Counted from the first letter of the stretch, positions 1 to 52,244 are shown. The stretch: DNA of 52,244 bases from Bacteroidaceae bacterium (GCA_045645045.1 JAZRIA010000208.1:1-52244), one strand, 5' to 3'. Numbers and translations are program-made. The notes: generated by a model not told the origin, from the letters alone.

Positions 1-107
1 GCGCCGGTCGCCATCAAACATAGCAAGCTATGTTCATGCTGCCCCTCGACTTGCATGTGTTAAGCCTGTAGCTAGCGTTCATCCTGAGCCAGGATCAAAC
101 TCTTCAT
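1..107 (-). rRNA. rrs: 16S rRNA, 5' end only (gene continues off the left edge)
   Basis: Reverse complement of 1-107 reads ATGAAGAGTTTGATCCTGGCTCAGGATGAACGCTAGCTACAGGCTTAACACATGCAAGTCGAGGGGCAGCATGAAC... This is the universal 27F region followed by a Prevotella-like V1 sequence. Confidence 0.93.
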
Positions 108-404
108 TGTATAATTTTTCTATCAAAAAATTCTACGATGCTTCGGCACGACTCGGCAGAGCAAGCGAGCTTGTTCTGCCCTCGCTGTTTGAAGCATTGT
201 ATAATATCGATTTGACTGAATTAGTTTGGACAACCTGACTAAAGGGAATCGACAAGTTAAATAATCTTGAATTTCCACCATATATAATATATGGCGCTTG
301 TACTACAATTTCTGTCTACGAAAATCTTTCAAAGAACTCTTTCCTTTATTGCGTAGGAAAACCAACTCCGCCGGTCTGTAGGAGTTGTTCCCGTTTTGCG
401 AGTG

Positions 405-435
405 CAAAGGTACGACTTTTCCGCAAACCAGCAAA
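405..435 (-). promoter_or_regulatory. Candidate rRNA operon promoter (Bacteroidetes -33/-7 consensus)
   Basis: Minus-sense reads TTTG-N19-TACCTTTG (plus strand caaaggta at 405-412, caaa at 432-435), about 300 nt upstream of the mature 16S 5' end. Confidence 0.5.
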
Positions 436-712
436 GAAACAGAAAAGAATTTTTAAGAAAATAGCGAAGAATAGATCTAGAAAGGACATTTTTGAAAAGA
501 ATATGCAAAGCACACCTTATATATAAATACACGCGCGAGAATACCAAAACAACAATACCACGTGAACTTAATGAAGTTTTCTTAGGAGCATGATGAAAAC
601 AAACATATCTATACACAATCCGGCCTCCGCATTAGCATATGAAGCAATGCGAAGGCCGGTAATATGCTTGCTAGAAGCCTGCACGAAAAGCGTGCCAGTG
701 CTTTATTGGATA

Positions 713-1339
713 TCAACTCTCTCTCTTCTGTTCGTACTCGGCTTTTACCTCTTCGTAGAACTGTACCATTGAAGCTTGAATATAAGGTGCGAGCCAGAAG
801 TAACCTATACCAAATGTGAAGACACACAATATACCCCAACCGATAAAAGTAAGATATAGCCAAAAAAGGTCCACTTTGTGACCATTCATCATCTTCATGC
901 TAAGTTCGATGGCCTCGTTGTTCTTCATTTCGGGATTGTCACGCAGGACGAAGGGAGTCATAGCATAAGACAAACTCTTGATGATGCCGGGGATGATGAA
1001 CAACAGAGTCCAAAGGAATGTGTATACCTGCATTAACAGAATGGTGATGAAGATACGGCCAAAGTCCTTATATCCATCGAAAATACGTGAAACATTGAAA
1101 GGATCGTTCTCTCCACGCGCATTTGACAGGAAAGTGACGGTGTAGCCCCAACTCAAGGGAAGCATAAGCAGGGTTGCAACTGTGCCCAAACCTTGCTGAA
1201 CATACTCAAGTCCACCTACAAGTGCAGAGAATGCCCATGCTACGATACAGTAAACAAAGGTTAGCATGGCTGCCTCTGCCCAATGACCGCTCAGAGCAGC
1301 ACGAGCTGCCGAACGAATTTCTGATGCTGATTTAATCAT
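713..1339 (-). CDS. DUF975 family integral membrane protein
   Basis: 208-aa ORF. The N-terminus IRSAARAALSGHWAEAAMLTF is typical of DUF975, and there are several hydrophobic helices. Confidence 0.75.
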   Translation of the reverse strand: MIKSASEIRSAARAALSGHWAEAAMLTFVYCIVAWAFSALVGGLEYVQQGLGTVATLLMLPLSWGYTVTFLSNARGENDPFNVSRIFDGYKDFGRIFITILLMQVYTFLWTLLFIIPGIIKSLSYAMTPFVLRDNPEMKNNEAIELSMKMMNGHKVDLFWLYLTFIGWGILCVFTFGIGYFWLAPYIQASMVQFYEEVKAEYEQKRES

Positions 1340-1380
1340 AATGATGTATTGTTATTTGTTTGTCATTAAATACTTCAATG

Positions 1381-1412
1381 CAAAGGTAACAAATATTTCG
1401 GAAAGATACAAA
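1381..1412 (-). promoter_or_regulatory. Promoter of the DUF975 gene
   Basis: Minus-sense TTTG-N20-TACCTTTG, about 42 nt upstream of the ATG at 1339. Confidence 0.5.
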
Positions 1413-1451
1413 GGACTGACTATACTAGTCTCGTTTTCATACCAATTTATT

Positions 1452-1772
1452 TTATTCCACCCACACGGCAGTACCACTACAGGTAACCATGAGCATGGAA
1501 CCGCTTCCGCCAATGGCTTCATAATCCAGCGAGACGCTGAGCACAGCATTGGCGCCGAGAGCCTTGGCACGCTCCTCCATTTCGGCCAGAGCCTCGTTCT
1601 TGGCACGGCTGAGTACTTCTTCATAGGACTTGGCACGTCCGCCCACTATGTCGCGGATGGATGCAAAGAAATCGCGAACCATGTTCATGCCGAAAATTGT
1701 TTCTCCTGTCACTACGCCAAGATAACGTGTAACCTGCTTACCCTCAATGTTGGGTGTTGTTGTGATAATCAT
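1452..1772 (-). CDS. YbjQ/UPF0145 family protein (heavy-metal-binding-like domain)
   Basis: 106-aa [27 protein letters not shown]...[18 protein letters not shown]. This is the characteristic YbjQ sequence pattern. Confidence 0.85.
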
Positions 1773-1861
1773 ATTGTTTTGTGTTTGATAATGAAATATA
1801 TTCCTATTGGCAACGCCTCACGTTGCGATGGACTTCGCCTCGTGAGACGATGCGCCTCGCC

Positions 1862-2227
1862 TCACGTTGTGTGTCTCGATGCGTCGTATTGTGTTGCGAC
1901 CTCCTTCATGGAGATACCAAGGGTGTTCATAAGGGCAAAGACTTCGGGCAACTGCTCCTTGAAGAACTCTGTACGGCGCATGGCATAAACCCTTTCGCGT
2001 GCCCCAGGCATGACAAATACGCCAAGTCCGCGACGGGAAGCCACCACCTCGTTCAGTTGCAGGTATTCAAATGTGCGGGTGACCGTATTTACGTTTACCT
2101 CCACCTCTGCCGCAAACTCGCGCACCGAGGGAAGACGCTCGTCCTCACCATACTCGCCAAGGAGTATCCTGTTGCAGATATGGTCGGCAATCTGCAGATA
2201 AATCGGTTTCTGATTCTTGAATTCCAT
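1862..2227 (-). CDS. GntR family (YtrA-like, short) transcriptional regulator
   Basis: Start taken at the internal Met (MEFKNQKPIYLQIADHI), 12 nt after the upstream stop. The winged HTH is LPSVREFAAEVEVNVNTVTRTFEYL. The gene is last in an ABC operon, as in ytrA-type systems. Confidence 0.85.
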   Translation of the reverse strand: MEFKNQKPIYLQIADHICNRILLGEYGEDERLPSVREFAAEVEVNVNTVTRTFEYLQLNEVVASRRGLGVFVMPGARERVYAMRRTEFFKEQLPEVFALMNTLGISMKEVATQYDASRHTT

Positions 2228-2238
2228 AAGCGCAGGTT

Positions 2239-3114
2239 TTAGGGGTTGCGACGGGTGGTAATCTGTGCCTTGCAATACAGGCGATAGGTACAACGCCACA
2301 TGAGGAACAAAAGACCGGCAAGAAACACATCAAGGACAAGAAGGAGATACCTGGATGGAACGTTCTCAAAGAAACTGATTATGTAGAGGAAATCTGCCGC
2401 GTCCCATAAGCAGACAGCATATGCCGATATGAGTACAATCATCAGCAACGATGCCAGGATGTAGAACAAAACGGTATAGGCAATGTTATGTCGGTACTTC
2501 CACGCATTGATAAGCGGGTATACGGATATGCTCAATAGCGAAGATAGTATTATTGCCACATAAGCACCAAGATGGAAACTCTCGTCAAAGACCATGGCTG
2601 TTGGCAAAGTCTTATAAAAATTATTGCACACCTTTGCGGTCAGGGACACGTATTCATAATCGCCAAAATTGAATATTACCGCCACAAGTATGGCATTCAA
2701 TATCTCGGCCAGTCCCACCGACATCAAGAACCACACATCCGCACCCACCAGCACCACGAAGGCATGCCACAGGAAACGTTCAATATTGGAGGCTGGCAGA
2801 GTGAGTTCTGCAATCCTGCCCTGACGGTTCCTGAGATTATGAAACATAAAACCGAGGACAACCGTTAAAGCAATGCCGGAAAAGACGGCTATGAATACAG
2901 ACATAAATTCCAAGTCAACCAAGAACGAAGAATAGGGTTTGCCCACTCCATCGGAATCCGTAGCCTTATCCAGCATCTCTATCGCATGATAAAACAGCAC
3001 CGGCAGAATAGAGCATGCCGCTATTGCCATAGCCATCTTGTTGTAAAAGGCACGGTTGATGGTTAGGTCCCAGCGTGCCACGGCACAAAAACGTCTTATA
3101 TCGAAGTTTTTCAT
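2239..3114 (-). CDS. Polytopic membrane protein, probable permease partner of the adjacent ABC ATPase
   Basis: 291-aa hydrophobic ORF. Its start overlaps the ATPase stop by 4 nt. No family was recognised. Confidence 0.6.
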   Translation of the reverse strand: MKNFDIRRFCAVARWDLTINRAFYNKMAMAIAACSILPVLFYHAIEMLDKATDSDGVGKPYSSFLVDLEFMSVFIAVFSGIALTVVLGFMFHNLRNRQGRIAELTLPASNIERFLWHAFVVLVGADVWFLMSVGLAEILNAILVAVIFNFGDYEYVSLTAKVCNNFYKTLPTAMVFDESFHLGAYVAIILSSLLSISVYPLINAWKYRHNIAYTVLFYILASLLMIVLISAYAVCLWDAADFLYIISFFENVPSRYLLLVLDVFLAGLLFLMWRCTYRLYCKAQITTRRNP

Positions 3115-3818
3115 TGTTGCAAAGAGTTATGGGTTAATGTATCAACGAACAATTTCTCCAAATTCACGGGTTCCTCATTCTCCACAAGGGACTGGTTGAG
3201 CAATACCCTGTTGCGGTCGATGATGACCACATGATCCAGCACACGCTCCACATCGTGCACCTGGTGCGTGCTCACGATGATGGTCTTCTCGGGCGACATG
3301 GCCGTTACGATAGCCTTGCGGAACTGGCTCTTGGAAAGTATGTCAAGGCCGTTGGTGGGTTCGTCCATAAATAAATAAGGTGTATTTGCCGCCAAGGCAA
3401 TGCACATGTACACCTTCTTCTTCTGTCCCATGGAAAGCGCACCGAGGTTCACGTCGGACGTCATTTCAAAACAGGCAAGGCACTTCTCCATCAGCTCCAT
3501 GCTGAATTTGGGATAAAACGGTGCAATGGCGCTAACGTAGGCAGAAAGGTGTACGGCAGGCAGGTCATACTCCTCGGGCAGGAGGAACATCTCCCTCATC
3601 AACTCAGGGTTTCTGTCCTTGCCAGACATGCCATCCACCAGCACTTCGCCCTTCTGGGCATGCAACAATCCCATAATCAGGTAAAGCAAGGTGCTCTTGC
3701 CTGTACCGTTCTTGCCAAGCAATCCATAGATATTACCTTGTTGGAAATCAAGCGAGAAGTCCTGCAACACAGGAGTCTTCTTCCCATAGGCAAAGGTAAG
3801 GTTCTCAATGGTTATCAT
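3111..3818 (-). CDS. ABC transporter ATP-binding protein
   Basis: Walker A GKNGTGKST, signature LSMGQKKK, Walker B LFMDEP. Start moved to MITIENLTF (3818) because a consensus promoter lies at 3844-3875, inside the longer ORF. Confidence 0.9.
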   Translation of the reverse strand: MITIENLTFAYGKKTPVLQDFSLDFQQGNIYGLLGKNGTGKSTLLYLIMGLLHAQKGEVLVDGMSGKDRNPELMREMFLLPEEYDLPAVHLSAYVSAIAPFYPKFSMELMEKCLACFEMTSDVNLGALSMGQKKKVYMCIALAANTPYLFMDEPTNGLDILSKSQFRKAIVTAMSPEKTIIVSTHQVHDVERVLDHVVIIDRNRVLLNQSLVENEEPVNLEKLFVDTLTHNSLQQ

Positions 3819-3843
3819 AGTGTCATAGTTTAATAGTACACTG

Positions 3844-3875
3844 CAAAGGTAAAGCAATACGGGCACATCCCCAAA
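3844..3875 (-). promoter_or_regulatory. Promoter of the ABC/GntR operon
   Basis: Minus-sense TTTG-N20-TACCTTTG. Confidence 0.55.
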
Positions 3876-3950
3876 GGAATGTGCCCGTTTAACATTATTT
3901 TAACACTCGGAGGCTTCTATGAAGCACCGAGATGCTCATTGTTATGAGTA

Positions 3951-5480
3951 TTAGCTAACCTTGTTCAGTTTCTTGATGATAGAGAAGATGAACAGAGCCG
4001 CAACCACGCAAATTACCATCAAAACACCCCAAACGATGGTCAGATCCATACCCCACAAGAAGCCTGGGATAGCAACAAGGGTGTTACCCAAAGCGGTAGA
4101 CACGAACCATGCGCCCATCATCATACCCTTGTACTTTGGAGGAGCCACCTTGCTCACGAAAGAGATACCGATGGGAGAAAGCAGCAACTCGGCAAAAGTG
4201 AGCACGAGGTATGTACCAACAAGCAGGTTGGGAGTAACATCGGCCATGTGCATGTTAGAGCCATCTGCATTGTAGTCTGGAGCAGGCAAACCGATACATC
4301 CCACAATCATCAACACATAAGCAGCTGCAGCTACGAGCATACCCAAACCAATCTTCACGGGAGCCTTGGGTTCCTTGCCCAACTTGGCCAACCATCCGAA
4401 GAAAGCAATGCTGACGGGAGTGAGCATTACCACAAAGCAAGCATTGAACTGCTGGAAGATGGGAGCGCTGATAGAAATAGACTCGGGCAACTGGGTGTAC
4501 TGCCAGTAAAGGAAAGCAGCAGCGGCGGCAATAAGGCCAAAGCCAATGCCCTTACCCTTGCCAGTCTTGCTCTGGAAGAGAGAGAAAGCACCGAATACGA
4601 TGAAGATAGCGGCAACCAGATTCCATACATTGAACATCATTGACTCAACGCCAGAAGAAGATGTAGCGGTATAGTCACGTGCAAAGAATGTAAGTGTGAG
4701 ACCATTCTGGTGGAAAGCCATCCAGAAGAATACTACCACGGCCATAACCAGACAGAGGCACACGATGCGCTCCTTTGTCTCGGCAGGAGTCAACTCATCT
4801 GCCACGGCAACTTCCTTGGCATTATCCTTTGCATCCTCCTTCTTCTTGCCGCCAATTACGTGACGGAAGGTGAACATGCCTGCATAGTACACGGCAATGG
4901 AGAAAATGAGAGAAGCACATGCTACGGCAAAAGCATAGTGATAGGAATCAGCCTCAGACACACCAAGGGTGTTCTGTGCATAATCCATCAGGCTGATAGC
5001 CGCGGTGGGAGCAAACATTGCACCAATGTTGATGGCCATGTAGAACAACTGGAAACCAGAGTCGCGCTTCTGTGCATACTTGGGTTCGTTGTAGAGGTCA
5101 CCAACCATAACCTGCAGATTACCCTTGAAAAGACCTGTTCCCAAACTGATTGCAAGCAAGGCACCAGCCATAGCAATCAAAGCCAAAGAATCCTTGCCAA
5201 GAGGCAAAGAGAGCAACACATAACCGGCAAACATGATGAAGATACCGATGGTAACCATCTTGTGATAGCCGAACTTGTCTGCCAAGATACCACCAATCAA
5301 GGGGAGGAAGTAAACCGTTCCTAAAAAGACAGAGAAAATGGAACTTGTCATCTTCTCGTCAAAACCGAAATTGGCCTGCAAGAACAGAGTGAACACCGCC
5401 AACATCGTGTAGTAACCAAAACGCTCGCCTGTGTTGGCCAAAGCAAGCGTCCAAAGACCTTTAGGTTGTCCTTCGAACAT
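3951..5480 (-). CDS. POT/PTR2 family proton-dependent oligopeptide transporter
   Basis: 509-aa MFS-like ORF with the PTR2 signature GERFGYYTM near the N-terminus. A -7 box TAACTTTG (plus strand 5562-5569) lies upstream. Confidence 0.9.
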   Translation of the reverse strand: MFEGQPKGLWTLALANTGERFGYYTMLAVFTLFLQANFGFDEKMTSSIFSVFLGTVYFLPLIGGILADKFGYHKMVTIGIFIMFAGYVLLSLPLGKDSLALIAMAGALLAISLGTGLFKGNLQVMVGDLYNEPKYAQKRDSGFQLFYMAINIGAMFAPTAAISLMDYAQNTLGVSEADSYHYAFAVACASLIFSIAVYYAGMFTFRHVIGGKKKEDAKDNAKEVAVADELTPAETKERIVCLCLVMAVVVFFWMAFHQNGLTLTFFARDYTATSSSGVESMMFNVWNLVAAIFIVFGAFSLFQSKTGKGKGIGFGLIAAAAAFLYWQYTQLPESISISAPIFQQFNACFVVMLTPVSIAFFGWLAKLGKEPKAPVKIGLGMLVAAAAYVLMIVGCIGLPAPDYNADGSNMHMADVTPNLLVGTYLVLTFAELLLSPIGISFVSKVAPPKYKGMMMGAWFVSTALGNTLVAIPGFLWGMDLTIVWGVLMVICVVAALFIFSIIKKLNKVS

Positions 5481-5693
5481 AGATAAAAGTTTTTAGTTGT
5501 TTATTATTATTTATACTTGTTTTTGCCTTGATGAATTGATTTATGTTAATAATTAGCGGGGCAAAGTTAACAAAAATAAACCAAAGATAAAACCAGTACG
5601 TTAATTATTCGTAACTTTGTAAGCGATTTATAACAATTATTACGATTTACAAAGAGTCTACGTACAACCCCAACTCGAAAAGACACAAAGATT

Positions 5694-7421
5694 ATGAAGA
5701 GTTTCGTCTTGAAGCCACGTCTGCTTGACTCGTTGAAAGGCTACAACAAGGAAAGTTTCATGAAGGACCTGATGGCCGGTATCATCGTCGGCATCGTGGC
5801 CCTGCCCCTGGCCATCGCATTCGGTATTGCCAGCGGCGTAACACCCGAAAAGGGCATCATTACCGCCATCGTGGCTGGTTTCATCATCTCCGCCCTTGGT
5901 GGCAGCAAGGTGCAGATAGGCGGTCCCACCGGCGCGTTCATTGTCATCATCTACGGCATTGTCAGTGACCCGGCCTACGGTTTGCAAGGCCTGCTAATAG
6001 CCACTATGATGGCAGGTGTGATACTCATAGCCTTAGGTGTGTTCAAACTGGGTGCCGTCATCAAGTTCATTCCCTACCCCATTATCATCGGATTCACCGC
6101 AGGTATTGCCGTAACCATCTTCACCACACAGGTTGGCGATGTCCTGGGATTGACACAACAGGCTGTATCAGAAAGCGGTGAGGCAATAACCGTTCCTTTG
6201 AAGACCCCCGGCGACTTTATCGGCAAGTGGATATGCTATGCCAAGAATATCAGCACCTTCAACCTCTGGAACTTCATTGTTGCCATAGGTTCATTGCTTG
6301 TCATCATCTTCTCTCCCATGGCATTGAAGCGTGTGCCTGTGCTGAACAAGATTCCAGGTTCATTGTATGGTATTTTAGTTGGTACACTGGCTGTACTCGT
6401 GCTCAAGAGCCAGTTCGGTATGGAAGGCATAGACACCATCGGCGACCGCTTTGACATTCAGGCACAGTTGCCCGACATGGTCGTTCCCAGTTTCACCTTT
6501 GACACATTGCAGAACCTTCTTCCCGTGGCATTCACCATAGCCATATTGGGTGCCATAGAGAGTCTGCTCAGTGCTGCTGTTGCCGACGGAGCCATTGGCG
6601 ACCGCCACGACTCCAACACCGAATTGGTGGCTCAGGGTGTGGCAAACGTGGTTACCCCCTTGTTTGGCGGTATTCCTGCCACTGGCGCCATAGCCCGCAC
6701 GATGACCAATATCAACAACGGCGGCCGCACCCCCATTGCCGGCATCATCCATGCCATAGTGCTGGTACTCATCCTGTTGGTGCTGATGCCCTATGCCAAG
6801 TTCATCCCCATGGCTACGCTGGCTGCTGTATTGCTGATTGTCAGCTACAACATGAGCGAATGGCGCACTATCAAGAGACTGATGAAGGACCCCAAGAGCG
6901 ATGTTACCGTACTGCTCGTTACCTTCTTCCTCACCGTCATCTTCGACCTCACCATTGCCATTGAGATAGGCCTGGTAATTGCGTGTGTGCTGTTCATCAA
7001 GCGTGTGATGGAGACCACCGAAATCTCCGTTATCGAAAACGAAATCCATCCCAGCGAGGACACCGACGAGCGCCTCAGCATTCCCGAGGGTTGCGCCGTA
7101 TATGAGATAAACGGTCCCTACTTCTTCGGCATTGCCAACAAGTTCGAGGAACTGGAATCCGTACTGAAGGCCGGTCACCGTCCTAAGGTGCAGATTATCC
7201 GCATGCGCCGTGTGCCCTTCATTGACTCTACTGGTATCCACAACCTCACCACCCTTGTGGAGATGAATCACGAGAAGGGTACCGAGGTGATCCTCTCGGG
7301 CATTACTCCCAAGGTACAGAAGCAGTTGCTGAAGGCCAACTTCCACAAGGTACTGGGCAGCAAGAATTTCTGCAACAACATAGACGAAGCCCTGAACAGA
7401 GCAAAGGAATTGCTGTCATAG
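5694..7421 (+). CDS. SulP family inorganic anion transporter with C-terminal STAS domain
   Basis: 575-aa ORF with a typical SulP N-terminus (KDLMAGIIVGIVALPLAIAFGIASG) and a C-terminal STAS-like region. A -7 box TAACTTTG lies at 5612-5619. Confidence 0.9.
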   Translation: MKSFVLKPRLLDSLKGYNKESFMKDLMAGIIVGIVALPLAIAFGIASGVTPEKGIITAIVAGFIISALGGSKVQIGGPTGAFIVIIYGIVSDPAYGLQGLLIATMMAGVILIALGVFKLGAVIKFIPYPIIIGFTAGIAVTIFTTQVGDVLGLTQQAVSESGEAITVPLKTPGDFIGKWICYAKNISTFNLWNFIVAIGSLLVIIFSPMALKRVPVLNKIPGSLYGILVGTLAVLVLKSQFGMEGIDTIGDRFDIQAQLPDMVVPSFTFDTLQNLLPVAFTIAILGAIESLLSAAVADGAIGDRHDSNTELVAQGVANVVTPLFGGIPATGAIARTMTNINNGGRTPIAGIIHAIVLVLILLVLMPYAKFIPMATLAAVLLIVSYNMSEWRTIKRLMKDPKSDVTVLLVTFFLTVIFDLTIAIEIGLVIACVLFIKRVMETTEISVIENEIHPSEDTDERLSIPEGCAVYEINGPYFFGIANKFEELESVLKAGHRPKVQIIRMRRVPFIDSTGIHNLTTLVEMNHEKGTEVILSGITPKVQKQLLKANFHKVLGSKNFCNNIDEALNRAKELLS

Positions 7422-7482
7422 CAATCACCCTGTCCAACATAACATTCTCACACACCATTTTTTGAAGACGGTGAATTATGCC

Positions 7483-7540
7483 ATCACTGACGCTAAAGTT
7501 TATCATCACTGACGGTAAAGCTTATCATCACTGATGACAG
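7483..7540. repeat. About 2.6 tandem copies of a 22-nt unit (ATCACTGACGSTAAAGYTTATC)
   Basis: Copies at 7483-7504, 7505-7526 and a partial one at 7527-7540. The last junction forms the palindrome TCATCAcTGATGA (7525-7537). Confidence 0.7.
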
Positions 7541-7631
7541 AACCGGATATTAAATACCTTGTACATTTTCATAATTAGGGAATGGCTGGTATCTCAATGC
7601 TTCTGGACAAACAACCAGATAAAAAACGGAG

Positions 7632-7665
7632 CAGCCTCGAAATACAAATTCGTATTTCGAGGCTG
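7632..7665. terminator. Perfect 14-bp stem-loop, possibly a bidirectional terminator
   Basis: cagcctcgaaatac / gtatttcgaggctg with a 6-nt loop. It is preceded by AAAAAA and followed by tcctttatt. Confidence 0.55.
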
Positions 7666-7815
7666 TCCTTTATTGACAAGCACGACAATGTTCTGATTCG
7701 TGTCCTCATATTTTATTGCACTTTTATGCAAAACCGGGCAAAAGAAATGCTTTTGACCGAAAAGAACAAGTGATTTGAGCATTTTGTTGTATATTTGTAC
7801 TCAAATAAAGACATC

Positions 7816-8424
7816 ATGATAGAATACTTAAGAGGTAAGTTAGCAGAACTGGAACCGACTATGGCTACAGTAGATTGCATGGGGGTAGGCTACGGAGTGA
7901 ACATTACGCTGAATACCTTCGCCTCCATCCAAGGCAAGGAAGATGTTAAGTTGTGGATCTACGAATCCATTCGTGAAGATGCGTATCAACTGTGGGGGTT
8001 CTCCTCCAAGGTTGAGCGTGAGGTGTTCCTACTCCTTATCACCGTAAGTGGCATAGGTGCCAATACGGCCCGCATGATACTATCTGCCCTGACACCAAAG
8101 GAATTGTGCAGCATCATATCCAGTGGCAATGCCAAGATGCTTACCCAGGTGAAAGGTATAGGACCCAAGGCTGCCCAGCGCATCATTGTGGATCTTGGCG
8201 ACAAGATTATGGCACTGGCAGACGACACATTGCAAGCAGGTACGCAAAGCATTGCGAAAGGAAACACAATACTTTGCAATGAGGTGGCTGACGAAGCGAC
8301 ACAAGCCCTCACTATGCTGGGTTTCAGCCCTGCACCCACAAGCAAGGTTGTACACAAGATTTTGTCTGAAGAACCGGACGCCCCAGTGGAGAAGGTCATC
8401 AAATTGGCATTAAAAATGCTTTAA
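7816..8424 (+). CDS. ruvA: Holliday junction branch migration protein RuvA
   Basis: MIEYLRGKL start. HhH motifs [11 protein letters not shown] and [14 protein letters not shown] -7 box TATATTTG at 7790-7797 excludes the longer ORF start. Confidence 0.9.
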
Positions 8425-8462
8425 GGCACAATAAACAAGGTTATTGCCTCGTTTTATATAGC

Positions 8463-11400
8463 GTGAAGAAACGGAACAGAATCATATTGCTGATGCTGGT
8501 GATGGGAATCATTTTACCTGTCACCGGATTTTTTGGACCCTCACGTATACCTTTTTTTATTACGTGTGCCTACGCGCAGGAGAATTCTGTCCAGAAGGAC
8601 GAACAGGAGAATGACACTACCCAGAAAAAGAAACCACGCTATTCCGTCCGCCGAACTTCCACAGAAACCACAGAAGACGTCAAACACCGTTCCTCCGATC
8701 TTGAAGATCCAGACAATCTGAAGACCGAGGTCAGCTACGATGAAAAAAGCGGAACATATCAGGTGGGAACAACTCTGACGAAAAGCGACGGCAAGGACAA
8801 GGACACCAAGAAGAACAAAACTACATCTCAGGCCACCTCCAACAAGTCAACCTCCAGTGACGACAAGAATACAACTAACGTAAAATTGGGCAGTTTCCTG
8901 CCAACCAACGACAAAGGGCTAGACCTCCATACAGCAACCAGTTACCTCACACCTCCCGTGGTGATGACCACGGAAGAGTACATGAAATGGAGCCTACGCC
9001 AAAGTATTGCACAATACTACCGCCAGCGCAATCAGGAACTCTTTCTCACAAAGGGCAATAGCAAATTTGATTTCACAGACATGCGCTTCTCTCTGGGCCC
9101 TGCGGAAAAGATTTTCGGTCCCGGTGGAGTACACATCAAGACCCAGGGTTCGGCAGAACTGAAGATAGGCGGCAACATGAAGTCTACGGACAATCCCACG
9201 CTTGCTGCCAGCCGCAGAAGTTCCTTTGGCTTGGATTTTGACATGAAGATAAACATGACCGTCAATGCCAAGGTGGGCGACAAGGTGAACATGAACCTTA
9301 ACTACAACTCGGATGCCACCTTCGACTACGATGCGCAGAACCTGAAACTGAAATATGAAGGCAAGGAAGACGAGATTATAAAGCTGGTGGAAGCAGGCAA
9401 CATCTCCATGCCTTCCAACATGAGCCTTGTACCCGGTGTGAGCAGTCTGTTCGGTCTGCGCACCGACGTGCAGTTCGGCAAACTGAAGCTCCAGACTGTC
9501 TTCGGACAGAAGAAGTCGGCAAGCAAAAGCGTATCAGGTAGCGGAGGCTCCAATACCACCACTTACGAAATATCAGTTACCGATTACGAGGAGAACCGCC
9601 ACTTCTATCTGGCACACCATTTCCGCGACACTTACGACAAGAACATGCGCACCCTGCCCACCATAGCCAGCGGTGTAACTATCAAACGCATAGAGGTATG
9701 GGTAACCAACAAGACTGGAACAACAACCAACACGCGCAATATCATTGCCCTGACCGACCTTGGCGAACCGCAGAACATACGTGGCCCATGGCAGGGAACG
9801 GGAGGAACCGTACCCCATAACCGTGCCAACAACGAGTATTCTACATTGATAGGGAATCCAGGTGTGCGTGACATCAGTCAGGTGGGAAACATCTTGGATG
9901 GCGAGTTCGGTCTGCAGGGTTCATTCGACTATGACAAGTTGCAATCTGCCAGACTGCTGTCTTCCAGCGAGTATCACCTGAATGCAGAACTGGGTACTTT
10001 GACCCTGAACACCACATTGCAACCCGACGACATTCTGGCCGTGGCCTACGAATACACCTATGGGGCACAGACATATCAGGTGGGAGAATTTTCCAGCGAC
10101 CTGACAAGCACCGACCAGGCCCTGTTCCTGAAGATGCTGAAGGGTAGTACAAACAGCCCTTCACTTCCCACTTGGAAACTGATGATGCGCAACATCTATC
10201 CTCTTGGTGCCAACACCCTGCAGAAAGAGAAGTTCCGTCTGGACATCAAATACCAGTCGGACTCCAGTGGCGTGTATCTCAATTACCTGCCAGAAGATAC
10301 CCTAAAGGGGACCATCCTGCTCCGTGCCATGAACCTGGACCGACTGGATGCCAACAACAAACCGCACCCCAACGGACAGTTCGACTTTATCGACGGATAT
10401 ACTGTATACAAGGGTCGCATAATCTTCCCTGTAGCAGAACCCTTTGGCCAACATTTACGCCAATGGATTGAGGCACGTGGAGGCAAGGCGATGGCAGACA
10501 AATATGTATTCCAGGAACTCTACGATACCACCAAGACAGCCGCAAAACAGATGGCTGAAAAGAACAAGTTCCTACTTACCGGACAATATAAGGGTTCGGC
10601 TGCCAACGAAATAGACCTAGGTGCGTACAACATCGCTCCTGGCTCGGTGGTCGTCACAGCAGGTGGCGTTACTCTGGTGGAGAATACCGACTACATTGTA
10701 GATTACAACAACGGTCGTGTCACCATAATAAACCAAAGTATCATTGATGCCGGTACTCCAATCAATGCTTCGGTGGAGAGTAATGACACATACGGAATGC
10801 AACGTAAAACCTTCGTTGGTCTTAATGCCGACTATCAGGTCAACAAGAATCTTGTCATCGGTGGTACTTTCCAATACCTTAGCGAGCAGCCTTTGACAAC
10901 CAAAGTGAGCATGGGCAATGAAGCCCTGAACAACATCCTTTGGGGCATGCACGTTTCATGGAAACACAAGGCACAATGGCTTACCAACTGGATTGATGCC
11001 ATACCATTCGTTGAGGCCACTCAACCTAGCAATATCAGCTTTGATGCACAGGTAGCCCAACTTGTTGCCGGTCAGAGCGGCACAGCACAAGGCGGTGCTT
11101 CATATCTAGACGATTTCGAGGACACAAAACGCAAGACATCGCTTATCCAACCCACTTATTGGCAAATAGCCTCAGTACCCAGCATATCAAGAAACAGTAA
11201 TCTTGCAGGACACTTTGCCGAGAGCCGGCTGACCAATGATGTTTCCTATGGTTACAACCGTGCCCTGCTTGCATGGTATTGTGTGGACCCCATCTTCACG
11301 AACAGAAGTTCTACTCTTACCCCAAGCCATATCAAGAGCGACCTGAACCAGTTGTCCAACCACTACGTTCGTGCTATCTACGAACTGGAACTGTACCCCA

Positions 11401-14400
11401 ACAAGTCGCAGACCTCCTACAACAGCAACTCCACGTTGAATGTCCTGAATATGGCCTTCTATCCGCAGGAGCGCGGTCCCTATAACCTTACCACAGAGGT
11501 AGATGCACAAGGCTATCTGCTTAGTCCCGAAAAACGGTGGGGTGGCATGATGCGCAAAATGGACAACACCGACTTCGAGGCACAGAATATAGAATATATC
11601 GAATTTTGGCTCATGGACCCCTTCTTCTACGAAAAAAAGAACGGTACAACAAAGAAGAAACTGGGAGGTGACCTTTATTTCAATCTTGGTGAGATAAGCG
11701 AAGATATTCTGAAGGACGGCAAGAAAGCATATGAGAGCGGTCTGCCCATAGATGGCAATATGAACTATGTAGAGCAGACCACATGGGGTTATGTACCCAA
11801 GACCAACAGCATAACCTATGCCTTCAACAACGAGGGAGGTTCACGCGAAAAGCAAGACCTTGGTCTGAATGGTCTGAATGATACTCAGGAGCAGAACTAT
11901 GGTGCCTACATGAACTTCTGGAACGAACTGAATGGCGGTTCGCTGGCACATCTGCCCGATACCGTGCGCCATCAACTGCTTGCCGACCCTGCCAACGACA
12001 ACTACCACTATTTCCGTGGTTCCGATTACGACCGAGACAAGGTACCCGTGCTGAAACGATACAAGCGCATAAATATGCCTCAGGGCAACTCGCCTGATAG
12101 TGAGAACTCGCCCGAGAATTACGAGACAGCATGGAAGAACACCCCGGACATAGAGGACATCAACACGGACTACACCTTGGGCGAGAGCGAGAAGTACTGG
12201 CAGTACCATCTGCCCATCACTCCAGAGAACCTGCGCCCGGGCGGAAAGTACGTGTCGGATACTCGTACTGCTACTGTAACCCTGCGCAACGGAGAGATAG
12301 AGAACATAGACTGGTACCTTATCCGAATTCCTCTGCACGACTCGGACCGCGAGAGCATAGGCGGAATATCCGATTTCTCCAACATCCGCTTCATGCGTAT
12401 GTTCATGACCAACTTCACAGACGAGGTAATCCTGCGCTTCGGCACCCTGGACCTCGTACATGGCGACTGGCGTACATACGAGAACACCTTGTATGCTGGC
12501 AACGTGGCAACCAGTGCTAACACAGACTTCACCATCACAGCAGTTAACATTGAGGAGAACAACGACCGCGTGCCAGTAAACTATGTCGTACCTCCTGGCA
12601 TATCCCGTGTGACAGATGCCAGTAGTGGAACCCTGATGGAAAGCAACGAACAGGCTTTGGCTCTGACTGTCAAAAACCTGGGCCCCAACGATGCCCGTGC
12701 CGTGTACAAAAGCGTAAAGTATGACATGCGCAAATACAAGCACCTGCAACTCTTTGCCCATGCCAACCAGTTGGAAGCAACGGATCCCGACGCCACCTCA
12801 TTACAGAGCGGTCAGGTTAGTGTGTTCCTGCGCTTGGGTTCCGATTACCGTAATAACTACTACGAATACGAGATACCTCTGGAACTTACTCCCATTAAGA
12901 GCAGTGGCAAGTATAGCAACAACTCCTATGACGACCGTGTGGCAGTATGGCCTGAAGCAAACATGTTTGACTTCAATCTGGACTTGCTGGTAGACTTGAA
13001 ACGTCTGCGTAACAAGAACGGAGTGTCTTATAGCCAACTCTATACCGGCTACGATCCCAACAAGCCCAGCAACCGCATTGCGGTGATAGGTAACCCCTCT
13101 CTAGGCGAAGTGAAGACCATCATGATAGGTATACGTAACCATGCCAATGCCAACCGCAGTGTGGAGGTTTGGGTCAACGAACTGCGTCTGCAAGAATTTA
13201 CTAACGAAGGCGGTTGGGCGGCACAAGGTAATCTGAATATCCAACTATCCGACATAGGCTCCTTCTCTGCCACAGGCAAGATGGTGACGGCAGGCTTCGG
13301 AGGCATTGAACAGACAGTATCCGAACGCAGCGACAAGGACGATTACCAGTACCAATTTACCACCAGTGCCGACCTTGGCCGTCTTTTGCCCGAAAAGGCA
13401 AAGGTAACTGTTCCCATATACTATAGCTACAGCAAGCACATTGTCAAGCCAAAATACAATCCGCTCGACACAGACATGCTTCTGTCCGATGCCTTAGATG
13501 CCACACAGACACAGGAAGAGAAGGATTCCATCATTTCACTTACATCCAGCAGTACTGTGAACCGCAATTTCTCCATTACAGGTGCAAAGGTGAATATCGC
13601 CAGCAAGAAACACCCCATGCCTTATGACCCTGCAAACTTCACATTCTCATATTCCACTTCAGAGAATGAGGACAGAGGGGAAACAACGGTATATGAATAT
13701 AACAGGTCATGGAAAGCCTCCATGTCCTATGCATGGTCGCCGAACTGGAAGAACTGGGAACCTTTCAGCAAGTGGAAGACCAAGAGCAAGTGGGCACAAA
13801 TTATTAAAGACCAGAATCTTGCTTTTGCCCCACAAAGCATTACCTTCAATACTGATTTGGGACGCACATACTATGAATTGCAGGAACGTGATTTGGAAAA
13901 TATCGCCAATTCGCAAGCGCTTCCAGTCACATGGAGTAGCACATACCTTTGGAACCGCAACTTCTCGCTACGTTGGGACATCTTCAAGGCTCTGCATTTC
14001 TCCTTCCAAAGTGCTACTCATGCCGAGGTAGAACAGCCTAATGTGGTGGTGAACAAGGATCTCTATCCCGACGAGTACGAAGCATGGAAGGACAGTGTTA
14101 ATCTCAGCCTGGCTGGCTTCGGCCGCCCCCTGGACTACAGCCAAAGTGCAACCATGTCCTATAAACTGCCCATCAACAAGTTGCCGGCATTTGACTGGAT
14201 AACAGCCGACGCATCTTACAACTCGCAATACTCATGGAAGCGCGGTGCCGAACTGGAGGACGGAACTAGTCTGGGACATACCATCAACACCCAGAGAAGC
14301 ATAAACGTAAACGGCAAGCTAGCATTGGAAACCCTATACAACAAGTCTCCGTTCCTAAAGGAAGTAAACCGCATTTTCTCTGCATCCAACGCTAAATCAG

Positions 14401-16370
14401 AAGCCAACAAGAAACGCAATGATAAGAAACGCGAGAAGGAAAAGGAACAACGTGAGAAGGACAAACTGGAGGAGGCACGTCTGAAGGCAGAGGAAGAGTC
14501 CAAGAAGACCGGCGAAAGCGTAGACAGCATCTTGGCACGAACTATGCCCAAAGGTACACAATCCAACGCCAAAGGAACATCAGCACAAAAGGACAGCAAA
14601 AATAAAACACAGGGCTATGCACGCGAGATAGTACTTGCTCCTGACAGTAACATGACAATTACGCACAACCAGAAGTCAAAGCGCCTGATTGTACGCATAC
14701 AAGACAGTAAGGGACACGACTACAAGGTGAAGTACAAGAAATTGGATGACAACAAGATTGTACTGATGACGCAAGCCATGGATACCGCCAAAGTGCGCAT
14801 CAACGTTATAGCAAAGCCCAAGTTGAGCGAAGAGAAGTGGTACAAGTGGGTACAGGCTGGAGCACGCCTTGCTATGATGGTAAGGAATGTTTCCGTATCG
14901 TACCGAAACTCCTACAATCTGTCCATGTCTGGCTTCATGCCAGAGGTGGGTGACCTGTTGGGACAGCGCATGACCTCCACTCACGGATTCGCCCCTGGTG
15001 TGGACTTCGGCTTTGGTTTTGTATCCGACGACTATATTGAGACAGCTAAAGAACGTGGATGGCTTATCTGTGCGGACAGTCTCTCTACCCCGGCCACCTC
15101 TTCTACCACAGAAGACTTGCAGATAAAGGCTACGCTGGAACCTATCACTGACCTGAAGATAGACCTGAACATGTCGCGTACCATGAACCGTTCAAAGAGC
15201 ATACAGTATATGTATAAAGGTTCACCCACCACACAGACAGGTTCATTCAACATGACCATCGTATCCCTTGGCTCTGCCTTTGCCGGCAATGGCAATGCCT
15301 CCAACGGCTACTATAGTCCCACATTTGAAAAGTTCCGCTCTATGTTGCCCATATTCAAGCAACGTGTGGAAGCTCAGTATATAGGAGGCAAGGACCCGTC
15401 GGGTCGTCCGTATCTGGGTAGTGCCGGAGATCCAGCAAAAGGCAATACCACACCAGCCAACATATATGGAGCAGATGTGATGATACCCGCCTTCCTTGCC
15501 GCTTACACAGGTGGTGGCACCACACGCGAACTGGACATATTCCCCTCTCTGGCAAGAATGCTCCCCAACTGGACCCTAACCTATAAGGGACTTTCTAACC
15601 TTCCTTTCATTCGCGACTACTTCAAGAGCGTGACTGTGACACATGGATACAAGAGCGTTTATGCCGTAGGCTCATATAACTCCTACGCATCGTGGATGGA
15701 GTTCATGCATGGTACGGACATGGGCTTTACGACCAACCAAACTACCGGAGCGTTCCAGCCCAGCAGCTGCTATGACATAAGCACGGTAAGCATAAACGAA
15801 AGTTTTGCACCACTTATCGGTCTGAACTTCACTTTCCACAACAACATGACCCTAAAGGCCGAATACCGCACCACCCGCGTAATGAACCTGTCCATAACTA
15901 GTGCACAACTAACAGAGACCAGTTCTCGAGACTTCGTTCTAGGCTGGGGATACAAAATTAACGATTTCCGTCTGGGCAGCATCTTCGGAAGCAAGCGAGC
16001 CAGCAAGAAGGCCATGCGAAGTACGTCAAAGAGCCGTGCTATAAAGAGCAATGAGACACGTAGTGACGGACGCGAAAATATAAAGAACAGCAGCCAGAGC
16101 AACTTTGCACATGCCTTGTCCTTACGTTTCGACTTCTCCATACGCAATCAGGATGCAATCCGCAGAGACATCCAGACAGGTCTGTCCGAGGCAACATCCG
16201 GCAACAAGGCTGTGAAGGCTTCATTCCGTGCAGACTATACTATGAGTCGCTATGTAACCATGACACTCTATTATGACCGTCAAAGTTCCGTACCCCTGCT
16301 CTCCTCTTCGGCATATCCCACCGTAACGCAGGACTTCGGCCTGAGCATGAAGTTTGCACTTACAAGATAG
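8463..16370 (+). CDS. sprA: Type IX secretion system translocon SprA (Sov)
   Basis: 2635-aa beta-rich protein with a signal peptide (GTG start). It lies directly downstream of ruvA, as is common in Bacteroidota. Size and sequence character match SprA. Confidence 0.8.
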   Translation: MKKRNRIILLMLVMGIILPVTGFFGPSRIPFFITCAYAQENSVQKDEQENDTTQKKKPRYSVRRTSTETTEDVKHRSSDLEDPDNLKTEVSYDEKSGTYQVGTTLTKSDGKDKDTKKNKTTSQATSNKSTSSDDKNTTNVKLGSFLPTNDKGLDLHTATSYLTPPVVMTTEEYMKWSLRQSIAQYYRQRNQELFLTKGNSKFDFTDMRFSLGPAEKIFGPGGVHIKTQGSAELKIGGNMKSTDNPTLAASRRSSFGLDFDMKINMTVNAKVGDKVNMNLNYNSDATFDYDAQNLKLKYEGKEDEIIKLVEAGNISMPSNMSLVPGVSSLFGLRTDVQFGKLKLQTVFGQKKSASKSVSGSGGSNTTTYEISVTDYEENRHFYLAHHFRDTYDKNMRTLPTIASGVTIKRIEVWVTNKTGTTTNTRNIIALTDLGEPQNIRGPWQGTGGTVPHNRANNEYSTLIGNPGVRDISQVGNILDGEFGLQGSFDYDKLQSARLLSSSEYHLNAELGTLTLNTTLQPDDILAVAYEYTYGAQTYQVGEFSSDLTSTDQALFLKMLKGSTNSPSLPTWKLMMRNIYPLGANTLQKEKFRLDIKYQSDSSGVYLNYLPEDTLKGTILLRAMNLDRLDANNKPHPNGQFDFIDGYTVYKGRIIFPVAEPFGQHLRQWIEARGGKAMADKYVFQELYDTTKTAAKQMAEKNKFLLTGQYKGSAANEIDLGAYNIAPGSVVVTAGGVTLVENTDYIVDYNNGRVTIINQSIIDAGTPINASVESNDTYGMQRKTFVGLNADYQVNKNLVIGGTFQYLSEQPLTTKVSMGNEALNNILWGMHVSWKHKAQWLTNWIDAIPFVEATQPSNISFDAQVAQLVAGQSGTAQGGASYLDDFEDTKRKTSLIQPTYWQIASVPSISRNSNLAGHFAESRLTNDVSYGYNRALLAWYCVDPIFTNRSSTLTPSHIKSDLNQLSNHYVRAIYELELYPNKSQTSYNSNSTLNVLNMAFYPQERGPYNLTTEVDAQGYLLSPEKRWGGMMRKMDNTDFEAQNIEYIEFWLMDPFFYEKKNGTTKKKLGGDLYFNLGEISEDILKDGKKAYESGLPIDGNMNYVEQTTWGYVPKTNSITYAFNNEGGSREKQDLGLNGLNDTQEQNYGAYMNFWNELNGGSLAHLPDTVRHQLLADPANDNYHYFRGSDYDRDKVPVLKRYKRINMPQGNSPDSENSPENYETAWKNTPDIEDINTDYTLGESEKYWQYHLPITPENLRPGGKYVSDTRTATVTLRNGEIENIDWYLIRIPLHDSDRESIGGISDFSNIRFMRMFMTNFTDEVILRFGTLDLVHGDWRTYENTLYAGNVATSANTDFTITAVNIEENNDRVPVNYVVPPGISRVTDASSGTLMESNEQALALTVKNLGPNDARAVYKSVKYDMRKYKHLQLFAHANQLEATDPDATSLQSGQVSVFLRLGSDYRNNYYEYEIPLELTPIKSSGKYSNNSYDDRVAVWPEANMFDFNLDLLVDLKRLRNKNGVSYSQLYTGYDPNKPSNRIAVIGNPSLGEVKTIMIGIRNHANANRSVEVWVNELRLQEFTNEGGWAAQGNLNIQLSDIGSFSATGKMVTAGFGGIEQTVSERSDKDDYQYQFTTSADLGRLLPEKAKVTVPIYYSYSKHIVKPKYNPLDTDMLLSDALDATQTQEEKDSIISLTSSSTVNRNFSITGAKVNIASKKHPMPYDPANFTFSYSTSENEDRGETTVYEYNRSWKASMSYAWSPNWKNWEPFSKWKTKSKWAQIIKDQNLAFAPQSITFNTDLGRTYYELQERDLENIANSQALPVTWSSTYLWNRNFSLRWDIFKALHFSFQSATHAEVEQPNVVVNKDLYPDEYEAWKDSVNLSLAGFGRPLDYSQSATMSYKLPINKLPAFDWITADASYNSQYSWKRGAELEDGTSLGHTINTQRSINVNGKLALETLYNKSPFLKEVNRIFSASNAKSEANKKRNDKKREKEKEQREKDKLEEARLKAEEESKKTGESVDSILARTMPKGTQSNAKGTSAQKDSKNKTQGYAREIVLAPDSNMTITHNQKSKRLIVRIQDSKGHDYKVKYKKLDDNKIVLMTQAMDTAKVRINVIAKPKLSEEKWYKWVQAGARLAMMVRNVSVSYRNSYNLSMSGFMPEVGDLLGQRMTSTHGFAPGVDFGFGFVSDDYIETAKERGWLICADSLSTPATSSTTEDLQIKATLEPITDLKIDLNMSRTMNRSKSIQYMYKGSPTTQTGSFNMTIVSLGSAFAGNGNASNGYYSPTFEKFRSMLPIFKQRVEAQYIGGKDPSGRPYLGSAGDPAKGNTTPANIYGADVMIPAFLAAYTGGGTTRELDIFPSLARMLPNWTLTYKGLSNLPFIRDYFKSVTVTHGYKSVYAVGSYNSYASWMEFMHGTDMGFTTNQTTGAFQPSSCYDISTVSINESFAPLIGLNFTFHNNMTLKAEYRTTRVMNLSITSAQLTETSSRDFVLGWGYKINDFRLGSIFGSKRASKKAMRSTSKSRAIKSNETRSDGRENIKNSSQSNFAHALSLRFDFSIRNQDAIRRDIQTGLSEATSGNKAVKASFRADYTMSRYVTMTLYYDRQSSVPLLSSSAYPTVTQDFGLSMKFALTR

Positions 16371-16435
16371 TAATAGCGAACAATGAATGAACGGGTATTC
16401 CCCGCCCCCTACACTAAAATTAAACATCAAAACAT

Positions 16436-16807
16436 ATGAACTACATTCTACCCATTGTCCTACTTATCGTGTCAAACATATTCATGACCCTTGCATGGTA
16501 TGGACACTTGAAATTACAGGATATGCACATCCTGCACGGCAACACACCGTTGTACATCATCATACTCATCTCCTGGGGGCTGGCACTGATGGAATACTGC
16601 TTTATGATTCCAGCCAACCACTATGGATTTCGTGGCAACGGGGGACCCTTCTCCCTGTTCCAACTGAAGATAATCCAGGAAGTAATCACCCTAGTAGTAT
16701 TTACCATCTACACAGTAACCTGTTTCCGTGGAGAATCCCTCCATTGGAATCACCTTGCCGCCTTCGTTTGTATGATTATGGCGGTGTACTTCGTTTTCTT
16801 AAAATAA
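16436..16807 (+). CDS. DMT superfamily small membrane protein (DUF486)
   Basis: 123-aa protein with 4 TM segments, MNYILPIVLLIVSNIFMTLAWYGHLK. Confidence 0.8.
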   Translation: MNYILPIVLLIVSNIFMTLAWYGHLKLQDMHILHGNTPLYIIILISWGLALMEYCFMIPANHYGFRGNGGPFSLFQLKIIQEVITLVVFTIYTVTCFRGESLHWNHLAAFVCMIMAVYFVFLK

Positions 16808-16827
16808 CAAATACATAATGATACGAA

Positions 16828-16862
16828 TGAAGGCAATCTCGTTCAGTATGAGATTGCCTTCA
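16828..16862. terminator. Bidirectional terminator hairpin between convergent genes
   Basis: 13-bp perfect stem tgaaggcaatctc / gagattgccttca with a 9-nt loop, followed by ctttcgtt. Confidence 0.6.
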
Positions 16863-16880
16863 CTTTCGTTCACATATATG

Positions 16881-17690
16881 CTATTCCAGAAACTCCAGAC
16901 GTGCACAATGTGTGGTGATACTTTCCTCGGGAGGCAGTTTCATGTAGTCACCATACATAAGGCGTAGCATGTGGTCGTAGTTGTGAGGAACGGGAAAGTT
17001 AATGCCTTCAAACTTCAGTGTAGACAAAGGGAAAATATCCTTGGCATATCGCGGATTGTGATAAGGTATACCCATACCGCTGGTAATAACATCCGTCCCT
17101 GACATGCGGCACAACGCCAGAAGCACAGGAAACACGAAACGGCGGTTGAAGTGGAACCACTTCATCACCTTTCTTATACCTACACTATCATCCGTACAAG
17201 TGCGCCATATCTTGTACATGTGCCCCACGGTATTCTCGCTTATCTTATGGATACTGAGCGGTTGGCGCTCCAAAGGGAATATATCAATGTATATGCCTTG
17301 TTCCTTCCACACACGGTCGTAGTTGTTCCCTTCCGCCAGTACGGAACGGCGGTCACGAATCTTTGCATAATAGAAGAAGTACGTGGGGTCCGTCTCATGC
17401 GTCTGCAAAGCCATGGTTGAAGGCAGTTCGTCTGGCAAGACCTCCATCAGACGGTCATAGTCCTCGCGCATCATCTCTATGTCAAGGTCATCGTCCCATG
17501 GAATAAAGCCACCATGCCTGGCAGCACCTATCAGCGTACCGCTACTCAGCCAATAACTTATACCATGCTTCTTGCATATCCTGTCTATTTCGCACAAGAT
17601 TTCCAGCATCCTCTCCTGCTGGCGACGCAAAAGAGAACCTTCCGGGCTATACTTCGCCCTTAGGGATTCGTGTTGAGCCTGTGATATCAT
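16881..17690 (-). CDS. licD: LicD family phosphotransferase (phospho-alcohol transfer to glycan)
   Basis: 269-aa ORF with GGFIPWDDDLDIEM (LicD DxD region). Confidence 0.85.
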   Translation of the reverse strand: MISQAQHESLRAKYSPEGSLLRRQQERMLEILCEIDRICKKHGISYWLSSGTLIGAARHGGFIPWDDDLDIEMMREDYDRLMEVLPDELPSTMALQTHETDPTYFFYYAKIRDRRSVLAEGNNYDRVWKEQGIYIDIFPLERQPLSIHKISENTVGHMYKIWRTCTDDSVGIRKVMKWFHFNRRFVFPVLLALCRMSGTDVITSGMGIPYHNPRYAKDIFPLSTLKFEGINFPVPHNYDHMLRLMYGDYMKLPPEESITTHCARLEFLE

Positions 17691-17708
17691 CCTTGGAATA
17701 TTTTAATG

Positions 17709-17739
17709 CAAAAATAGGCATAATTCAGTGAACAACAAA
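17709..17739 (-). promoter_or_regulatory. Promoter of licD
   Basis: Minus-sense TTTG-N19-TATTTTTG. A divergent -7 box TATTTTTG for the plus-strand acyltransferase lies at 17751-17758. Confidence 0.5.
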
Positions 17740-17809
17740 ATAAAATTTGCTATTTTTGCACTGTCATACAGCCAATACCTGCACGGCATATACCAAACAA
17801 CTGGCAATC

Positions 17810-18907
17810 ATGGACAGCATAAACGCAGAAACTACGAAGCGCAAGGAACGCATGGAGTGGCTTGATGCCATGCGTGGATTCACGATGATATTAGTGGTGG
17901 CATATCATGTGGCACAGATTGGTTTCGACCAGTCCATCAAGCACTCGTCGTCGCTCTCCTTCCTAATGCTCTTCCGCATGCCTCTGTTCTTCTTCGTGAG
18001 CGGTTTTCTGGCATACAAGGCCTCGTTGGTGTGGGATTTCAAAACATTTATCTCCCTGCTTGGCAAGAAGATACGCATACAGATATTGCCCACCGTAGTG
18101 TTCTTCCTGTTTTCATGCGTGGCACTTTATCCCAAATTCTGGCCTGCCGTAGAGTCCAATCTCCATTCCCCAACTAAGGGTGGATACTGGTTCACGCTGG
18201 TGCTGCTGTATATGTTTGTACTTTACTATGTCTTCTGCTATCTGGAGTCAAAGATAAGGATAAAGTCATGGATACCGATAACCATTTTCTTCCTCCTCTC
18301 ACTGGTAGCATACGAGTCATGCTACTTGCCCAAACTATGCTGGTGGGCAGATGGATACAGACTGAAGGAGCCAACCACCCTGCTCGACGACACATCCTTG
18401 ATACAACTGATGAAGTACATGCCGTTCTTCCTCTTTGGTAATATTGTCAGACGTTATTGGAATCTGGCACAGCGCATCATGGACTCCAAATGGTTCTTCC
18501 CGGTAATCGTAACGCTGGTAGTTTTCTGCACCATGGACGTGCTGAAGTGGCACACCCTGCGCATGGCATGGGCAAATCTGCCATCCACCATGGCAAAGTT
18601 CATCCTGCTCACCATCACCTTCATGTACTTCCGCCACTATGCACAATACTTTTCAAAAATGACATTTATCGGAAGCAGCCTGCAATACATAGGCAGACGC
18701 ACTTTGGACATCTACCTGCTGCACTTCCTGTTCCTGCCCGACCTCCCTGCCGTAGGTGCATTCTTCAAGCTGAACAAGCACAACTTCGCCATAGACACCA
18801 CCCTGTCGGTCTTCATTGCGCTTGTTGTCATTGCCTTCTGCATCATAACAAGCAACATCCTGCGCATAAGTCCGTTGTTCAGGAAGTATCTGTTTGGCAG
18901 GGGATAG
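17810..18907 (+). CDS. Acyltransferase family 3 (O-acyl/acetyltransferase) membrane protein
   Basis: Start at MDSINAE, downstream of the -7 box. WLDAMRGFTMILVVAYH motif and about 10 TM segments. Confidence 0.8.
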   Translation: MDSINAETTKRKERMEWLDAMRGFTMILVVAYHVAQIGFDQSIKHSSSLSFLMLFRMPLFFFVSGFLAYKASLVWDFKTFISLLGKKIRIQILPTVVFFLFSCVALYPKFWPAVESNLHSPTKGGYWFTLVLLYMFVLYYVFCYLESKIRIKSWIPITIFFLLSLVAYESCYLPKLCWWADGYRLKEPTTLLDDTSLIQLMKYMPFFLFGNIVRRYWNLAQRIMDSKWFFPVIVTLVVFCTMDVLKWHTLRMAWANLPSTMAKFILLTITFMYFRHYAQYFSKMTFIGSSLQYIGRRTLDIYLLHFLFLPDLPAVGAFFKLNKHNFAIDTTLSVFIALVVIAFCIITSNILRISPLFRKYLFGRG

Positions 18908-18926
18908 TTACAACCGAAAGATAATA

Positions 18927-18953
18927 GGGGCACGTCGTGCCCCCTTTCTTATT
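18927..18953 (+). terminator. Rho-independent terminator
   Basis: ggggcac gtc gtgcccc stem followed by ctttcttattt. Confidence 0.6.
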
Positions 18954-19991
18954 TCAACCTTTCCGTTTTCCGTTTCCCGTTTTTACCTTTCCCATTCCCC
19001 ACTCATATACCTTATCTATATTAGGAACAAGCATGCCCTTTTCGTGTGCCAGTTTCCATATGTAGTGCAGGCCATAGGGGAAATCCTCGGTAAAATAACG
19101 GCTTTGGAAATCGGGAATCCATCCCTCTTCTGTCTGAACCATTGGAGAGGTGATGCCTTTGAAACCTTGGATTGAGGAGAGTTTACGGGCCAAGGACTCC
19201 GCATCATGACTCTCGTAGTAATCCAGAATTCTCGGGAGGTAACCCTTGCTTACGGGCAAAATGTCCAAGAGGCGGAAGAACTCCTCGTCCATGTCTATAA
19301 GCAGCTGGGCTGCTTCCCTTGTCCATTCTTCATAAAAGAGTATCATCCTGGGGAACACCTTGCCCTCGTTGTCTCCGCCAAACATGGTGTAAAGACGAGA
19401 TGTGTGTAGCAAGGGGTTGCTATTCGTAAGGCTGGCCTCGTAATAGTTGCCCAACAGATGGACAGGCGCATCAAAGAGTGATTCTATCTTTGCTCTAAAT
19501 GCCTCCTTATCATTGCTTCGCTCTACGGCAATGTTATGCGCATTCTTGTACCCCAACAGGTTCGCGCTCTCACCGTATCGTGTTGTGCGTGCTATGAAAG
19601 GTACACGTTGGAATCCCCAAAGGGGAACGTTCCCGTCCAGAACCTCCATGGCATGAAAGAAGAAACCCGTAGAGGAGAACACAGAACCAACATACGTACG
19701 TTCGCTGACGTAAGGCCTTATTCTCTCCAATTGCTGACGGATAGCAAATCCAGGCAGACAAAGGAGAACTATGGTACTTTCCTTCAGGGCAAGAGCAGGG
19801 TCATCAGTAATAAGATGCAAATGTCCCTCCAACACCTCACCATTGGGTGTGGATATCCGTAGAGTAGATTTCCAAGAAGATGGCCTTTGTGTCAATACAT
19901 TGACACGCACATTCTTCCTTGCTGCCAGATAACCTGCTACTACATGTCCCAAGGAGCCTCCGCCACAGATGCAGATTGTTTCCTTCATCAT
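18954..19991 (-). CDS. NAD(P)-dependent octopine/nopaline dehydrogenase-family oxidoreductase
   Basis: 345-aa ORF with Rossmann motif ICGGGSLGHVVAG. Its ATG overlaps the upstream stop (ATGA). Confidence 0.7.
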   Translation of the reverse strand: MMKETICICGGGSLGHVVAGYLAARKNVRVNVLTQRPSSWKSTLRISTPNGEVLEGHLHLITDDPALALKESTIVLLCLPGFAIRQQLERIRPYVSERTYVGSVFSSTGFFFHAMEVLDGNVPLWGFQRVPFIARTTRYGESANLLGYKNAHNIAVERSNDKEAFRAKIESLFDAPVHLLGNYYEASLTNSNPLLHTSRLYTMFGGDNEGKVFPRMILFYEEWTREAAQLLIDMDEEFFRLLDILPVSKGYLPRILDYYESHDAESLARKLSSIQGFKGITSPMVQTEEGWIPDFQSRYFTEDFPYGLHYIWKLAHEKGMLVPNIDKVYEWGMGKVKTGNGKRKG

Positions 19992-21808
19992 TTGCTCTCC
20001 CCTACCTTGCGAAGTGCATCAATTAACTTTGTATTGTCCTCGTGATTGCGGACAGCGATGCGCATGTACTGCTTGCCATCAAAACCGCCCTTGCCAGAGC
20101 AGTCACGCATGAGGATGTTGTGCTCCTTCAGCATACGCAGGACAAGGGTCTTGGCGGTGAAAGGAGGCAGTACCTCCACAAGGAAGTAGTTGGCTTGAGA
20201 GGGTATTACACGTATGAAAGGAATGGTACGCAAGTTGGCCTCAAAGTTATTACGCTCCTCTATAAAGCGGTCGCATGCCTTTTTGTAGTCCTTCTCGTAC
20301 TTGGTGTATATCTGCATGAAGAACTCGCAGAAGGAATTGAGGTTCCATATGCTTACCATCTTCTTTATCCTGGAAATAATCTCCACATCGGCAGAACAGA
20401 GTATGCCCAAGCGGATGCCAGGCACGCCATAACTCTTGCTTATGGACTTCATTACCAGCATGCGGGGATAGGTCTCCAGTATCTTGTCGGACAAAAGACT
20501 GTTCTGTTCCCATCCCTCGCTGAAGTCCACAAAACTCTCGTCCACGATGAGCCTTACCCTACGCTTCTCGCACCAATCCGCCAGCATGCAAATGTCTTCC
20601 ACAGGAATGAAGTTGCCCGATGGATTGTCCGGATTGATAAGCAGAATATTGTCGGCAGGATTCTTGCCAAAAAAGTCCATGAGGTCCTGTGCCGAGTAGC
20701 GGAACTCGTTGTTCTGCGGAACGAAGGTGACGAGTGTGTCTGCCTCACGACGGTTGGGATATTCCTCGAACGTGGGACGAGTGATGCCAAGCGTACCAGG
20801 CAATAGTTCCATCAATGCCTTTATCAGTTCGGCAGCACCATTGCCGGGAACTATATAGTCTTCCTTAATGCCCCAGCACTTGCTTGCCAGCAGGGTATTC
20901 ACCTTCATGCCCGAAGGGTATTCGGCAATGAGCGTGCGGAAGTTGGCCTGCATCTCATCTATTATCTTTGAGGAACGGAAATAGGGGTTCACCAGATAGC
21001 AGAAATCCAGCATCTTGGGGAAACGCCAGTAACCGCCAAAACGGCCGTAGTACTTGCGCATGATGTCTTTCTCCTCGGCAAAGAGAGCCTCGGCAATGTC
21101 CAGGTCCTGCTTGTCATCTATCTCGTACCACTTCTCATCAGTAATAGGCAGAGCCTTCAGGTCCTTGTTGCTGAGGAAGGTGATGATGCGCAGGACGTTC
21201 TCGTAATACTCGTTGTTGCCCACGGCCTTGGAGTATGCCTCAAGGAAGGGAACGTACTTTGTCTTGCTAAACTCCTTGGAGAACTTGTATATGTTTATGG
21301 TCTTGTAGTACTTGTCCACCTCCTCATACTGGAAGGCGGCCTTGGGTACGAAGTTCACGATGTTGTTCTCATCGTCTATGCACACCATGGTACCGTCCAT
21401 CCATGTCTCGTACTTCGCCACAAGGGCAAGGTTCGGGAAAGGATTGTCCAGAATCAGAGAGAAAAGGCTGTCGTCGAAAATCAGGTCGCTCTCTATGAGC
21501 AAGGTATCGTCCTCCTGCATCTGCTCCTTGGCAAGCGCCAGAGAGTAGATATTATTGGTCTTGTCGTAGATGGGGTTGTTGACATACTCTATGGGCATGC
21601 CATTGTAGTTATCGCCCACGTAGTCCATCAGTTTCTGTCCCTCGTAGCCAACGACTATCACCACTCGGTTGAGATCAATTTTGGACAATTGCCCAAGCAC
21701 ACGGTCTATCAGTCTGGTACCGTTAACCTCCACCATGCATTTGGTGTTCTCCTTTGTAAATTCGCCCAGGCGCTTGCCCATTCCGGCGGCTAATATTATT
21801 GCTTGCAT
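19988..21808 (-). CDS. Bifunctional LicC-like nucleotidyltransferase / class I-II PLP-fold (aminotransferase-like) protein
   Basis: 606-aa ORF. The N-terminus ILAAGMGKRLG is an NTP-transferase motif. The C-terminal half carries SISKSYGVPGIRLG, a PLP-lysine motif. Confidence 0.8.
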   Translation of the reverse strand: MQAIILAAGMGKRLGEFTKENTKCMVEVNGTRLIDRVLGQLSKIDLNRVVIVVGYEGQKLMDYVGDNYNGMPIEYVNNPIYDKTNNIYSLALAKEQMQEDDTLLIESDLIFDDSLFSLILDNPFPNLALVAKYETWMDGTMVCIDDENNIVNFVPKAAFQYEEVDKYYKTINIYKFSKEFSKTKYVPFLEAYSKAVGNNEYYENVLRIITFLSNKDLKALPITDEKWYEIDDKQDLDIAEALFAEEKDIMRKYYGRFGGYWRFPKMLDFCYLVNPYFRSSKIIDEMQANFRTLIAEYPSGMKVNTLLASKCWGIKEDYIVPGNGAAELIKALMELLPGTLGITRPTFEEYPNRREADTLVTFVPQNNEFRYSAQDLMDFFGKNPADNILLINPDNPSGNFIPVEDICMLADWCEKRRVRLIVDESFVDFSEGWEQNSLLSDKILETYPRMLVMKSISKSYGVPGIRLGILCSADVEIISRIKKMVSIWNLNSFCEFFMQIYTKYEKDYKKACDRFIEERNNFEANLRTIPFIRVIPSQANYFLVEVLPPFTAKTLVLRMLKEHNILMRDCSGKGGFDGKQYMRIAVRNHEDNTKLIDALRKVGESK

Positions 21809-21950
21809 GCTATTTATTTATCGGAAATCGGAAACCGGAAATCGGAAAACTCATCCGTTCAGTCCGTTAGCTTTTCTATCTGTTATCCTAACACGAAGTG
21901 TCCTTACCTCACTATTAGTTTTCCGTTTTCACCTTTCCGTTTTCAGTTTA

Positions 21951-23021
21951 CTAAACGCTTATCTCCCCGCTACCCCAGCAGATGGTCTTTTCGCGGTCAT
22001 AGATACAACCGAACTGACCTGGGGCTATACCCTGAATGGGTTCTGGCGAACGGACTATATAGCCCTCGGCATCGCGCTCTATGGTGCCATCCATAAAGTG
22101 GTCCACATGGCGAACCTTGAAGGATATTTCCATGGGAGCATCGCCTTCATTGATTGGCAGAGGTTCCGTAATGGCATGGAAGTCAGCCAGGCGGAAAACG
22201 TGGCCATATTGCAATTGTGTGTCCCATCCGTGTGCCACGAAGACCACATTCTTCCTGACGTTCTTCTTCACCACAAACCATGGTCCTCCGCTCAGTCCTA
22301 ACCCCTTGCGCTGACCTATGGTATGGAACCAGAAACCCTTGTGCGTGCCCACTATGCGGTTTGTCTCTATATCTATAACCTTGCCCTCCTGTTCGCCAAG
22401 GAACTTGCGAAGGAAGTCGTTATAGTTTATCTTGCCCAGGAAGCAGATGCCCTGACTGTCCTTGCGCTTGGCCTGAGGCAGACGTGCCTCGTTGGCTATG
22501 CGTCGCACATCCTCCTTCATCAGGTCGCCAAGAGGCAGAATCATACGGCTAATCTCCACGCCCGATAGTTGTGCCAGGAAGTCGGTCTGGTCCTTTACTG
22601 GGTCCTTGGCAACGCCCAACCAGCACTTGCCATCCTTCTCTATGATACGCCCGTAGTGACCAGTTGCTATCTTGTCGTACTTGTGGCCAACTCTCTCCTC
22701 AAAGGCACCGAACTTGATGAGTCGGTTGCACATCACATCGGGATTGGGGGTCAAGCCCATCTTCACACGCTCTATGGCATAACCCACAACACGCTCCCAA
22801 TACTCCTTCTGCAGGTCTATCACCTCCAGTTTCAGGTTGTATCGGCGTGCCGTAGCCATGCAGAGTTCTATATCCTCCTCGGCAGTGCACGAAGAGTCCT
22901 CGCCCTCCATACCAATCTTTATATAGTACAGGTCGGGCTTGTACCCCTGCTCCACCAGCAGGTGTGTCACCACTCCGCTGTCCACACCTCCGCTTATCAG
23001 TACTGCTATCTTCTCGCTCAC
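21951..23021 (-). CDS. mnmA: tRNA 2-thiouridine(34) synthase MnmA
   Basis: PP-loop SGGVDS and typical MnmA sequence. GTG start overlaps the GH20 stop (GTGA). Confidence 0.9.
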
Positions 23022-24739
23022 TTTGCTATGAAATGTTTGCCATACAGTCGTCCTGTCAGGTCGAACAGCATGGTGTCGGCGGTGAAACGTGTACGGAAAT
23101 CTTCAAAGTCCTTCTTCTCCTCTGGACTCCATGCAGCCTCGGCTACGGCCAGCAGACGGGGGTATGCCAGGTAGTTAAAATAGTTTATGTCGGAAACATG
23201 CTCTGTCCAGAATGTTGCCTGCACACCGGCATAGTGCTTCTTCACGTTGGGGTCCATAACCTTGTCGGGCACGGGCTTGTAGGCATAAACTGCTGGCAAC
23301 TGGTCGCTCTTGCGTCCTGTTCCTGCCGCCACGGGTTCGCCCTCGCCGTCATGCTGCTTGCGGTTGATATAGTAGCAGCCAGGTCCCCACTCCGTAATAA
23401 CGGCATCAAGACCAAGTGATGCGGCAATGGCAGCACCCTGCTGACAGGGATTCCAACTGAATATCGTGGCACCTGTACTCTTTATCAGGTCCAGGTCGGC
23501 ACCACCTGCTGTAACGCTCTCGTTCCACAGAATCATCTTCTTGCCGCGAGCCTTGATATGGTCGTTCATCTGTGTGATGAAGTAACTCTGCAAGGGACGG
23601 AAGCGATGCTTCTCCAAGTCCTTCACCTTACCTTCCTTGATGAGGCTGGCAAGATGCTCCTGGCACTGTGCGTTGCTCTCCCATGCATTGGTGGGGCACT
23701 CGTCACCACCGATGTGCACATACTGTCCGGGGAACACATCCATCACCTCGGTCAGCACATCGCGTGCAAACTGCACCGCCTTGGGGTCGCCAACGTTCAA
23801 TACATCTGTCCAGACACCACCCTGGTAGGTCTGCACCTTGTGCTCGCCCTCGGGGTTACAGCTGAATTCGGGATAAGCCGCCAAGGCTGCCATGATGTGT
23901 CCGGGCATGTCTATCTCTGGGATAACCTCGATATGCAGGTTGCGTGCATACTCCACTATCTCGCGACAATCCTCCTGGGTGTAGAAATAGGGGCCATAGG
24001 GTTTGCCCAACCAGTAGTGCCCCTTCTCCATGTCGGTCATGCGGCAATCGCTTGCCACGGAACCAACCTCAGTGAGTCGGGGATACTTCTTCACCTCAAA
24101 GCGCCAGCCCTGGTCCTCGGTCAGGTGCCAGTGGAAGTAGTTGTACTTGTATATTGCCATACCGTCCAGGATGTGCTTTATCTCGTCCACGGTGAAGAAA
24201 TGGCGACCGCAGTCAAGCATGAAGCCACGATACCAGAACCGGGGTTCGTCGTCTATGTCCACATAGGCTATCTCGGGACATGCCTCGGCACGGAAATGGG
24301 GAACTGCCTTCTGGGCCTCATCCACGCTCATACCGGCCATCACATTGGCAGGCATCATCTTCTTCAACGTCTGGAAAGCATAGAAAAAGCCACGGGCACT
24401 GGAGGCGCTTACTCTGATGCCACGTTCACCTACGTTCAGGCGATAGCCCTCGTAGGCAACGGTCTTATCCAGCTGCATGCTGATATTGGCCTTCTGGCTC
24501 TTCACCAACTTGCCCTTGCAGCCTGTTGTCTTGCGGATAACGTCCACAAACCTCGTTGCCTCGCTCTGCAGGCTGTCGGCCAGGAAAGCCACATCTACGG
24601 TATAGGACTTGGGCAAACGGTACGTCCCCTCGCCCACCACCATCTTCTTGGGCATAGGAGTGATGTTTACAAACTGCTTTGCCTCCACAGACATGAGCAT
24701 GGAGAACAGGCACAGGATAATCAGACAAAGTTTCTTCAT
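23018..24739 (-). CDS. GH20 beta-N-acetylhexosaminidase (secreted)
   Basis: Signal peptide present. Motifs [11 protein letters not shown] and EIDMPGH are GH20 hallmarks. Confidence 0.9.
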
Positions 24740-24762
24740 ATTTCGTTTATATAGTTTATTCT

Positions 24763-25053
24763 TTATGCCAAACTAAGATGTCGACGACGCAATGCAGTAA
24801 GTACACATTCCGAAGCAACTGGATTAAGTCCACGGAAAGTGGTACGTTTCTTTAATTCTGCAAGCGGCATTTCAATTAGCAGTTTAGCAATGCATTCATC
24901 AGCGAAAGAGTTACTAACCACATTTACCCCGGTGAAATCCAATACGACACATTCGTTTTGCTCTATCAACGGTAGCAATCGCTCACGGACACGCTGCCCC
25001 AAAGGACGCGTTCCAAGATTCTCGCCATATTCTCTAAAACTAAATGTTACCAT
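24763..25053 (-). CDS. STAS-like (DUF4325-type) small protein
   Basis: 96-aa ORF. VVLDFTGVNVVSNSFADECI resembles the STAS/anti-sigma-antagonist core. It overlaps the upstream ATPase gene by 7 nt. Confidence 0.65.
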   Translation of the reverse strand: MVTFSFREYGENLGTRPLGQRVRERLLPLIEQNECVVLDFTGVNVVSNSFADECIAKLLIEMPLAELKKRTTFRGLNPVASECVLTALRRRHLSLA

Positions 25054-25700
25054 AATTCCTCCAACTCATTATCGTTCAAGAATGTTTCATTATACTGGGC
25101 AACAACATTTGTGCGGTTAGCAACAACCTCTGCTGGATTTATTTCTTTGTTCGTACGAAGTTGCAGATAAACGATAGTACCCTGCCATAATTCAGTTTCT
25201 ATTGCAGTATCCACACCATCCTGAACCAATAATGTATGTTGCCCAGAACGAACCTCGAATTTCAATCCTGCGTCTCTTGCAAGCAACGAGGTTGAATACA
25301 ATCCAAATCCCATACCCTTACCATCAGTAACGGCATCCTTTATGCACAACTTCAGTGCCTCCGACTCCGACAAACCTTTATACTCTTCATTCTCCAGCAA
25401 TGATGCAAGTACACCTTGACCATCATCTGCCACAAGAAAACTCAAGACATGACCAACCGCATCATAATGTGTTATCACAGTTCCCATTTCTTTACCAGAA
25501 TGAATAAGTACATTATCCAACATCTCGTAAAAACAATAACTTACAGCCTGCAATACTGTTGTTTCTATCTCAAGATATTGAGTCAGTACCCCCACTACAC
25601 GTTGATAAACGTCATAGATGTTCTTCTCATCAAAAACATCTATCGTCACATCATTTCCCGACAATGGGAAGTATAGCTTTATGAGTGTTGTGAGATTCAT
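25047..25700 (-). CDS. GHKL (histidine-kinase-like) ATPase, RsbW/SpoIIAB-like
   Basis: 217-aa ORF with N-box EMLDNVLIHS, G1 DDGQG and G2 GKGMGFGL. Confidence 0.7.
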   Translation of the reverse strand: MNLTTLIKLYFPLSGNDVTIDVFDEKNIYDVYQRVVGVLTQYLEIETTVLQAVSYCFYEMLDNVLIHSGKEMGTVITHYDAVGHVLSFLVADDGQGVLASLLENEEYKGLSESEALKLCIKDAVTDGKGMGFGLYSTSLLARDAGLKFEVRSGQHTLLVQDGVDTAIETELWQGTIVYLQLRTNKEINPAEVVANRTNVVAQYNETFLNDNELEELW

Positions 25701-25727
25701 ATCCGTTTATCACCATCATTTACTTGG

Positions 25728-25759
25728 CAAAGATAGAAATATTTTTGCGTTATGCCAAA
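25728..25759 (-). promoter_or_regulatory. Promoter of the ATPase/STAS pair
   Basis: Minus-sense TTTG-N20-TATCTTTG, 28 nt upstream of the ATG at 25700. Confidence 0.55.
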
Positions 25760-25910
25760 AGTAAAGTAGCATTTGTTGCCATATCATCCTTTCTCGCAAG
25801 AGAAAACAAGAGGAAACAGGAACTGTCTTGGTTGAGAAACATCGCCATCATAGATTAACAATCAAGTTTAACCAAGACCGACCTTTAACCCAAAACGAGG
25901 CTTCATTACA

Positions 25911-28433
25911 TCACAACTCCACCTCATGGGGTTCGCCATTGACCAGCACCTTGACTGACTGATGATGGGGAGAGCGTAGTTTCCAATAGGTTACCTTGCC
26001 GTCCTTCCATCGCATGTCTATCTCTATGTTGCCACGGGCTTTCAGACCATAGGCGGCACCTTCCCTCCATGCAGCAGTTGGTGCAGGAAGCAGTTCGATG
26101 ACGCCCTCGTGCGATTGTACAAGCATTTCAAGCATGGCGGCAGTAATTCCGTAGTTACCATCTATTTGCAAGGGTATGTGATGAGTGGCAAAAAGATTAT
26201 CGAGCACATTGTAGGTAATCAGGCCCTCTATCATGTCGTGAGCCAATTCTCCGTCGTGCAGACGTGCCCAAAGGAGACTTCGCCAAGTCCATGCCCACGA
26301 ACGACGGCTGTCTCCCGTTGTCTTGCGGAACAACAAGGACTTGCGTGCAGCCTCGGCCAACTCGGGCGTGTTCGTCGAACTGATGCCCTTTCCTGGGAAG
26401 ACGGCAAACAGGTGTGAAGTATGGCGATGGTCGGTTTCCGGCGAGCGGTCAATCATCCACTCCATCAGGTTGCCTTGCTTGCCTATCTGGGAAGGAAGCA
26501 TGCGCTGACGAAGGTGTTGCAGATGAGCACTCCATTCCTTGTCGACATTCAGTATTTCAGCCGCACGAATGGTGTTGCCAAACAATTCGCTCACTATCTG
26601 CTGGTCGTGCGCCACACCGTCCTCGCCACGGGGGCCATGCTCGGGCGACCATCCATTGGGCACCACCAATGTTCCCTCCTCTATATGTGCCAACTCTGGA
26701 TATTGCGCCACATCTACCTGCTGATAGTCCGACTCAAAGCCTTCACCGCCCTTGCCCAACGGCTTGAGCTGGGCCTCCCAGTAGTGACACAACTCCTTCA
26801 TGACGGGATAGGCCTGACGGCTCAGATAGGCTGTATCATTGGTGAATGCGAAATGCTCCCACAGGTGTAGGCCATACCATGCAGAACCGGGCAGATTCAC
26901 CTGCCAGCCTCCGGCGCCAAATGGATTGTGCGAGGTGTAAACCACCCATCCGTCCTTCACCTTACCGACATCCTCGCCAATGGCCTCCAGGTATTCACGG
27001 GTATTCCGGCGGAACGGTTTGCGCATCGCATGCAGATAATCCAGCATAGGCAGGTGGCACTCGCTCAGGTTGCCAGGTTCAGGCAACCAGTAGACCATCT
27101 GGAAGTTGATATTGCTGTGATAGTCGTTTCCCCAGGGAGCAGTAAGCATTCCGTTCCATATGCCCTGAAGTCCGGCTGGCAGACTCCCTGGCCGGGAGGT
27201 CTGAATCATGAGGTAACGGCCAAAGTTGAAGAGCGTTTCCTCCAAGCCTGGGTCGTCGAGCTGCTGGCGGTAGGCTTCCAGACGCTGGAATGTAGGCATA
27301 TCCTGAAGCACACGTGGCGACGTACCCAACGAAAGGCGTTGGCGCCTATACATCGCGGAGTAGTCCTCCGAATGACGATTCTTGAGTTCATCAAATGACA
27401 ATGTCTCCACCTGACTCATGCGTCGGTTTATACGGCTTTCGGCAGATTCGCCACGGAAACCTTTGCTGAAATCCATCTCATAGTTGGTCTCTATGGCCAG
27501 AAGGATGGTACACGAATCAGCACCTTCCAACGACAGATGCCTGTCTCCCTCCTTCAAAGTTCCACCATGATGACGTACCGTTGCATGGGCTATGCACTTG
27601 ATGCCGTTGGCTATCTGGCACTCCAGACGGAGGACATTGCCTTCCACCATAACGACATCCGTCTCGCGCTGGGTGGCAAACACTATCTTGCCTGTCAGCC
27701 CCGACGATGAAGAGCAGTGATAGTTCAGGACCATCACCTGATCGGTATAACTGCAGAATGCCTGGCTCTGCACAAGACTTCCGTTGCGTTGTCCGCGAGC
27801 CGACACACATCCCTCGTCCAAACGTATTTCACGACGGAAGGTTCCTTCTGCCACAGGTCCGCCAAAATCAAATATCAAGTCGCCAACCGGCTGATAGCCT
27901 CCAAACATATCGTCCGTGGCCTCCGGGCCATGCTCACGATTAAAACTCTTGTCGCCCTTTTCGTTGATGGTGCCAGCATTCAAGCCACCCGACCAGAACG
28001 ACACCTCGTTCAGGGCATAGCGGTCGCGACCGCTTCCATGGAACACAGAGGCTGCTATGCGTCCGTTGCCGATGGGGTAAGGCTCGCTTTCCCAAATGCG
28101 TACCGGATTGGGATATTTCTCGCCAGTAAGACTGTACGTTTCCTCGTTCAGATAGTTATTGCCCTCTCCCTCCGGCCACTGCTTTATATGCCTGGAAGGG
28201 TTGGGTATGCGAGGCAGTTGTGGCACAGGCTCACCTTCCCAGATGCCGTCGCAAGCATCCGAGGTAAGGCCATATTCGTTTTGGTTCTCAAATACTTGTG
28301 TATATGCCGGCAGATTTGACCACACCCGTTGGTTGCCCTTTCCCACCTTGTAGGACGAGCAAGAAACAAGGCACATTGCCACACCCAGCAGGCACACGCC
28401 CAGCCTCTTCACCGTTTCCATTCTTCTTGTCAT
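25911..28433 (-). CDS. GH95 family alpha-L-fucosidase-like glycoside hydrolase (lipoprotein)
   Basis: DYHSNINFQMVYW motif and large size. Start placed at MTRRMETVKRLGVCLLGVAMCLVSC (lipobox). The longer ORF would overlap pnuC. Confidence 0.8.
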   Translation of the reverse strand: MTRRMETVKRLGVCLLGVAMCLVSCSSYKVGKGNQRVWSNLPAYTQVFENQNEYGLTSDACDGIWEGEPVPQLPRIPNPSRHIKQWPEGEGNNYLNEETYSLTGEKYPNPVRIWESEPYPIGNGRIAASVFHGSGRDRYALNEVSFWSGGLNAGTINEKGDKSFNREHGPEATDDMFGGYQPVGDLIFDFGGPVAEGTFRREIRLDEGCVSARGQRNGSLVQSQAFCSYTDQVMVLNYHCSSSSGLTGKIVFATQRETDVVMVEGNVLRLECQIANGIKCIAHATVRHHGGTLKEGDRHLSLEGADSCTILLAIETNYEMDFSKGFRGESAESRINRRMSQVETLSFDELKNRHSEDYSAMYRRQRLSLGTSPRVLQDMPTFQRLEAYRQQLDDPGLEETLFNFGRYLMIQTSRPGSLPAGLQGIWNGMLTAPWGNDYHSNINFQMVYWLPEPGNLSECHLPMLDYLHAMRKPFRRNTREYLEAIGEDVGKVKDGWVVYTSHNPFGAGGWQVNLPGSAWYGLHLWEHFAFTNDTAYLSRQAYPVMKELCHYWEAQLKPLGKGGEGFESDYQQVDVAQYPELAHIEEGTLVVPNGWSPEHGPRGEDGVAHDQQIVSELFGNTIRAAEILNVDKEWSAHLQHLRQRMLPSQIGKQGNLMEWMIDRSPETDHRHTSHLFAVFPGKGISSTNTPELAEAARKSLLFRKTTGDSRRSWAWTWRSLLWARLHDGELAHDMIEGLITYNVLDNLFATHHIPLQIDGNYGITAAMLEMLVQSHEGVIELLPAPTAAWREGAAYGLKARGNIEIDMRWKDGKVTYWKLRSPHHQSVKVLVNGEPHEVEL

Positions 28434-28504
28434 AAAACTTATTCTTTTACAAGCAAAGATACGGAAAAAAGCATTAACGCACAAACCTTTGTCCGCCATT
28501 TGTC

Positions 28505-29089
28505 CTATTCCTTCATCATCTTGCGCCAGCGGAGATAGCCGAGGACGGCAAAGACGGTGTAGGCCACGTGGATGCCAGCCTTGAAGGGGAGTCCCTTGTA
28601 GGCGAGCAGGTAGACGTCGATGATGTTCACCACGAACCACAACCACCACTGCTGCAGATACTTCTTTGCCATGGCCCACATGGCCACTATGGAAATGGCA
28701 TTGGTGAGGGCATCCTGCACCGGCACGGTGGAGTTGGTGTAGTTATCCAAGAACCACCACGTTGTGCCCCATATCAGCAGAAAAGCCACACCGAGCCACA
28801 TTGCAACACGCAGGGGCATGGAGGTAATGGCAAGGACCTCCTTGCCACTGGAGGTTTTCACTCGCTTGCCATAGCCGGGCATTGTCCACAGGAGCAAGCC
28901 ATAGAAGGCAGCCAGTAGGTAATAGACGGAGATGGTCATATCGCCATACAGACCTACCTCATAGTAAAGATACACGTCGATAGCCGGCATGATGATGCCA
29001 GCCACCCACACCATCCAGTGGGCACGATACTCCCACCAGAGATAAAGAATTCCCAAGAGGGAAACGAAGAAATCTAAGTATGCAACCAT
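28505..29089 (-). CDS. pnuC: PnuC family transporter, probably the thiamine-type PnuT
   Basis: 194-aa ORF with Trp-rich TM helices typical of PnuC. It lies downstream of a TPP-riboswitch-controlled TonB receptor. Confidence 0.85.
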   Translation of the reverse strand: MVAYLDFFVSLLGILYLWWEYRAHWMVWVAGIIMPAIDVYLYYEVGLYGDMTISVYYLLAAFYGLLLWTMPGYGKRVKTSSGKEVLAITSMPLRVAMWLGVAFLLIWGTTWWFLDNYTNSTVPVQDALTNAISIVAMWAMAKKYLQQWWLWFVVNIIDVYLLAYKGLPFKAGIHVAYTVFAVLGYLRWRKMMKE

Positions 29090-29103
29090 AATGGATTAAG
29101 CGG

Positions 29104-29359
29104 AGGACCCACCCCCAGCCCCTCCACAAGGGAGGGGAGTAGGATGTACTGCTATTGGGGAGAGATTTGTATTGTTGTGAACACGGCATGACGTGTCGCT
29201 TGATATTATTCTATTTTTCGGACTCGTCATGCCGAGTCCCTACGAAGCTAAATCAATAGCCAAAAGTAACCACTCCACACTCCTGGAGAAAGGTTGGGAG
29301 AGAGTCCGCTCTCGGCTGTAATTACTCCCTCCCCTTGCGGGAGGGTTGGGGAGGGGTCC
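29104..29359. repeat. MITE-like GC-rich structured element with about 37-nt imperfect terminal inverted repeats
   Basis: 29104-29140 (ggacccacccccagcccctccacaagggaggggagta) matches the reverse complement of 29323-29359 at 29 of 37 positions. Each end is itself a hairpin. Internal inverted repeat ggcatgacg / cgtcatgcc. Confidence 0.5.
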
Positions 29360-29369
29360 AGGCAAGGGT

Positions 29370-31736
29370 CTAAAATCTCAACGTCACATGCCCCATCATA
29401 TTGAATCCTGCCGAGGGGGTGTAGCCTATTTGGTAGTAGCGATTGTCTTCGGTGAAGCCGTAGTCGGGGACAACACTGCTATACACCCATCCGCTTTGTG
29501 CGAAATGGCGGTCGAAGATGTTGTTCAGGTCCAGACCGAATACCACCTGCTTCAGGCGGGCATTGTTCTTCCTGGGATTGAGAGTATAGCTCAGGCGCAC
29601 GGCAGTAGTGCTGTATTGAGGCAGAGAGCGGTCCAGGCACTGGGTGTTGTCCAGATACTGGCGGCTCACGAAGTTGGTATGCCACACTGCCTTCAGTCCC
29701 TGCCAACGGAAAGTTGCCATACCATTGAGCACCACCGAGGGAGAGAATGCCAGAGTGGAGTTGTCGTAGTGCTTCACCTGGAAGGACTCGTCCCAATCAT
29801 AACTTACATGCTCGTCGAAGGCAAGTATCCTGTTGCGACTGAAGGCACCGTTCACATCCAGCGAGAGCCATTTCCATGGCGAATAGCCAGCACTCACCTC
29901 TATGCCCATGCGGTAGGAGTCCTCTATGTTTGTGGTCAGCGCCTCGCCTATGTCGCTCAGTTCGCCCGTCTGCACCAACTGGTCCTTATACCCCATGTAG
30001 TAAGCACCCACCGAGGCATACCAGTTCTTGCCGTCATAGGAGTAGCCCACCTCCACATCGTGCAGACGCTCGGCACGTGGTGCACCGCTCTGGCCGTTGT
30101 CGGTGAAGTTGTTGCGCTCAGGTTCTCTGGAACTCATGGCATAGCTGGCATAGGCACGATGTCCGCCCTTGTGCCAGGCAAAGCCAGCCTTGGGATTGAG
30201 GAAGTCGTATGTCACATCCACATTGAGCGGTTGGGGCTGATACATGCCGTTGGCATCCTTCTGGAACTTGTCGTTGTAGCCATCGGTACGGAAGCCCACA
30301 TGGCGATACTGCACATCGGCAAAGGCATCCCACTGGTCGCTGAGGTGATAGGTGGCCTTGGCAAAGACGGACAGGTCGGTCTTCCATGCATCGCTATCAT
30401 AGTACTGGTACTTTCCGCCAGGAGTGGGGATATAGTGCTTACGAAGGTCCTCGTTGCTGATGTATGTAAGGTAACCGAAATGGTTGCCTGTGAAGCCCTG
30501 TGCCGACAGACCTGTTATCACGTCCCAACGCTTGTCCTTGTAGTTGGCATTCAGGTTCACGCCATAGGTGTGCTGAGTCAGTCCCTTCTGTCGCACGAAG
30601 TCGGCCCTCGTGCTGCCGTCCTGCGGCACATAGTTCAGGCCGAACTTGCTTCCAGCCTTGTTCTGGTAGCGGAACTCGTCGTAATAGCCATAGCCATAGG
30701 TGTAGCGCAGAGCAGCCGTGGTGCTCCAGTGGTCGTTTATGCGCCAAGCTGCAGAGAGGATGTTGTGGTTCTGCCAGAAGTTGTCCGTGGTACGCTCCCA
30801 CAGGCTTCCGTCCACCTTGGCATAGCGCTCGGTCTTCCATGCCGAGGCATCGTCCCAGTCCTCTATGAAACGCTCGTACAGACTATTGAAGCGTCCCAGT
30901 CCCATGCGGTAGAGGTCTTCGTAGGTCTTCACCCCACCATAGGCATTCAGGCTGTAGTCATCATTGCCTGCCGTGACTCCGTTCCATGCCTGGCCGGTAC
31001 TTTCAAAGTTGCCCAGGTTTCTGTATTTCAGCACTAGACGGCTGTCCTCGTTCAGCCATGCCACACCGGCGGTATAACTGCCGCTCTTGCCATGTGTGCC
31101 ATGCAGATAACCGTCGGTCTGTGTCTGATGATAGGCACCATCCACCACCCAATGCTTGCCCACAAGGCCCGTGGAGAACTGACCACCGGCACGCCATGTA
31201 TTGTAACTGCCATAACTGCCCGTCACCTCCAGCATGGGTTCCATCTGTGGCAAGCGTGTCTGCATGGCAATGCTGCCTCCGAAGGCACCGTCGCCATTGC
31301 TGCTGCTGCCCACACCACGCTGAATCTGCACACTGCCCAGCAGTGAGGCATACGAGTTCATGTTTGCCCAGAACACACACTGGTCCTCGGGCGAATTGAG
31401 CGAAATGCCGTCTATGGTAACGTTCACACGGCTGCCGGCACTTCCTCGCATACGCATGTACACCGTGCCCGTGCCCAGTCCGTTCTCGCTCCATGCTACC
31501 ACACCCGGAGTGCGTGCAAACAGATATGGCAGTTCCTGTCCGCCTGTGGAAAACTCCTGCAACTCCTTCTTGCTGATTCTGCTCACGGCAAATGGCGCAC
31601 CTTTGGGGGCACTAACCGCCGCCACCACTACCTCACTCAACTCTGCCACACGTGCAGAATCCCTCTCACTCTCCTGGGCACTGCTCATGCCCGCCACACC
31701 TGCCAAGGCAAGCACGGCAAGAAACTTTCCTTTCAT
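29370..31736 (-). CDS. TonB-dependent outer membrane receptor (thiamine-regulated)
   Basis: 788-aa ORF with a signal peptide, a plug region and a C-terminal ...HVTLRF. A TPP riboswitch lies in its leader. Confidence 0.9.
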   Translation of the reverse strand: MKGKFLAVLALAGVAGMSSAQESERDSARVAELSEVVVAAVSAPKGAPFAVSRISKKELQEFSTGGQELPYLFARTPGVVAWSENGLGTGTVYMRMRGSAGSRVNVTIDGISLNSPEDQCVFWANMNSYASLLGSVQIQRGVGSSSNGDGAFGGSIAMQTRLPQMEPMLEVTGSYGSYNTWRAGGQFSTGLVGKHWVVDGAYHQTQTDGYLHGTHGKSGSYTAGVAWLNEDSRLVLKYRNLGNFESTGQAWNGVTAGNDDYSLNAYGGVKTYEDLYRMGLGRFNSLYERFIEDWDDASAWKTERYAKVDGSLWERTTDNFWQNHNILSAAWRINDHWSTTAALRYTYGYGYYDEFRYQNKAGSKFGLNYVPQDGSTRADFVRQKGLTQHTYGVNLNANYKDKRWDVITGLSAQGFTGNHFGYLTYISNEDLRKHYIPTPGGKYQYYDSDAWKTDLSVFAKATYHLSDQWDAFADVQYRHVGFRTDGYNDKFQKDANGMYQPQPLNVDVTYDFLNPKAGFAWHKGGHRAYASYAMSSREPERNNFTDNGQSGAPRAERLHDVEVGYSYDGKNWYASVGAYYMGYKDQLVQTGELSDIGEALTTNIEDSYRMGIEVSAGYSPWKWLSLDVNGAFSRNRILAFDEHVSYDWDESFQVKHYDNSTLAFSPSVVLNGMATFRWQGLKAVWHTNFVSRQYLDNTQCLDRSLPQYSTTAVRLSYTLNPRKNNARLKQVVFGLDLNNIFDRHFAQSGWVYSSVVPDYGFTEDNRYYQIGYTPSAGFNMMGHVTLRF

Positions 31737-31831
31737 AGGAATCCTTTCTCTTCGTCGTTCGTAATCACCGTTACGAATTACTGGTTGGAAAATTGGCCCG
31801 TTCCCTATACCTTATTTATATTATAAGGGAA

Positions 31832-31933
31832 CCAACCGTTCATACTCTCTACGCCGGCACTACCCGGTTCAGATCATTTGAGGGTATATTCTCAGCAAGG
31901 CCAATATCAGCCATGCACCCCTGATGACGTTGG
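31832..31933 (-). promoter_or_regulatory. TPP (THI-box) riboswitch
   Basis: Minus-sense reads CCAACGUCAUCAGGGGUGC...GCUGAGAAUAUACCCUCAAAUGAUCUGAACCGGGUAGUGCCGGCGUAGAGAGUAUGAACGGUUGG. The conserved GGGGUGC, CUGAGA, ACCC and GAUCUG...GCCGGCG blocks are present, and P1 closes as CCAAC/GUUGG. Confidence 0.85.
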
Positions 31934-31964
31934 CAAAGGTACGAATAAGTGAGAGAATAACAAA
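31934..31964 (-). promoter_or_regulatory. Promoter of the riboswitch/TonB receptor/PnuC operon
   Basis: Minus-sense TTTG-N19-TACCTTTG, immediately upstream of the riboswitch. Confidence 0.6.
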
Positions 31965-31993
31965 ATAATGCTTGCATTAATTTTGCTATTCCG

Positions 31994-32050
31994 AACGGAA
32001 GTACCTTCGACCGCCAGGTCAAGGGTACAAATAAGTGAGAGAAGTACAAA
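31994..32050 (-). repeat. Duplicate promoter-plus-leader module, copy 2
   Basis: Minus-sense TTTG-N19-TACCCTTG (32020-32050), followed by the shared leader ggtcgaaggtacttccg. The spacer is about 27/31 identical to the promoter at 31934-31964. Confidence 0.5.
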
Positions 32051-32152
32051 ATTAATTTGGATTTATTTTTACTTCCGAACCGACGCAGGAAGCGAGAGAA
32101 GAGTCAAGTTTACTTGAACTATGCCGAGCAACAAGGAGGAAGACCGAAGGTC

Positions 32153-32208
32153 AACGGAAGTACCTTCGACCAAAGGTCAAGGGTAATACAATGTACGATA
32201 ATAACAAA
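32153..32208 (-). repeat. Duplicate promoter-plus-leader module, copy 3
   Basis: Minus-sense TTTG-N19-TACCCTTG (32178-32208), followed by the same leader (cggaagtaccttcgacc at 32155-32171, also at 31996-32012). Confidence 0.5.
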
Positions 32209-32282
32209 GCGAATTGCAATTTAATTTCAACCTTTCTTCAAAAAGAGTACCTTGACAGCCCCTAACATACCTTCAAAAAAAG

Positions 32283-32343
32283 CAGATAACGAGCGGAATG
32301 TGCAAAAACAAACGAGATTCCGCTTGTTATCTGTACTTTTTTT
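32283..32343. terminator. Strong bidirectional intrinsic terminator
   Basis: 17-bp stem cagataacgagcggaat / attccgcttgttatctg (one G-U) with a 17-nt loop. A7 run at 32275-32281 and T7 run at 32337-32343. Confidence 0.65.
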
Positions 32344-32375
32344 ATTATTTTTGTCACATCAAAAACCAAGCAAAC

Positions 32376-33800
32376 ATGTTGATAGGCAGAGATTACGAGA
32401 AAAAGGAATTACTGAGCGTGTTAAATAGCGACAACTCAGAATTTATAGCAATATATGGTCGTCGCCGAGTAGGGAAAACCTACCTTATCCGGGAGACATT
32501 CAATTACAGATTTACCTTCCAGCACACTGGAATGGCAAACTGCACCTCTAAAAAACAATTGGCAAGCTTCAGGGAATCCCTGCTGGAACAAGGAGCGGCA
32601 GATGTACCCAAGTTATCCAACTGGCTTGAAGCGTTTTCCGAGTTGAAACGTTTTCTTAAAATCTCAACAGACGAGAAAAAACTGGTATTCATTGACGAAC
32701 TGCCATGGCTCGACACAGCAAAGTCCGACTTCCTTACTGCACTTGAGTATTTTTGGAATGGTTGGGCAACAACCAGAAAAGACATTGTTCTGATAGTTTG
32801 CGGGTCTGCCACATCATGGATAGTGGAAAAGATTATAAACAATCACGGAGGCCTACATAACAGACTGACAAAAAGGATTAAACTCTCCCCCTTTACATTG
32901 AAGGAATGCGAGGAGTTTTGCATCAGCAGAAACCTCGCATTGAGCAGAGCACAAATTGTAGAGGCATACATGATTATGGGTGGCATCCCATATTACTGGA
33001 ATTACATAAAGAAGGGACAGAGTGTTGCCCAAAACATCGACACACTTTTCTTCAAGGAAGGTGGCGAACTACGCGACGAATTTGATATGCTGTACGCATC
33101 CTTATTTAGAAGGCCAGAAGGCTACATCAAGGTTGTCACCGCACTTGCTCAAAAGAAAGTCGGCATGTCAAGAAACGAAATCATCAAGTCCGCTAAACTC
33201 ACAGACAACGGCACTCTGACCAAAATGCTCAATGAACTTGAATGGTGTGGCTTTATCAGAAAATACAATTCCATTGGAAAAACTAATAAGGAAAGCGTAT
33301 TCCAACTTATTGACAACTATACCTTGTTCTACTTCCTGTTCATATGCAAAAACAAGCATAACGACGAGCATTTCTGGTCATCCTCGCTCAACTCTCCACT
33401 GTATAACACCTGGTCTGGTTTAGCCTACGAGCGGATATGCCTGCAGCACATACCTGCAATTAAATGTGCATTGGGCATATTCGGAGTACTCACAAATGTT
33501 TATTCATGGCGCCAGAATGCCAACGAAGAAAAGGGTTTTCCCGGAATTCAGATTGACATGCTTATAGACCGTCACGACCAAATCATCAATCTTTGTGAAA
33601 TAAAATACTCGAAAGCGGAATACTCTATTAGCAAAGAATACGATAGCGCACTTAGACAACGTTTGGAATTATTCCGTATAGGCACTCGTTGCAAAAAAGC
33701 CATCCACCTTACCATGATTACTACCTATGGTTTAACGGAAAATTCATATTCTCAAACGGTCCAAAACAGCATAACTATGGATGATCTCTTCTTTTGTTAG
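32376..33800 (+). CDS. AAA+ ATPase (archaeal-ATPase type) with C-terminal DUF234-like region
   Basis: Start at MLIGRDYEKKEL, after the terminator and the -7 box TATTTTTG (32346-32353). Walker A GRRRVGKTY, Walker B VFIDELPW. The C-terminus has IDMLID...LCEIKYS. Confidence 0.8.
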   Translation: MLIGRDYEKKELLSVLNSDNSEFIAIYGRRRVGKTYLIRETFNYRFTFQHTGMANCTSKKQLASFRESLLEQGAADVPKLSNWLEAFSELKRFLKISTDEKKLVFIDELPWLDTAKSDFLTALEYFWNGWATTRKDIVLIVCGSATSWIVEKIINNHGGLHNRLTKRIKLSPFTLKECEEFCISRNLALSRAQIVEAYMIMGGIPYYWNYIKKGQSVAQNIDTLFFKEGGELRDEFDMLYASLFRRPEGYIKVVTALAQKKVGMSRNEIIKSAKLTDNGTLTKMLNELEWCGFIRKYNSIGKTNKESVFQLIDNYTLFYFLFICKNKHNDEHFWSSSLNSPLYNTWSGLAYERICLQHIPAIKCALGIFGVLTNVYSWRQNANEEKGFPGIQIDMLIDRHDQIINLCEIKYSKAEYSISKEYDSALRQRLELFRIGTRCKKAIHLTMITTYGLTENSYSQTVQNSITMDDLFFC

Positions 33801-33808
33801 GACAACGC

Positions 33809-34954
33809 ATGACCATAACCCTCGCATTCGACTCGTTCAAAGGTTCGCTTACCTCCGACGAGGTGGCAGACGCCTTTCACGAAGGATTGCTCAGTGCACT
33901 GCCACACTGCACTGTAAACAAGGTGTGCATAGCCGATGGTGGAGAGGGAACCGCCGAAGCACTTGTCAGGACCTTGAAGGGAGAATGGTGCGAGACGATG
34001 GTATCCGACCCGCTCGGGCGCCTCATCAAGGCACGCTATGGCATAATCATGCATGAGAGTACGGCAATAATAGAAATGGCCTCGGCAAGCGGTCTGCCAC
34101 TGCTTAGCCCCGATGAGCGCAACCCAATGAAAACCACTACCTACGGAACAGGCCAACTCATTGCCCACGCCATAAGCCTGGGATACCGCAAGTTTCTCGT
34201 CGGCATAGGCGGCAGTGCCACCAACGACGGCGGTACGGGCATACTCCGCGCCCTTGGTTTCCGTTTTCTTGACAAGGAGGGAGGAGAACTGACCGGTGGA
34301 GGCGAAATCCTTGGGCACATCCACAGGATAGACAGTTCAAAGGCACTGCCACAACTAAGCGAATGTCAGTTTACCGTAGCATGCGATGTAGACAATCCGC
34401 TTTACGGTCCCAAAGGTGCCACACACGTCTTCGCGCCACAGAAAGGGGCCGATGCGGAGACGGTAGAACGCCTGGACAAGGGATTGCGCAACTATGCCGA
34501 AGCGATACACCGCTTCACCGGCAAGGACATATCACATGTTCCCGGAGCAGGAGCTGCCGGAGGCATGGGTGCAGGTATGATGGCTATGCTCGGTGCCCGT
34601 CTGGCAAAAGGCATAGACATGATTCTGGATGCCACACATTTTGACGAGATCATCAAGGGCAGCGACCTTGTAGTCACAGGCGAAGGGCGTATAGACCGCC
34701 AGACCCTCATGGGTAAAGCACCTGGCGGAGTGCTGAAAAGAGCAACTCTCCAGAGCATCCCCACCATTGCCATCGGGGGATGCATACAATGGTGCAAGGA
34801 ACTACTGGACAGCGGCTTTAAGGAAATCCTTTCCATCAATCCCGACAACCTGCCCGAAGCACAGGCCATGCAACACGGCACAGCCATGGAGAACGTAAGG
34901 CGGACTGGCAGGATGCTGGCAGAATATTACGCAAAGCAGGGATGGAGTTCTTGA
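33809..34954 (+). CDS. glxK: Glycerate kinase
   Basis: MTITLAFDSFKGS N-terminus and VVTGEGRIDRQTLMGKAP motif. Confidence 0.85.
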   Translation: MTITLAFDSFKGSLTSDEVADAFHEGLLSALPHCTVNKVCIADGGEGTAEALVRTLKGEWCETMVSDPLGRLIKARYGIIMHESTAIIEMASASGLPLLSPDERNPMKTTTYGTGQLIAHAISLGYRKFLVGIGGSATNDGGTGILRALGFRFLDKEGGELTGGGEILGHIHRIDSSKALPQLSECQFTVACDVDNPLYGPKGATHVFAPQKGADAETVERLDKGLRNYAEAIHRFTGKDISHVPGAGAAGGMGAGMMAMLGARLAKGIDMILDATHFDEIIKGSDLVVTGEGRIDRQTLMGKAPGGVLKRATLQSIPTIAIGGCIQWCKELLDSGFKEILSINPDNLPEAQAMQHGTAMENVRRTGRMLAEYYAKQGWSS

Positions 34955-35008
34955 TTCCATCCCTGATTCACGTTGATACTATTGCTCTAGAAAGTGCTAT
35001 TGACAAAT

Positions 35009-38000
35009 CTATTCAGGCTCCCAGTCCTTTACATGGCGTATAATAATACGTTTACGTCCATGCACATTTTCGTTCTGTACAATGTAGTTGTTACCTCCGA
35101 AACACCAGGAGTTACCATTTTCTAGTCCAAGACCACCAACAGAAGTCTGACCCAGAGCTGTATATGTGCTTACCATCGTAGCATCATTTCCCCACCAATT
35201 GTCATTCTTGATGTAAAGGGTCATCAAAGCCGCTTCACGAATGTTAGGAACACGGTACGTCTCTTGGGTAACAGGAGACTCATTATTTTCCAGCTGATTC
35301 TTTAAGTTGTTATATTCATTGAAAGTAGTAACAGTTCCTGTTGTCTGTCTTATGGAGGTCAAACCGCCAGTGACAAATCCACGATAGGTACGTGCAGATG
35401 TCGAAAATTCATTGGTTGGCAGAAGCTCCTTTGTTGTATAGTATCTTAAAGACTCTTCATTGACATTGCGCAAATCAAAACTATATACCGCATTAGCAGT
35501 TCCTTCGCCTTCCATACAATTCACAACCACTAAGGGATGTGGTAAATTTTCTTCCTTTTTGAGTATATTCTCCTTTGTTGGGTTATCCATTCCCAAATTA
35601 CGCACACATCGAACAGACAAATGTGGACGGAAAGGCTCACCATAATTATCATAATAGTCTACGCGATATCTGGTTGTCACGATACCCTGTTCTGCCCAAA
35701 AGTCCTGGACGGAATTATTCTCAGAACACTTGGTACTTGACAAGACATGACGACGGAAAGTCCTGTATCCGTCTGTTGAACCAGGAACGGCATATGCTGT
35801 ATTGTATAAGCGGCTATCGTTGCTCACACCCAATTCACCTATATATAAACCCAGAAGCTGGTTTGTAGCCGCCTGATACCACCGTACTTCATCCGGATCT
35901 ATAATTCCATTGCCATTATTGTCTCTGTTGCGCATCATGGTTGACCATCGCATGACCGCATAGTTGTCCTTCATCCATATCAGATTATAGTCATTCTCAC
36001 GGTCGTAGTCCAGATAAGTATCCCACCTAACTCCTTCGGCCATTGAGCCTCCTCTATTCAGTCCCCATAAACCCAATGTATTATACAATCCATTATCAGG
36101 AGAGTCGTTGTTCAAGAATTCAAACGAAGCTGGAGCATAGGTTACACTCTCAGATTTGTCATAGAAACCATAATTGGAGGTTTTTTCGTCTATGGTCTCA
36201 CATCCCCAAGCTGTCATCAAGTCTGCATTCTTCAGGTTGTAAGGTGTCTGTATGGAGCGTTGTCGTATGGTCACAATGCTTCCGGTAATGGAACTGTCAC
36301 CATCCTTGCTGAAAGCACTCTCACAAAGGATATGCATCAGTCTGTTGGGTTGGTTCACAAAACGCTTCCACAGATCCTGAGGCTTGTTGTTGGGGTTCAT
36401 AGGGTCAACCTCATAGTAGAATTCATTGACAAAGATCGTTATCCTCAGATTACCGTCTTTGTCAAAGGCATTGTCCTGATTGGCCTCATATTTTATTTTC
36501 TCGGCCTTCAAGAACGCCATGAACTCTACCACATCCATCAACGATTCATGTCCTATTCCCGGATAGGCTTTATTTCTGAATGAATAGGTACCATCTGCCT
36601 GCATGTCGTTAACACAGAACTCCACCCACTTGTAGTCCAGGTCATTATATATATCCTGCCCAGTCAACGGGTCCTTTACGGGTATTCCCTCACGACCGAA
36701 AGGAGTCTTCACATACCAGGTCATGGCATCTATATTTATGGAAGAAGCCGAGAACGTATACACTCGTTGCCCATAATGCGCATCAAACGTGTATACTTCC
36801 TCCTCTACAGAATAGACGTTTCCCATAGCTCCCGACTGGTTTTCAATCACTCCATCTGTACCGTCGTTGGAAGTCTCCACCTCCACCTCGATATTGTCCA
36901 CACCCTTAATGTTGATGGTGTATTTGTAATGAGTGTTTCTTACAATGTCATAGTTATCCTTGTCGCTAGCGAAGTCACCCAGGTGCACCACATACGTCAC
37001 ATCCGCTACAAGGTGCTGCTCCGTAGTCAGGCCGGGATCTACAAGCATCTTCAACTCACCCTTGATTATCATATACGTAGCCTGTTCTGGAGCATACTCC
37101 CACATGCCACCCTCCGTATTGTACTTCCCATAGTTTCCCGCCTCGGGGTCATCGGTGTACTTTATTCTTCTGTCACGATTATGATAATTGCCCTCAACGC
37201 TTTTCTTCTTGTCGTCAGACTTTAAATTCTCCAACGTGTAAAAAGAAAAACCGTATAGCACACCACCCGTAGGATTGCCGTTCACCAGCTCGTTTTCCGT
37301 GGTCTCAAAGGTCTTGGGTTGGGTATTGAAGAAAACGTCATCGGAAGATGCGAGTCCGCTCTGGCTGGGCATAAGCAGAGAGCTGTTCGGCAAATTTATC
37401 ACTTGCCACGACTCTGGAGTAAAATCCTCCACACGCTGATTATTGGTTTGTTCCGTGGGGTTTACTCTCACGTTTACCTCTACCTTGGCATCCAGGCGCT
37501 CAAGCATTATCTTGCCTCCGGGCACAGTGATGCTCCCATCCTCATAAATGCTCACACCGCTTCGGTTGCCAGTCATCATAAAGAATCCGGCATTTCGCTC
37601 TGGAAGTTCCTGATTCAGCGACACCATCAGGGCATTAAGTTCGTCCTGGCTTCGCACCAGCCCCAGACGGTCCTCCGACATGTTCATGAAGTCCAGGTCG
37701 ATATTGGCTATCAGGACTATTTCGGCTCCAGCACCGGAAACCGCAGGAACACAAATGTGCAGAGTACCTGACGTCTGGTCCGTACTTCCGTCCGACGACA
37801 TGTTTTGCACCTCCCAATATTCCTTGTTTCCCGTCTGGTCCAGGTCGTCGTCATCGAAATAGCGTCCATACACCTTCTTGCCGTCTGCAAAGAGGAACAC
37901 ATACATGTTTCGCACCATAGACTCATGGTGAAGCTCGTAGGTGCCACGGGTTGTAACACGTATCTCTTCATGTTCCTTGGAACCGAAGGACAGTGCCACC

Positions 38001-38116
38001 CTTACCTCCTTATCACCCACATTGGTCAACGAGGCAAGGTCGTCTTCGGTGCAACCTGCCACAAGCATGCCCGTCAGGAGCAGTATGCCCAGTATGCGTA
38101 TCCAGTCTTTTATCAT
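35009..38116 (-). CDS. Large type V pilus accessory/tip lipoprotein (fimbrillin-like N-terminus, lectin-like C-terminus)
   Basis: 1035-aa ORF with lipobox LVAGC. Fimbrillin strand motif IMLERLDAKVEVNVRV and a THYKYTINIKG segment. The C-terminal modules carry VRWYQAATNQLLGL...SVRCVRN and YRVPNIREAALMTL. Confidence 0.6.
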   Translation of the reverse strand: MIKDWIRILGILLLTGMLVAGCTEDDLASLTNVGDKEVRVALSFGSKEHEEIRVTTRGTYELHHESMVRNMYVFLFADGKKVYGRYFDDDDLDQTGNKEYWEVQNMSSDGSTDQTSGTLHICVPAVSGAGAEIVLIANIDLDFMNMSEDRLGLVRSQDELNALMVSLNQELPERNAGFFMMTGNRSGVSIYEDGSITVPGGKIMLERLDAKVEVNVRVNPTEQTNNQRVEDFTPESWQVINLPNSSLLMPSQSGLASSDDVFFNTQPKTFETTENELVNGNPTGGVLYGFSFYTLENLKSDDKKKSVEGNYHNRDRRIKYTDDPEAGNYGKYNTEGGMWEYAPEQATYMIIKGELKMLVDPGLTTEQHLVADVTYVVHLGDFASDKDNYDIVRNTHYKYTINIKGVDNIEVEVETSNDGTDGVIENQSGAMGNVYSVEEEVYTFDAHYGQRVYTFSASSINIDAMTWYVKTPFGREGIPVKDPLTGQDIYNDLDYKWVEFCVNDMQADGTYSFRNKAYPGIGHESLMDVVEFMAFLKAEKIKYEANQDNAFDKDGNLRITIFVNEFYYEVDPMNPNNKPQDLWKRFVNQPNRLMHILCESAFSKDGDSSITGSIVTIRQRSIQTPYNLKNADLMTAWGCETIDEKTSNYGFYDKSESVTYAPASFEFLNNDSPDNGLYNTLGLWGLNRGGSMAEGVRWDTYLDYDRENDYNLIWMKDNYAVMRWSTMMRNRDNNGNGIIDPDEVRWYQAATNQLLGLYIGELGVSNDSRLYNTAYAVPGSTDGYRTFRRHVLSSTKCSENNSVQDFWAEQGIVTTRYRVDYYDNYGEPFRPHLSVRCVRNLGMDNPTKENILKKEENLPHPLVVVNCMEGEGTANAVYSFDLRNVNEESLRYYTTKELLPTNEFSTSARTYRGFVTGGLTSIRQTTGTVTTFNEYNNLKNQLENNESPVTQETYRVPNIREAALMTLYIKNDNWWGNDATMVSTYTALGQTSVGGLGLENGNSWCFGGNNYIVQNENVHGRKRIIIRHVKDWEPE

Positions 38117-38128
38117 GTAATCTTACTC

Positions 38129-39661
38129 TCAGTCAAAAGTTATATCACCCTCCACTTCATCCCAGTCCGATACCTCGAACTCTATTTCTCCGCTCTTTTC
38201 GTTATAGGAAACATTTACCACAATGTTTACAAAGTCATTCCTCCTGATGCTCTGCATGGGAACGGATTCGCCCGTCTGCTTGTCGACAGTAGTAACAGGT
38301 ATCGTTGCCTGACGGGAAACATCACTGTTCACCGTGGTGGCATTAACCCTATACAGACGAAATCTCCTGCTGTTACCAGACGATGCACCAATCGGGTTGT
38401 TATTATTCACGGCAAGATAATAATTGCCCGACGTTGACCTCATATGCATGTAGGAATTGGATTGCGAAAGCGTGAAATAGTCATTGTTACCCGGAGTGCT
38501 GGTCATGGGCACAGCATTGTTCTTCACCGCAGAACTCCTGATGTAGTAGCCGCTTCTTCCCATGGACTCTATCCTATAGTTGTTTCCGCTTACCTTGATA
38601 AATCGCCACACGCAATTGTGGTTCAGTTCGTCATTGGTCATATAGGAAGTGGCTGACGACAAGTTGTTTGAACCATTGTCGTACAGATATTTTTGGGCAT
38701 TGAAATTGTACACAACATACAGACCTCCGTCGACCACGCTGTTAGGATTAGTTATATAGTTCTGGTCCACCGAATAGACGGTTTCCGTAACTCCTCCACC
38801 ATACTTCAATCCCAAGGTGTACTGATACTGTCCGCCATTGCTCTCCAGCATGTAGGCATCAAAGATGGTGGACTCGGTAACACTATTTCCATCACCTATT
38901 CCAGGAACCATCATATCCTGCACAAAGGGAGTGACGGCATCGCTGGATGTTGCCAACGGTTTGGCATTGGCAGTACCGCCCTCCTCAAACAGTGGTGCGG
39001 TGCTTTGCGTGAATCTGTTGGCAAAACTCAAGTCAGTAATCTGCAAGTCTGCCTTGCTCTGATTCCTTATATTTATACGCACGCGTGCGTAAGTCCTGAC
39101 CAATTCCCCCGACACCGTATTCATACCGGGCTGCAGGGCAATTTCCTTTTTCAGTGTCAAAGGATATGGCGTTGCCTTTGGGCACAAGGCTGATGTTGCC
39201 GACGATGCCACCTGCATGCTTCCCGTCACATCGGTTACGGATGAGAGATGTCCGCTTGCCTGTGTGCCGTAATCGCCGTAGTTTGCCACGGCATAGAGCT
39301 GGTAGGGCTTGCTGTAATCCAAGTTGTCGAAACTTACCGTCGCTTCGGTATTACCGTTGGCCATGCGCACGTCTCCCTCCTCCAGGACTGCAGACTCTAC
39401 CACAGCACCGTCCCTGACCAGAAACACGGCAAGTCGATACATGCGTCTTCCGTCTATAACCTCTTCAAGCTCAGACACCGTGCCGTTATCGTCAAGGTCC
39501 TCAATGCCTCGTGTCTCCATACGCACGTCAGCACTTTTGAATGATATGGTCAACGATGTCCCCGACATCAGTCCCCCTTCGTTATACTCATGCTCGCTGC
39601 ATCCGCACAGCATCAGCACGGAATACAGGATGGCGAGGAATGGCAGTAACCTTCGAATCAT
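38129..39661 (-). CDS. Fimbrillin-like lipoprotein with inserted beta-trefoil-like module
   Basis: 510-aa ORF with lipobox MLCGC, motif GELVRTYARVRINIRN and a C-terminal W tail EFEVSDWDEVEGDITFD. A three-fold pseudo-repeat spans residues about 311-440. Confidence 0.6.
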   Translation of the reverse strand: MIRRLLPFLAILYSVLMLCGCSEHEYNEGGLMSGTSLTISFKSADVRMETRGIEDLDDNGTVSELEEVIDGRRMYRLAVFLVRDGAVVESAVLEEGDVRMANGNTEATVSFDNLDYSKPYQLYAVANYGDYGTQASGHLSSVTDVTGSMQVASSATSALCPKATPYPLTLKKEIALQPGMNTVSGELVRTYARVRINIRNQSKADLQITDLSFANRFTQSTAPLFEEGGTANAKPLATSSDAVTPFVQDMMVPGIGDGNSVTESTIFDAYMLESNGGQYQYTLGLKYGGGVTETVYSVDQNYITNPNSVVDGGLYVVYNFNAQKYLYDNGSNNLSSATSYMTNDELNHNCVWRFIKVSGNNYRIESMGRSGYYIRSSAVKNNAVPMTSTPGNNDYFTLSQSNSYMHMRSTSGNYYLAVNNNNPIGASSGNSRRFRLYRVNATTVNSDVSRQATIPVTTVDKQTGESVPMQSIRRNDFVNIVVNVSYNEKSGEIEFEVSDWDEVEGDITFD

Positions 39662-39677
39662 CTTACAGTTTCTCTCC

Positions 39678-40913
39678 TTACATTATGATGTCATGGACAG
39701 AATCCAATCTGTTCCAATCAGCTATAGTCAACTTTAAATCCACACTGGCACCGTTTATCTCCAGGATATAGGTGTAGCGTTTACCATACTCGTACTTTAT
39801 GGCAGGTATGTCCACACTGAACACATAGCTGCCAGCACTGTTCATGGTGTAGCAGAACTGCAGGGTGCCTCCTTGTACCTGTTGAGGTACTACCAGAATC
39901 CAACCGTCGTTCTGTGTATATTCTTGTCCCGCAGCGCCGCCATTGGACGTGTACAGGATGTTTTCTGTGGCAATGGGCAACCCTGTGTGTTCCCATTTAT
40001 ACATGGGTGCCGACGAGGACTCGTAGGTGTACCATGTTATCTCCGGATTCACGTTGCCGGTATGCACCAGGTATCCGGATGGCGAGAACAGGTTTGTTGC
40101 CGTTCCCTTGTTCTGCAACCAGCAAGAGGTTATGCCCTCTCCGCTTGGCGGTGTGTATCCGTCTGCCGCCCTCACCTTGAATCTCAGTGCGGCAAAGATA
40201 TGCTCCATATTCAGAGGAACAGGCCCAGAAGGCATTTCCGTCTGTATGTCCACATGCGTTGCGGCCACCAGCATATCTTCCTGCAGTTCGGAAGTGTTGA
40301 TGGGACCTCCCTGCATAATGGTGGCTTCCATCTGTGTCATCAGGCTTGTCATCAGTGCCTGTGGGTAACAGGCACGGAAGTCGTATTGCGAGTTAGTTAC
40401 CCATAAGCGTGTCTCACTGAGATAATTCCAGTCGTTGTACGGATTGGTGTACTCTGCCTTTGCCACATAGATCAATGGTTCGGCATTGAACACGCTATAG
40501 GTGCGTTCCTGCCCGTCCTCGGCGGTGGTGTACTGTCCCCATATGCCTATGCTCTCGTAATCGCCATACACATTGGGGGTACAAGCCTGGCGCAAAACGT
40601 CGTCGTCCACCAAAGCCCTTGTATTGGGTATTGCTACCTGCTGTATGCTCCAACTGATGGAACGTGCCGCCATTGGCTCGGTGGGAGTCCCTGCAAGTGG
40701 CAAGTTCTCCGCGTCAGAGCAGCATGCCAGGGAAAGCGTCAGGCCTATCAGACACAGGCACACAAGACATGCCTTGCACGCCACACGGCATGCAGCCAGT
40801 ACTCTCGTAGCGGTACTGCAGTACTCTCGTAATGGTACTGAGGTACTCTCGCAATGGTACTGCTGTACTCCTACAGAGGTGTTCTGGTGTGTACTGGATG
40901 TCTTGATAGACAT
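39678..40913 (-). CDS. Fimbrillin family lipoprotein (start uncertain: ATG 40913 or GTG 40784)
   Basis: Signal/lipobox CLVCLCLIGLTLSLAC, motif NMEHIFAALRFKVRA and tail IADWNRLDSVHDIIM. The 5' part of the ORF contains a hairpin and 22-bp repeats, so the GTG at 40784 (MACKACLV...) is a plausible true start. Confidence 0.6.
   Translation of the reverse strand: MSIKTSSTHQNTSVGVQQYHCESTSVPLREYCSTATRVLAACRVACKACLVCLCLIGLTLSLACCSDAENLPLAGTPTEPMAARSISWSIQQVAIPNTRALVDDDVLRQACTPNVYGDYESIGIWGQYTTAEDGQERTYSVFNAEPLIYVAKAEYTNPYNDWNYLSETRLWVTNSQYDFRACYPQALMTSLMTQMEATIMQGGPINTSELQEDMLVAATHVDIQTEMPSGPVPLNMEHIFAALRFKVRAADGYTPPSGEGITSCWLQNKGTATNLFSPSGYLVHTGNVNPEITWYTYESSSAPMYKWEHTGLPIATENILYTSNGGAAGQEYTQNDGWILVVPQQVQGGTLQFCYTMNSAGSYVFSVDIPAIKYEYGKRYTYILEINGASVDLKLTIADWNRLDSVHDIIM
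40799..40872. repeat. About 3.3 tandem copies of a 22-bp unit (GTACTCTCGTARYGGTACTGNN)
   Basis: Units at 40799-40820, 40821-40842 and 40843-40864, plus a partial unit at 40865-40872. Seven GTAC cores in 74 bp. Confidence 0.75.
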
Positions 40914-40947
40914 TTGCCTGTTTCTGAACTTTGTCATTATTGATTTA

Positions 40948-40982
40948 TTTCCCTGGGCATCCCATACAGACACCCAGGGAAA
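40948..40982 (-). terminator. 10-bp GC-rich stem-loop just after the major fimbrillin gene of locus A (attenuator or stabiliser candidate)
   Basis: tttccctggg / cccagggaaa perfect stem with a 15-nt loop. There is no clear U-tract on the minus-sense RNA. Confidence 0.4.
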
Positions 40983-41005
40983 CATTAAATAGCATATATC
41001 CTTGA

Positions 41006-42154
41006 TTACAATTCAACCACTATAACTTCATGGTCTGTCCACTCTGCAGCACCGGGAGCGAAGTAAATTCTATCCTGGTCGGCAGCAGCCTTGCCATAAA
41101 CCAAACGGTAAGTATAACGTACACCAGGATCCCAAGCAGGAACAGGATTGCCAAGGACATCTATACCAGCACTCAATTTTGCAGTCTTGCTTCTCTCACT
41201 GCCGTTAACAGTATATGTTACCACAACTGTAGCATCATCTGTTAGCGTCTGAGGCATCAACAACAGCTGGTTGCACTTCTCGTCCTCGCTTGGTGCGTCA
41301 GTATCTTCAGCAGCCAATTGAGCAACATAGAAGGGAACGGCTTGGAATTGTACGTTACCTTGGAAACCGATATAGGCAGCGTCTGATGCAATCTTATCGT
41401 CATCCACGGTCCACATTGGATTTTGTGCATTAGTAGCCTCATTCAATTGCTCCTTAAATGTACCCTTATACTTTACACCAAATACCTTGATAGACGTCAA
41501 AAACACATTGGCTTCGCTCTCGTTCTTGATAGAGAAACGTACAGAACTCAATGCATGCTTGAAATCAATGGGTATACCGCTATAATAAGAGGCACCGTCC
41601 AACATATCTTCAGCAGTCATGTTCAAAGTTCTGGTGCTGTAAAGCAAGTCATAATGATGCTCGGCATTACCATTTACCTCGAAATTTTCAATGGTTACAC
41701 CGTCTGCCCCATAAGTTCTGGTTGCACCTGCACACTCAAGGTCTGCAGGAGATGAGGCAGCGAAAGACATCTTGCCAGAAGGCCAATAATAATAGCCACC
41801 ACCATCTGTCTTGGGAGCCCAACCATCCACATTCAGGTCGTACTTAACTTCCTTGCCGTTGATTTCATGTTTTGTGGCTGATGTCCAACCAGCGAAATCT
41901 CCGTCGTGCTGAACAGCATAAATCATGAAATCTTCCTCCTTGGGATAGTGGTAGATGGTAGAAGAGCCAGAATACATGTGATCACCGATTTCACCATAGA
42001 AATTGGCTCTGGTGCCACCGTTTGACTGCATCAAGGGAGAAGAGAAGGTCAACTTGGCCGGTTCCTTCACACCCTGTTCGCCAACTGTCTCGTCAGACAC
42101 GCAACTTGCAAATGCCATGCCTGCTACCAAAAAGAAAAATAAATTCTTCTTCAT
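41006..42154 (-). CDS. Fimbrillin family lipoprotein, probable major stalk subunit of locus A
   Basis: 382-aa ORF MKKNLFFFLVAGMAFASC with motifs YYYWPSGKMSFAASSP and IDFKHALSSVRFSIK and tail AAEWTDHEVIVVEL. Confidence 0.7.
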   Translation of the reverse strand: MKKNLFFFLVAGMAFASCVSDETVGEQGVKEPAKLTFSSPLMQSNGGTRANFYGEIGDHMYSGSSTIYHYPKEEDFMIYAVQHDGDFAGWTSATKHEINGKEVKYDLNVDGWAPKTDGGGYYYWPSGKMSFAASSPADLECAGATRTYGADGVTIENFEVNGNAEHHYDLLYSTRTLNMTAEDMLDGASYYSGIPIDFKHALSSVRFSIKNESEANVFLTSIKVFGVKYKGTFKEQLNEATNAQNPMWTVDDDKIASDAAYIGFQGNVQFQAVPFYVAQLAAEDTDAPSEDEKCNQLLLMPQTLTDDATVVVTYTVNGSERSKTAKLSAGIDVLGNPVPAWDPGVRYTYRLVYGKAAADQDRIYFAPGAAEWTDHEVIVVEL

Positions 42155-42239
42155 AACGTTTAATTTTGTTGGTTAATAAAGTTTATAATAGTTTATATCT
42201 CAATTCTAATTTACAGGTCCTCGCTTCAACGGTATCTAT

Positions 42240-43298
42240 TCATAGCATTATACCCGCTTCGACATCGTTCCAGTCATCCACACCAGGTGTCATTCCACCG
42301 CCAGAGCCATTCATCGGAGGCAGCAGTTCTATCTCCTTCTCAATCAGGATCCACTGGTTGTCGCGTACCATGGGAGTGGAGAACATGTCGGTGACGTCTA
42401 TTTCCTCCACCTGCGATGTTCCGTCCCTCTTCATGAATTCGAAGGACACTGTCAGCATGTTGGATTGCTTTGGCAGCTTGCCAAAAGTGTGGAACGTGGT
42501 ATAAAGCACAGCATTGGAACTGCCGTCATCAGCATTACGATGTCTGGAGGCCTGCTTCATGGAGAAGAGCACATTGATGTCATCAGTCTCCACAAGACCC
42601 TCATGCCTATGCAGCAGAGAAGAACCTGCCATGCCGCTCAGCAGCGATACAGCCGATGTGGCCCACTCGATGCCCTTCACCTTCAGCTGTATGTAGTAAC
42701 TCTTCACCAAGCTGTGTGCCTTGAAGTAAGAGCCGTCGGCACGGCGCAATGTATCCAGAGTAGGACTGGCACACACCGTTATGCCCTCCACTACCTCGTG
42801 AAACAGGTGGTCGGGCTGCTCTCTTATGCTCTCCGGTCCCTTTGTCTGGCTCATGGATGGAATGTACTGGTAGTAATATTCGCTCACGGCCGAGGTGTAT
42901 GCTGTCATGGCATAATAGTCGTTTGGATTGCTTATCATGGTATATGCACATCCATAACTGTAGGCAAGCATGTTGTATGTACCAGGAGGCAGATTTATAT
43001 ATCCATGTATGTAGTAGCCATGCTCGTCGGTTCCCTGCTCCTGGATATAGCGTTCAGTCACCACCTTTCCTGTATTCGGATCGGCTGCCACCACACGCAT
43101 GGCTCTCGGGCGAATGTATTCGGGGCGCTCGTATGCCTCGTTGTAGAAGCCACAGGTCATGTTCTTTATATCCTCATCTATATACACACGTACATACCGT
43201 GCGTTCACTGGCGTTTCCAACGGGCGGTGCTCGCAGGACATCAGCGAGAATGCCATGGCACATGCACACAGGAGCGCAAAGAAGAAGCTCATCCTCAT
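42240..43298 (-). CDS. FimB/Mfa2-like (DUF5119-like) pilus anchor/terminator lipoprotein
   Basis: Start at MRMSFFFALLCACAMAFSLMSC, overlapping the upstream stop (ATGA). Tail GGGMTPGVDDWNDVEAGIML. Paralogous to 51351-52244. Confidence 0.6.
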   Translation of the reverse strand: MRMSFFFALLCACAMAFSLMSCEHRPLETPVNARYVRVYIDEDIKNMTCGFYNEAYERPEYIRPRAMRVVAADPNTGKVVTERYIQEQGTDEHGYYIHGYINLPPGTYNMLAYSYGCAYTMISNPNDYYAMTAYTSAVSEYYYQYIPSMSQTKGPESIREQPDHLFHEVVEGITVCASPTLDTLRRADGSYFKAHSLVKSYYIQLKVKGIEWATSAVSLLSGMAGSSLLHRHEGLVETDDINVLFSMKQASRHRNADDGSSNAVLYTTFHTFGKLPKQSNMLTVSFEFMKRDGTSQVEEIDVTDMFSTPMVRDNQWILIEKEIELLPPMNGSGGGMTPGVDDWNDVEAGIML

Positions 43299-44557
43299 TT
43301 GAGGCCTCCTTTCTTCTTTGTCGTCAACAGTATGGGGTATACCAGGGATACCTGCAACTTGGTTGGCCCGAAATAGTGCCATCGTCCGTGCTTCACCGGG
43401 TCGCGCCACAGGATTTCATAGTCCTCGCTGGGTTCATACTTGCGGTAGGCTATGGAAGCATAGCCCACGGAAATCGAGAACTCCATATTCAGACGTCTGC
43501 CCAAGGGCATGGAGTAACCATAACTCAGTCCCACGCTCCAGTGCTCGCCCTGGTGGCAGATGTCGCGTCCCCATTCGAAGTCCCATTTTCCTGACTCTGC
43601 ATACAGGCCCACGAAGTGTCCCATCAGTTTGTCGCGCTGCACACTCTTGCCCATCTGCGGACGTGGCTTGGGTTTGAACCACCAGCGTCCCTCGGCTCCT
43701 ATGCTCAGGAAACGTATACAGTACTGATTGTCAGCCTCACCCCATCTCCACCATGGGAACTGATGGTACCATAGTGCAGAGAACCTCTCTGTAATAGGCA
43801 CCTCTATGGAGTAGTTTAGCAGTGTCAGTGCGTCATACAGCAGGTTGGTCTTCAATGCCATAATGGTGGTCTTCTTCCTCAACACGGTATCCACCGGCAT
43901 CAGCATGGAAGGTCCGGGTACGGGCAGTGTCTGCAGGCCTACTTTCAATTCAGGCATCGTGTCTGGCACGAATTCCTGTATGGGCTGGTACACACATAGC
44001 CATGTGGCCAGACGCAAGGCAGGCATGTGGTGACGGATTATCCAGTTGTATGTAAAGCCGTTGTCCAGCTGTTTCAGCCTCCACTTCTTTGTCTCTGCGG
44101 GAATGTCGGCACGCATGATTTTCATCACGCGGTCCCTGTTCTTCAGATGGTAGTTTGCCTCCAGTTCCTCATACAGGCCCTCCCAGTTCTCTCCCATGGG
44201 ATGCAGGATAATGTTCTGGGGCAGAAGCACACTGTCGTTGGGCAGATTGGCAAGGATGAAATCGCGTGCCACCTCGGCACGACGCCTTGCAAGCCAGTCG
44301 TTGCGGTGCGGTGCACCCTCGGGCGAGGCATAGGCATAAATGGCAATGCTGTCTATTCGTGGCGAGCGGGCCAGTATGTTCCTGATGCGCTCCATCTGCA
44401 CGGCATTGTCCAGATAGTCTTCCTGCAGGTCTATGCGGTCGCAATAATAATATAGGGTATAGCGGTCGCTGTTCACACTATCCACCTGGCCATAGGCACG
44501 GCCTTGATAGCATAAACAAAATAACGAAATTAAGGATACGAATAATGCCCTTAACAT
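43295..44557 (-). CDS. DUF3868 (OmpA-like) + DUF3575 outer-membrane beta-barrel protein heading the pilus operon
   Basis: N-terminus YAYASPEGAPHRNDWLARRRAEVARDFI (OmpA-like). C-terminus ALKTNLLYDAL...GAEGRWWF...SVGLSYGYS (DUF3575-like). ATG at 44557; a GTG lies at 44566. Confidence 0.7.
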   Translation of the reverse strand: MLRALFVSLISLFCLCYQGRAYGQVDSVNSDRYTLYYYCDRIDLQEDYLDNAVQMERIRNILARSPRIDSIAIYAYASPEGAPHRNDWLARRRAEVARDFILANLPNDSVLLPQNIILHPMGENWEGLYEELEANYHLKNRDRVMKIMRADIPAETKKWRLKQLDNGFTYNWIIRHHMPALRLATWLCVYQPIQEFVPDTMPELKVGLQTLPVPGPSMLMPVDTVLRKKTTIMALKTNLLYDALTLLNYSIEVPITERFSALWYHQFPWWRWGEADNQYCIRFLSIGAEGRWWFKPKPRPQMGKSVQRDKLMGHFVGLYAESGKWDFEWGRDICHQGEHWSVGLSYGYSMPLGRRLNMEFSISVGYASIAYRKYEPSEDYEILWRDPVKHGRWHYFGPTKLQVSLVYPILLTTKKKGGLK

Positions 44558-44648
44558 TGCTAACACCTATAACTTTACTCTTACTACACAAAGGGCAATA
44601 ACCGCCCTGTATATCGTAGTATATATAATGTAATATACAATAAGTGCA

Positions 44649-44656
44649 CAAAGTTA
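44649..44656 (-). promoter_or_regulatory. -7 box candidate (TAACTTTG) for pilus locus A
   Basis: Only the -7 element is present, and no TTTG lies at proper spacing. It sits about 90 nt upstream of the start codon. Confidence 0.3.
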
Positions 44657-45148
44657 CAATCCTTTTCTACAAATTGTACATAAGGACACATAACATACCC
44701 CTACTATTAACGTTTTTTAACTCTTGTTACTTCAAAACAGAGCTAATTACCCATTAACGAGCAAAGTGTGCAACACTAAACCGGATAAAAAGCTTAGAAA
44801 ACACACCTTTTGTTAAGAGATGTAAACAGAACAGTTAATGCCCTCAACCACGGCATCTATTTTACCGTCAGTGAGAGCGAAAGAAGGTCCATTCCCGGAC
44901 ACCGCTGAATGTATGCACAGACACACTGATGGTGTCGCCTATAATATAATAAGGTATAGTGGGGATGTGAATGGAGCAATAGTATGTCTGGGAATACGAC
45001 ATGGGGTCGCGTCCCTGATTGTGGTGAATGGAGAGATGGTGGTGTGCATGTGTCCTGCCGTCTTCTCCTGCCTGGCGGACAGAGTCTATGGCAAAGCGGC
45101 TCCTTATAATATTCGCAACACTAAGTAAGCAGCAACCAACAGACATTA

Positions 45149-48100
45149 TTAGGGCCTCATCAAATTCTGTTTGCGGTTCTCGTGCTCCTTAATATTTGAA
45201 AATGCAGGATTCTCTTTATTTTGAATATAGATGCTTCTATTTGTCTTCCTGTTAATTTTAATAGGGAACGTCAGTTGTTTAGTTTTGTCCGATGATGTAT
45301 AGAATTCCGGAGCCAAATACCTGCCTCCCCAAGTGGATTCCTTTATCCTCCATTCTCCCGATGGAAGAGCAACTACCCTCCTAATGTTGGCACCATTCTT
45401 GGCTCCTGTAAGAAGAATCTTAATATAATCCTCGTAGTTCACAAGATCGTTCTTCAAATATGAAAACAGGAAGGAAGCATCTTCGTTTTCGTTCAATCCG
45501 GCCTTGATGAATTCCACGAACACCAAATCATATCCCAGTGTGATACATGCATAATTTCCACTCAGTGCATGCTCGGTATCTCTTTCCCATACACCTAATG
45601 TCCAATCACCATCCTGCAAAGCCTCATCATAACGCTTTGGCCCGGTAGTTCTTCCCGGATTTGGATAGTTTATATCACCGTTCGGATAGTCCTCTACCCA
45701 GTATAGGTCGTTGGGAGCATTGAATCCGCTCAATTCCATCTCTGTTGTTTTGGGTAAGGTTATGGATGTATTGGTATGTCCGTTCAAGAAAATATCATCA
45801 GCACCCCAATCGGCCGAATTGTTATACAGTCCGAAATGTGTAATATCAGACAGACTCAGTGTAGTGCTATTATCCATAAATATACCACCACCAATACCAT
45901 AAATAGCATTTCCATTGGATTTCACCAATCCGGATGGTGCATCATAGGTTGCCAATTTAGCTGTAGCATGATAATCTTCATCAGAATTCTTGACAGCACG
46001 ATTGGCTCTTATCAATCCAGCACCAAAATTCATGTCCACACCATTCATCATATAAATGGCACCACCGTTCTTAGCCTCATTGTCTGCGAAAGTGGAGGCA
46101 ATTGTCAAATCAATATTGCCGTTCATACATGCGCCACCTCCAAATTTGGCAGTATTACGCAGGAAAGAACCACCCACGCATGAAACATCCACAGGCGTAG
46201 GTTTTACGTTGAACACATACAGGCCACCACCCAATTCGGTGACAGCATTATCACTGATAAAGGTCTGCTCATTCAGCGTAACGTCACCATCTTCTACACA
46301 TACTCCACCACCATTCTTTGCTTGGTTATAGGTAATATATGCCTTGCCGTTTACCGTAAACGTACCGGCACAAAATATACCGCCTCCACTACCTGATACG
46401 GCATGATTACTATTAGCCAAACTTCCTCCAACAACAATATTACCATTGCTTCCCACCATGAAAGTACCTCCGCCTTGATAAATTGCACCTCCATTGCCTC
46501 CCATTGACGAATTACCGGTAACTGTTGCTGTTCCGTTTAAGTTAAAATCAAAATTTCCAACAGCCATGTAAATTGCCCCACCATTGCCACCAGAAGTATT
46601 ATTCTTCAATTCTGTAGACTTTCCCTCTGGCACAGTAACGTTTCCCTTTACATACAATGCTCCACCGTCTTCACCTGCAGAATTCTCATCAATTATACCA
46701 CCATTAATTTCTGCATTACCCTCTGAAATATAGACGCCGCCACCAGATTTAACAGATTCGTTTGACAATAATCTTGAAGCTCCATTAACAATGAATTTCG
46801 TATTTTCATCCTGAAACGCACCTCCCCCATTATTCTGGGCGATATTGTCCTTTATTTCACCGCCATTTAGTACGATTTGAGGAATACCATTAAGGATCGC
46901 CTGCACTTCCGGATTTGATTCTCCGCCCAAGTCATTTTTTTCTTTATCTGTAAAATTATTCCACGAATCCCATGCCTTATTTTTCATCAAATAGATACCA
47001 GCACCGTCTCCACCAGTAGTATTATTAGCAACTGTACCGTCATTCAGTTCAAATTCAGCCACGGTCACCATCTTGAAATATGATACACCTGTCAGGTTTA
47101 GCATAACAAGAGCAATTCCACCGCCTCCAGTCTCTGCATAGTTACCAGAAAGACTACCTGAATTCATCGTACAACTACCGGCATCAACAGTAATACCGCC
47201 ACCATAACCTGTATTTGCCAGATTATTAGTTTCTTTTGTCGGTTCACTCCAAGAATAAATGCCACCTGTCTCTGAAACTATACATGATTGCAATAAATTT
47301 CCTTTATAAGCATAATTGCCGGTAATATTTGTTCCACCAAGCACCAAATTACCACCAGTATTGATATTTATACCTCCACCACGGCCCCATACCTTATTGT
47401 CGCTTATCTTACCTCCATTCAGGTTTAGCACACAAGTGTAACTACTGTGTATTCCTCCACCTACACCGTCAAGGGCTTCATTTTCGGATATACAGCCACC
47501 ATTCATATTAAATGTTGCAGTACCTGTGACATGCAATCCAGCAGCACCACCCATAATAGAAGTATTATTGTTGATTTCACAATTTTCATTTAAGGTCAAT
47601 GTCGTATTTGTTCCAAGATGTCCACCACCACCATACCACATACACCCATTATCATTAACCGTTGATGCGATAAGTTCATTGACAGGTTTGACTGTTGTGT
47701 TTCCGACAAAATAAAAACCACCACCACGACCAAGATTAGGATTATCCGTCTTTCTATCAGGAACCGAAGTCATTGCACGATTTCTGAGGATGTTGGAATA
47801 AGAAATGGTTGTATTTACGCCACTGTACAGTCCACCTCCATTAGTTGTGGCATAATTATCCTGAATATCACAATAACTAATGTTACAATTTTCTGTCGCT
47901 GACGCATTAACAAAAATGCCACCTCCAGACGTTGCCTTATTCCTTTCTATAACAATACGTGAACTCGCAGTTCCTGTTATTTCCAAACTACCGTCACAAT
48001 TTATTGCCCCGCCATTTACGCCAGAACCTCCAGTAATTGTTCCTCCACCACTGATTAACAGTTTGCCTCCAGATGCCACTTGGAAAATCTGAAAAGTACC

Positions 48101-48322
48101 ATTACCACTAAGTGTCTTCCCATTCAGATTGACCGTCACCGTATGCCCTGCCGCTATGCTCAACGCACCAGTCTGGGTTTGGTTATTATTTAAAATATAT
48201 GATGACCCTGTCAATGCTCCAGATTTTGGCAAAGCAACCTGTCCCCATGTCACTATGGGGACAAAAACAAGCAGCAGTAACTCTAAAGTGCGCAATATAT
48301 TTCTTTTCATACGGTATATCAT
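45149..48322 (-). CDS. Pmp-type (GGAI-repeat) right-handed beta-helix protein, secreted, last gene of pilus locus B
   Basis: 1057-aa ORF with about 20 G-G-[AG]-[IFLVY] motifs (GGAINC, GGGIFV, GGGLYS, GGAIYM x2, GGAIYQ, GGGIFC...). Signal peptide MKRNILRTLELLLLVFVPIVTWGQ has no Cys. It starts 26 nt after the preceding fimbrillin-like gene. The start could instead be the Met at 48310. Confidence 0.7.
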   Translation of the reverse strand: MIYRMKRNILRTLELLLLVFVPIVTWGQVALPKSGALTGSSYILNNNQTQTGALSIAAGHTVTVNLNGKTLSGNGTFQIFQVASGGKLLISGGGTITGGSGVNGGAINCDGSLEITGTASSRIVIERNKATSGGGIFVNASATENCNISYCDIQDNYATTNGGGLYSGVNTTISYSNILRNRAMTSVPDRKTDNPNLGRGGGFYFVGNTTVKPVNELIASTVNDNGCMWYGGGGHLGTNTTLTLNENCEINNNTSIMGGAAGLHVTGTATFNMNGGCISENEALDGVGGGIHSSYTCVLNLNGGKISDNKVWGRGGGININTGGNLVLGGTNITGNYAYKGNLLQSCIVSETGGIYSWSEPTKETNNLANTGYGGGITVDAGSCTMNSGSLSGNYAETGGGGIALVMLNLTGVSYFKMVTVAEFELNDGTVANNTTGGDGAGIYLMKNKAWDSWNNFTDKEKNDLGGESNPEVQAILNGIPQIVLNGGEIKDNIAQNNGGGAFQDENTKFIVNGASRLLSNESVKSGGGVYISEGNAEINGGIIDENSAGEDGGALYVKGNVTVPEGKSTELKNNTSGGNGGAIYMAVGNFDFNLNGTATVTGNSSMGGNGGAIYQGGGTFMVGSNGNIVVGGSLANSNHAVSGSGGGIFCAGTFTVNGKAYITYNQAKNGGGVCVEDGDVTLNEQTFISDNAVTELGGGLYVFNVKPTPVDVSCVGGSFLRNTAKFGGGACMNGNIDLTIASTFADNEAKNGGAIYMMNGVDMNFGAGLIRANRAVKNSDEDYHATAKLATYDAPSGLVKSNGNAIYGIGGGIFMDNSTTLSLSDITHFGLYNNSADWGADDIFLNGHTNTSITLPKTTEMELSGFNAPNDLYWVEDYPNGDINYPNPGRTTGPKRYDEALQDGDWTLGVWERDTEHALSGNYACITLGYDLVFVEFIKAGLNENEDASFLFSYLKNDLVNYEDYIKILLTGAKNGANIRRVVALPSGEWRIKESTWGGRYLAPEFYTSSDKTKQLTFPIKINRKTNRSIYIQNKENPAFSNIKEHENRKQNLMRP

Positions 48323-48348
48323 TTATCTATAATGGAGTATTCGGGACG

Positions 48349-49959
48349 TTACGGCAATGCGGTCTTGATGTCGTCTATTATCCATAGTTTTTTCACATCC
48401 TTGACATGCACGGCCTGCACTGCTATCGAGAAGTCAAGTATTGCATTGGGGACTGGTGGTGCGACAGCAGTCAGCTTGAAAGTCTTGAACAGGGCATCCT
48501 CGCTTGGTATGAAACCTTTTTGTGGTATGGGAAGCATATAATAGTAAAAACCATCCGAACCCTTGCGCCAGTTTCTCGCATTGGTAGTTCCCTCAACAGG
48601 TTCTCCCCCGTTTCCCCAATCCATTACTCCGTCACTCTCTTTCCACGATGCCACAGCGCAGAGACTTCCGTCGGATTCCTCAACGACCCAGTTCCGGATA
48701 ATTGTAGCTCGGACGTAAATGGGAGCCAGGCCTGTGTTTCTGATTACAACATTACTCTTTGTCTTGGTGTCCGAAGAAAGTTGGTCATCCACTTCCGCGC
48801 TTACCTCCTCAGGTGTGGTAATAACGAATGTATACATCCTGCCTTCCTGCCATTCACCGACAACATCCTTTATGGGTTTGCTCAGTTCGTATGTCCTGGC
48901 TTCCGCTTCCGTATCCCATGTATCCTTTATTTTCAATTTGATATATATATATGCCTCCGCATTATCAGTATGGGTCTGCGGCATAAGATAAGATGTGGAA
49001 CCTATCTGCATTCCCGATGTTACGACAAGTGCAGGAGTGAAAACCTGGGCAAAAGTCTTCTTGTCGCTTGAAAGTGACCATTGGGTATCGGATATTCTTC
49101 TGGTACCGCTATACTTCAAGTTCGAGAAATGAATTTCCTCTACGACTCCTTCCGGCATGGTTCCCACCTTCACCTTTACAGCACTCATAGCATGGGACAT
49201 GGCAAAGTTCACCTTTGATTTTGTGTCCCCTGCCAACATCGGATGATCACAAAGCGTAAGAACCACCTGCTTTGACACCTCGGAAGGAACACTGTATGTG
49301 ATAGAAGGCATGTTCTCAGTCACAGACAACTTATAGTCCTCTGTGGAAGCGACACTCCACAGTGTCTTTATGTTTTCTGCATGCGGACTATATGCAAAGA
49401 ACTTTACCCAATAGTCAGGCCCTGGCCAGTATTTGATTGGACTATAGCTGAAATCGTCGTCCACATCCACGTGGGTATTCATCATAAACTGTGCCAATCC
49501 AGTGTTTGCGCCAGTATATCCGGGAGGAGTTGTTTCCGAACCCTTGGTCATAACGTATGAGTATACACCCAAATCGTATTCTGAATCCACATCTGAGGCT
49601 CGTGTGTGTGCAGTCGTATCGCTCTTCGCGTCCTCTGCTGCTATGGGAACTGTCACAGTGGGGATATCCTCCACTATGGCATATATCGTGATGGTGTCTC
49701 CGTTGATGGTTTCGTCAAAGCATACAGGTTCTGTCACATAAACGCTTCGCCTGTCAATAGTATCTTGGTTTTCTGTTCCGGTTCTAGTTTTACCTACCTC
49801 CTGCCATCCTTCCGGCAGTCCCATGCCGAATGTCATCGCATCTGTTGTCTCCAGTGGTTTGTCCGAGAACCATATTTCCTCGGCACACGACGACAGCATC
49901 AGTGTTGCAGCCACAATGCTCAGGACCTTGCAGATACCATAGTTGTTATATCTCATCAT
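48349..49959 (-). CDS. Fimbrillin-like accessory lipoprotein
   Basis: Start at MMRYNNYGICKVLSIVAATLMLSSC. Motifs SPIKYWPGPDYWVKFFAYSP and VNFAMSHAMSAVKVKV. Confidence 0.6.
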   Translation of the reverse strand: MMRYNNYGICKVLSIVAATLMLSSCAEEIWFSDKPLETTDAMTFGMGLPEGWQEVGKTRTGTENQDTIDRRSVYVTEPVCFDETINGDTITIYAIVEDIPTVTVPIAAEDAKSDTTAHTRASDVDSEYDLGVYSYVMTKGSETTPPGYTGANTGLAQFMMNTHVDVDDDFSYSPIKYWPGPDYWVKFFAYSPHAENIKTLWSVASTEDYKLSVTENMPSITYSVPSEVSKQVVLTLCDHPMLAGDTKSKVNFAMSHAMSAVKVKVGTMPEGVVEEIHFSNLKYSGTRRISDTQWSLSSDKKTFAQVFTPALVVTSGMQIGSTSYLMPQTHTDNAEAYIYIKLKIKDTWDTEAEARTYELSKPIKDVVGEWQEGRMYTFVITTPEEVSAEVDDQLSSDTKTKSNVVIRNTGLAPIYVRATIIRNWVVEESDGSLCAVASWKESDGVMDWGNGGEPVEGTTNARNWRKGSDGFYYYMLPIPQKGFIPSEDALFKTFKLTAVAPPVPNAILDFSIAVQAVHVKDVKKLWIIDDIKTALP

Positions 49960-50052
49960 ACGGTTATTTATTGCATAGGGAGCGTTTCTCCCCAAAAAGT
50001 GGTGATTGGGAGGGGACATTCAACCCCGCCCAACCTATAGCATCATTAAAAT

Positions 50053-50077
50053 TCCCTCCGGCCAAGGGCCGGGGGGA
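50053..50077 (-). terminator. GC-rich hairpin after the major fimbrillin gene of locus B (attenuator candidate)
   Basis: Minus-sense UCCCCCCGGCC-CUU-GGCCGGAGGGA followed by AUUUUAAUG. Confidence 0.5.
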
Positions 50078-50095
50078 TGTTATATATTAAAAGAA

Positions 50096-51268
50096 TTAAA
50101 TATCAGAATCGGGCCAATCAACATTGCTATCAGAATCAATTGGAGTTTCCCAATCAACTACTGATGCCGTAAAGACAATTTCATTCAAATTAAATGTCAG
50201 CACAAAGTTATATGCCTTACCCTGTTTCAACAGTCCAGCAGGAACCTCTATTTCCTTTACTGCTGATGATACTGAATGATTGTTACTCAATTTGGTATCA
50301 TTTGTTACAATATCATAATGGATGCGCATATAAACCTTGTTGCTTGCACCTGTACCATCTGCTGTTGGGGGAATCAAGAACAAATAATTGTTCGCACCAA
50401 AAATCAACTCTGGGTCATCGTCCTCCAAGAGGAAACCTTTTTGTGTATATTCAGAAATCCAACTAGCATCGTTATTGCTTACCAATACAGAACCTGTCTC
50501 TCCTGCTACAACATTCAAAGGAGATGCAGCAGCTGTGTAAGTCCATGCGCCCTTGGCATTTGAAACATTAGCAAACTTGTATGTTGCCTCAGTAGCAAAA
50601 CCTGTGCCAGTAAAATCAATCTGCTTGATATTTACCTTTGTCTTGTTATCGGCTGTTCCATCAAAAGCATCGCGATCCAATTTTGCAGTAATACCCAAAC
50701 GTGTAAGTTCATGCTTAAAATCAAATGTAACAGTCTGATTTGAGTTATCTGGATTAACACTAGCCAGGCCCTTGCTTTCATCCATTATCACATCTGCAGT
50801 GAAATCTGCCAACTTGTCCAATTTACCTGTATTAATGGTGTATGTTAAAGTGGGAGTTCCTGTGGCTGTATTTGCGCTCTCTACCGCAATACCATTATCA
50901 CCATCATAATAAGGAGCAAAGGCGAAGAAAGAAATATACTCATAGGTATTCTTTGTAGGCCAATACTTCTTGGGAGAGTATGTCCAAGGAGCAGAAGTAG
51001 AGGTTCTTTCCACCTTTTGGTTGTACATGAAATTAGGCTTTGCTGCGTCTGTCCACGTTGCACCACTAGTATAAAAAGCATACACTCCAAAATCCAACAG
51101 ATTGTCATCGTTTAACACCACACCACGTGTCTGTGCATCTCTACCAACATAGGTACCAAACTCGATAGCATTGTCCCGAGGAATGCTAACCATATTTTCA
51201 TCATTTGAGCAGCTCGTCATTGTCAGAGCGGCAAGGGCGATGAGACCCGTAAACAAACTCTTTTTCAT
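50096..51268 (-). CDS. Fimbrillin family lipoprotein, probable major stalk subunit of locus B
   Basis: 390-aa ORF MKKSLFTGLIALAALTMTSC with motifs YSPKKYWPTKNTYEYISFFAFAPY and FDFKHELTRLGITAK and tail VVDWETPIDSDSNVDWPDSDI. Confidence 0.7.
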   Translation of the reverse strand: MKKSLFTGLIALAALTMTSCSNDENMVSIPRDNAIEFGTYVGRDAQTRGVVLNDDNLLDFGVYAFYTSGATWTDAAKPNFMYNQKVERTSTSAPWTYSPKKYWPTKNTYEYISFFAFAPYYDGDNGIAVESANTATGTPTLTYTINTGKLDKLADFTADVIMDESKGLASVNPDNSNQTVTFDFKHELTRLGITAKLDRDAFDGTADNKTKVNIKQIDFTGTGFATEATYKFANVSNAKGAWTYTAAASPLNVVAGETGSVLVSNNDASWISEYTQKGFLLEDDDPELIFGANNYLFLIPPTADGTGASNKVYMRIHYDIVTNDTKLSNNHSVSSAVKEIEVPAGLLKQGKAYNFVLTFNLNEIVFTASVVDWETPIDSDSNVDWPDSDI

Positions 51269-51350
51269 GTTTAAAATAATTAAAAGTTAATATTAATAAA
51301 ATAAGTTGTTTTGTTATCTATATACATTATTATATATATGGGCAGTGGAA

Positions 51351-52244
51351 TTACATATTAATGTCTACATTTTCTTCTGGTCCCCAATCGTCCACCGTGG
51401 CATCGAAACCACTGCCAGAACCACCTTCCGGTTTTACGTCGGGCAGGGGGGTATCCAGTACCAACTCCAGATTTATGGTTAGTGCATGCACTCCATCCAT
51501 ATCTGCCTTCTTTACGAATGCATCGCCCACCTGGAAGGGAAACTGCAAGATGGTCTTGTTGTCCACAAGGAGCACGTCCAGAATGAAGTTATTCTCTTCT
51601 GCCATTCCCTGATGGTCCGCCGGCAGTCCGAAGCATGATATGCTACCGGATATGCAACCTCGTGTGGGGTCGGCAGGATCCACGGTAACTGACCATTTTT
51701 CCATCAGATGCGTTGCCGTTGTGGTGGTATTCTGTCTGGTTGCCAGCATGCAGCCGTCGGCAAATCCATTTATAGAGGCTCTGGCGGAACGAAGGTTATA
51801 AATGCCCTTCACATACACCTTTACGTTCAGTGTGGAGATTATGTTCAGGGGGACAAGGCTGGAAATGGGGAAAGCCGACTCGTATCGTGTCCTTCCCTGC
51901 TTGGTCTGCATGGCCTGCTGCAGCTTCATCTCGTCGGTAGCCTGCACCATCTCATCCGTCACCACCACATCGGTCTGGCTGTCACAAGCTATCCATTCCG
52001 GCTGCATAATGACAATTTCGTCCTCTGCACGTGTCACATACCACCTGGAGGAGAGTTTGTTGCCCTTCACCACAGCCTTGTAGAACTGGTCCATATCGCT
52101 GAAATACACAGAACCGAACTCAGTGGGGCTTTGGTTGTATACCAGGGTCTTGTATCTGCCGGCAGGCAGGGCCATGGTCGCATAGGATATTTCGTTGGAA
52201 AGCACCGTCCTGCATTGCATTTCAGGATCTTCCGGATATACCAT
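51351..52244 (-). CDS. FimB/Mfa2-like (DUF5119-like) anchor lipoprotein, N-terminus cut by the window edge
   Basis: Collinear similarity to 42240-43298, e.g. LPDVKPEGGSGSGFDATVDDWGPEENVDINM versus LPPMNGSGGGMTPGVDDWNDVEAGIML. Confidence 0.6.
   Translation of the reverse strand: MVYPEDPEMQCRTVLSNEISYATMALPAGRYKTLVYNQSPTEFGSVYFSDMDQFYKAVVKGNKLSSRWYVTRAEDEIVIMQPEWIACDSQTDVVVTDEMVQATDEMKLQQAMQTKQGRTRYESAFPISSLVPLNIISTLNVKVYVKGIYNLRSARASINGFADGCMLATRQNTTTTATHLMEKWSVTVDPADPTRGCISGSISCFGLPADHQGMAEENNFILDVLLVDNKTILQFPFQVGDAFVKKADMDGVHALTINLELVLDTPLPDVKPEGGSGSGFDATVDDWGPEENVDINM

What the first reader, a model, noticed from the sequence alone, without database searches (positions are those of the whole stretch)
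45149..48322. Pmp-type beta-helix giant protein hard-wired into a type V pilus operon, with no recognisable export or anchoring module
Seen in sequence:
- The 1057-aa ORF starts 26 nt after a fimbrillin-like gene on the same strand.
- It carries about 20 G-G-[AG]-[IFLVY] motifs in an Asn/Gly/Thr-rich repeat context.
- The signal peptide has no cysteine. The six neighbouring pilus proteins whose N-termini lie in this window all have lipoboxes.
- The last 150 aa (ITLGYDLVFVEF...LPSGEWRIKESTWGGRY...) look like a Cna-B/Ig-type module. They lack the W-containing C-terminal tail shared by the neighbouring pilins (DW...), end in NLMRP rather than a barrel-type aromatic terminus, and show no T9SS CTD-like ending.

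Established knowledge: GGAI repeats define chlamydial Pmp-type parallel beta-helix passengers, which normally depend on a C-terminal autotransporter barrel. Type V pilins are lipoproteins polymerised by strand exchange.

Inference: this is a beta-helix adhesin genetically coupled to a type V pilus. How it reaches the surface or attaches to the fibre is not explained by known rules.
Basis: partly seen in the sequence, partly recalled or inferred. Interest (0 to 1): 0.7.

Follow-up and report, generated by a model that had tools for sequence, protein, structure and literature searches.

The report
Beta-helix adhesin docked to pilus tip
A large beta-helix surface protein is always encoded right after an unusual pilus-tip protein that carries a borrowed Gram-positive "fibre-joining" domain, which suggests how the adhesin is plugged, perhaps covalently, onto a Bacteroidales pilus, although how it crosses the outer membrane is still unexplained.

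Summary
Window 45149-48322 (-) encodes a 1057-aa protein with 18 GG[AG]-hydrophobic motifs (1.5 expected) and a signal-peptidase-I leader (TWG|Q). It has no lipobox, no T9SS CTD and no autotransporter barrel. AlphaFold gives a confident beta-helix (pLDDT 91), a C-terminal SpaA/CnaB-type Ig domain and a poorly ordered 18-residue tail.

New findings:
- The Ig domain plus tail, with a near-invariant Asn (N1053, motif V-N-x-M), defines a large family: 485 clusters, almost all beta-helix proteins.
- In 12 of 12 Bacteroidales loci the gene immediately upstream is a ~500-550-aa type V "tip" pilin lipoprotein.
- That pilin's extra C-terminal ~150 aa is homologous (hhalign 99.5%, E 5e-23) to BsaA/TasA-like fibre subunits that flank the beta-helix homologues in Gram-positive loci.
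- The pilin-borne domain lacks the N-terminal donor strand but keeps the Lys and acid of the BsaA N-E-K triad.
- The two modules co-vary (Mantel r 0.56-0.70).

Best reading: the adhesin's tail acts as a donor strand that completes the tip pilin's BsaA-like domain, possibly locked by a Lys-Asn isopeptide bond. This is inferred, not shown. Outer-membrane export remains unexplained. I rate it a new variant of a type V pilus tip complex.

The parts
45149..48322 (-). Gene for the 1057-aa beta-helix protein, stop codon included. The likely true start is Met5, at 48310.
   Evidence: ORF list. The 97%-identical homologue P0001 starts at MKRNIL. AF2 model: pLDDT 90.8, pTM 0.84.
48242..48322 (-). Signal peptide (aa 1-27). 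It has an SPI site, ...VTWG|Q ('Q-rule'), and no lipobox.
   Evidence: Read from the sequence. Of 173 full-length family members, none has a genuine lipobox and 94 show x-x-[AGSC]|Q.
45743..48235 (-). Right-handed beta-helix region (aa ~30-860) carrying 18 GG[AG]-hydrophobic (PMP/POMP-type) repeats.
   Evidence: DSSP and pLDDT of the model. Motif counts against shuffles. TIGR01376 above its cut-off, Pfam Chlam_PMP below its cut-off. Weak Foldseek matches to autotransporter passengers and PL6 lyases.
45206..45571 (-). C-terminal SpaA/CnaB-type Ig-like domain (aa 918-1039). It contains a candidate intradomain isopeptide triad: K940, E995 and N1035.
   Evidence: Foldseek on the domain-only model: BcpA, T13 pilin, PilB, FctB, PitA and Spy0128 (E 4e-3 to 0.06, probability up to 1.0). 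Pfam SpaA, DUF7601, DUF5979 and FctA match relatives. The K/E/N triad co-occurs in Bacteroidales members: 42 have all three, 26 have none, 5 are mixed.
45152..45205 (-). Conserved C-terminal tail (aa 1040-1057, ...KEHENRKQN-L-M-RP). It holds the near-invariant Asn N1053 (codon 45164-45166). Proposed donor strand.
   Evidence: N is present in 81 of 86 aligned members and in all 40 rows of alignment A2. M/L/F/W follows at +2. 168 of 173 members have N-x-hydrophobic within the last 40 aa, with a median of 4 residues after it. Low pLDDT and no secondary structure in the monomer models.
48349..50019 (-). Gene for the 556-aa tip-like type V pilin lipoprotein (probably 535 aa, starting at Met22). Features: lipobox LSSC45, an A1 strand with an Arg site (DAMTFGMGLPEGWQEVGKTR), and no 'DW' donor tail.
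   Evidence: Pfam Mfa_like_1, E 5e-14. N- and C-terminal features compared across cassettes. It is always the gene immediately upstream of the beta-helix gene.
48352..48807 (-). tipC: the extra C-terminal ~150-aa BsaA/TasA-like domain of the tip pilin (aa 405-556). It lacks its own signal peptide and donor strand. Candidate acceptor residues are K421 (48757-48759) and D412 (48784-48786).
   Evidence: A tipC HMM hits the Gram-positive small neighbours at E 3e-18 to 1e-4. hhalign gives 99.5% probability, E 4.8e-23, starting after the donor strand. TIGR04090 (BsaA family) is the best NCBIfam hit, below its cut-off, and matches from profile position 57 onward. The invariant K and acid map to the K and E of the N-E-K triad seen in 81 stand-alone relatives.
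50096..51268 (-). Stalk-type pilin (390 aa). Features: lipobox, A1 strand NAIEFGTYVGR followed by an Arg site, and a C-terminal DW... donor tail.
   Evidence: Read from the sequence. Its orthologues in other cassettes are Mfa_like_1. It is homologous to the pilin part of the tip protein.
51351..52244 (-). DUF5119 (Mfa2-like, anchor-type) lipoprotein, cut by the end of the window. The DUF3575 barrel gene expected upstream of it lies outside the window.
   Evidence: Pfam DUF5119, E 1.6e-21. The complete cassette DUF3575-DUF5119-pilin-pilin-beta-helix is seen in L001, L003, L006, L008, L010, L012 and L013.

Best explanation
The 1057-aa protein is the adhesin subunit of a type V pilus tip complex. 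It fills the role that Mfa5 fills in Porphyromonas, but it is built and attached differently.

Shown:
1. It consists of an SPI signal peptide, an ~830-residue PMP-repeat beta-helix, a SpaA/CnaB-type Ig domain and a conserved, unstructured C-terminal tail with a near-invariant Asn (N1053).
2. It is always encoded directly after, and often overlapping, a tip-type pilin lipoprotein.
3. That pilin carries at its C-terminus a BsaA/TasA-like domain that lacks the N-terminal donor strand of that family.
4. Gram-positive homologues of the adhesin sit between stand-alone BsaA-like subunits in loci that carry a SipW-like peptidase and/or a sortase.

Inferred:
1. The adhesin's tail (h-x-V-N-x-M) stands in for the missing donor strand (G-T-x-A-Y-L...N-x-F). 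[quoted passage not shown]
2. The pilin part of the tip protein accepts the stalk pilin's C-terminal strand in the normal type V way.
3. tipC keeps the family's invariant Lys (K421) and acid (D412), and the tail supplies the invariant Asn. The joint may therefore be locked by a Lys-Asn isopeptide bond, as shown for C. perfringens BsaA.
4. A second, intradomain isopeptide (K940-N1035, catalysed by E995) probably stiffens the Ig domain.

Not explained: passage across the outer membrane. Two candidates are co-export with the surface lipoprotein and an unrecognised T9SS signal.
For: Fold and parts:
- AF2 full-length model, pLDDT 90.8. AF2 domain-only model, pLDDT 84.
- Foldseek matches to Gram-positive pilin Ig domains.
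- Pfam SpaA and related families match relatives.

Family:
- The C-terminal module matches 485 clusters at E<=1e-10. In the 150 best that were listed it lies at the extreme C-terminus, and almost all full-length ones are beta-helix proteins.
- N1053 is near-invariant.

Synteny:
- 12 of 12 Bacteroidales loci have the tip-pilin gene immediately upstream, with gaps of -25 to +38 nt.
- In L030 the pair stands alone, without the rest of the cassette.

Homology of tipC:
- HMM hits at E 3e-18 to 1e-4 to the small proteins flanking Gram-positive homologues in 4 of 4 loci.
- hhalign 99.5% probability, E 4.8e-23, with the alignment starting just after the donor strand.
- TIGR04090 (BsaA family) is the best hit for all of them, and tipC aligns only from profile position ~57.

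Triad:
- 81 stand-alone relatives have N 80/81, F at +2 80/81, E 80/81 and K 80/81.
- K421 is invariant, and D412 is D or E in 9 of 10 tipC domains.

Co-variation:
- tipC against the adhesin's C-terminal module gives Mantel r=0.70 (p<5e-5), or r=0.56 (p=3e-4) without the outlier L030.
- Each module correlates poorly with the rest of its own polypeptide (r 0.07-0.36).

Precedents:
- BsaA donor-strand exchange with an intermolecular N35-K74 isopeptide catalysed by E56. BsaA/TasA genes often lie in operons with SpaA-domain, LPXTG and sortase genes (PMC11580942).
- Mfa5 is a Gram-positive-like, isopeptide-containing tip adhesin of a type V pilus (PMC7835359).
Against: - No complex was modelled or observed. 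The docking and the isopeptide bond are inferred from homology, motif resemblance and co-variation alone.
- The matches to TIGR04090 are all below NCBI's curated cut-off. Neither tipC nor its Gram-positive relatives match any PDB sequence.
- Triad spacing differs from BsaA. N to E to K is +13/+20 in the relatives, against +21/+39 in BsaA, and BsaA itself could not be aligned here.
- The query's own tail has Q, not V, before the Asn, and is strongly basic.
- The L030 homologue ends in ...HKID, with no Asn-x-Met.
- Co-variation of adjacent genes can reflect co-inheritance rather than contact.
- The locus sample is small: 12 Bacteroidales and 4 Gram-positive loci.
- In type V pili the known donor strands are C-terminal strands of pilins, and the tail also loosely resembles those. 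The acceptor could therefore be a pilin groove instead.
- Export across the outer membrane is unexplained by this model.
Confidence: 0.55

Rival explanations
1. Cryptic T9SS cargo. The C-terminal Ig-like domain works as a divergent type IX secretion CTD. The protein is exported by SprA, then either anchored to A-LPS or handed to the pilus afterwards, as Mfa5 is.
For: - The window itself encodes SprA (8463-16370, SprA_N E 6e-213), so the organism has a T9SS.
- The signal peptide follows the Bacteroidetes SPI/Q pattern common in T9SS cargo.
- The C-terminus is a beta-sandwich.
- Mfa5, the analogous tip protein, is a T9SS substrate.
Against: - No CTD model (PF18962, TIGR04183, TIGR04131) matches the query or any of 40 family C-termini at E<=1.
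- The same domain and tail are conserved in Firmicutes and Eggerthellaceae homologues, which have no outer membrane or T9SS.
- The fold matches Gram-positive pilin domains, not CTDs.
- A variable 0-28-residue extension follows the conserved motif.
Confidence: 0.12
2. Classical type V donor strand. The tail inserts into the Arg-protease-opened groove of a pilin domain (the tip pilin's pilin part or the stalk), not into the BsaA-like domain. The adhesin then behaves like a pilin-less 'donor-only' subunit.
For: - The tail resembles the C-terminal ends of the cassette's own stalk and anchor proteins (...YVVNVPNN...IAVNVPLN...EENVDINM...EIEQNIQM, against ...IKVNPMRP...YRVNRMIP).
- Type V assembly uses C-terminal donor strands (PMC13655056).
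Against: - A donor-only subunit would sit at the proximal (anchor) end in the accepted polarity, which is an odd place for an adhesin.
- The tail is equally conserved in Gram-positive homologues, which have no type V pilins.
- This does not explain why a donor-less BsaA-like domain is always fused to the adjacent pilin, nor why that domain co-varies with the adhesin's C-terminal module more strongly than the pilin part does (r 0.56-0.70 against 0.35-0.38).
Confidence: 0.12
3. The tail and Ig domain are purely intramolecular. They form a stalk domain with a self-complementing last strand, and the adhesin associates with the pilus through other surfaces or not through a defined joint.
For: - The domain-only AF2 model gives the tail moderate confidence, packed on the domain (pLDDT 84/72).
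- The intradomain K-E-N covariation shows that the domain is a self-contained CnaB-type unit.
Against: - The adhesin has no conserved Lys or acid that could partner the near-invariant N1053 (invariant lists).
- The tail has low pLDDT (63/42) and no secondary structure in the full-length model.
- This does not account for the donor-less BsaA-like partner or for the cross-phylum gene pairing.
Confidence: 0.1
4. No physical link. The beta-helix protein is a co-regulated secreted or periplasmic protein, for example a polysaccharide lyase or hydrolase or a free adhesin, and only shares an operon with pilus genes.
For: - Weak Foldseek similarity of the helix to PL6 lyases, GH110 and tailspikes (E>0.1).
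- No anchor of a standard type.
Against: - Adjacency is invariant and often overlapping in 12 of 12 loci across 27-97% identity, including a locus where only the pair is kept.
- The same pairing with BsaA-like genes occurs in Gram-positive loci.
- Module-level co-variation.
- No catalytic family match.
Confidence: 0.08

Closest known systems
Mfa5 of the Porphyromonas gingivalis Mfa1 type V pilus (PMC7835359)
   Same: - It is the last gene of a type V pilus operon.
- It is large, has a non-pilin fold, is not a lipoprotein and has an SPI leader.
- It contains Ig-like domains of Gram-positive adhesin type with an intramolecular Lys-Asn isopeptide.
- It is located at the tip, and it was suggested to be horizontally acquired.
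   Different: - Mfa5 has a vWA adhesive domain and a T9SS CTD.
- The window protein has a PMP-repeat beta-helix and no CTD.
- It instead has a conserved Asn tail, paired with a BsaA-like domain on the neighbouring pilin.
- The two proteins show no sequence homology.
BsaA/TasA (camelysin, Peptidase_M73) donor-strand-exchange fibres of Gram-positive bacteria, especially C. perfringens sipW-bsaA-bsaB-bsaC (PMC11580942; TasA: PMC9674648)
   Same: - The tip pilin's C-terminal domain is homologous to BsaA-like subunits. It keeps the family's Lys and acid of the N-E-K triad.
- Gram-positive homologues of the adhesin lie within operons that hold a SipW-like peptidase, BsaA-like subunits and a sortase.
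- bsaC is likewise a large accessory adhesin-type (vWA) protein in such an operon.
   Different: - Here the BsaA-like domain has no SipW signal and no donor strand of its own. It is fused to a lipoprotein type V pilin in a diderm.
- The proposed donor strand is C-terminal and comes from a different protein.
- Sequence matches to TIGR04090 are below its cut-off.
- No polymer of the domain is implied.
Chlamydial polymorphic membrane proteins (Pmp) and other type Va autotransporter passengers
   Same: - GGA(I/L/V)-type repeats, with FxxN mildly enriched.
- A predicted right-handed beta-helix.
- TIGR01376 POMP_repeat scores above its cut-off.
- Weak structural similarity to SepA, Ag43, Hap and pertactin.
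   Different: - No autotransporter beta-barrel and no PMP middle domain.
- A different C-terminal module, a different genomic context and a different phylum.
SpaA/CnaB isopeptide domains of sortase-assembled Gram-positive pilins (BcpA, Spy0128, FctB, PitA) and the SpyTag/SpyCatcher principle
   Same: - The fold of the C-terminal domain.
- The L-P-x-G-x-W-x-x-x-E motif, with a Lys in the first strand and an Asn in the last strand, co-varying as a triad.
- The idea of a strand carrying Asn or Asp that is locked by a Lys in a partner domain.
   Different: - No LPXTG sorting signal and no pilin motif.
- The proposed intermolecular bond would be to a BsaA-like domain, not a CnaB domain.
- Nothing has been shown biochemically.

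Membership tests
Chlamydial Pmp / type Va autotransporter | Repeated GGA(I/L/V) and FxxN motifs (Pfam PF02415 / TIGR01376) | tested here: met
   18 GG[AG][IFLVY] motifs against 1.5 expected. FxxN 10 against 3.8 +/- 1.8. TIGR01376 scores 28.2, above its cut-off of 15. Pfam PF02415 scores only 15.6, below its cut-off of 20.6.
Chlamydial Pmp / type Va autotransporter | C-terminal 12-stranded autotransporter beta-barrel (PF03797) and PMP middle domain (PF07548) | tested here: not met
   No such hit at E<=0.1 in Pfam or NCBIfam. The AF2 model shows a ~120-aa Ig-like sandwich at the C-terminus, not a barrel.
Chlamydial Pmp / type Va autotransporter | Right-handed parallel beta-helix passenger | tested here: met
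   AF2 gives short-strand coils over aa ~30-860, mostly at pLDDT >90. Pfam Beta_helix PF13229 is precomputed for many homologues.
T9SS cargo | C-terminal sorting domain, type A (PF18962/TIGR04183) or type B (TIGR04131) | tested here: not met
   No hit for the query or for 40 family C-termini at E<=1. The module is shared with Gram-positive homologues.
T9SS cargo | Host encodes a T9SS, and the cargo has an SPI signal peptide | tested here: met
   SprA lies at window 8463-16370. The leader ends TWG|Q.
Type V pilin (FimA/Mfa1 superfamily) | Lipoprotein signal (lipobox Cys), an N-terminal A1 strand with an Arg/Lys cleavage site, and two transthyretin-like domains | tested here: not met
   The target has no lipobox, no Mfa_like_1/FimA/Mfa2 hit, and a beta-helix fold. 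The 390-aa and 556-aa neighbours do meet these features.
Mfa5-like tip accessory protein | Terminal gene of a type V pilus operon; non-lipoprotein; vWA domain; T9SS CTD | tested here: not met
   The operon position and SPI leader are met. The vWA domain and CTD are absent. The protein is therefore an analogue, not a member.
SpaA/CnaB isopeptide Ig domain (C-terminal domain of the target) | CnaB-type fold, with a Lys (first strand), an Asn/Asp (last strand) and a catalytic Glu in the L-x-x-G-x-Y-x-x-x-E motif | tested here: inconclusive
   The fold's best matches are Gram-positive pilins, but only at E 4e-3 to 0.06. Pfam SpaA matches 7 of 40 relatives, not the query itself. K940, E995 and N1035 are present, and the triad co-varies 42/26/5 in Bacteroidales members. 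The bond itself cannot be tested here.
BsaA/TasA (SipW-dependent matrix fibre) family (tipC domain of the 556-aa neighbour) | Sequence homology to the family core (K-x-V-x-I-x-N-x-G...A-Y-I-R-A...W...DG-x-Y-Y-Y...Q-A-V-Q) | tested here: met
   hhalign against Gram-positive neighbours gives 99.5% probability, E 4.8e-23. HMM hits range from E 3e-18 to 1e-4. Those neighbours' best NCBIfam hit is TIGR04090 (E down to 1e-15). In other members of the same loci, TIGR04088 and Peptidase_M73 score above their cut-offs. tipC itself hits TIGR04090 only weakly (E 0.018 and 0.003), below the cut-off.
BsaA/TasA (SipW-dependent matrix fibre) family (tipC domain of the 556-aa neighbour) | SipW-type signal peptide and an N-terminal donor strand with the conserved Asn | tested here: not met
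   tipC aligns only from profile position ~57 of TIGR04090 and from column 40 of the Gram-positive alignment, after the invariant N48. It directly follows the last strand of the pilin.
BsaA 'exchange-and-lock' subgroup | An N-E-K triad that forms an intermolecular isopeptide bond | not testable with these tools
   K421 and D412 in tipC, together with N1053 in the adhesin's tail, occupy the family's K, E and N positions. Bond formation needs mass spectrometry or mutagenesis.

The most novel reading that the evidence does not exclude
A Gram-positive 'donor-strand exchange-and-lock' joint (BsaA type) has been grafted onto a Gram-negative type V pilus.
- The tip pilin lipoprotein carries a donor-less BsaA-like domain.
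- That domain captures the C-terminal Asn strand of an SPI-secreted beta-helix adhesin and bonds to it covalently (K421-N1053 isopeptide, D412 as catalyst).
- The adhesin has no export signal of its own. It reaches the cell surface by riding on the surface-lipoprotein export route of its pilin partner.

This would be a previously undescribed way for a non-lipidated protein to cross the Bacteroidota outer membrane. It would also be the first intermolecular isopeptide-linked pilus joint in a diderm.
Probability: 0.25. Interest if true: 0.88.

Novelty: new variant of a known kind. Interest (0 to 1): 0.72.

Why it matters
How accessory tip adhesins are incorporated into type V pili is an acknowledged gap. 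For Mfa5 the mode of integration is still unknown (PMC13655056, PMC7835359).

This locus offers a sequence-defined, mutable joint that would make the question directly testable:
- a specific tail with one near-invariant Asn;
- a specific acceptor domain with one invariant Lys and a conserved acid.

It also does three other things:
- It shows a whole uncharacterised family of gut and rumen Bacteroidales adhesins (hundreds of clusters).
- It documents a chimera between two unrelated donor-strand fibre systems (type V pili and TasA/BsaA fibres), apparently moved between Clostridia, Actinobacteria and Bacteroidales.
- It sharpens an open problem in Bacteroidota cell biology: how a ~110-kDa protein without a lipid, a CTD or a barrel gets to the surface.

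A self-locking tail/domain pair would also be of interest as a protein-ligation tool.

Tried and rejected
1. A T9SS CTD or autotransporter remnant downstream. The 580-bp gap was translated in three frames and holds only stop-rich sequence. It also holds a Bacteroidetes -7 promoter motif (TAACTTTG, 44649-44656, minus strand) for the next operon.

2. Intramolecular isopeptide for N1053. Rejected because the adhesin has no conserved Lys, Asp or Glu. The invariant columns are Gly, Asn, Ala, Trp and Tyr only.

3. The C-terminal module as a generic attachment tag on varied passengers. Rejected: of the 126 new representatives listed by the module search, essentially all full-length ones are Gly/Asn-rich beta-helix proteins.

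4. Sequence searches of the PDB with profiles of the C-terminal module, tipC and the Gram-positive partners. These gave nothing significant.

5. Large-scale neighbourhood surveys by the search for related loci. They gave only 7 loci (genomes) and 8 loci (metagenomes). Most of the metagenome loci are distant termite-gut beta-helix proteins that lack both modules. The synteny claim therefore rests on 12 Bacteroidales and 4 Gram-positive loci.

6. Organism identification through cluster members. No names were returned. Related loci come from Cryptobacteroides and unclassified Bacteroidales MAGs of ruminants.

7. A complex prediction (tail plus tipC). Not attempted.

8. A search with the tipC profile in the word-indexed database. 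It returned mostly fragments and ~189-aa stand-alone Gram-positive relatives, not the fused pilins. The abundance of the fusion could therefore not be counted.

9. Literature. No paper in the held library links TasA/BsaA with type V pili, or PMP-type proteins with fimbrillin operons.

Full report
OBSERVATION

The ORF at 45149-48322 on the minus strand is real and encodes 1057 aa. It lies 26 nt downstream of a 556-aa gene whose product matches Pfam Mfa_like_1 (E 5e-14). The gap is 38 nt if Met5 is the true start, as in the 97%-identical homologue P0001.

Repeat content:
- GG[AG][IFLVY] occurs 18 times. The expected count is 1.5, with a maximum of 7, in 2000 shuffles that keep the composition.
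- FxxN is mildly enriched: 10 against 3.8 +/- 1.8.
- NCBIfam TIGR01376 (POMP_repeat) scores above its cut-off (28.2 against 15).
- Pfam Chlam_PMP stays below its cut-off (15.6 against 20.6).

The leader peptide ends ...VTWG|Q. This is an SPI site followed by Gln, the pattern I know as the Bacteroidetes 'Q-rule' (own knowledge). It has no lipobox. The surrounding pilus-type proteins all have one.

Nothing resembling a T9SS CTD or an autotransporter barrel is found:
- not in the protein;
- not in 40 family C-termini at E<=1;
- not in the 580-bp gap downstream.

GENE CONTEXT

The window holds two tandem type V pilus cassettes on the minus strand.
- The target ends the first cassette: [DUF5119, cut by the window end][390-aa stalk-type pilin][556-aa pilin][target].
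- After a 580-bp gap with a Bacteroidetes-type -7 motif, the second cassette runs DUF3575, DUF5119, two Mfa_like_1 pilins, a 510-aa ricin-B-like lipoprotein and a 1035-aa DUF4906-like lipoprotein.

The target therefore occupies the 'terminal large accessory protein' slot. It is the only such protein here that is not a lipoprotein.

STRUCTURE

AlphaFold2 with a 45-sequence alignment gives pLDDT 90.8 and pTM 0.84. The model has four parts:
- a beta-helix over aa ~30-860;
- a conserved linker;
- a beta-sandwich over aa 918-1035;
- a final tail, aa 1040-1057, with low confidence and no secondary structure.

Foldseek against the PDB is weak for the helix. The matches are autotransporter passengers and PL6 lyases at E>0.1. 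For the C-terminal domain it consistently returns Gram-positive sortase-pilin Ig domains: BcpA, T13/Spy0128, PilB, FctB and PitA, at E 4e-3 to 0.06 with probabilities up to 1.0 (domain-only model). Pfam SpaA, DUF7601, DUF5979 and FctA match several relatives' C-termini.

Within this domain three positions behave as a unit across Bacteroidales members: a Lys in the first strand (K940), the Glu of the L-P-x-G-x-W-x-x-x-E motif (E995) and an Asn in the last strand (N1035). 42 members have all three, 26 have none and 5 are mixed. This is the signature expected of a CnaB-type intramolecular isopeptide, which is present in the query's subfamily.

THE FAMILY AND ITS TAIL

The C-terminal domain plus tail sits at the extreme C-terminus in 86 of 121 first-round homologues. 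A profile of it finds 485 clusters (50% identity) at E<=1e-10 among 1.84 billion representatives. In the 150 best matches that were listed it lies almost always at the end of 800-1500-aa proteins. Nearly all full-length members are Gly/Asn-rich beta-helix proteins with SPI leaders.

The most conserved residue of the whole region is an Asn in the tail:
- N1053 is present in 81 of 86 aligned members and in all 40 rows of alignment A2.
- It is followed at +2 by Met, Leu, Phe or Trp.
- A variable 0-28-residue extension comes after it.

The adhesin itself has no conserved Lys or acidic residue. An intramolecular partner for this Asn is therefore unlikely.

CONSERVED PARTNER IN BACTEROIDALES

In every Bacteroidales locus with enough sequence, the gene immediately upstream is a 490-556-aa Mfa_like_1 lipoprotein. 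The loci are the window, L001/2, L003-5/13, L006, L007, L008, L010/20, L011, L012, L028, L029 and L030. That makes 12 distinct loci, at 27-97% identity to the query. The two genes are separated by -25 to +38 nt.

Most loci show the full cassette: DUF3575, DUF5119, a ~360-aa pilin, the ~520-aa pilin and the beta-helix gene. In L030 only the last two genes remain, between housekeeping genes. In L029 the upstream gene carries an in-frame stop between its two parts.

The ~520-aa protein has:
- a lipobox with acidic residues after the Cys;
- an A1 strand and an Arg site like the stalk pilin;
- no 'DW...' C-terminal tail, unlike the stalk and DUF5119 proteins.

In type V terms it is a tip-type pilin. 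In the published model, tip and adaptor pilins lack donor strands, and the stalk and anchor donate C-terminal strands (PMC13655056).

THE PARTNER'S EXTRA DOMAIN

The tip pilin is ~150 aa longer than a stalk pilin. An HMM of this extra C-terminal part (tipC, aa 405-556 of the window ORF) was searched against all ORFs of all loci. It hit the 187-214-aa proteins encoded immediately downstream of the beta-helix homologues in all four Gram-positive loci, at E 3e-18 to 6e-13. It also hit the ones immediately upstream, at E 5e-12 to 2e-4.

Those loci are two from Firmicutes-type contigs (L009, L019), one Eggerthellaceae MAG (L014) and L018. Between them they hold an S26 signal peptidase of SipW type (L009 and L014), camelysin/TasA-like genes, a Cna_B or LPXTG protein and a sortase (L018 and L019).

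Further evidence for the homology:
- Profile-profile comparison of tipC with the Gram-positive proteins gives 99.5% probability, E 4.8e-23, over 122 columns.
- The best NCBIfam family for all the Gram-positive proteins is TIGR04090, 'BsaA family SipW-dependent biofilm matrix protein' (E down to 1e-15, all below the curated cut-off). Three of them also match the SipW-type signal peptide model above its cut-off.
- tipC matches TIGR04090 weakly (E 0.018 and 0.003) and only from profile position ~57.

The alignments show the family signature: K-x-V-x-I-x-N-x-G...A-Y-I-R-A...W...D-G-x-Y-Y-Y...L-F...Q-A-V-Q. They also show that tipC begins exactly where the Gram-positive proteins' signal peptide and N-terminal strand (G-T-L-A-Y-L-x7-N-x-F-T) end.

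THE TRIAD

Eighty-one stand-alone ~189-aa relatives of tipC, found with the tipC profile, have an almost invariant Asn in that N-terminal strand (80/81). Phe at +2, a Glu and a Lys are equally conserved, each at 80/81.

This matches the N-E-K triad that Kivimaki et al. describe for C. perfringens BsaA. In BsaA, the N-terminal donor strand of one subunit inserts into the next subunit. N35 then forms an intermolecular isopeptide bond with K74, catalysed by E56. Mutating any of the three abolishes the heat-stable oligomers (PMC11580942).

In tipC the Lys is invariant (K421, seven residues before the N-T-G motif, exactly as in the relatives). The acid is conserved: D412, which is D or E in 9 of 10 tipC domains. 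The Asn-bearing strand is missing. The adhesin's tail offers just such a strand: h-x-V-N-x-M in Bacteroidales and N-x-W/F in Gram-positive homologues.

CO-VARIATION

Pairwise identity matrices were compared over 11 loci.
- tipC against the adhesin's C-terminal 150 aa gives r=0.70 (Mantel p<5e-5). Without the outlier L030 it gives r=0.56 (p=3e-4).
- tipC against the pilin part of its own protein gives r=0.10-0.20.
- The adhesin's C-terminal module against its own helix gives r=0.07-0.36.

The two terminal modules therefore travel or evolve together more tightly than either does with the rest of its own polypeptide.

INTERPRETATION

Shown:
- the fold, the family and the absence of standard sorting signals;
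- the invariant gene pairing;
- the homology of tipC to BsaA-like subunits, and its missing donor strand;
- the conservation of N in the tail and of K and D/E in tipC.

Inferred:
- The tail is the trans donor strand for tipC, so the beta-helix is fixed to the tip pilin. The tip pilin in turn accepts the stalk pilin's strand in the ordinary type V way.
- The joint may be covalently locked.

I put about 0.55 on the docking model as a whole and about 0.3-0.4 on the covalent lock.

The protein is functionally analogous to Mfa5. Mfa5 is also a Gram-positive-like, isopeptide-containing tip adhesin encoded last in a type V operon, and it is exported by the T9SS through a CTD (PMC7835359). The window protein is not homologous to Mfa5 and lacks a CTD.

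WHAT REMAINS UNEXPLAINED

Outer-membrane passage is unexplained. The window encodes SprA, so a T9SS exists in this organism. But the C-terminal module is shared with monoderm homologues and matches no CTD model.

Two possibilities remain open:
- co-export with the lipoprotein partner;
- a role for the DUF3575 barrel protein that heads each cassette. That gene is absent from L030.

LIMITS

- No complex was modelled.
- BsaA itself could not be aligned, and triad spacing differs from the published BsaA numbering.
- Family-model hits for tipC are below their cut-offs.
- The locus sample is modest, because the collection scans returned few loci.
- The organism is unidentified.
- No paper in the held library links TasA/BsaA modules with type V pili. 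That is not proof of novelty.

VERDICT

The finding becomes more specific than first stated: a chimeric tip complex joining a type V pilin, a BsaA-like acceptor domain and a PMP-repeat beta-helix adhesin with an Asn tail. I rate it a new variant of a known kind, with interest 0.72.

Noticed in passing
window 8463-16370 (+): A 2635-aa ORF is SprA/Sov, the T9SS translocon (Pfam SprA_N, E 6e-213). The organism therefore has a type IX secretion system, which bears on how the CTD-less adhesin might be exported.
   Followed up: partly
window 35009-44566 (-): A second complete type V cassette. Its genes are DUF3575 (423 aa), DUF5119 (389 aa), two Mfa_like_1 pilins (382 and 435 aa), a 510-aa protein with a weak ricin-B lectin match and a 1035-aa protein with a weak DUF4906 match. 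All except the barrel protein are lipoproteins. The terminal 'cargo' genes of such cassettes appear to be modular.
   Followed up: partly
window 43295-44566 (-); L001 4885-6165; L003 161-1435; L012 2349-3614: Each cassette starts with a non-lipoprotein ~400-425-aa protein. Its C-terminal half is a DUF3575 beta-barrel, and its N-terminal half has a faint OmpA-like match. Its role in type V pili is undescribed in the papers found. It is absent from the minimal pair locus L030.
   Followed up: no
L029 6488-7984: The pilin part (6488-7612) and the BsaA-like part (7616-7984, E 5e-40) of the tip protein are separated by a single in-frame stop codon. This could be a sequencing error, a pseudogene, or a naturally split version with a stand-alone acceptor domain.
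   Followed up: no
L030 2288-7002: A divergent family member (P0089, 27% identity) keeps only the tip-pilin/beta-helix pair, between housekeeping genes. Its adhesin ends ...VHDESHKID, with Asp where the others have the conserved Asn and nothing after it.
   Followed up: no
proteins P0210, P0214, P0260, P0268, P0275, P0272 (representative search): A subset of the family carries an extra ~25-residue C-terminal extension after the Asn motif (…G-x-x-V-T-G-S-Y-I-N-S-x-x-I-x-D-L-x-x-T-T-D-Y-Q-L-K). Its meaning is unknown.
   Followed up: no
L018 11214-13668; L019 6563-8492; L009 12796-13491: In the Gram-positive loci the beta-helix gene and its BsaA-like neighbours are followed by a Cna_B/LPXTG protein, and in L018 and L019 by a sortase gene as well. 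This suggests a hybrid fibre that combines donor-strand subunits with a sortase-anchored base.
   Followed up: no
L006 1791-2846; L010 278-1333; L012 1122-2168: An AraC-family (HTH_18) regulator gene sits just upstream of the DUF3575 gene in L006 and L010. In L012 a similar-sized gene occupies the same position but was not scanned against Pfam. The window is cut before this position.
   Followed up: no
window 39678-40985 (-) and 48349-50019 (-): The mechanically listed ORFs for the 435-aa and 556-aa pilins have long N-terminal extensions before the signal peptide. The true starts are probably internal: Met22 for the 556-aa protein, by comparison with L010.
   Followed up: partly
window 22000-32000: Genes for GH20, GH95 and a TonB-dependent receptor lie in stretches with higher GC (0.53-0.55) than the pilus region (0.41-0.46).
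   Followed up: no
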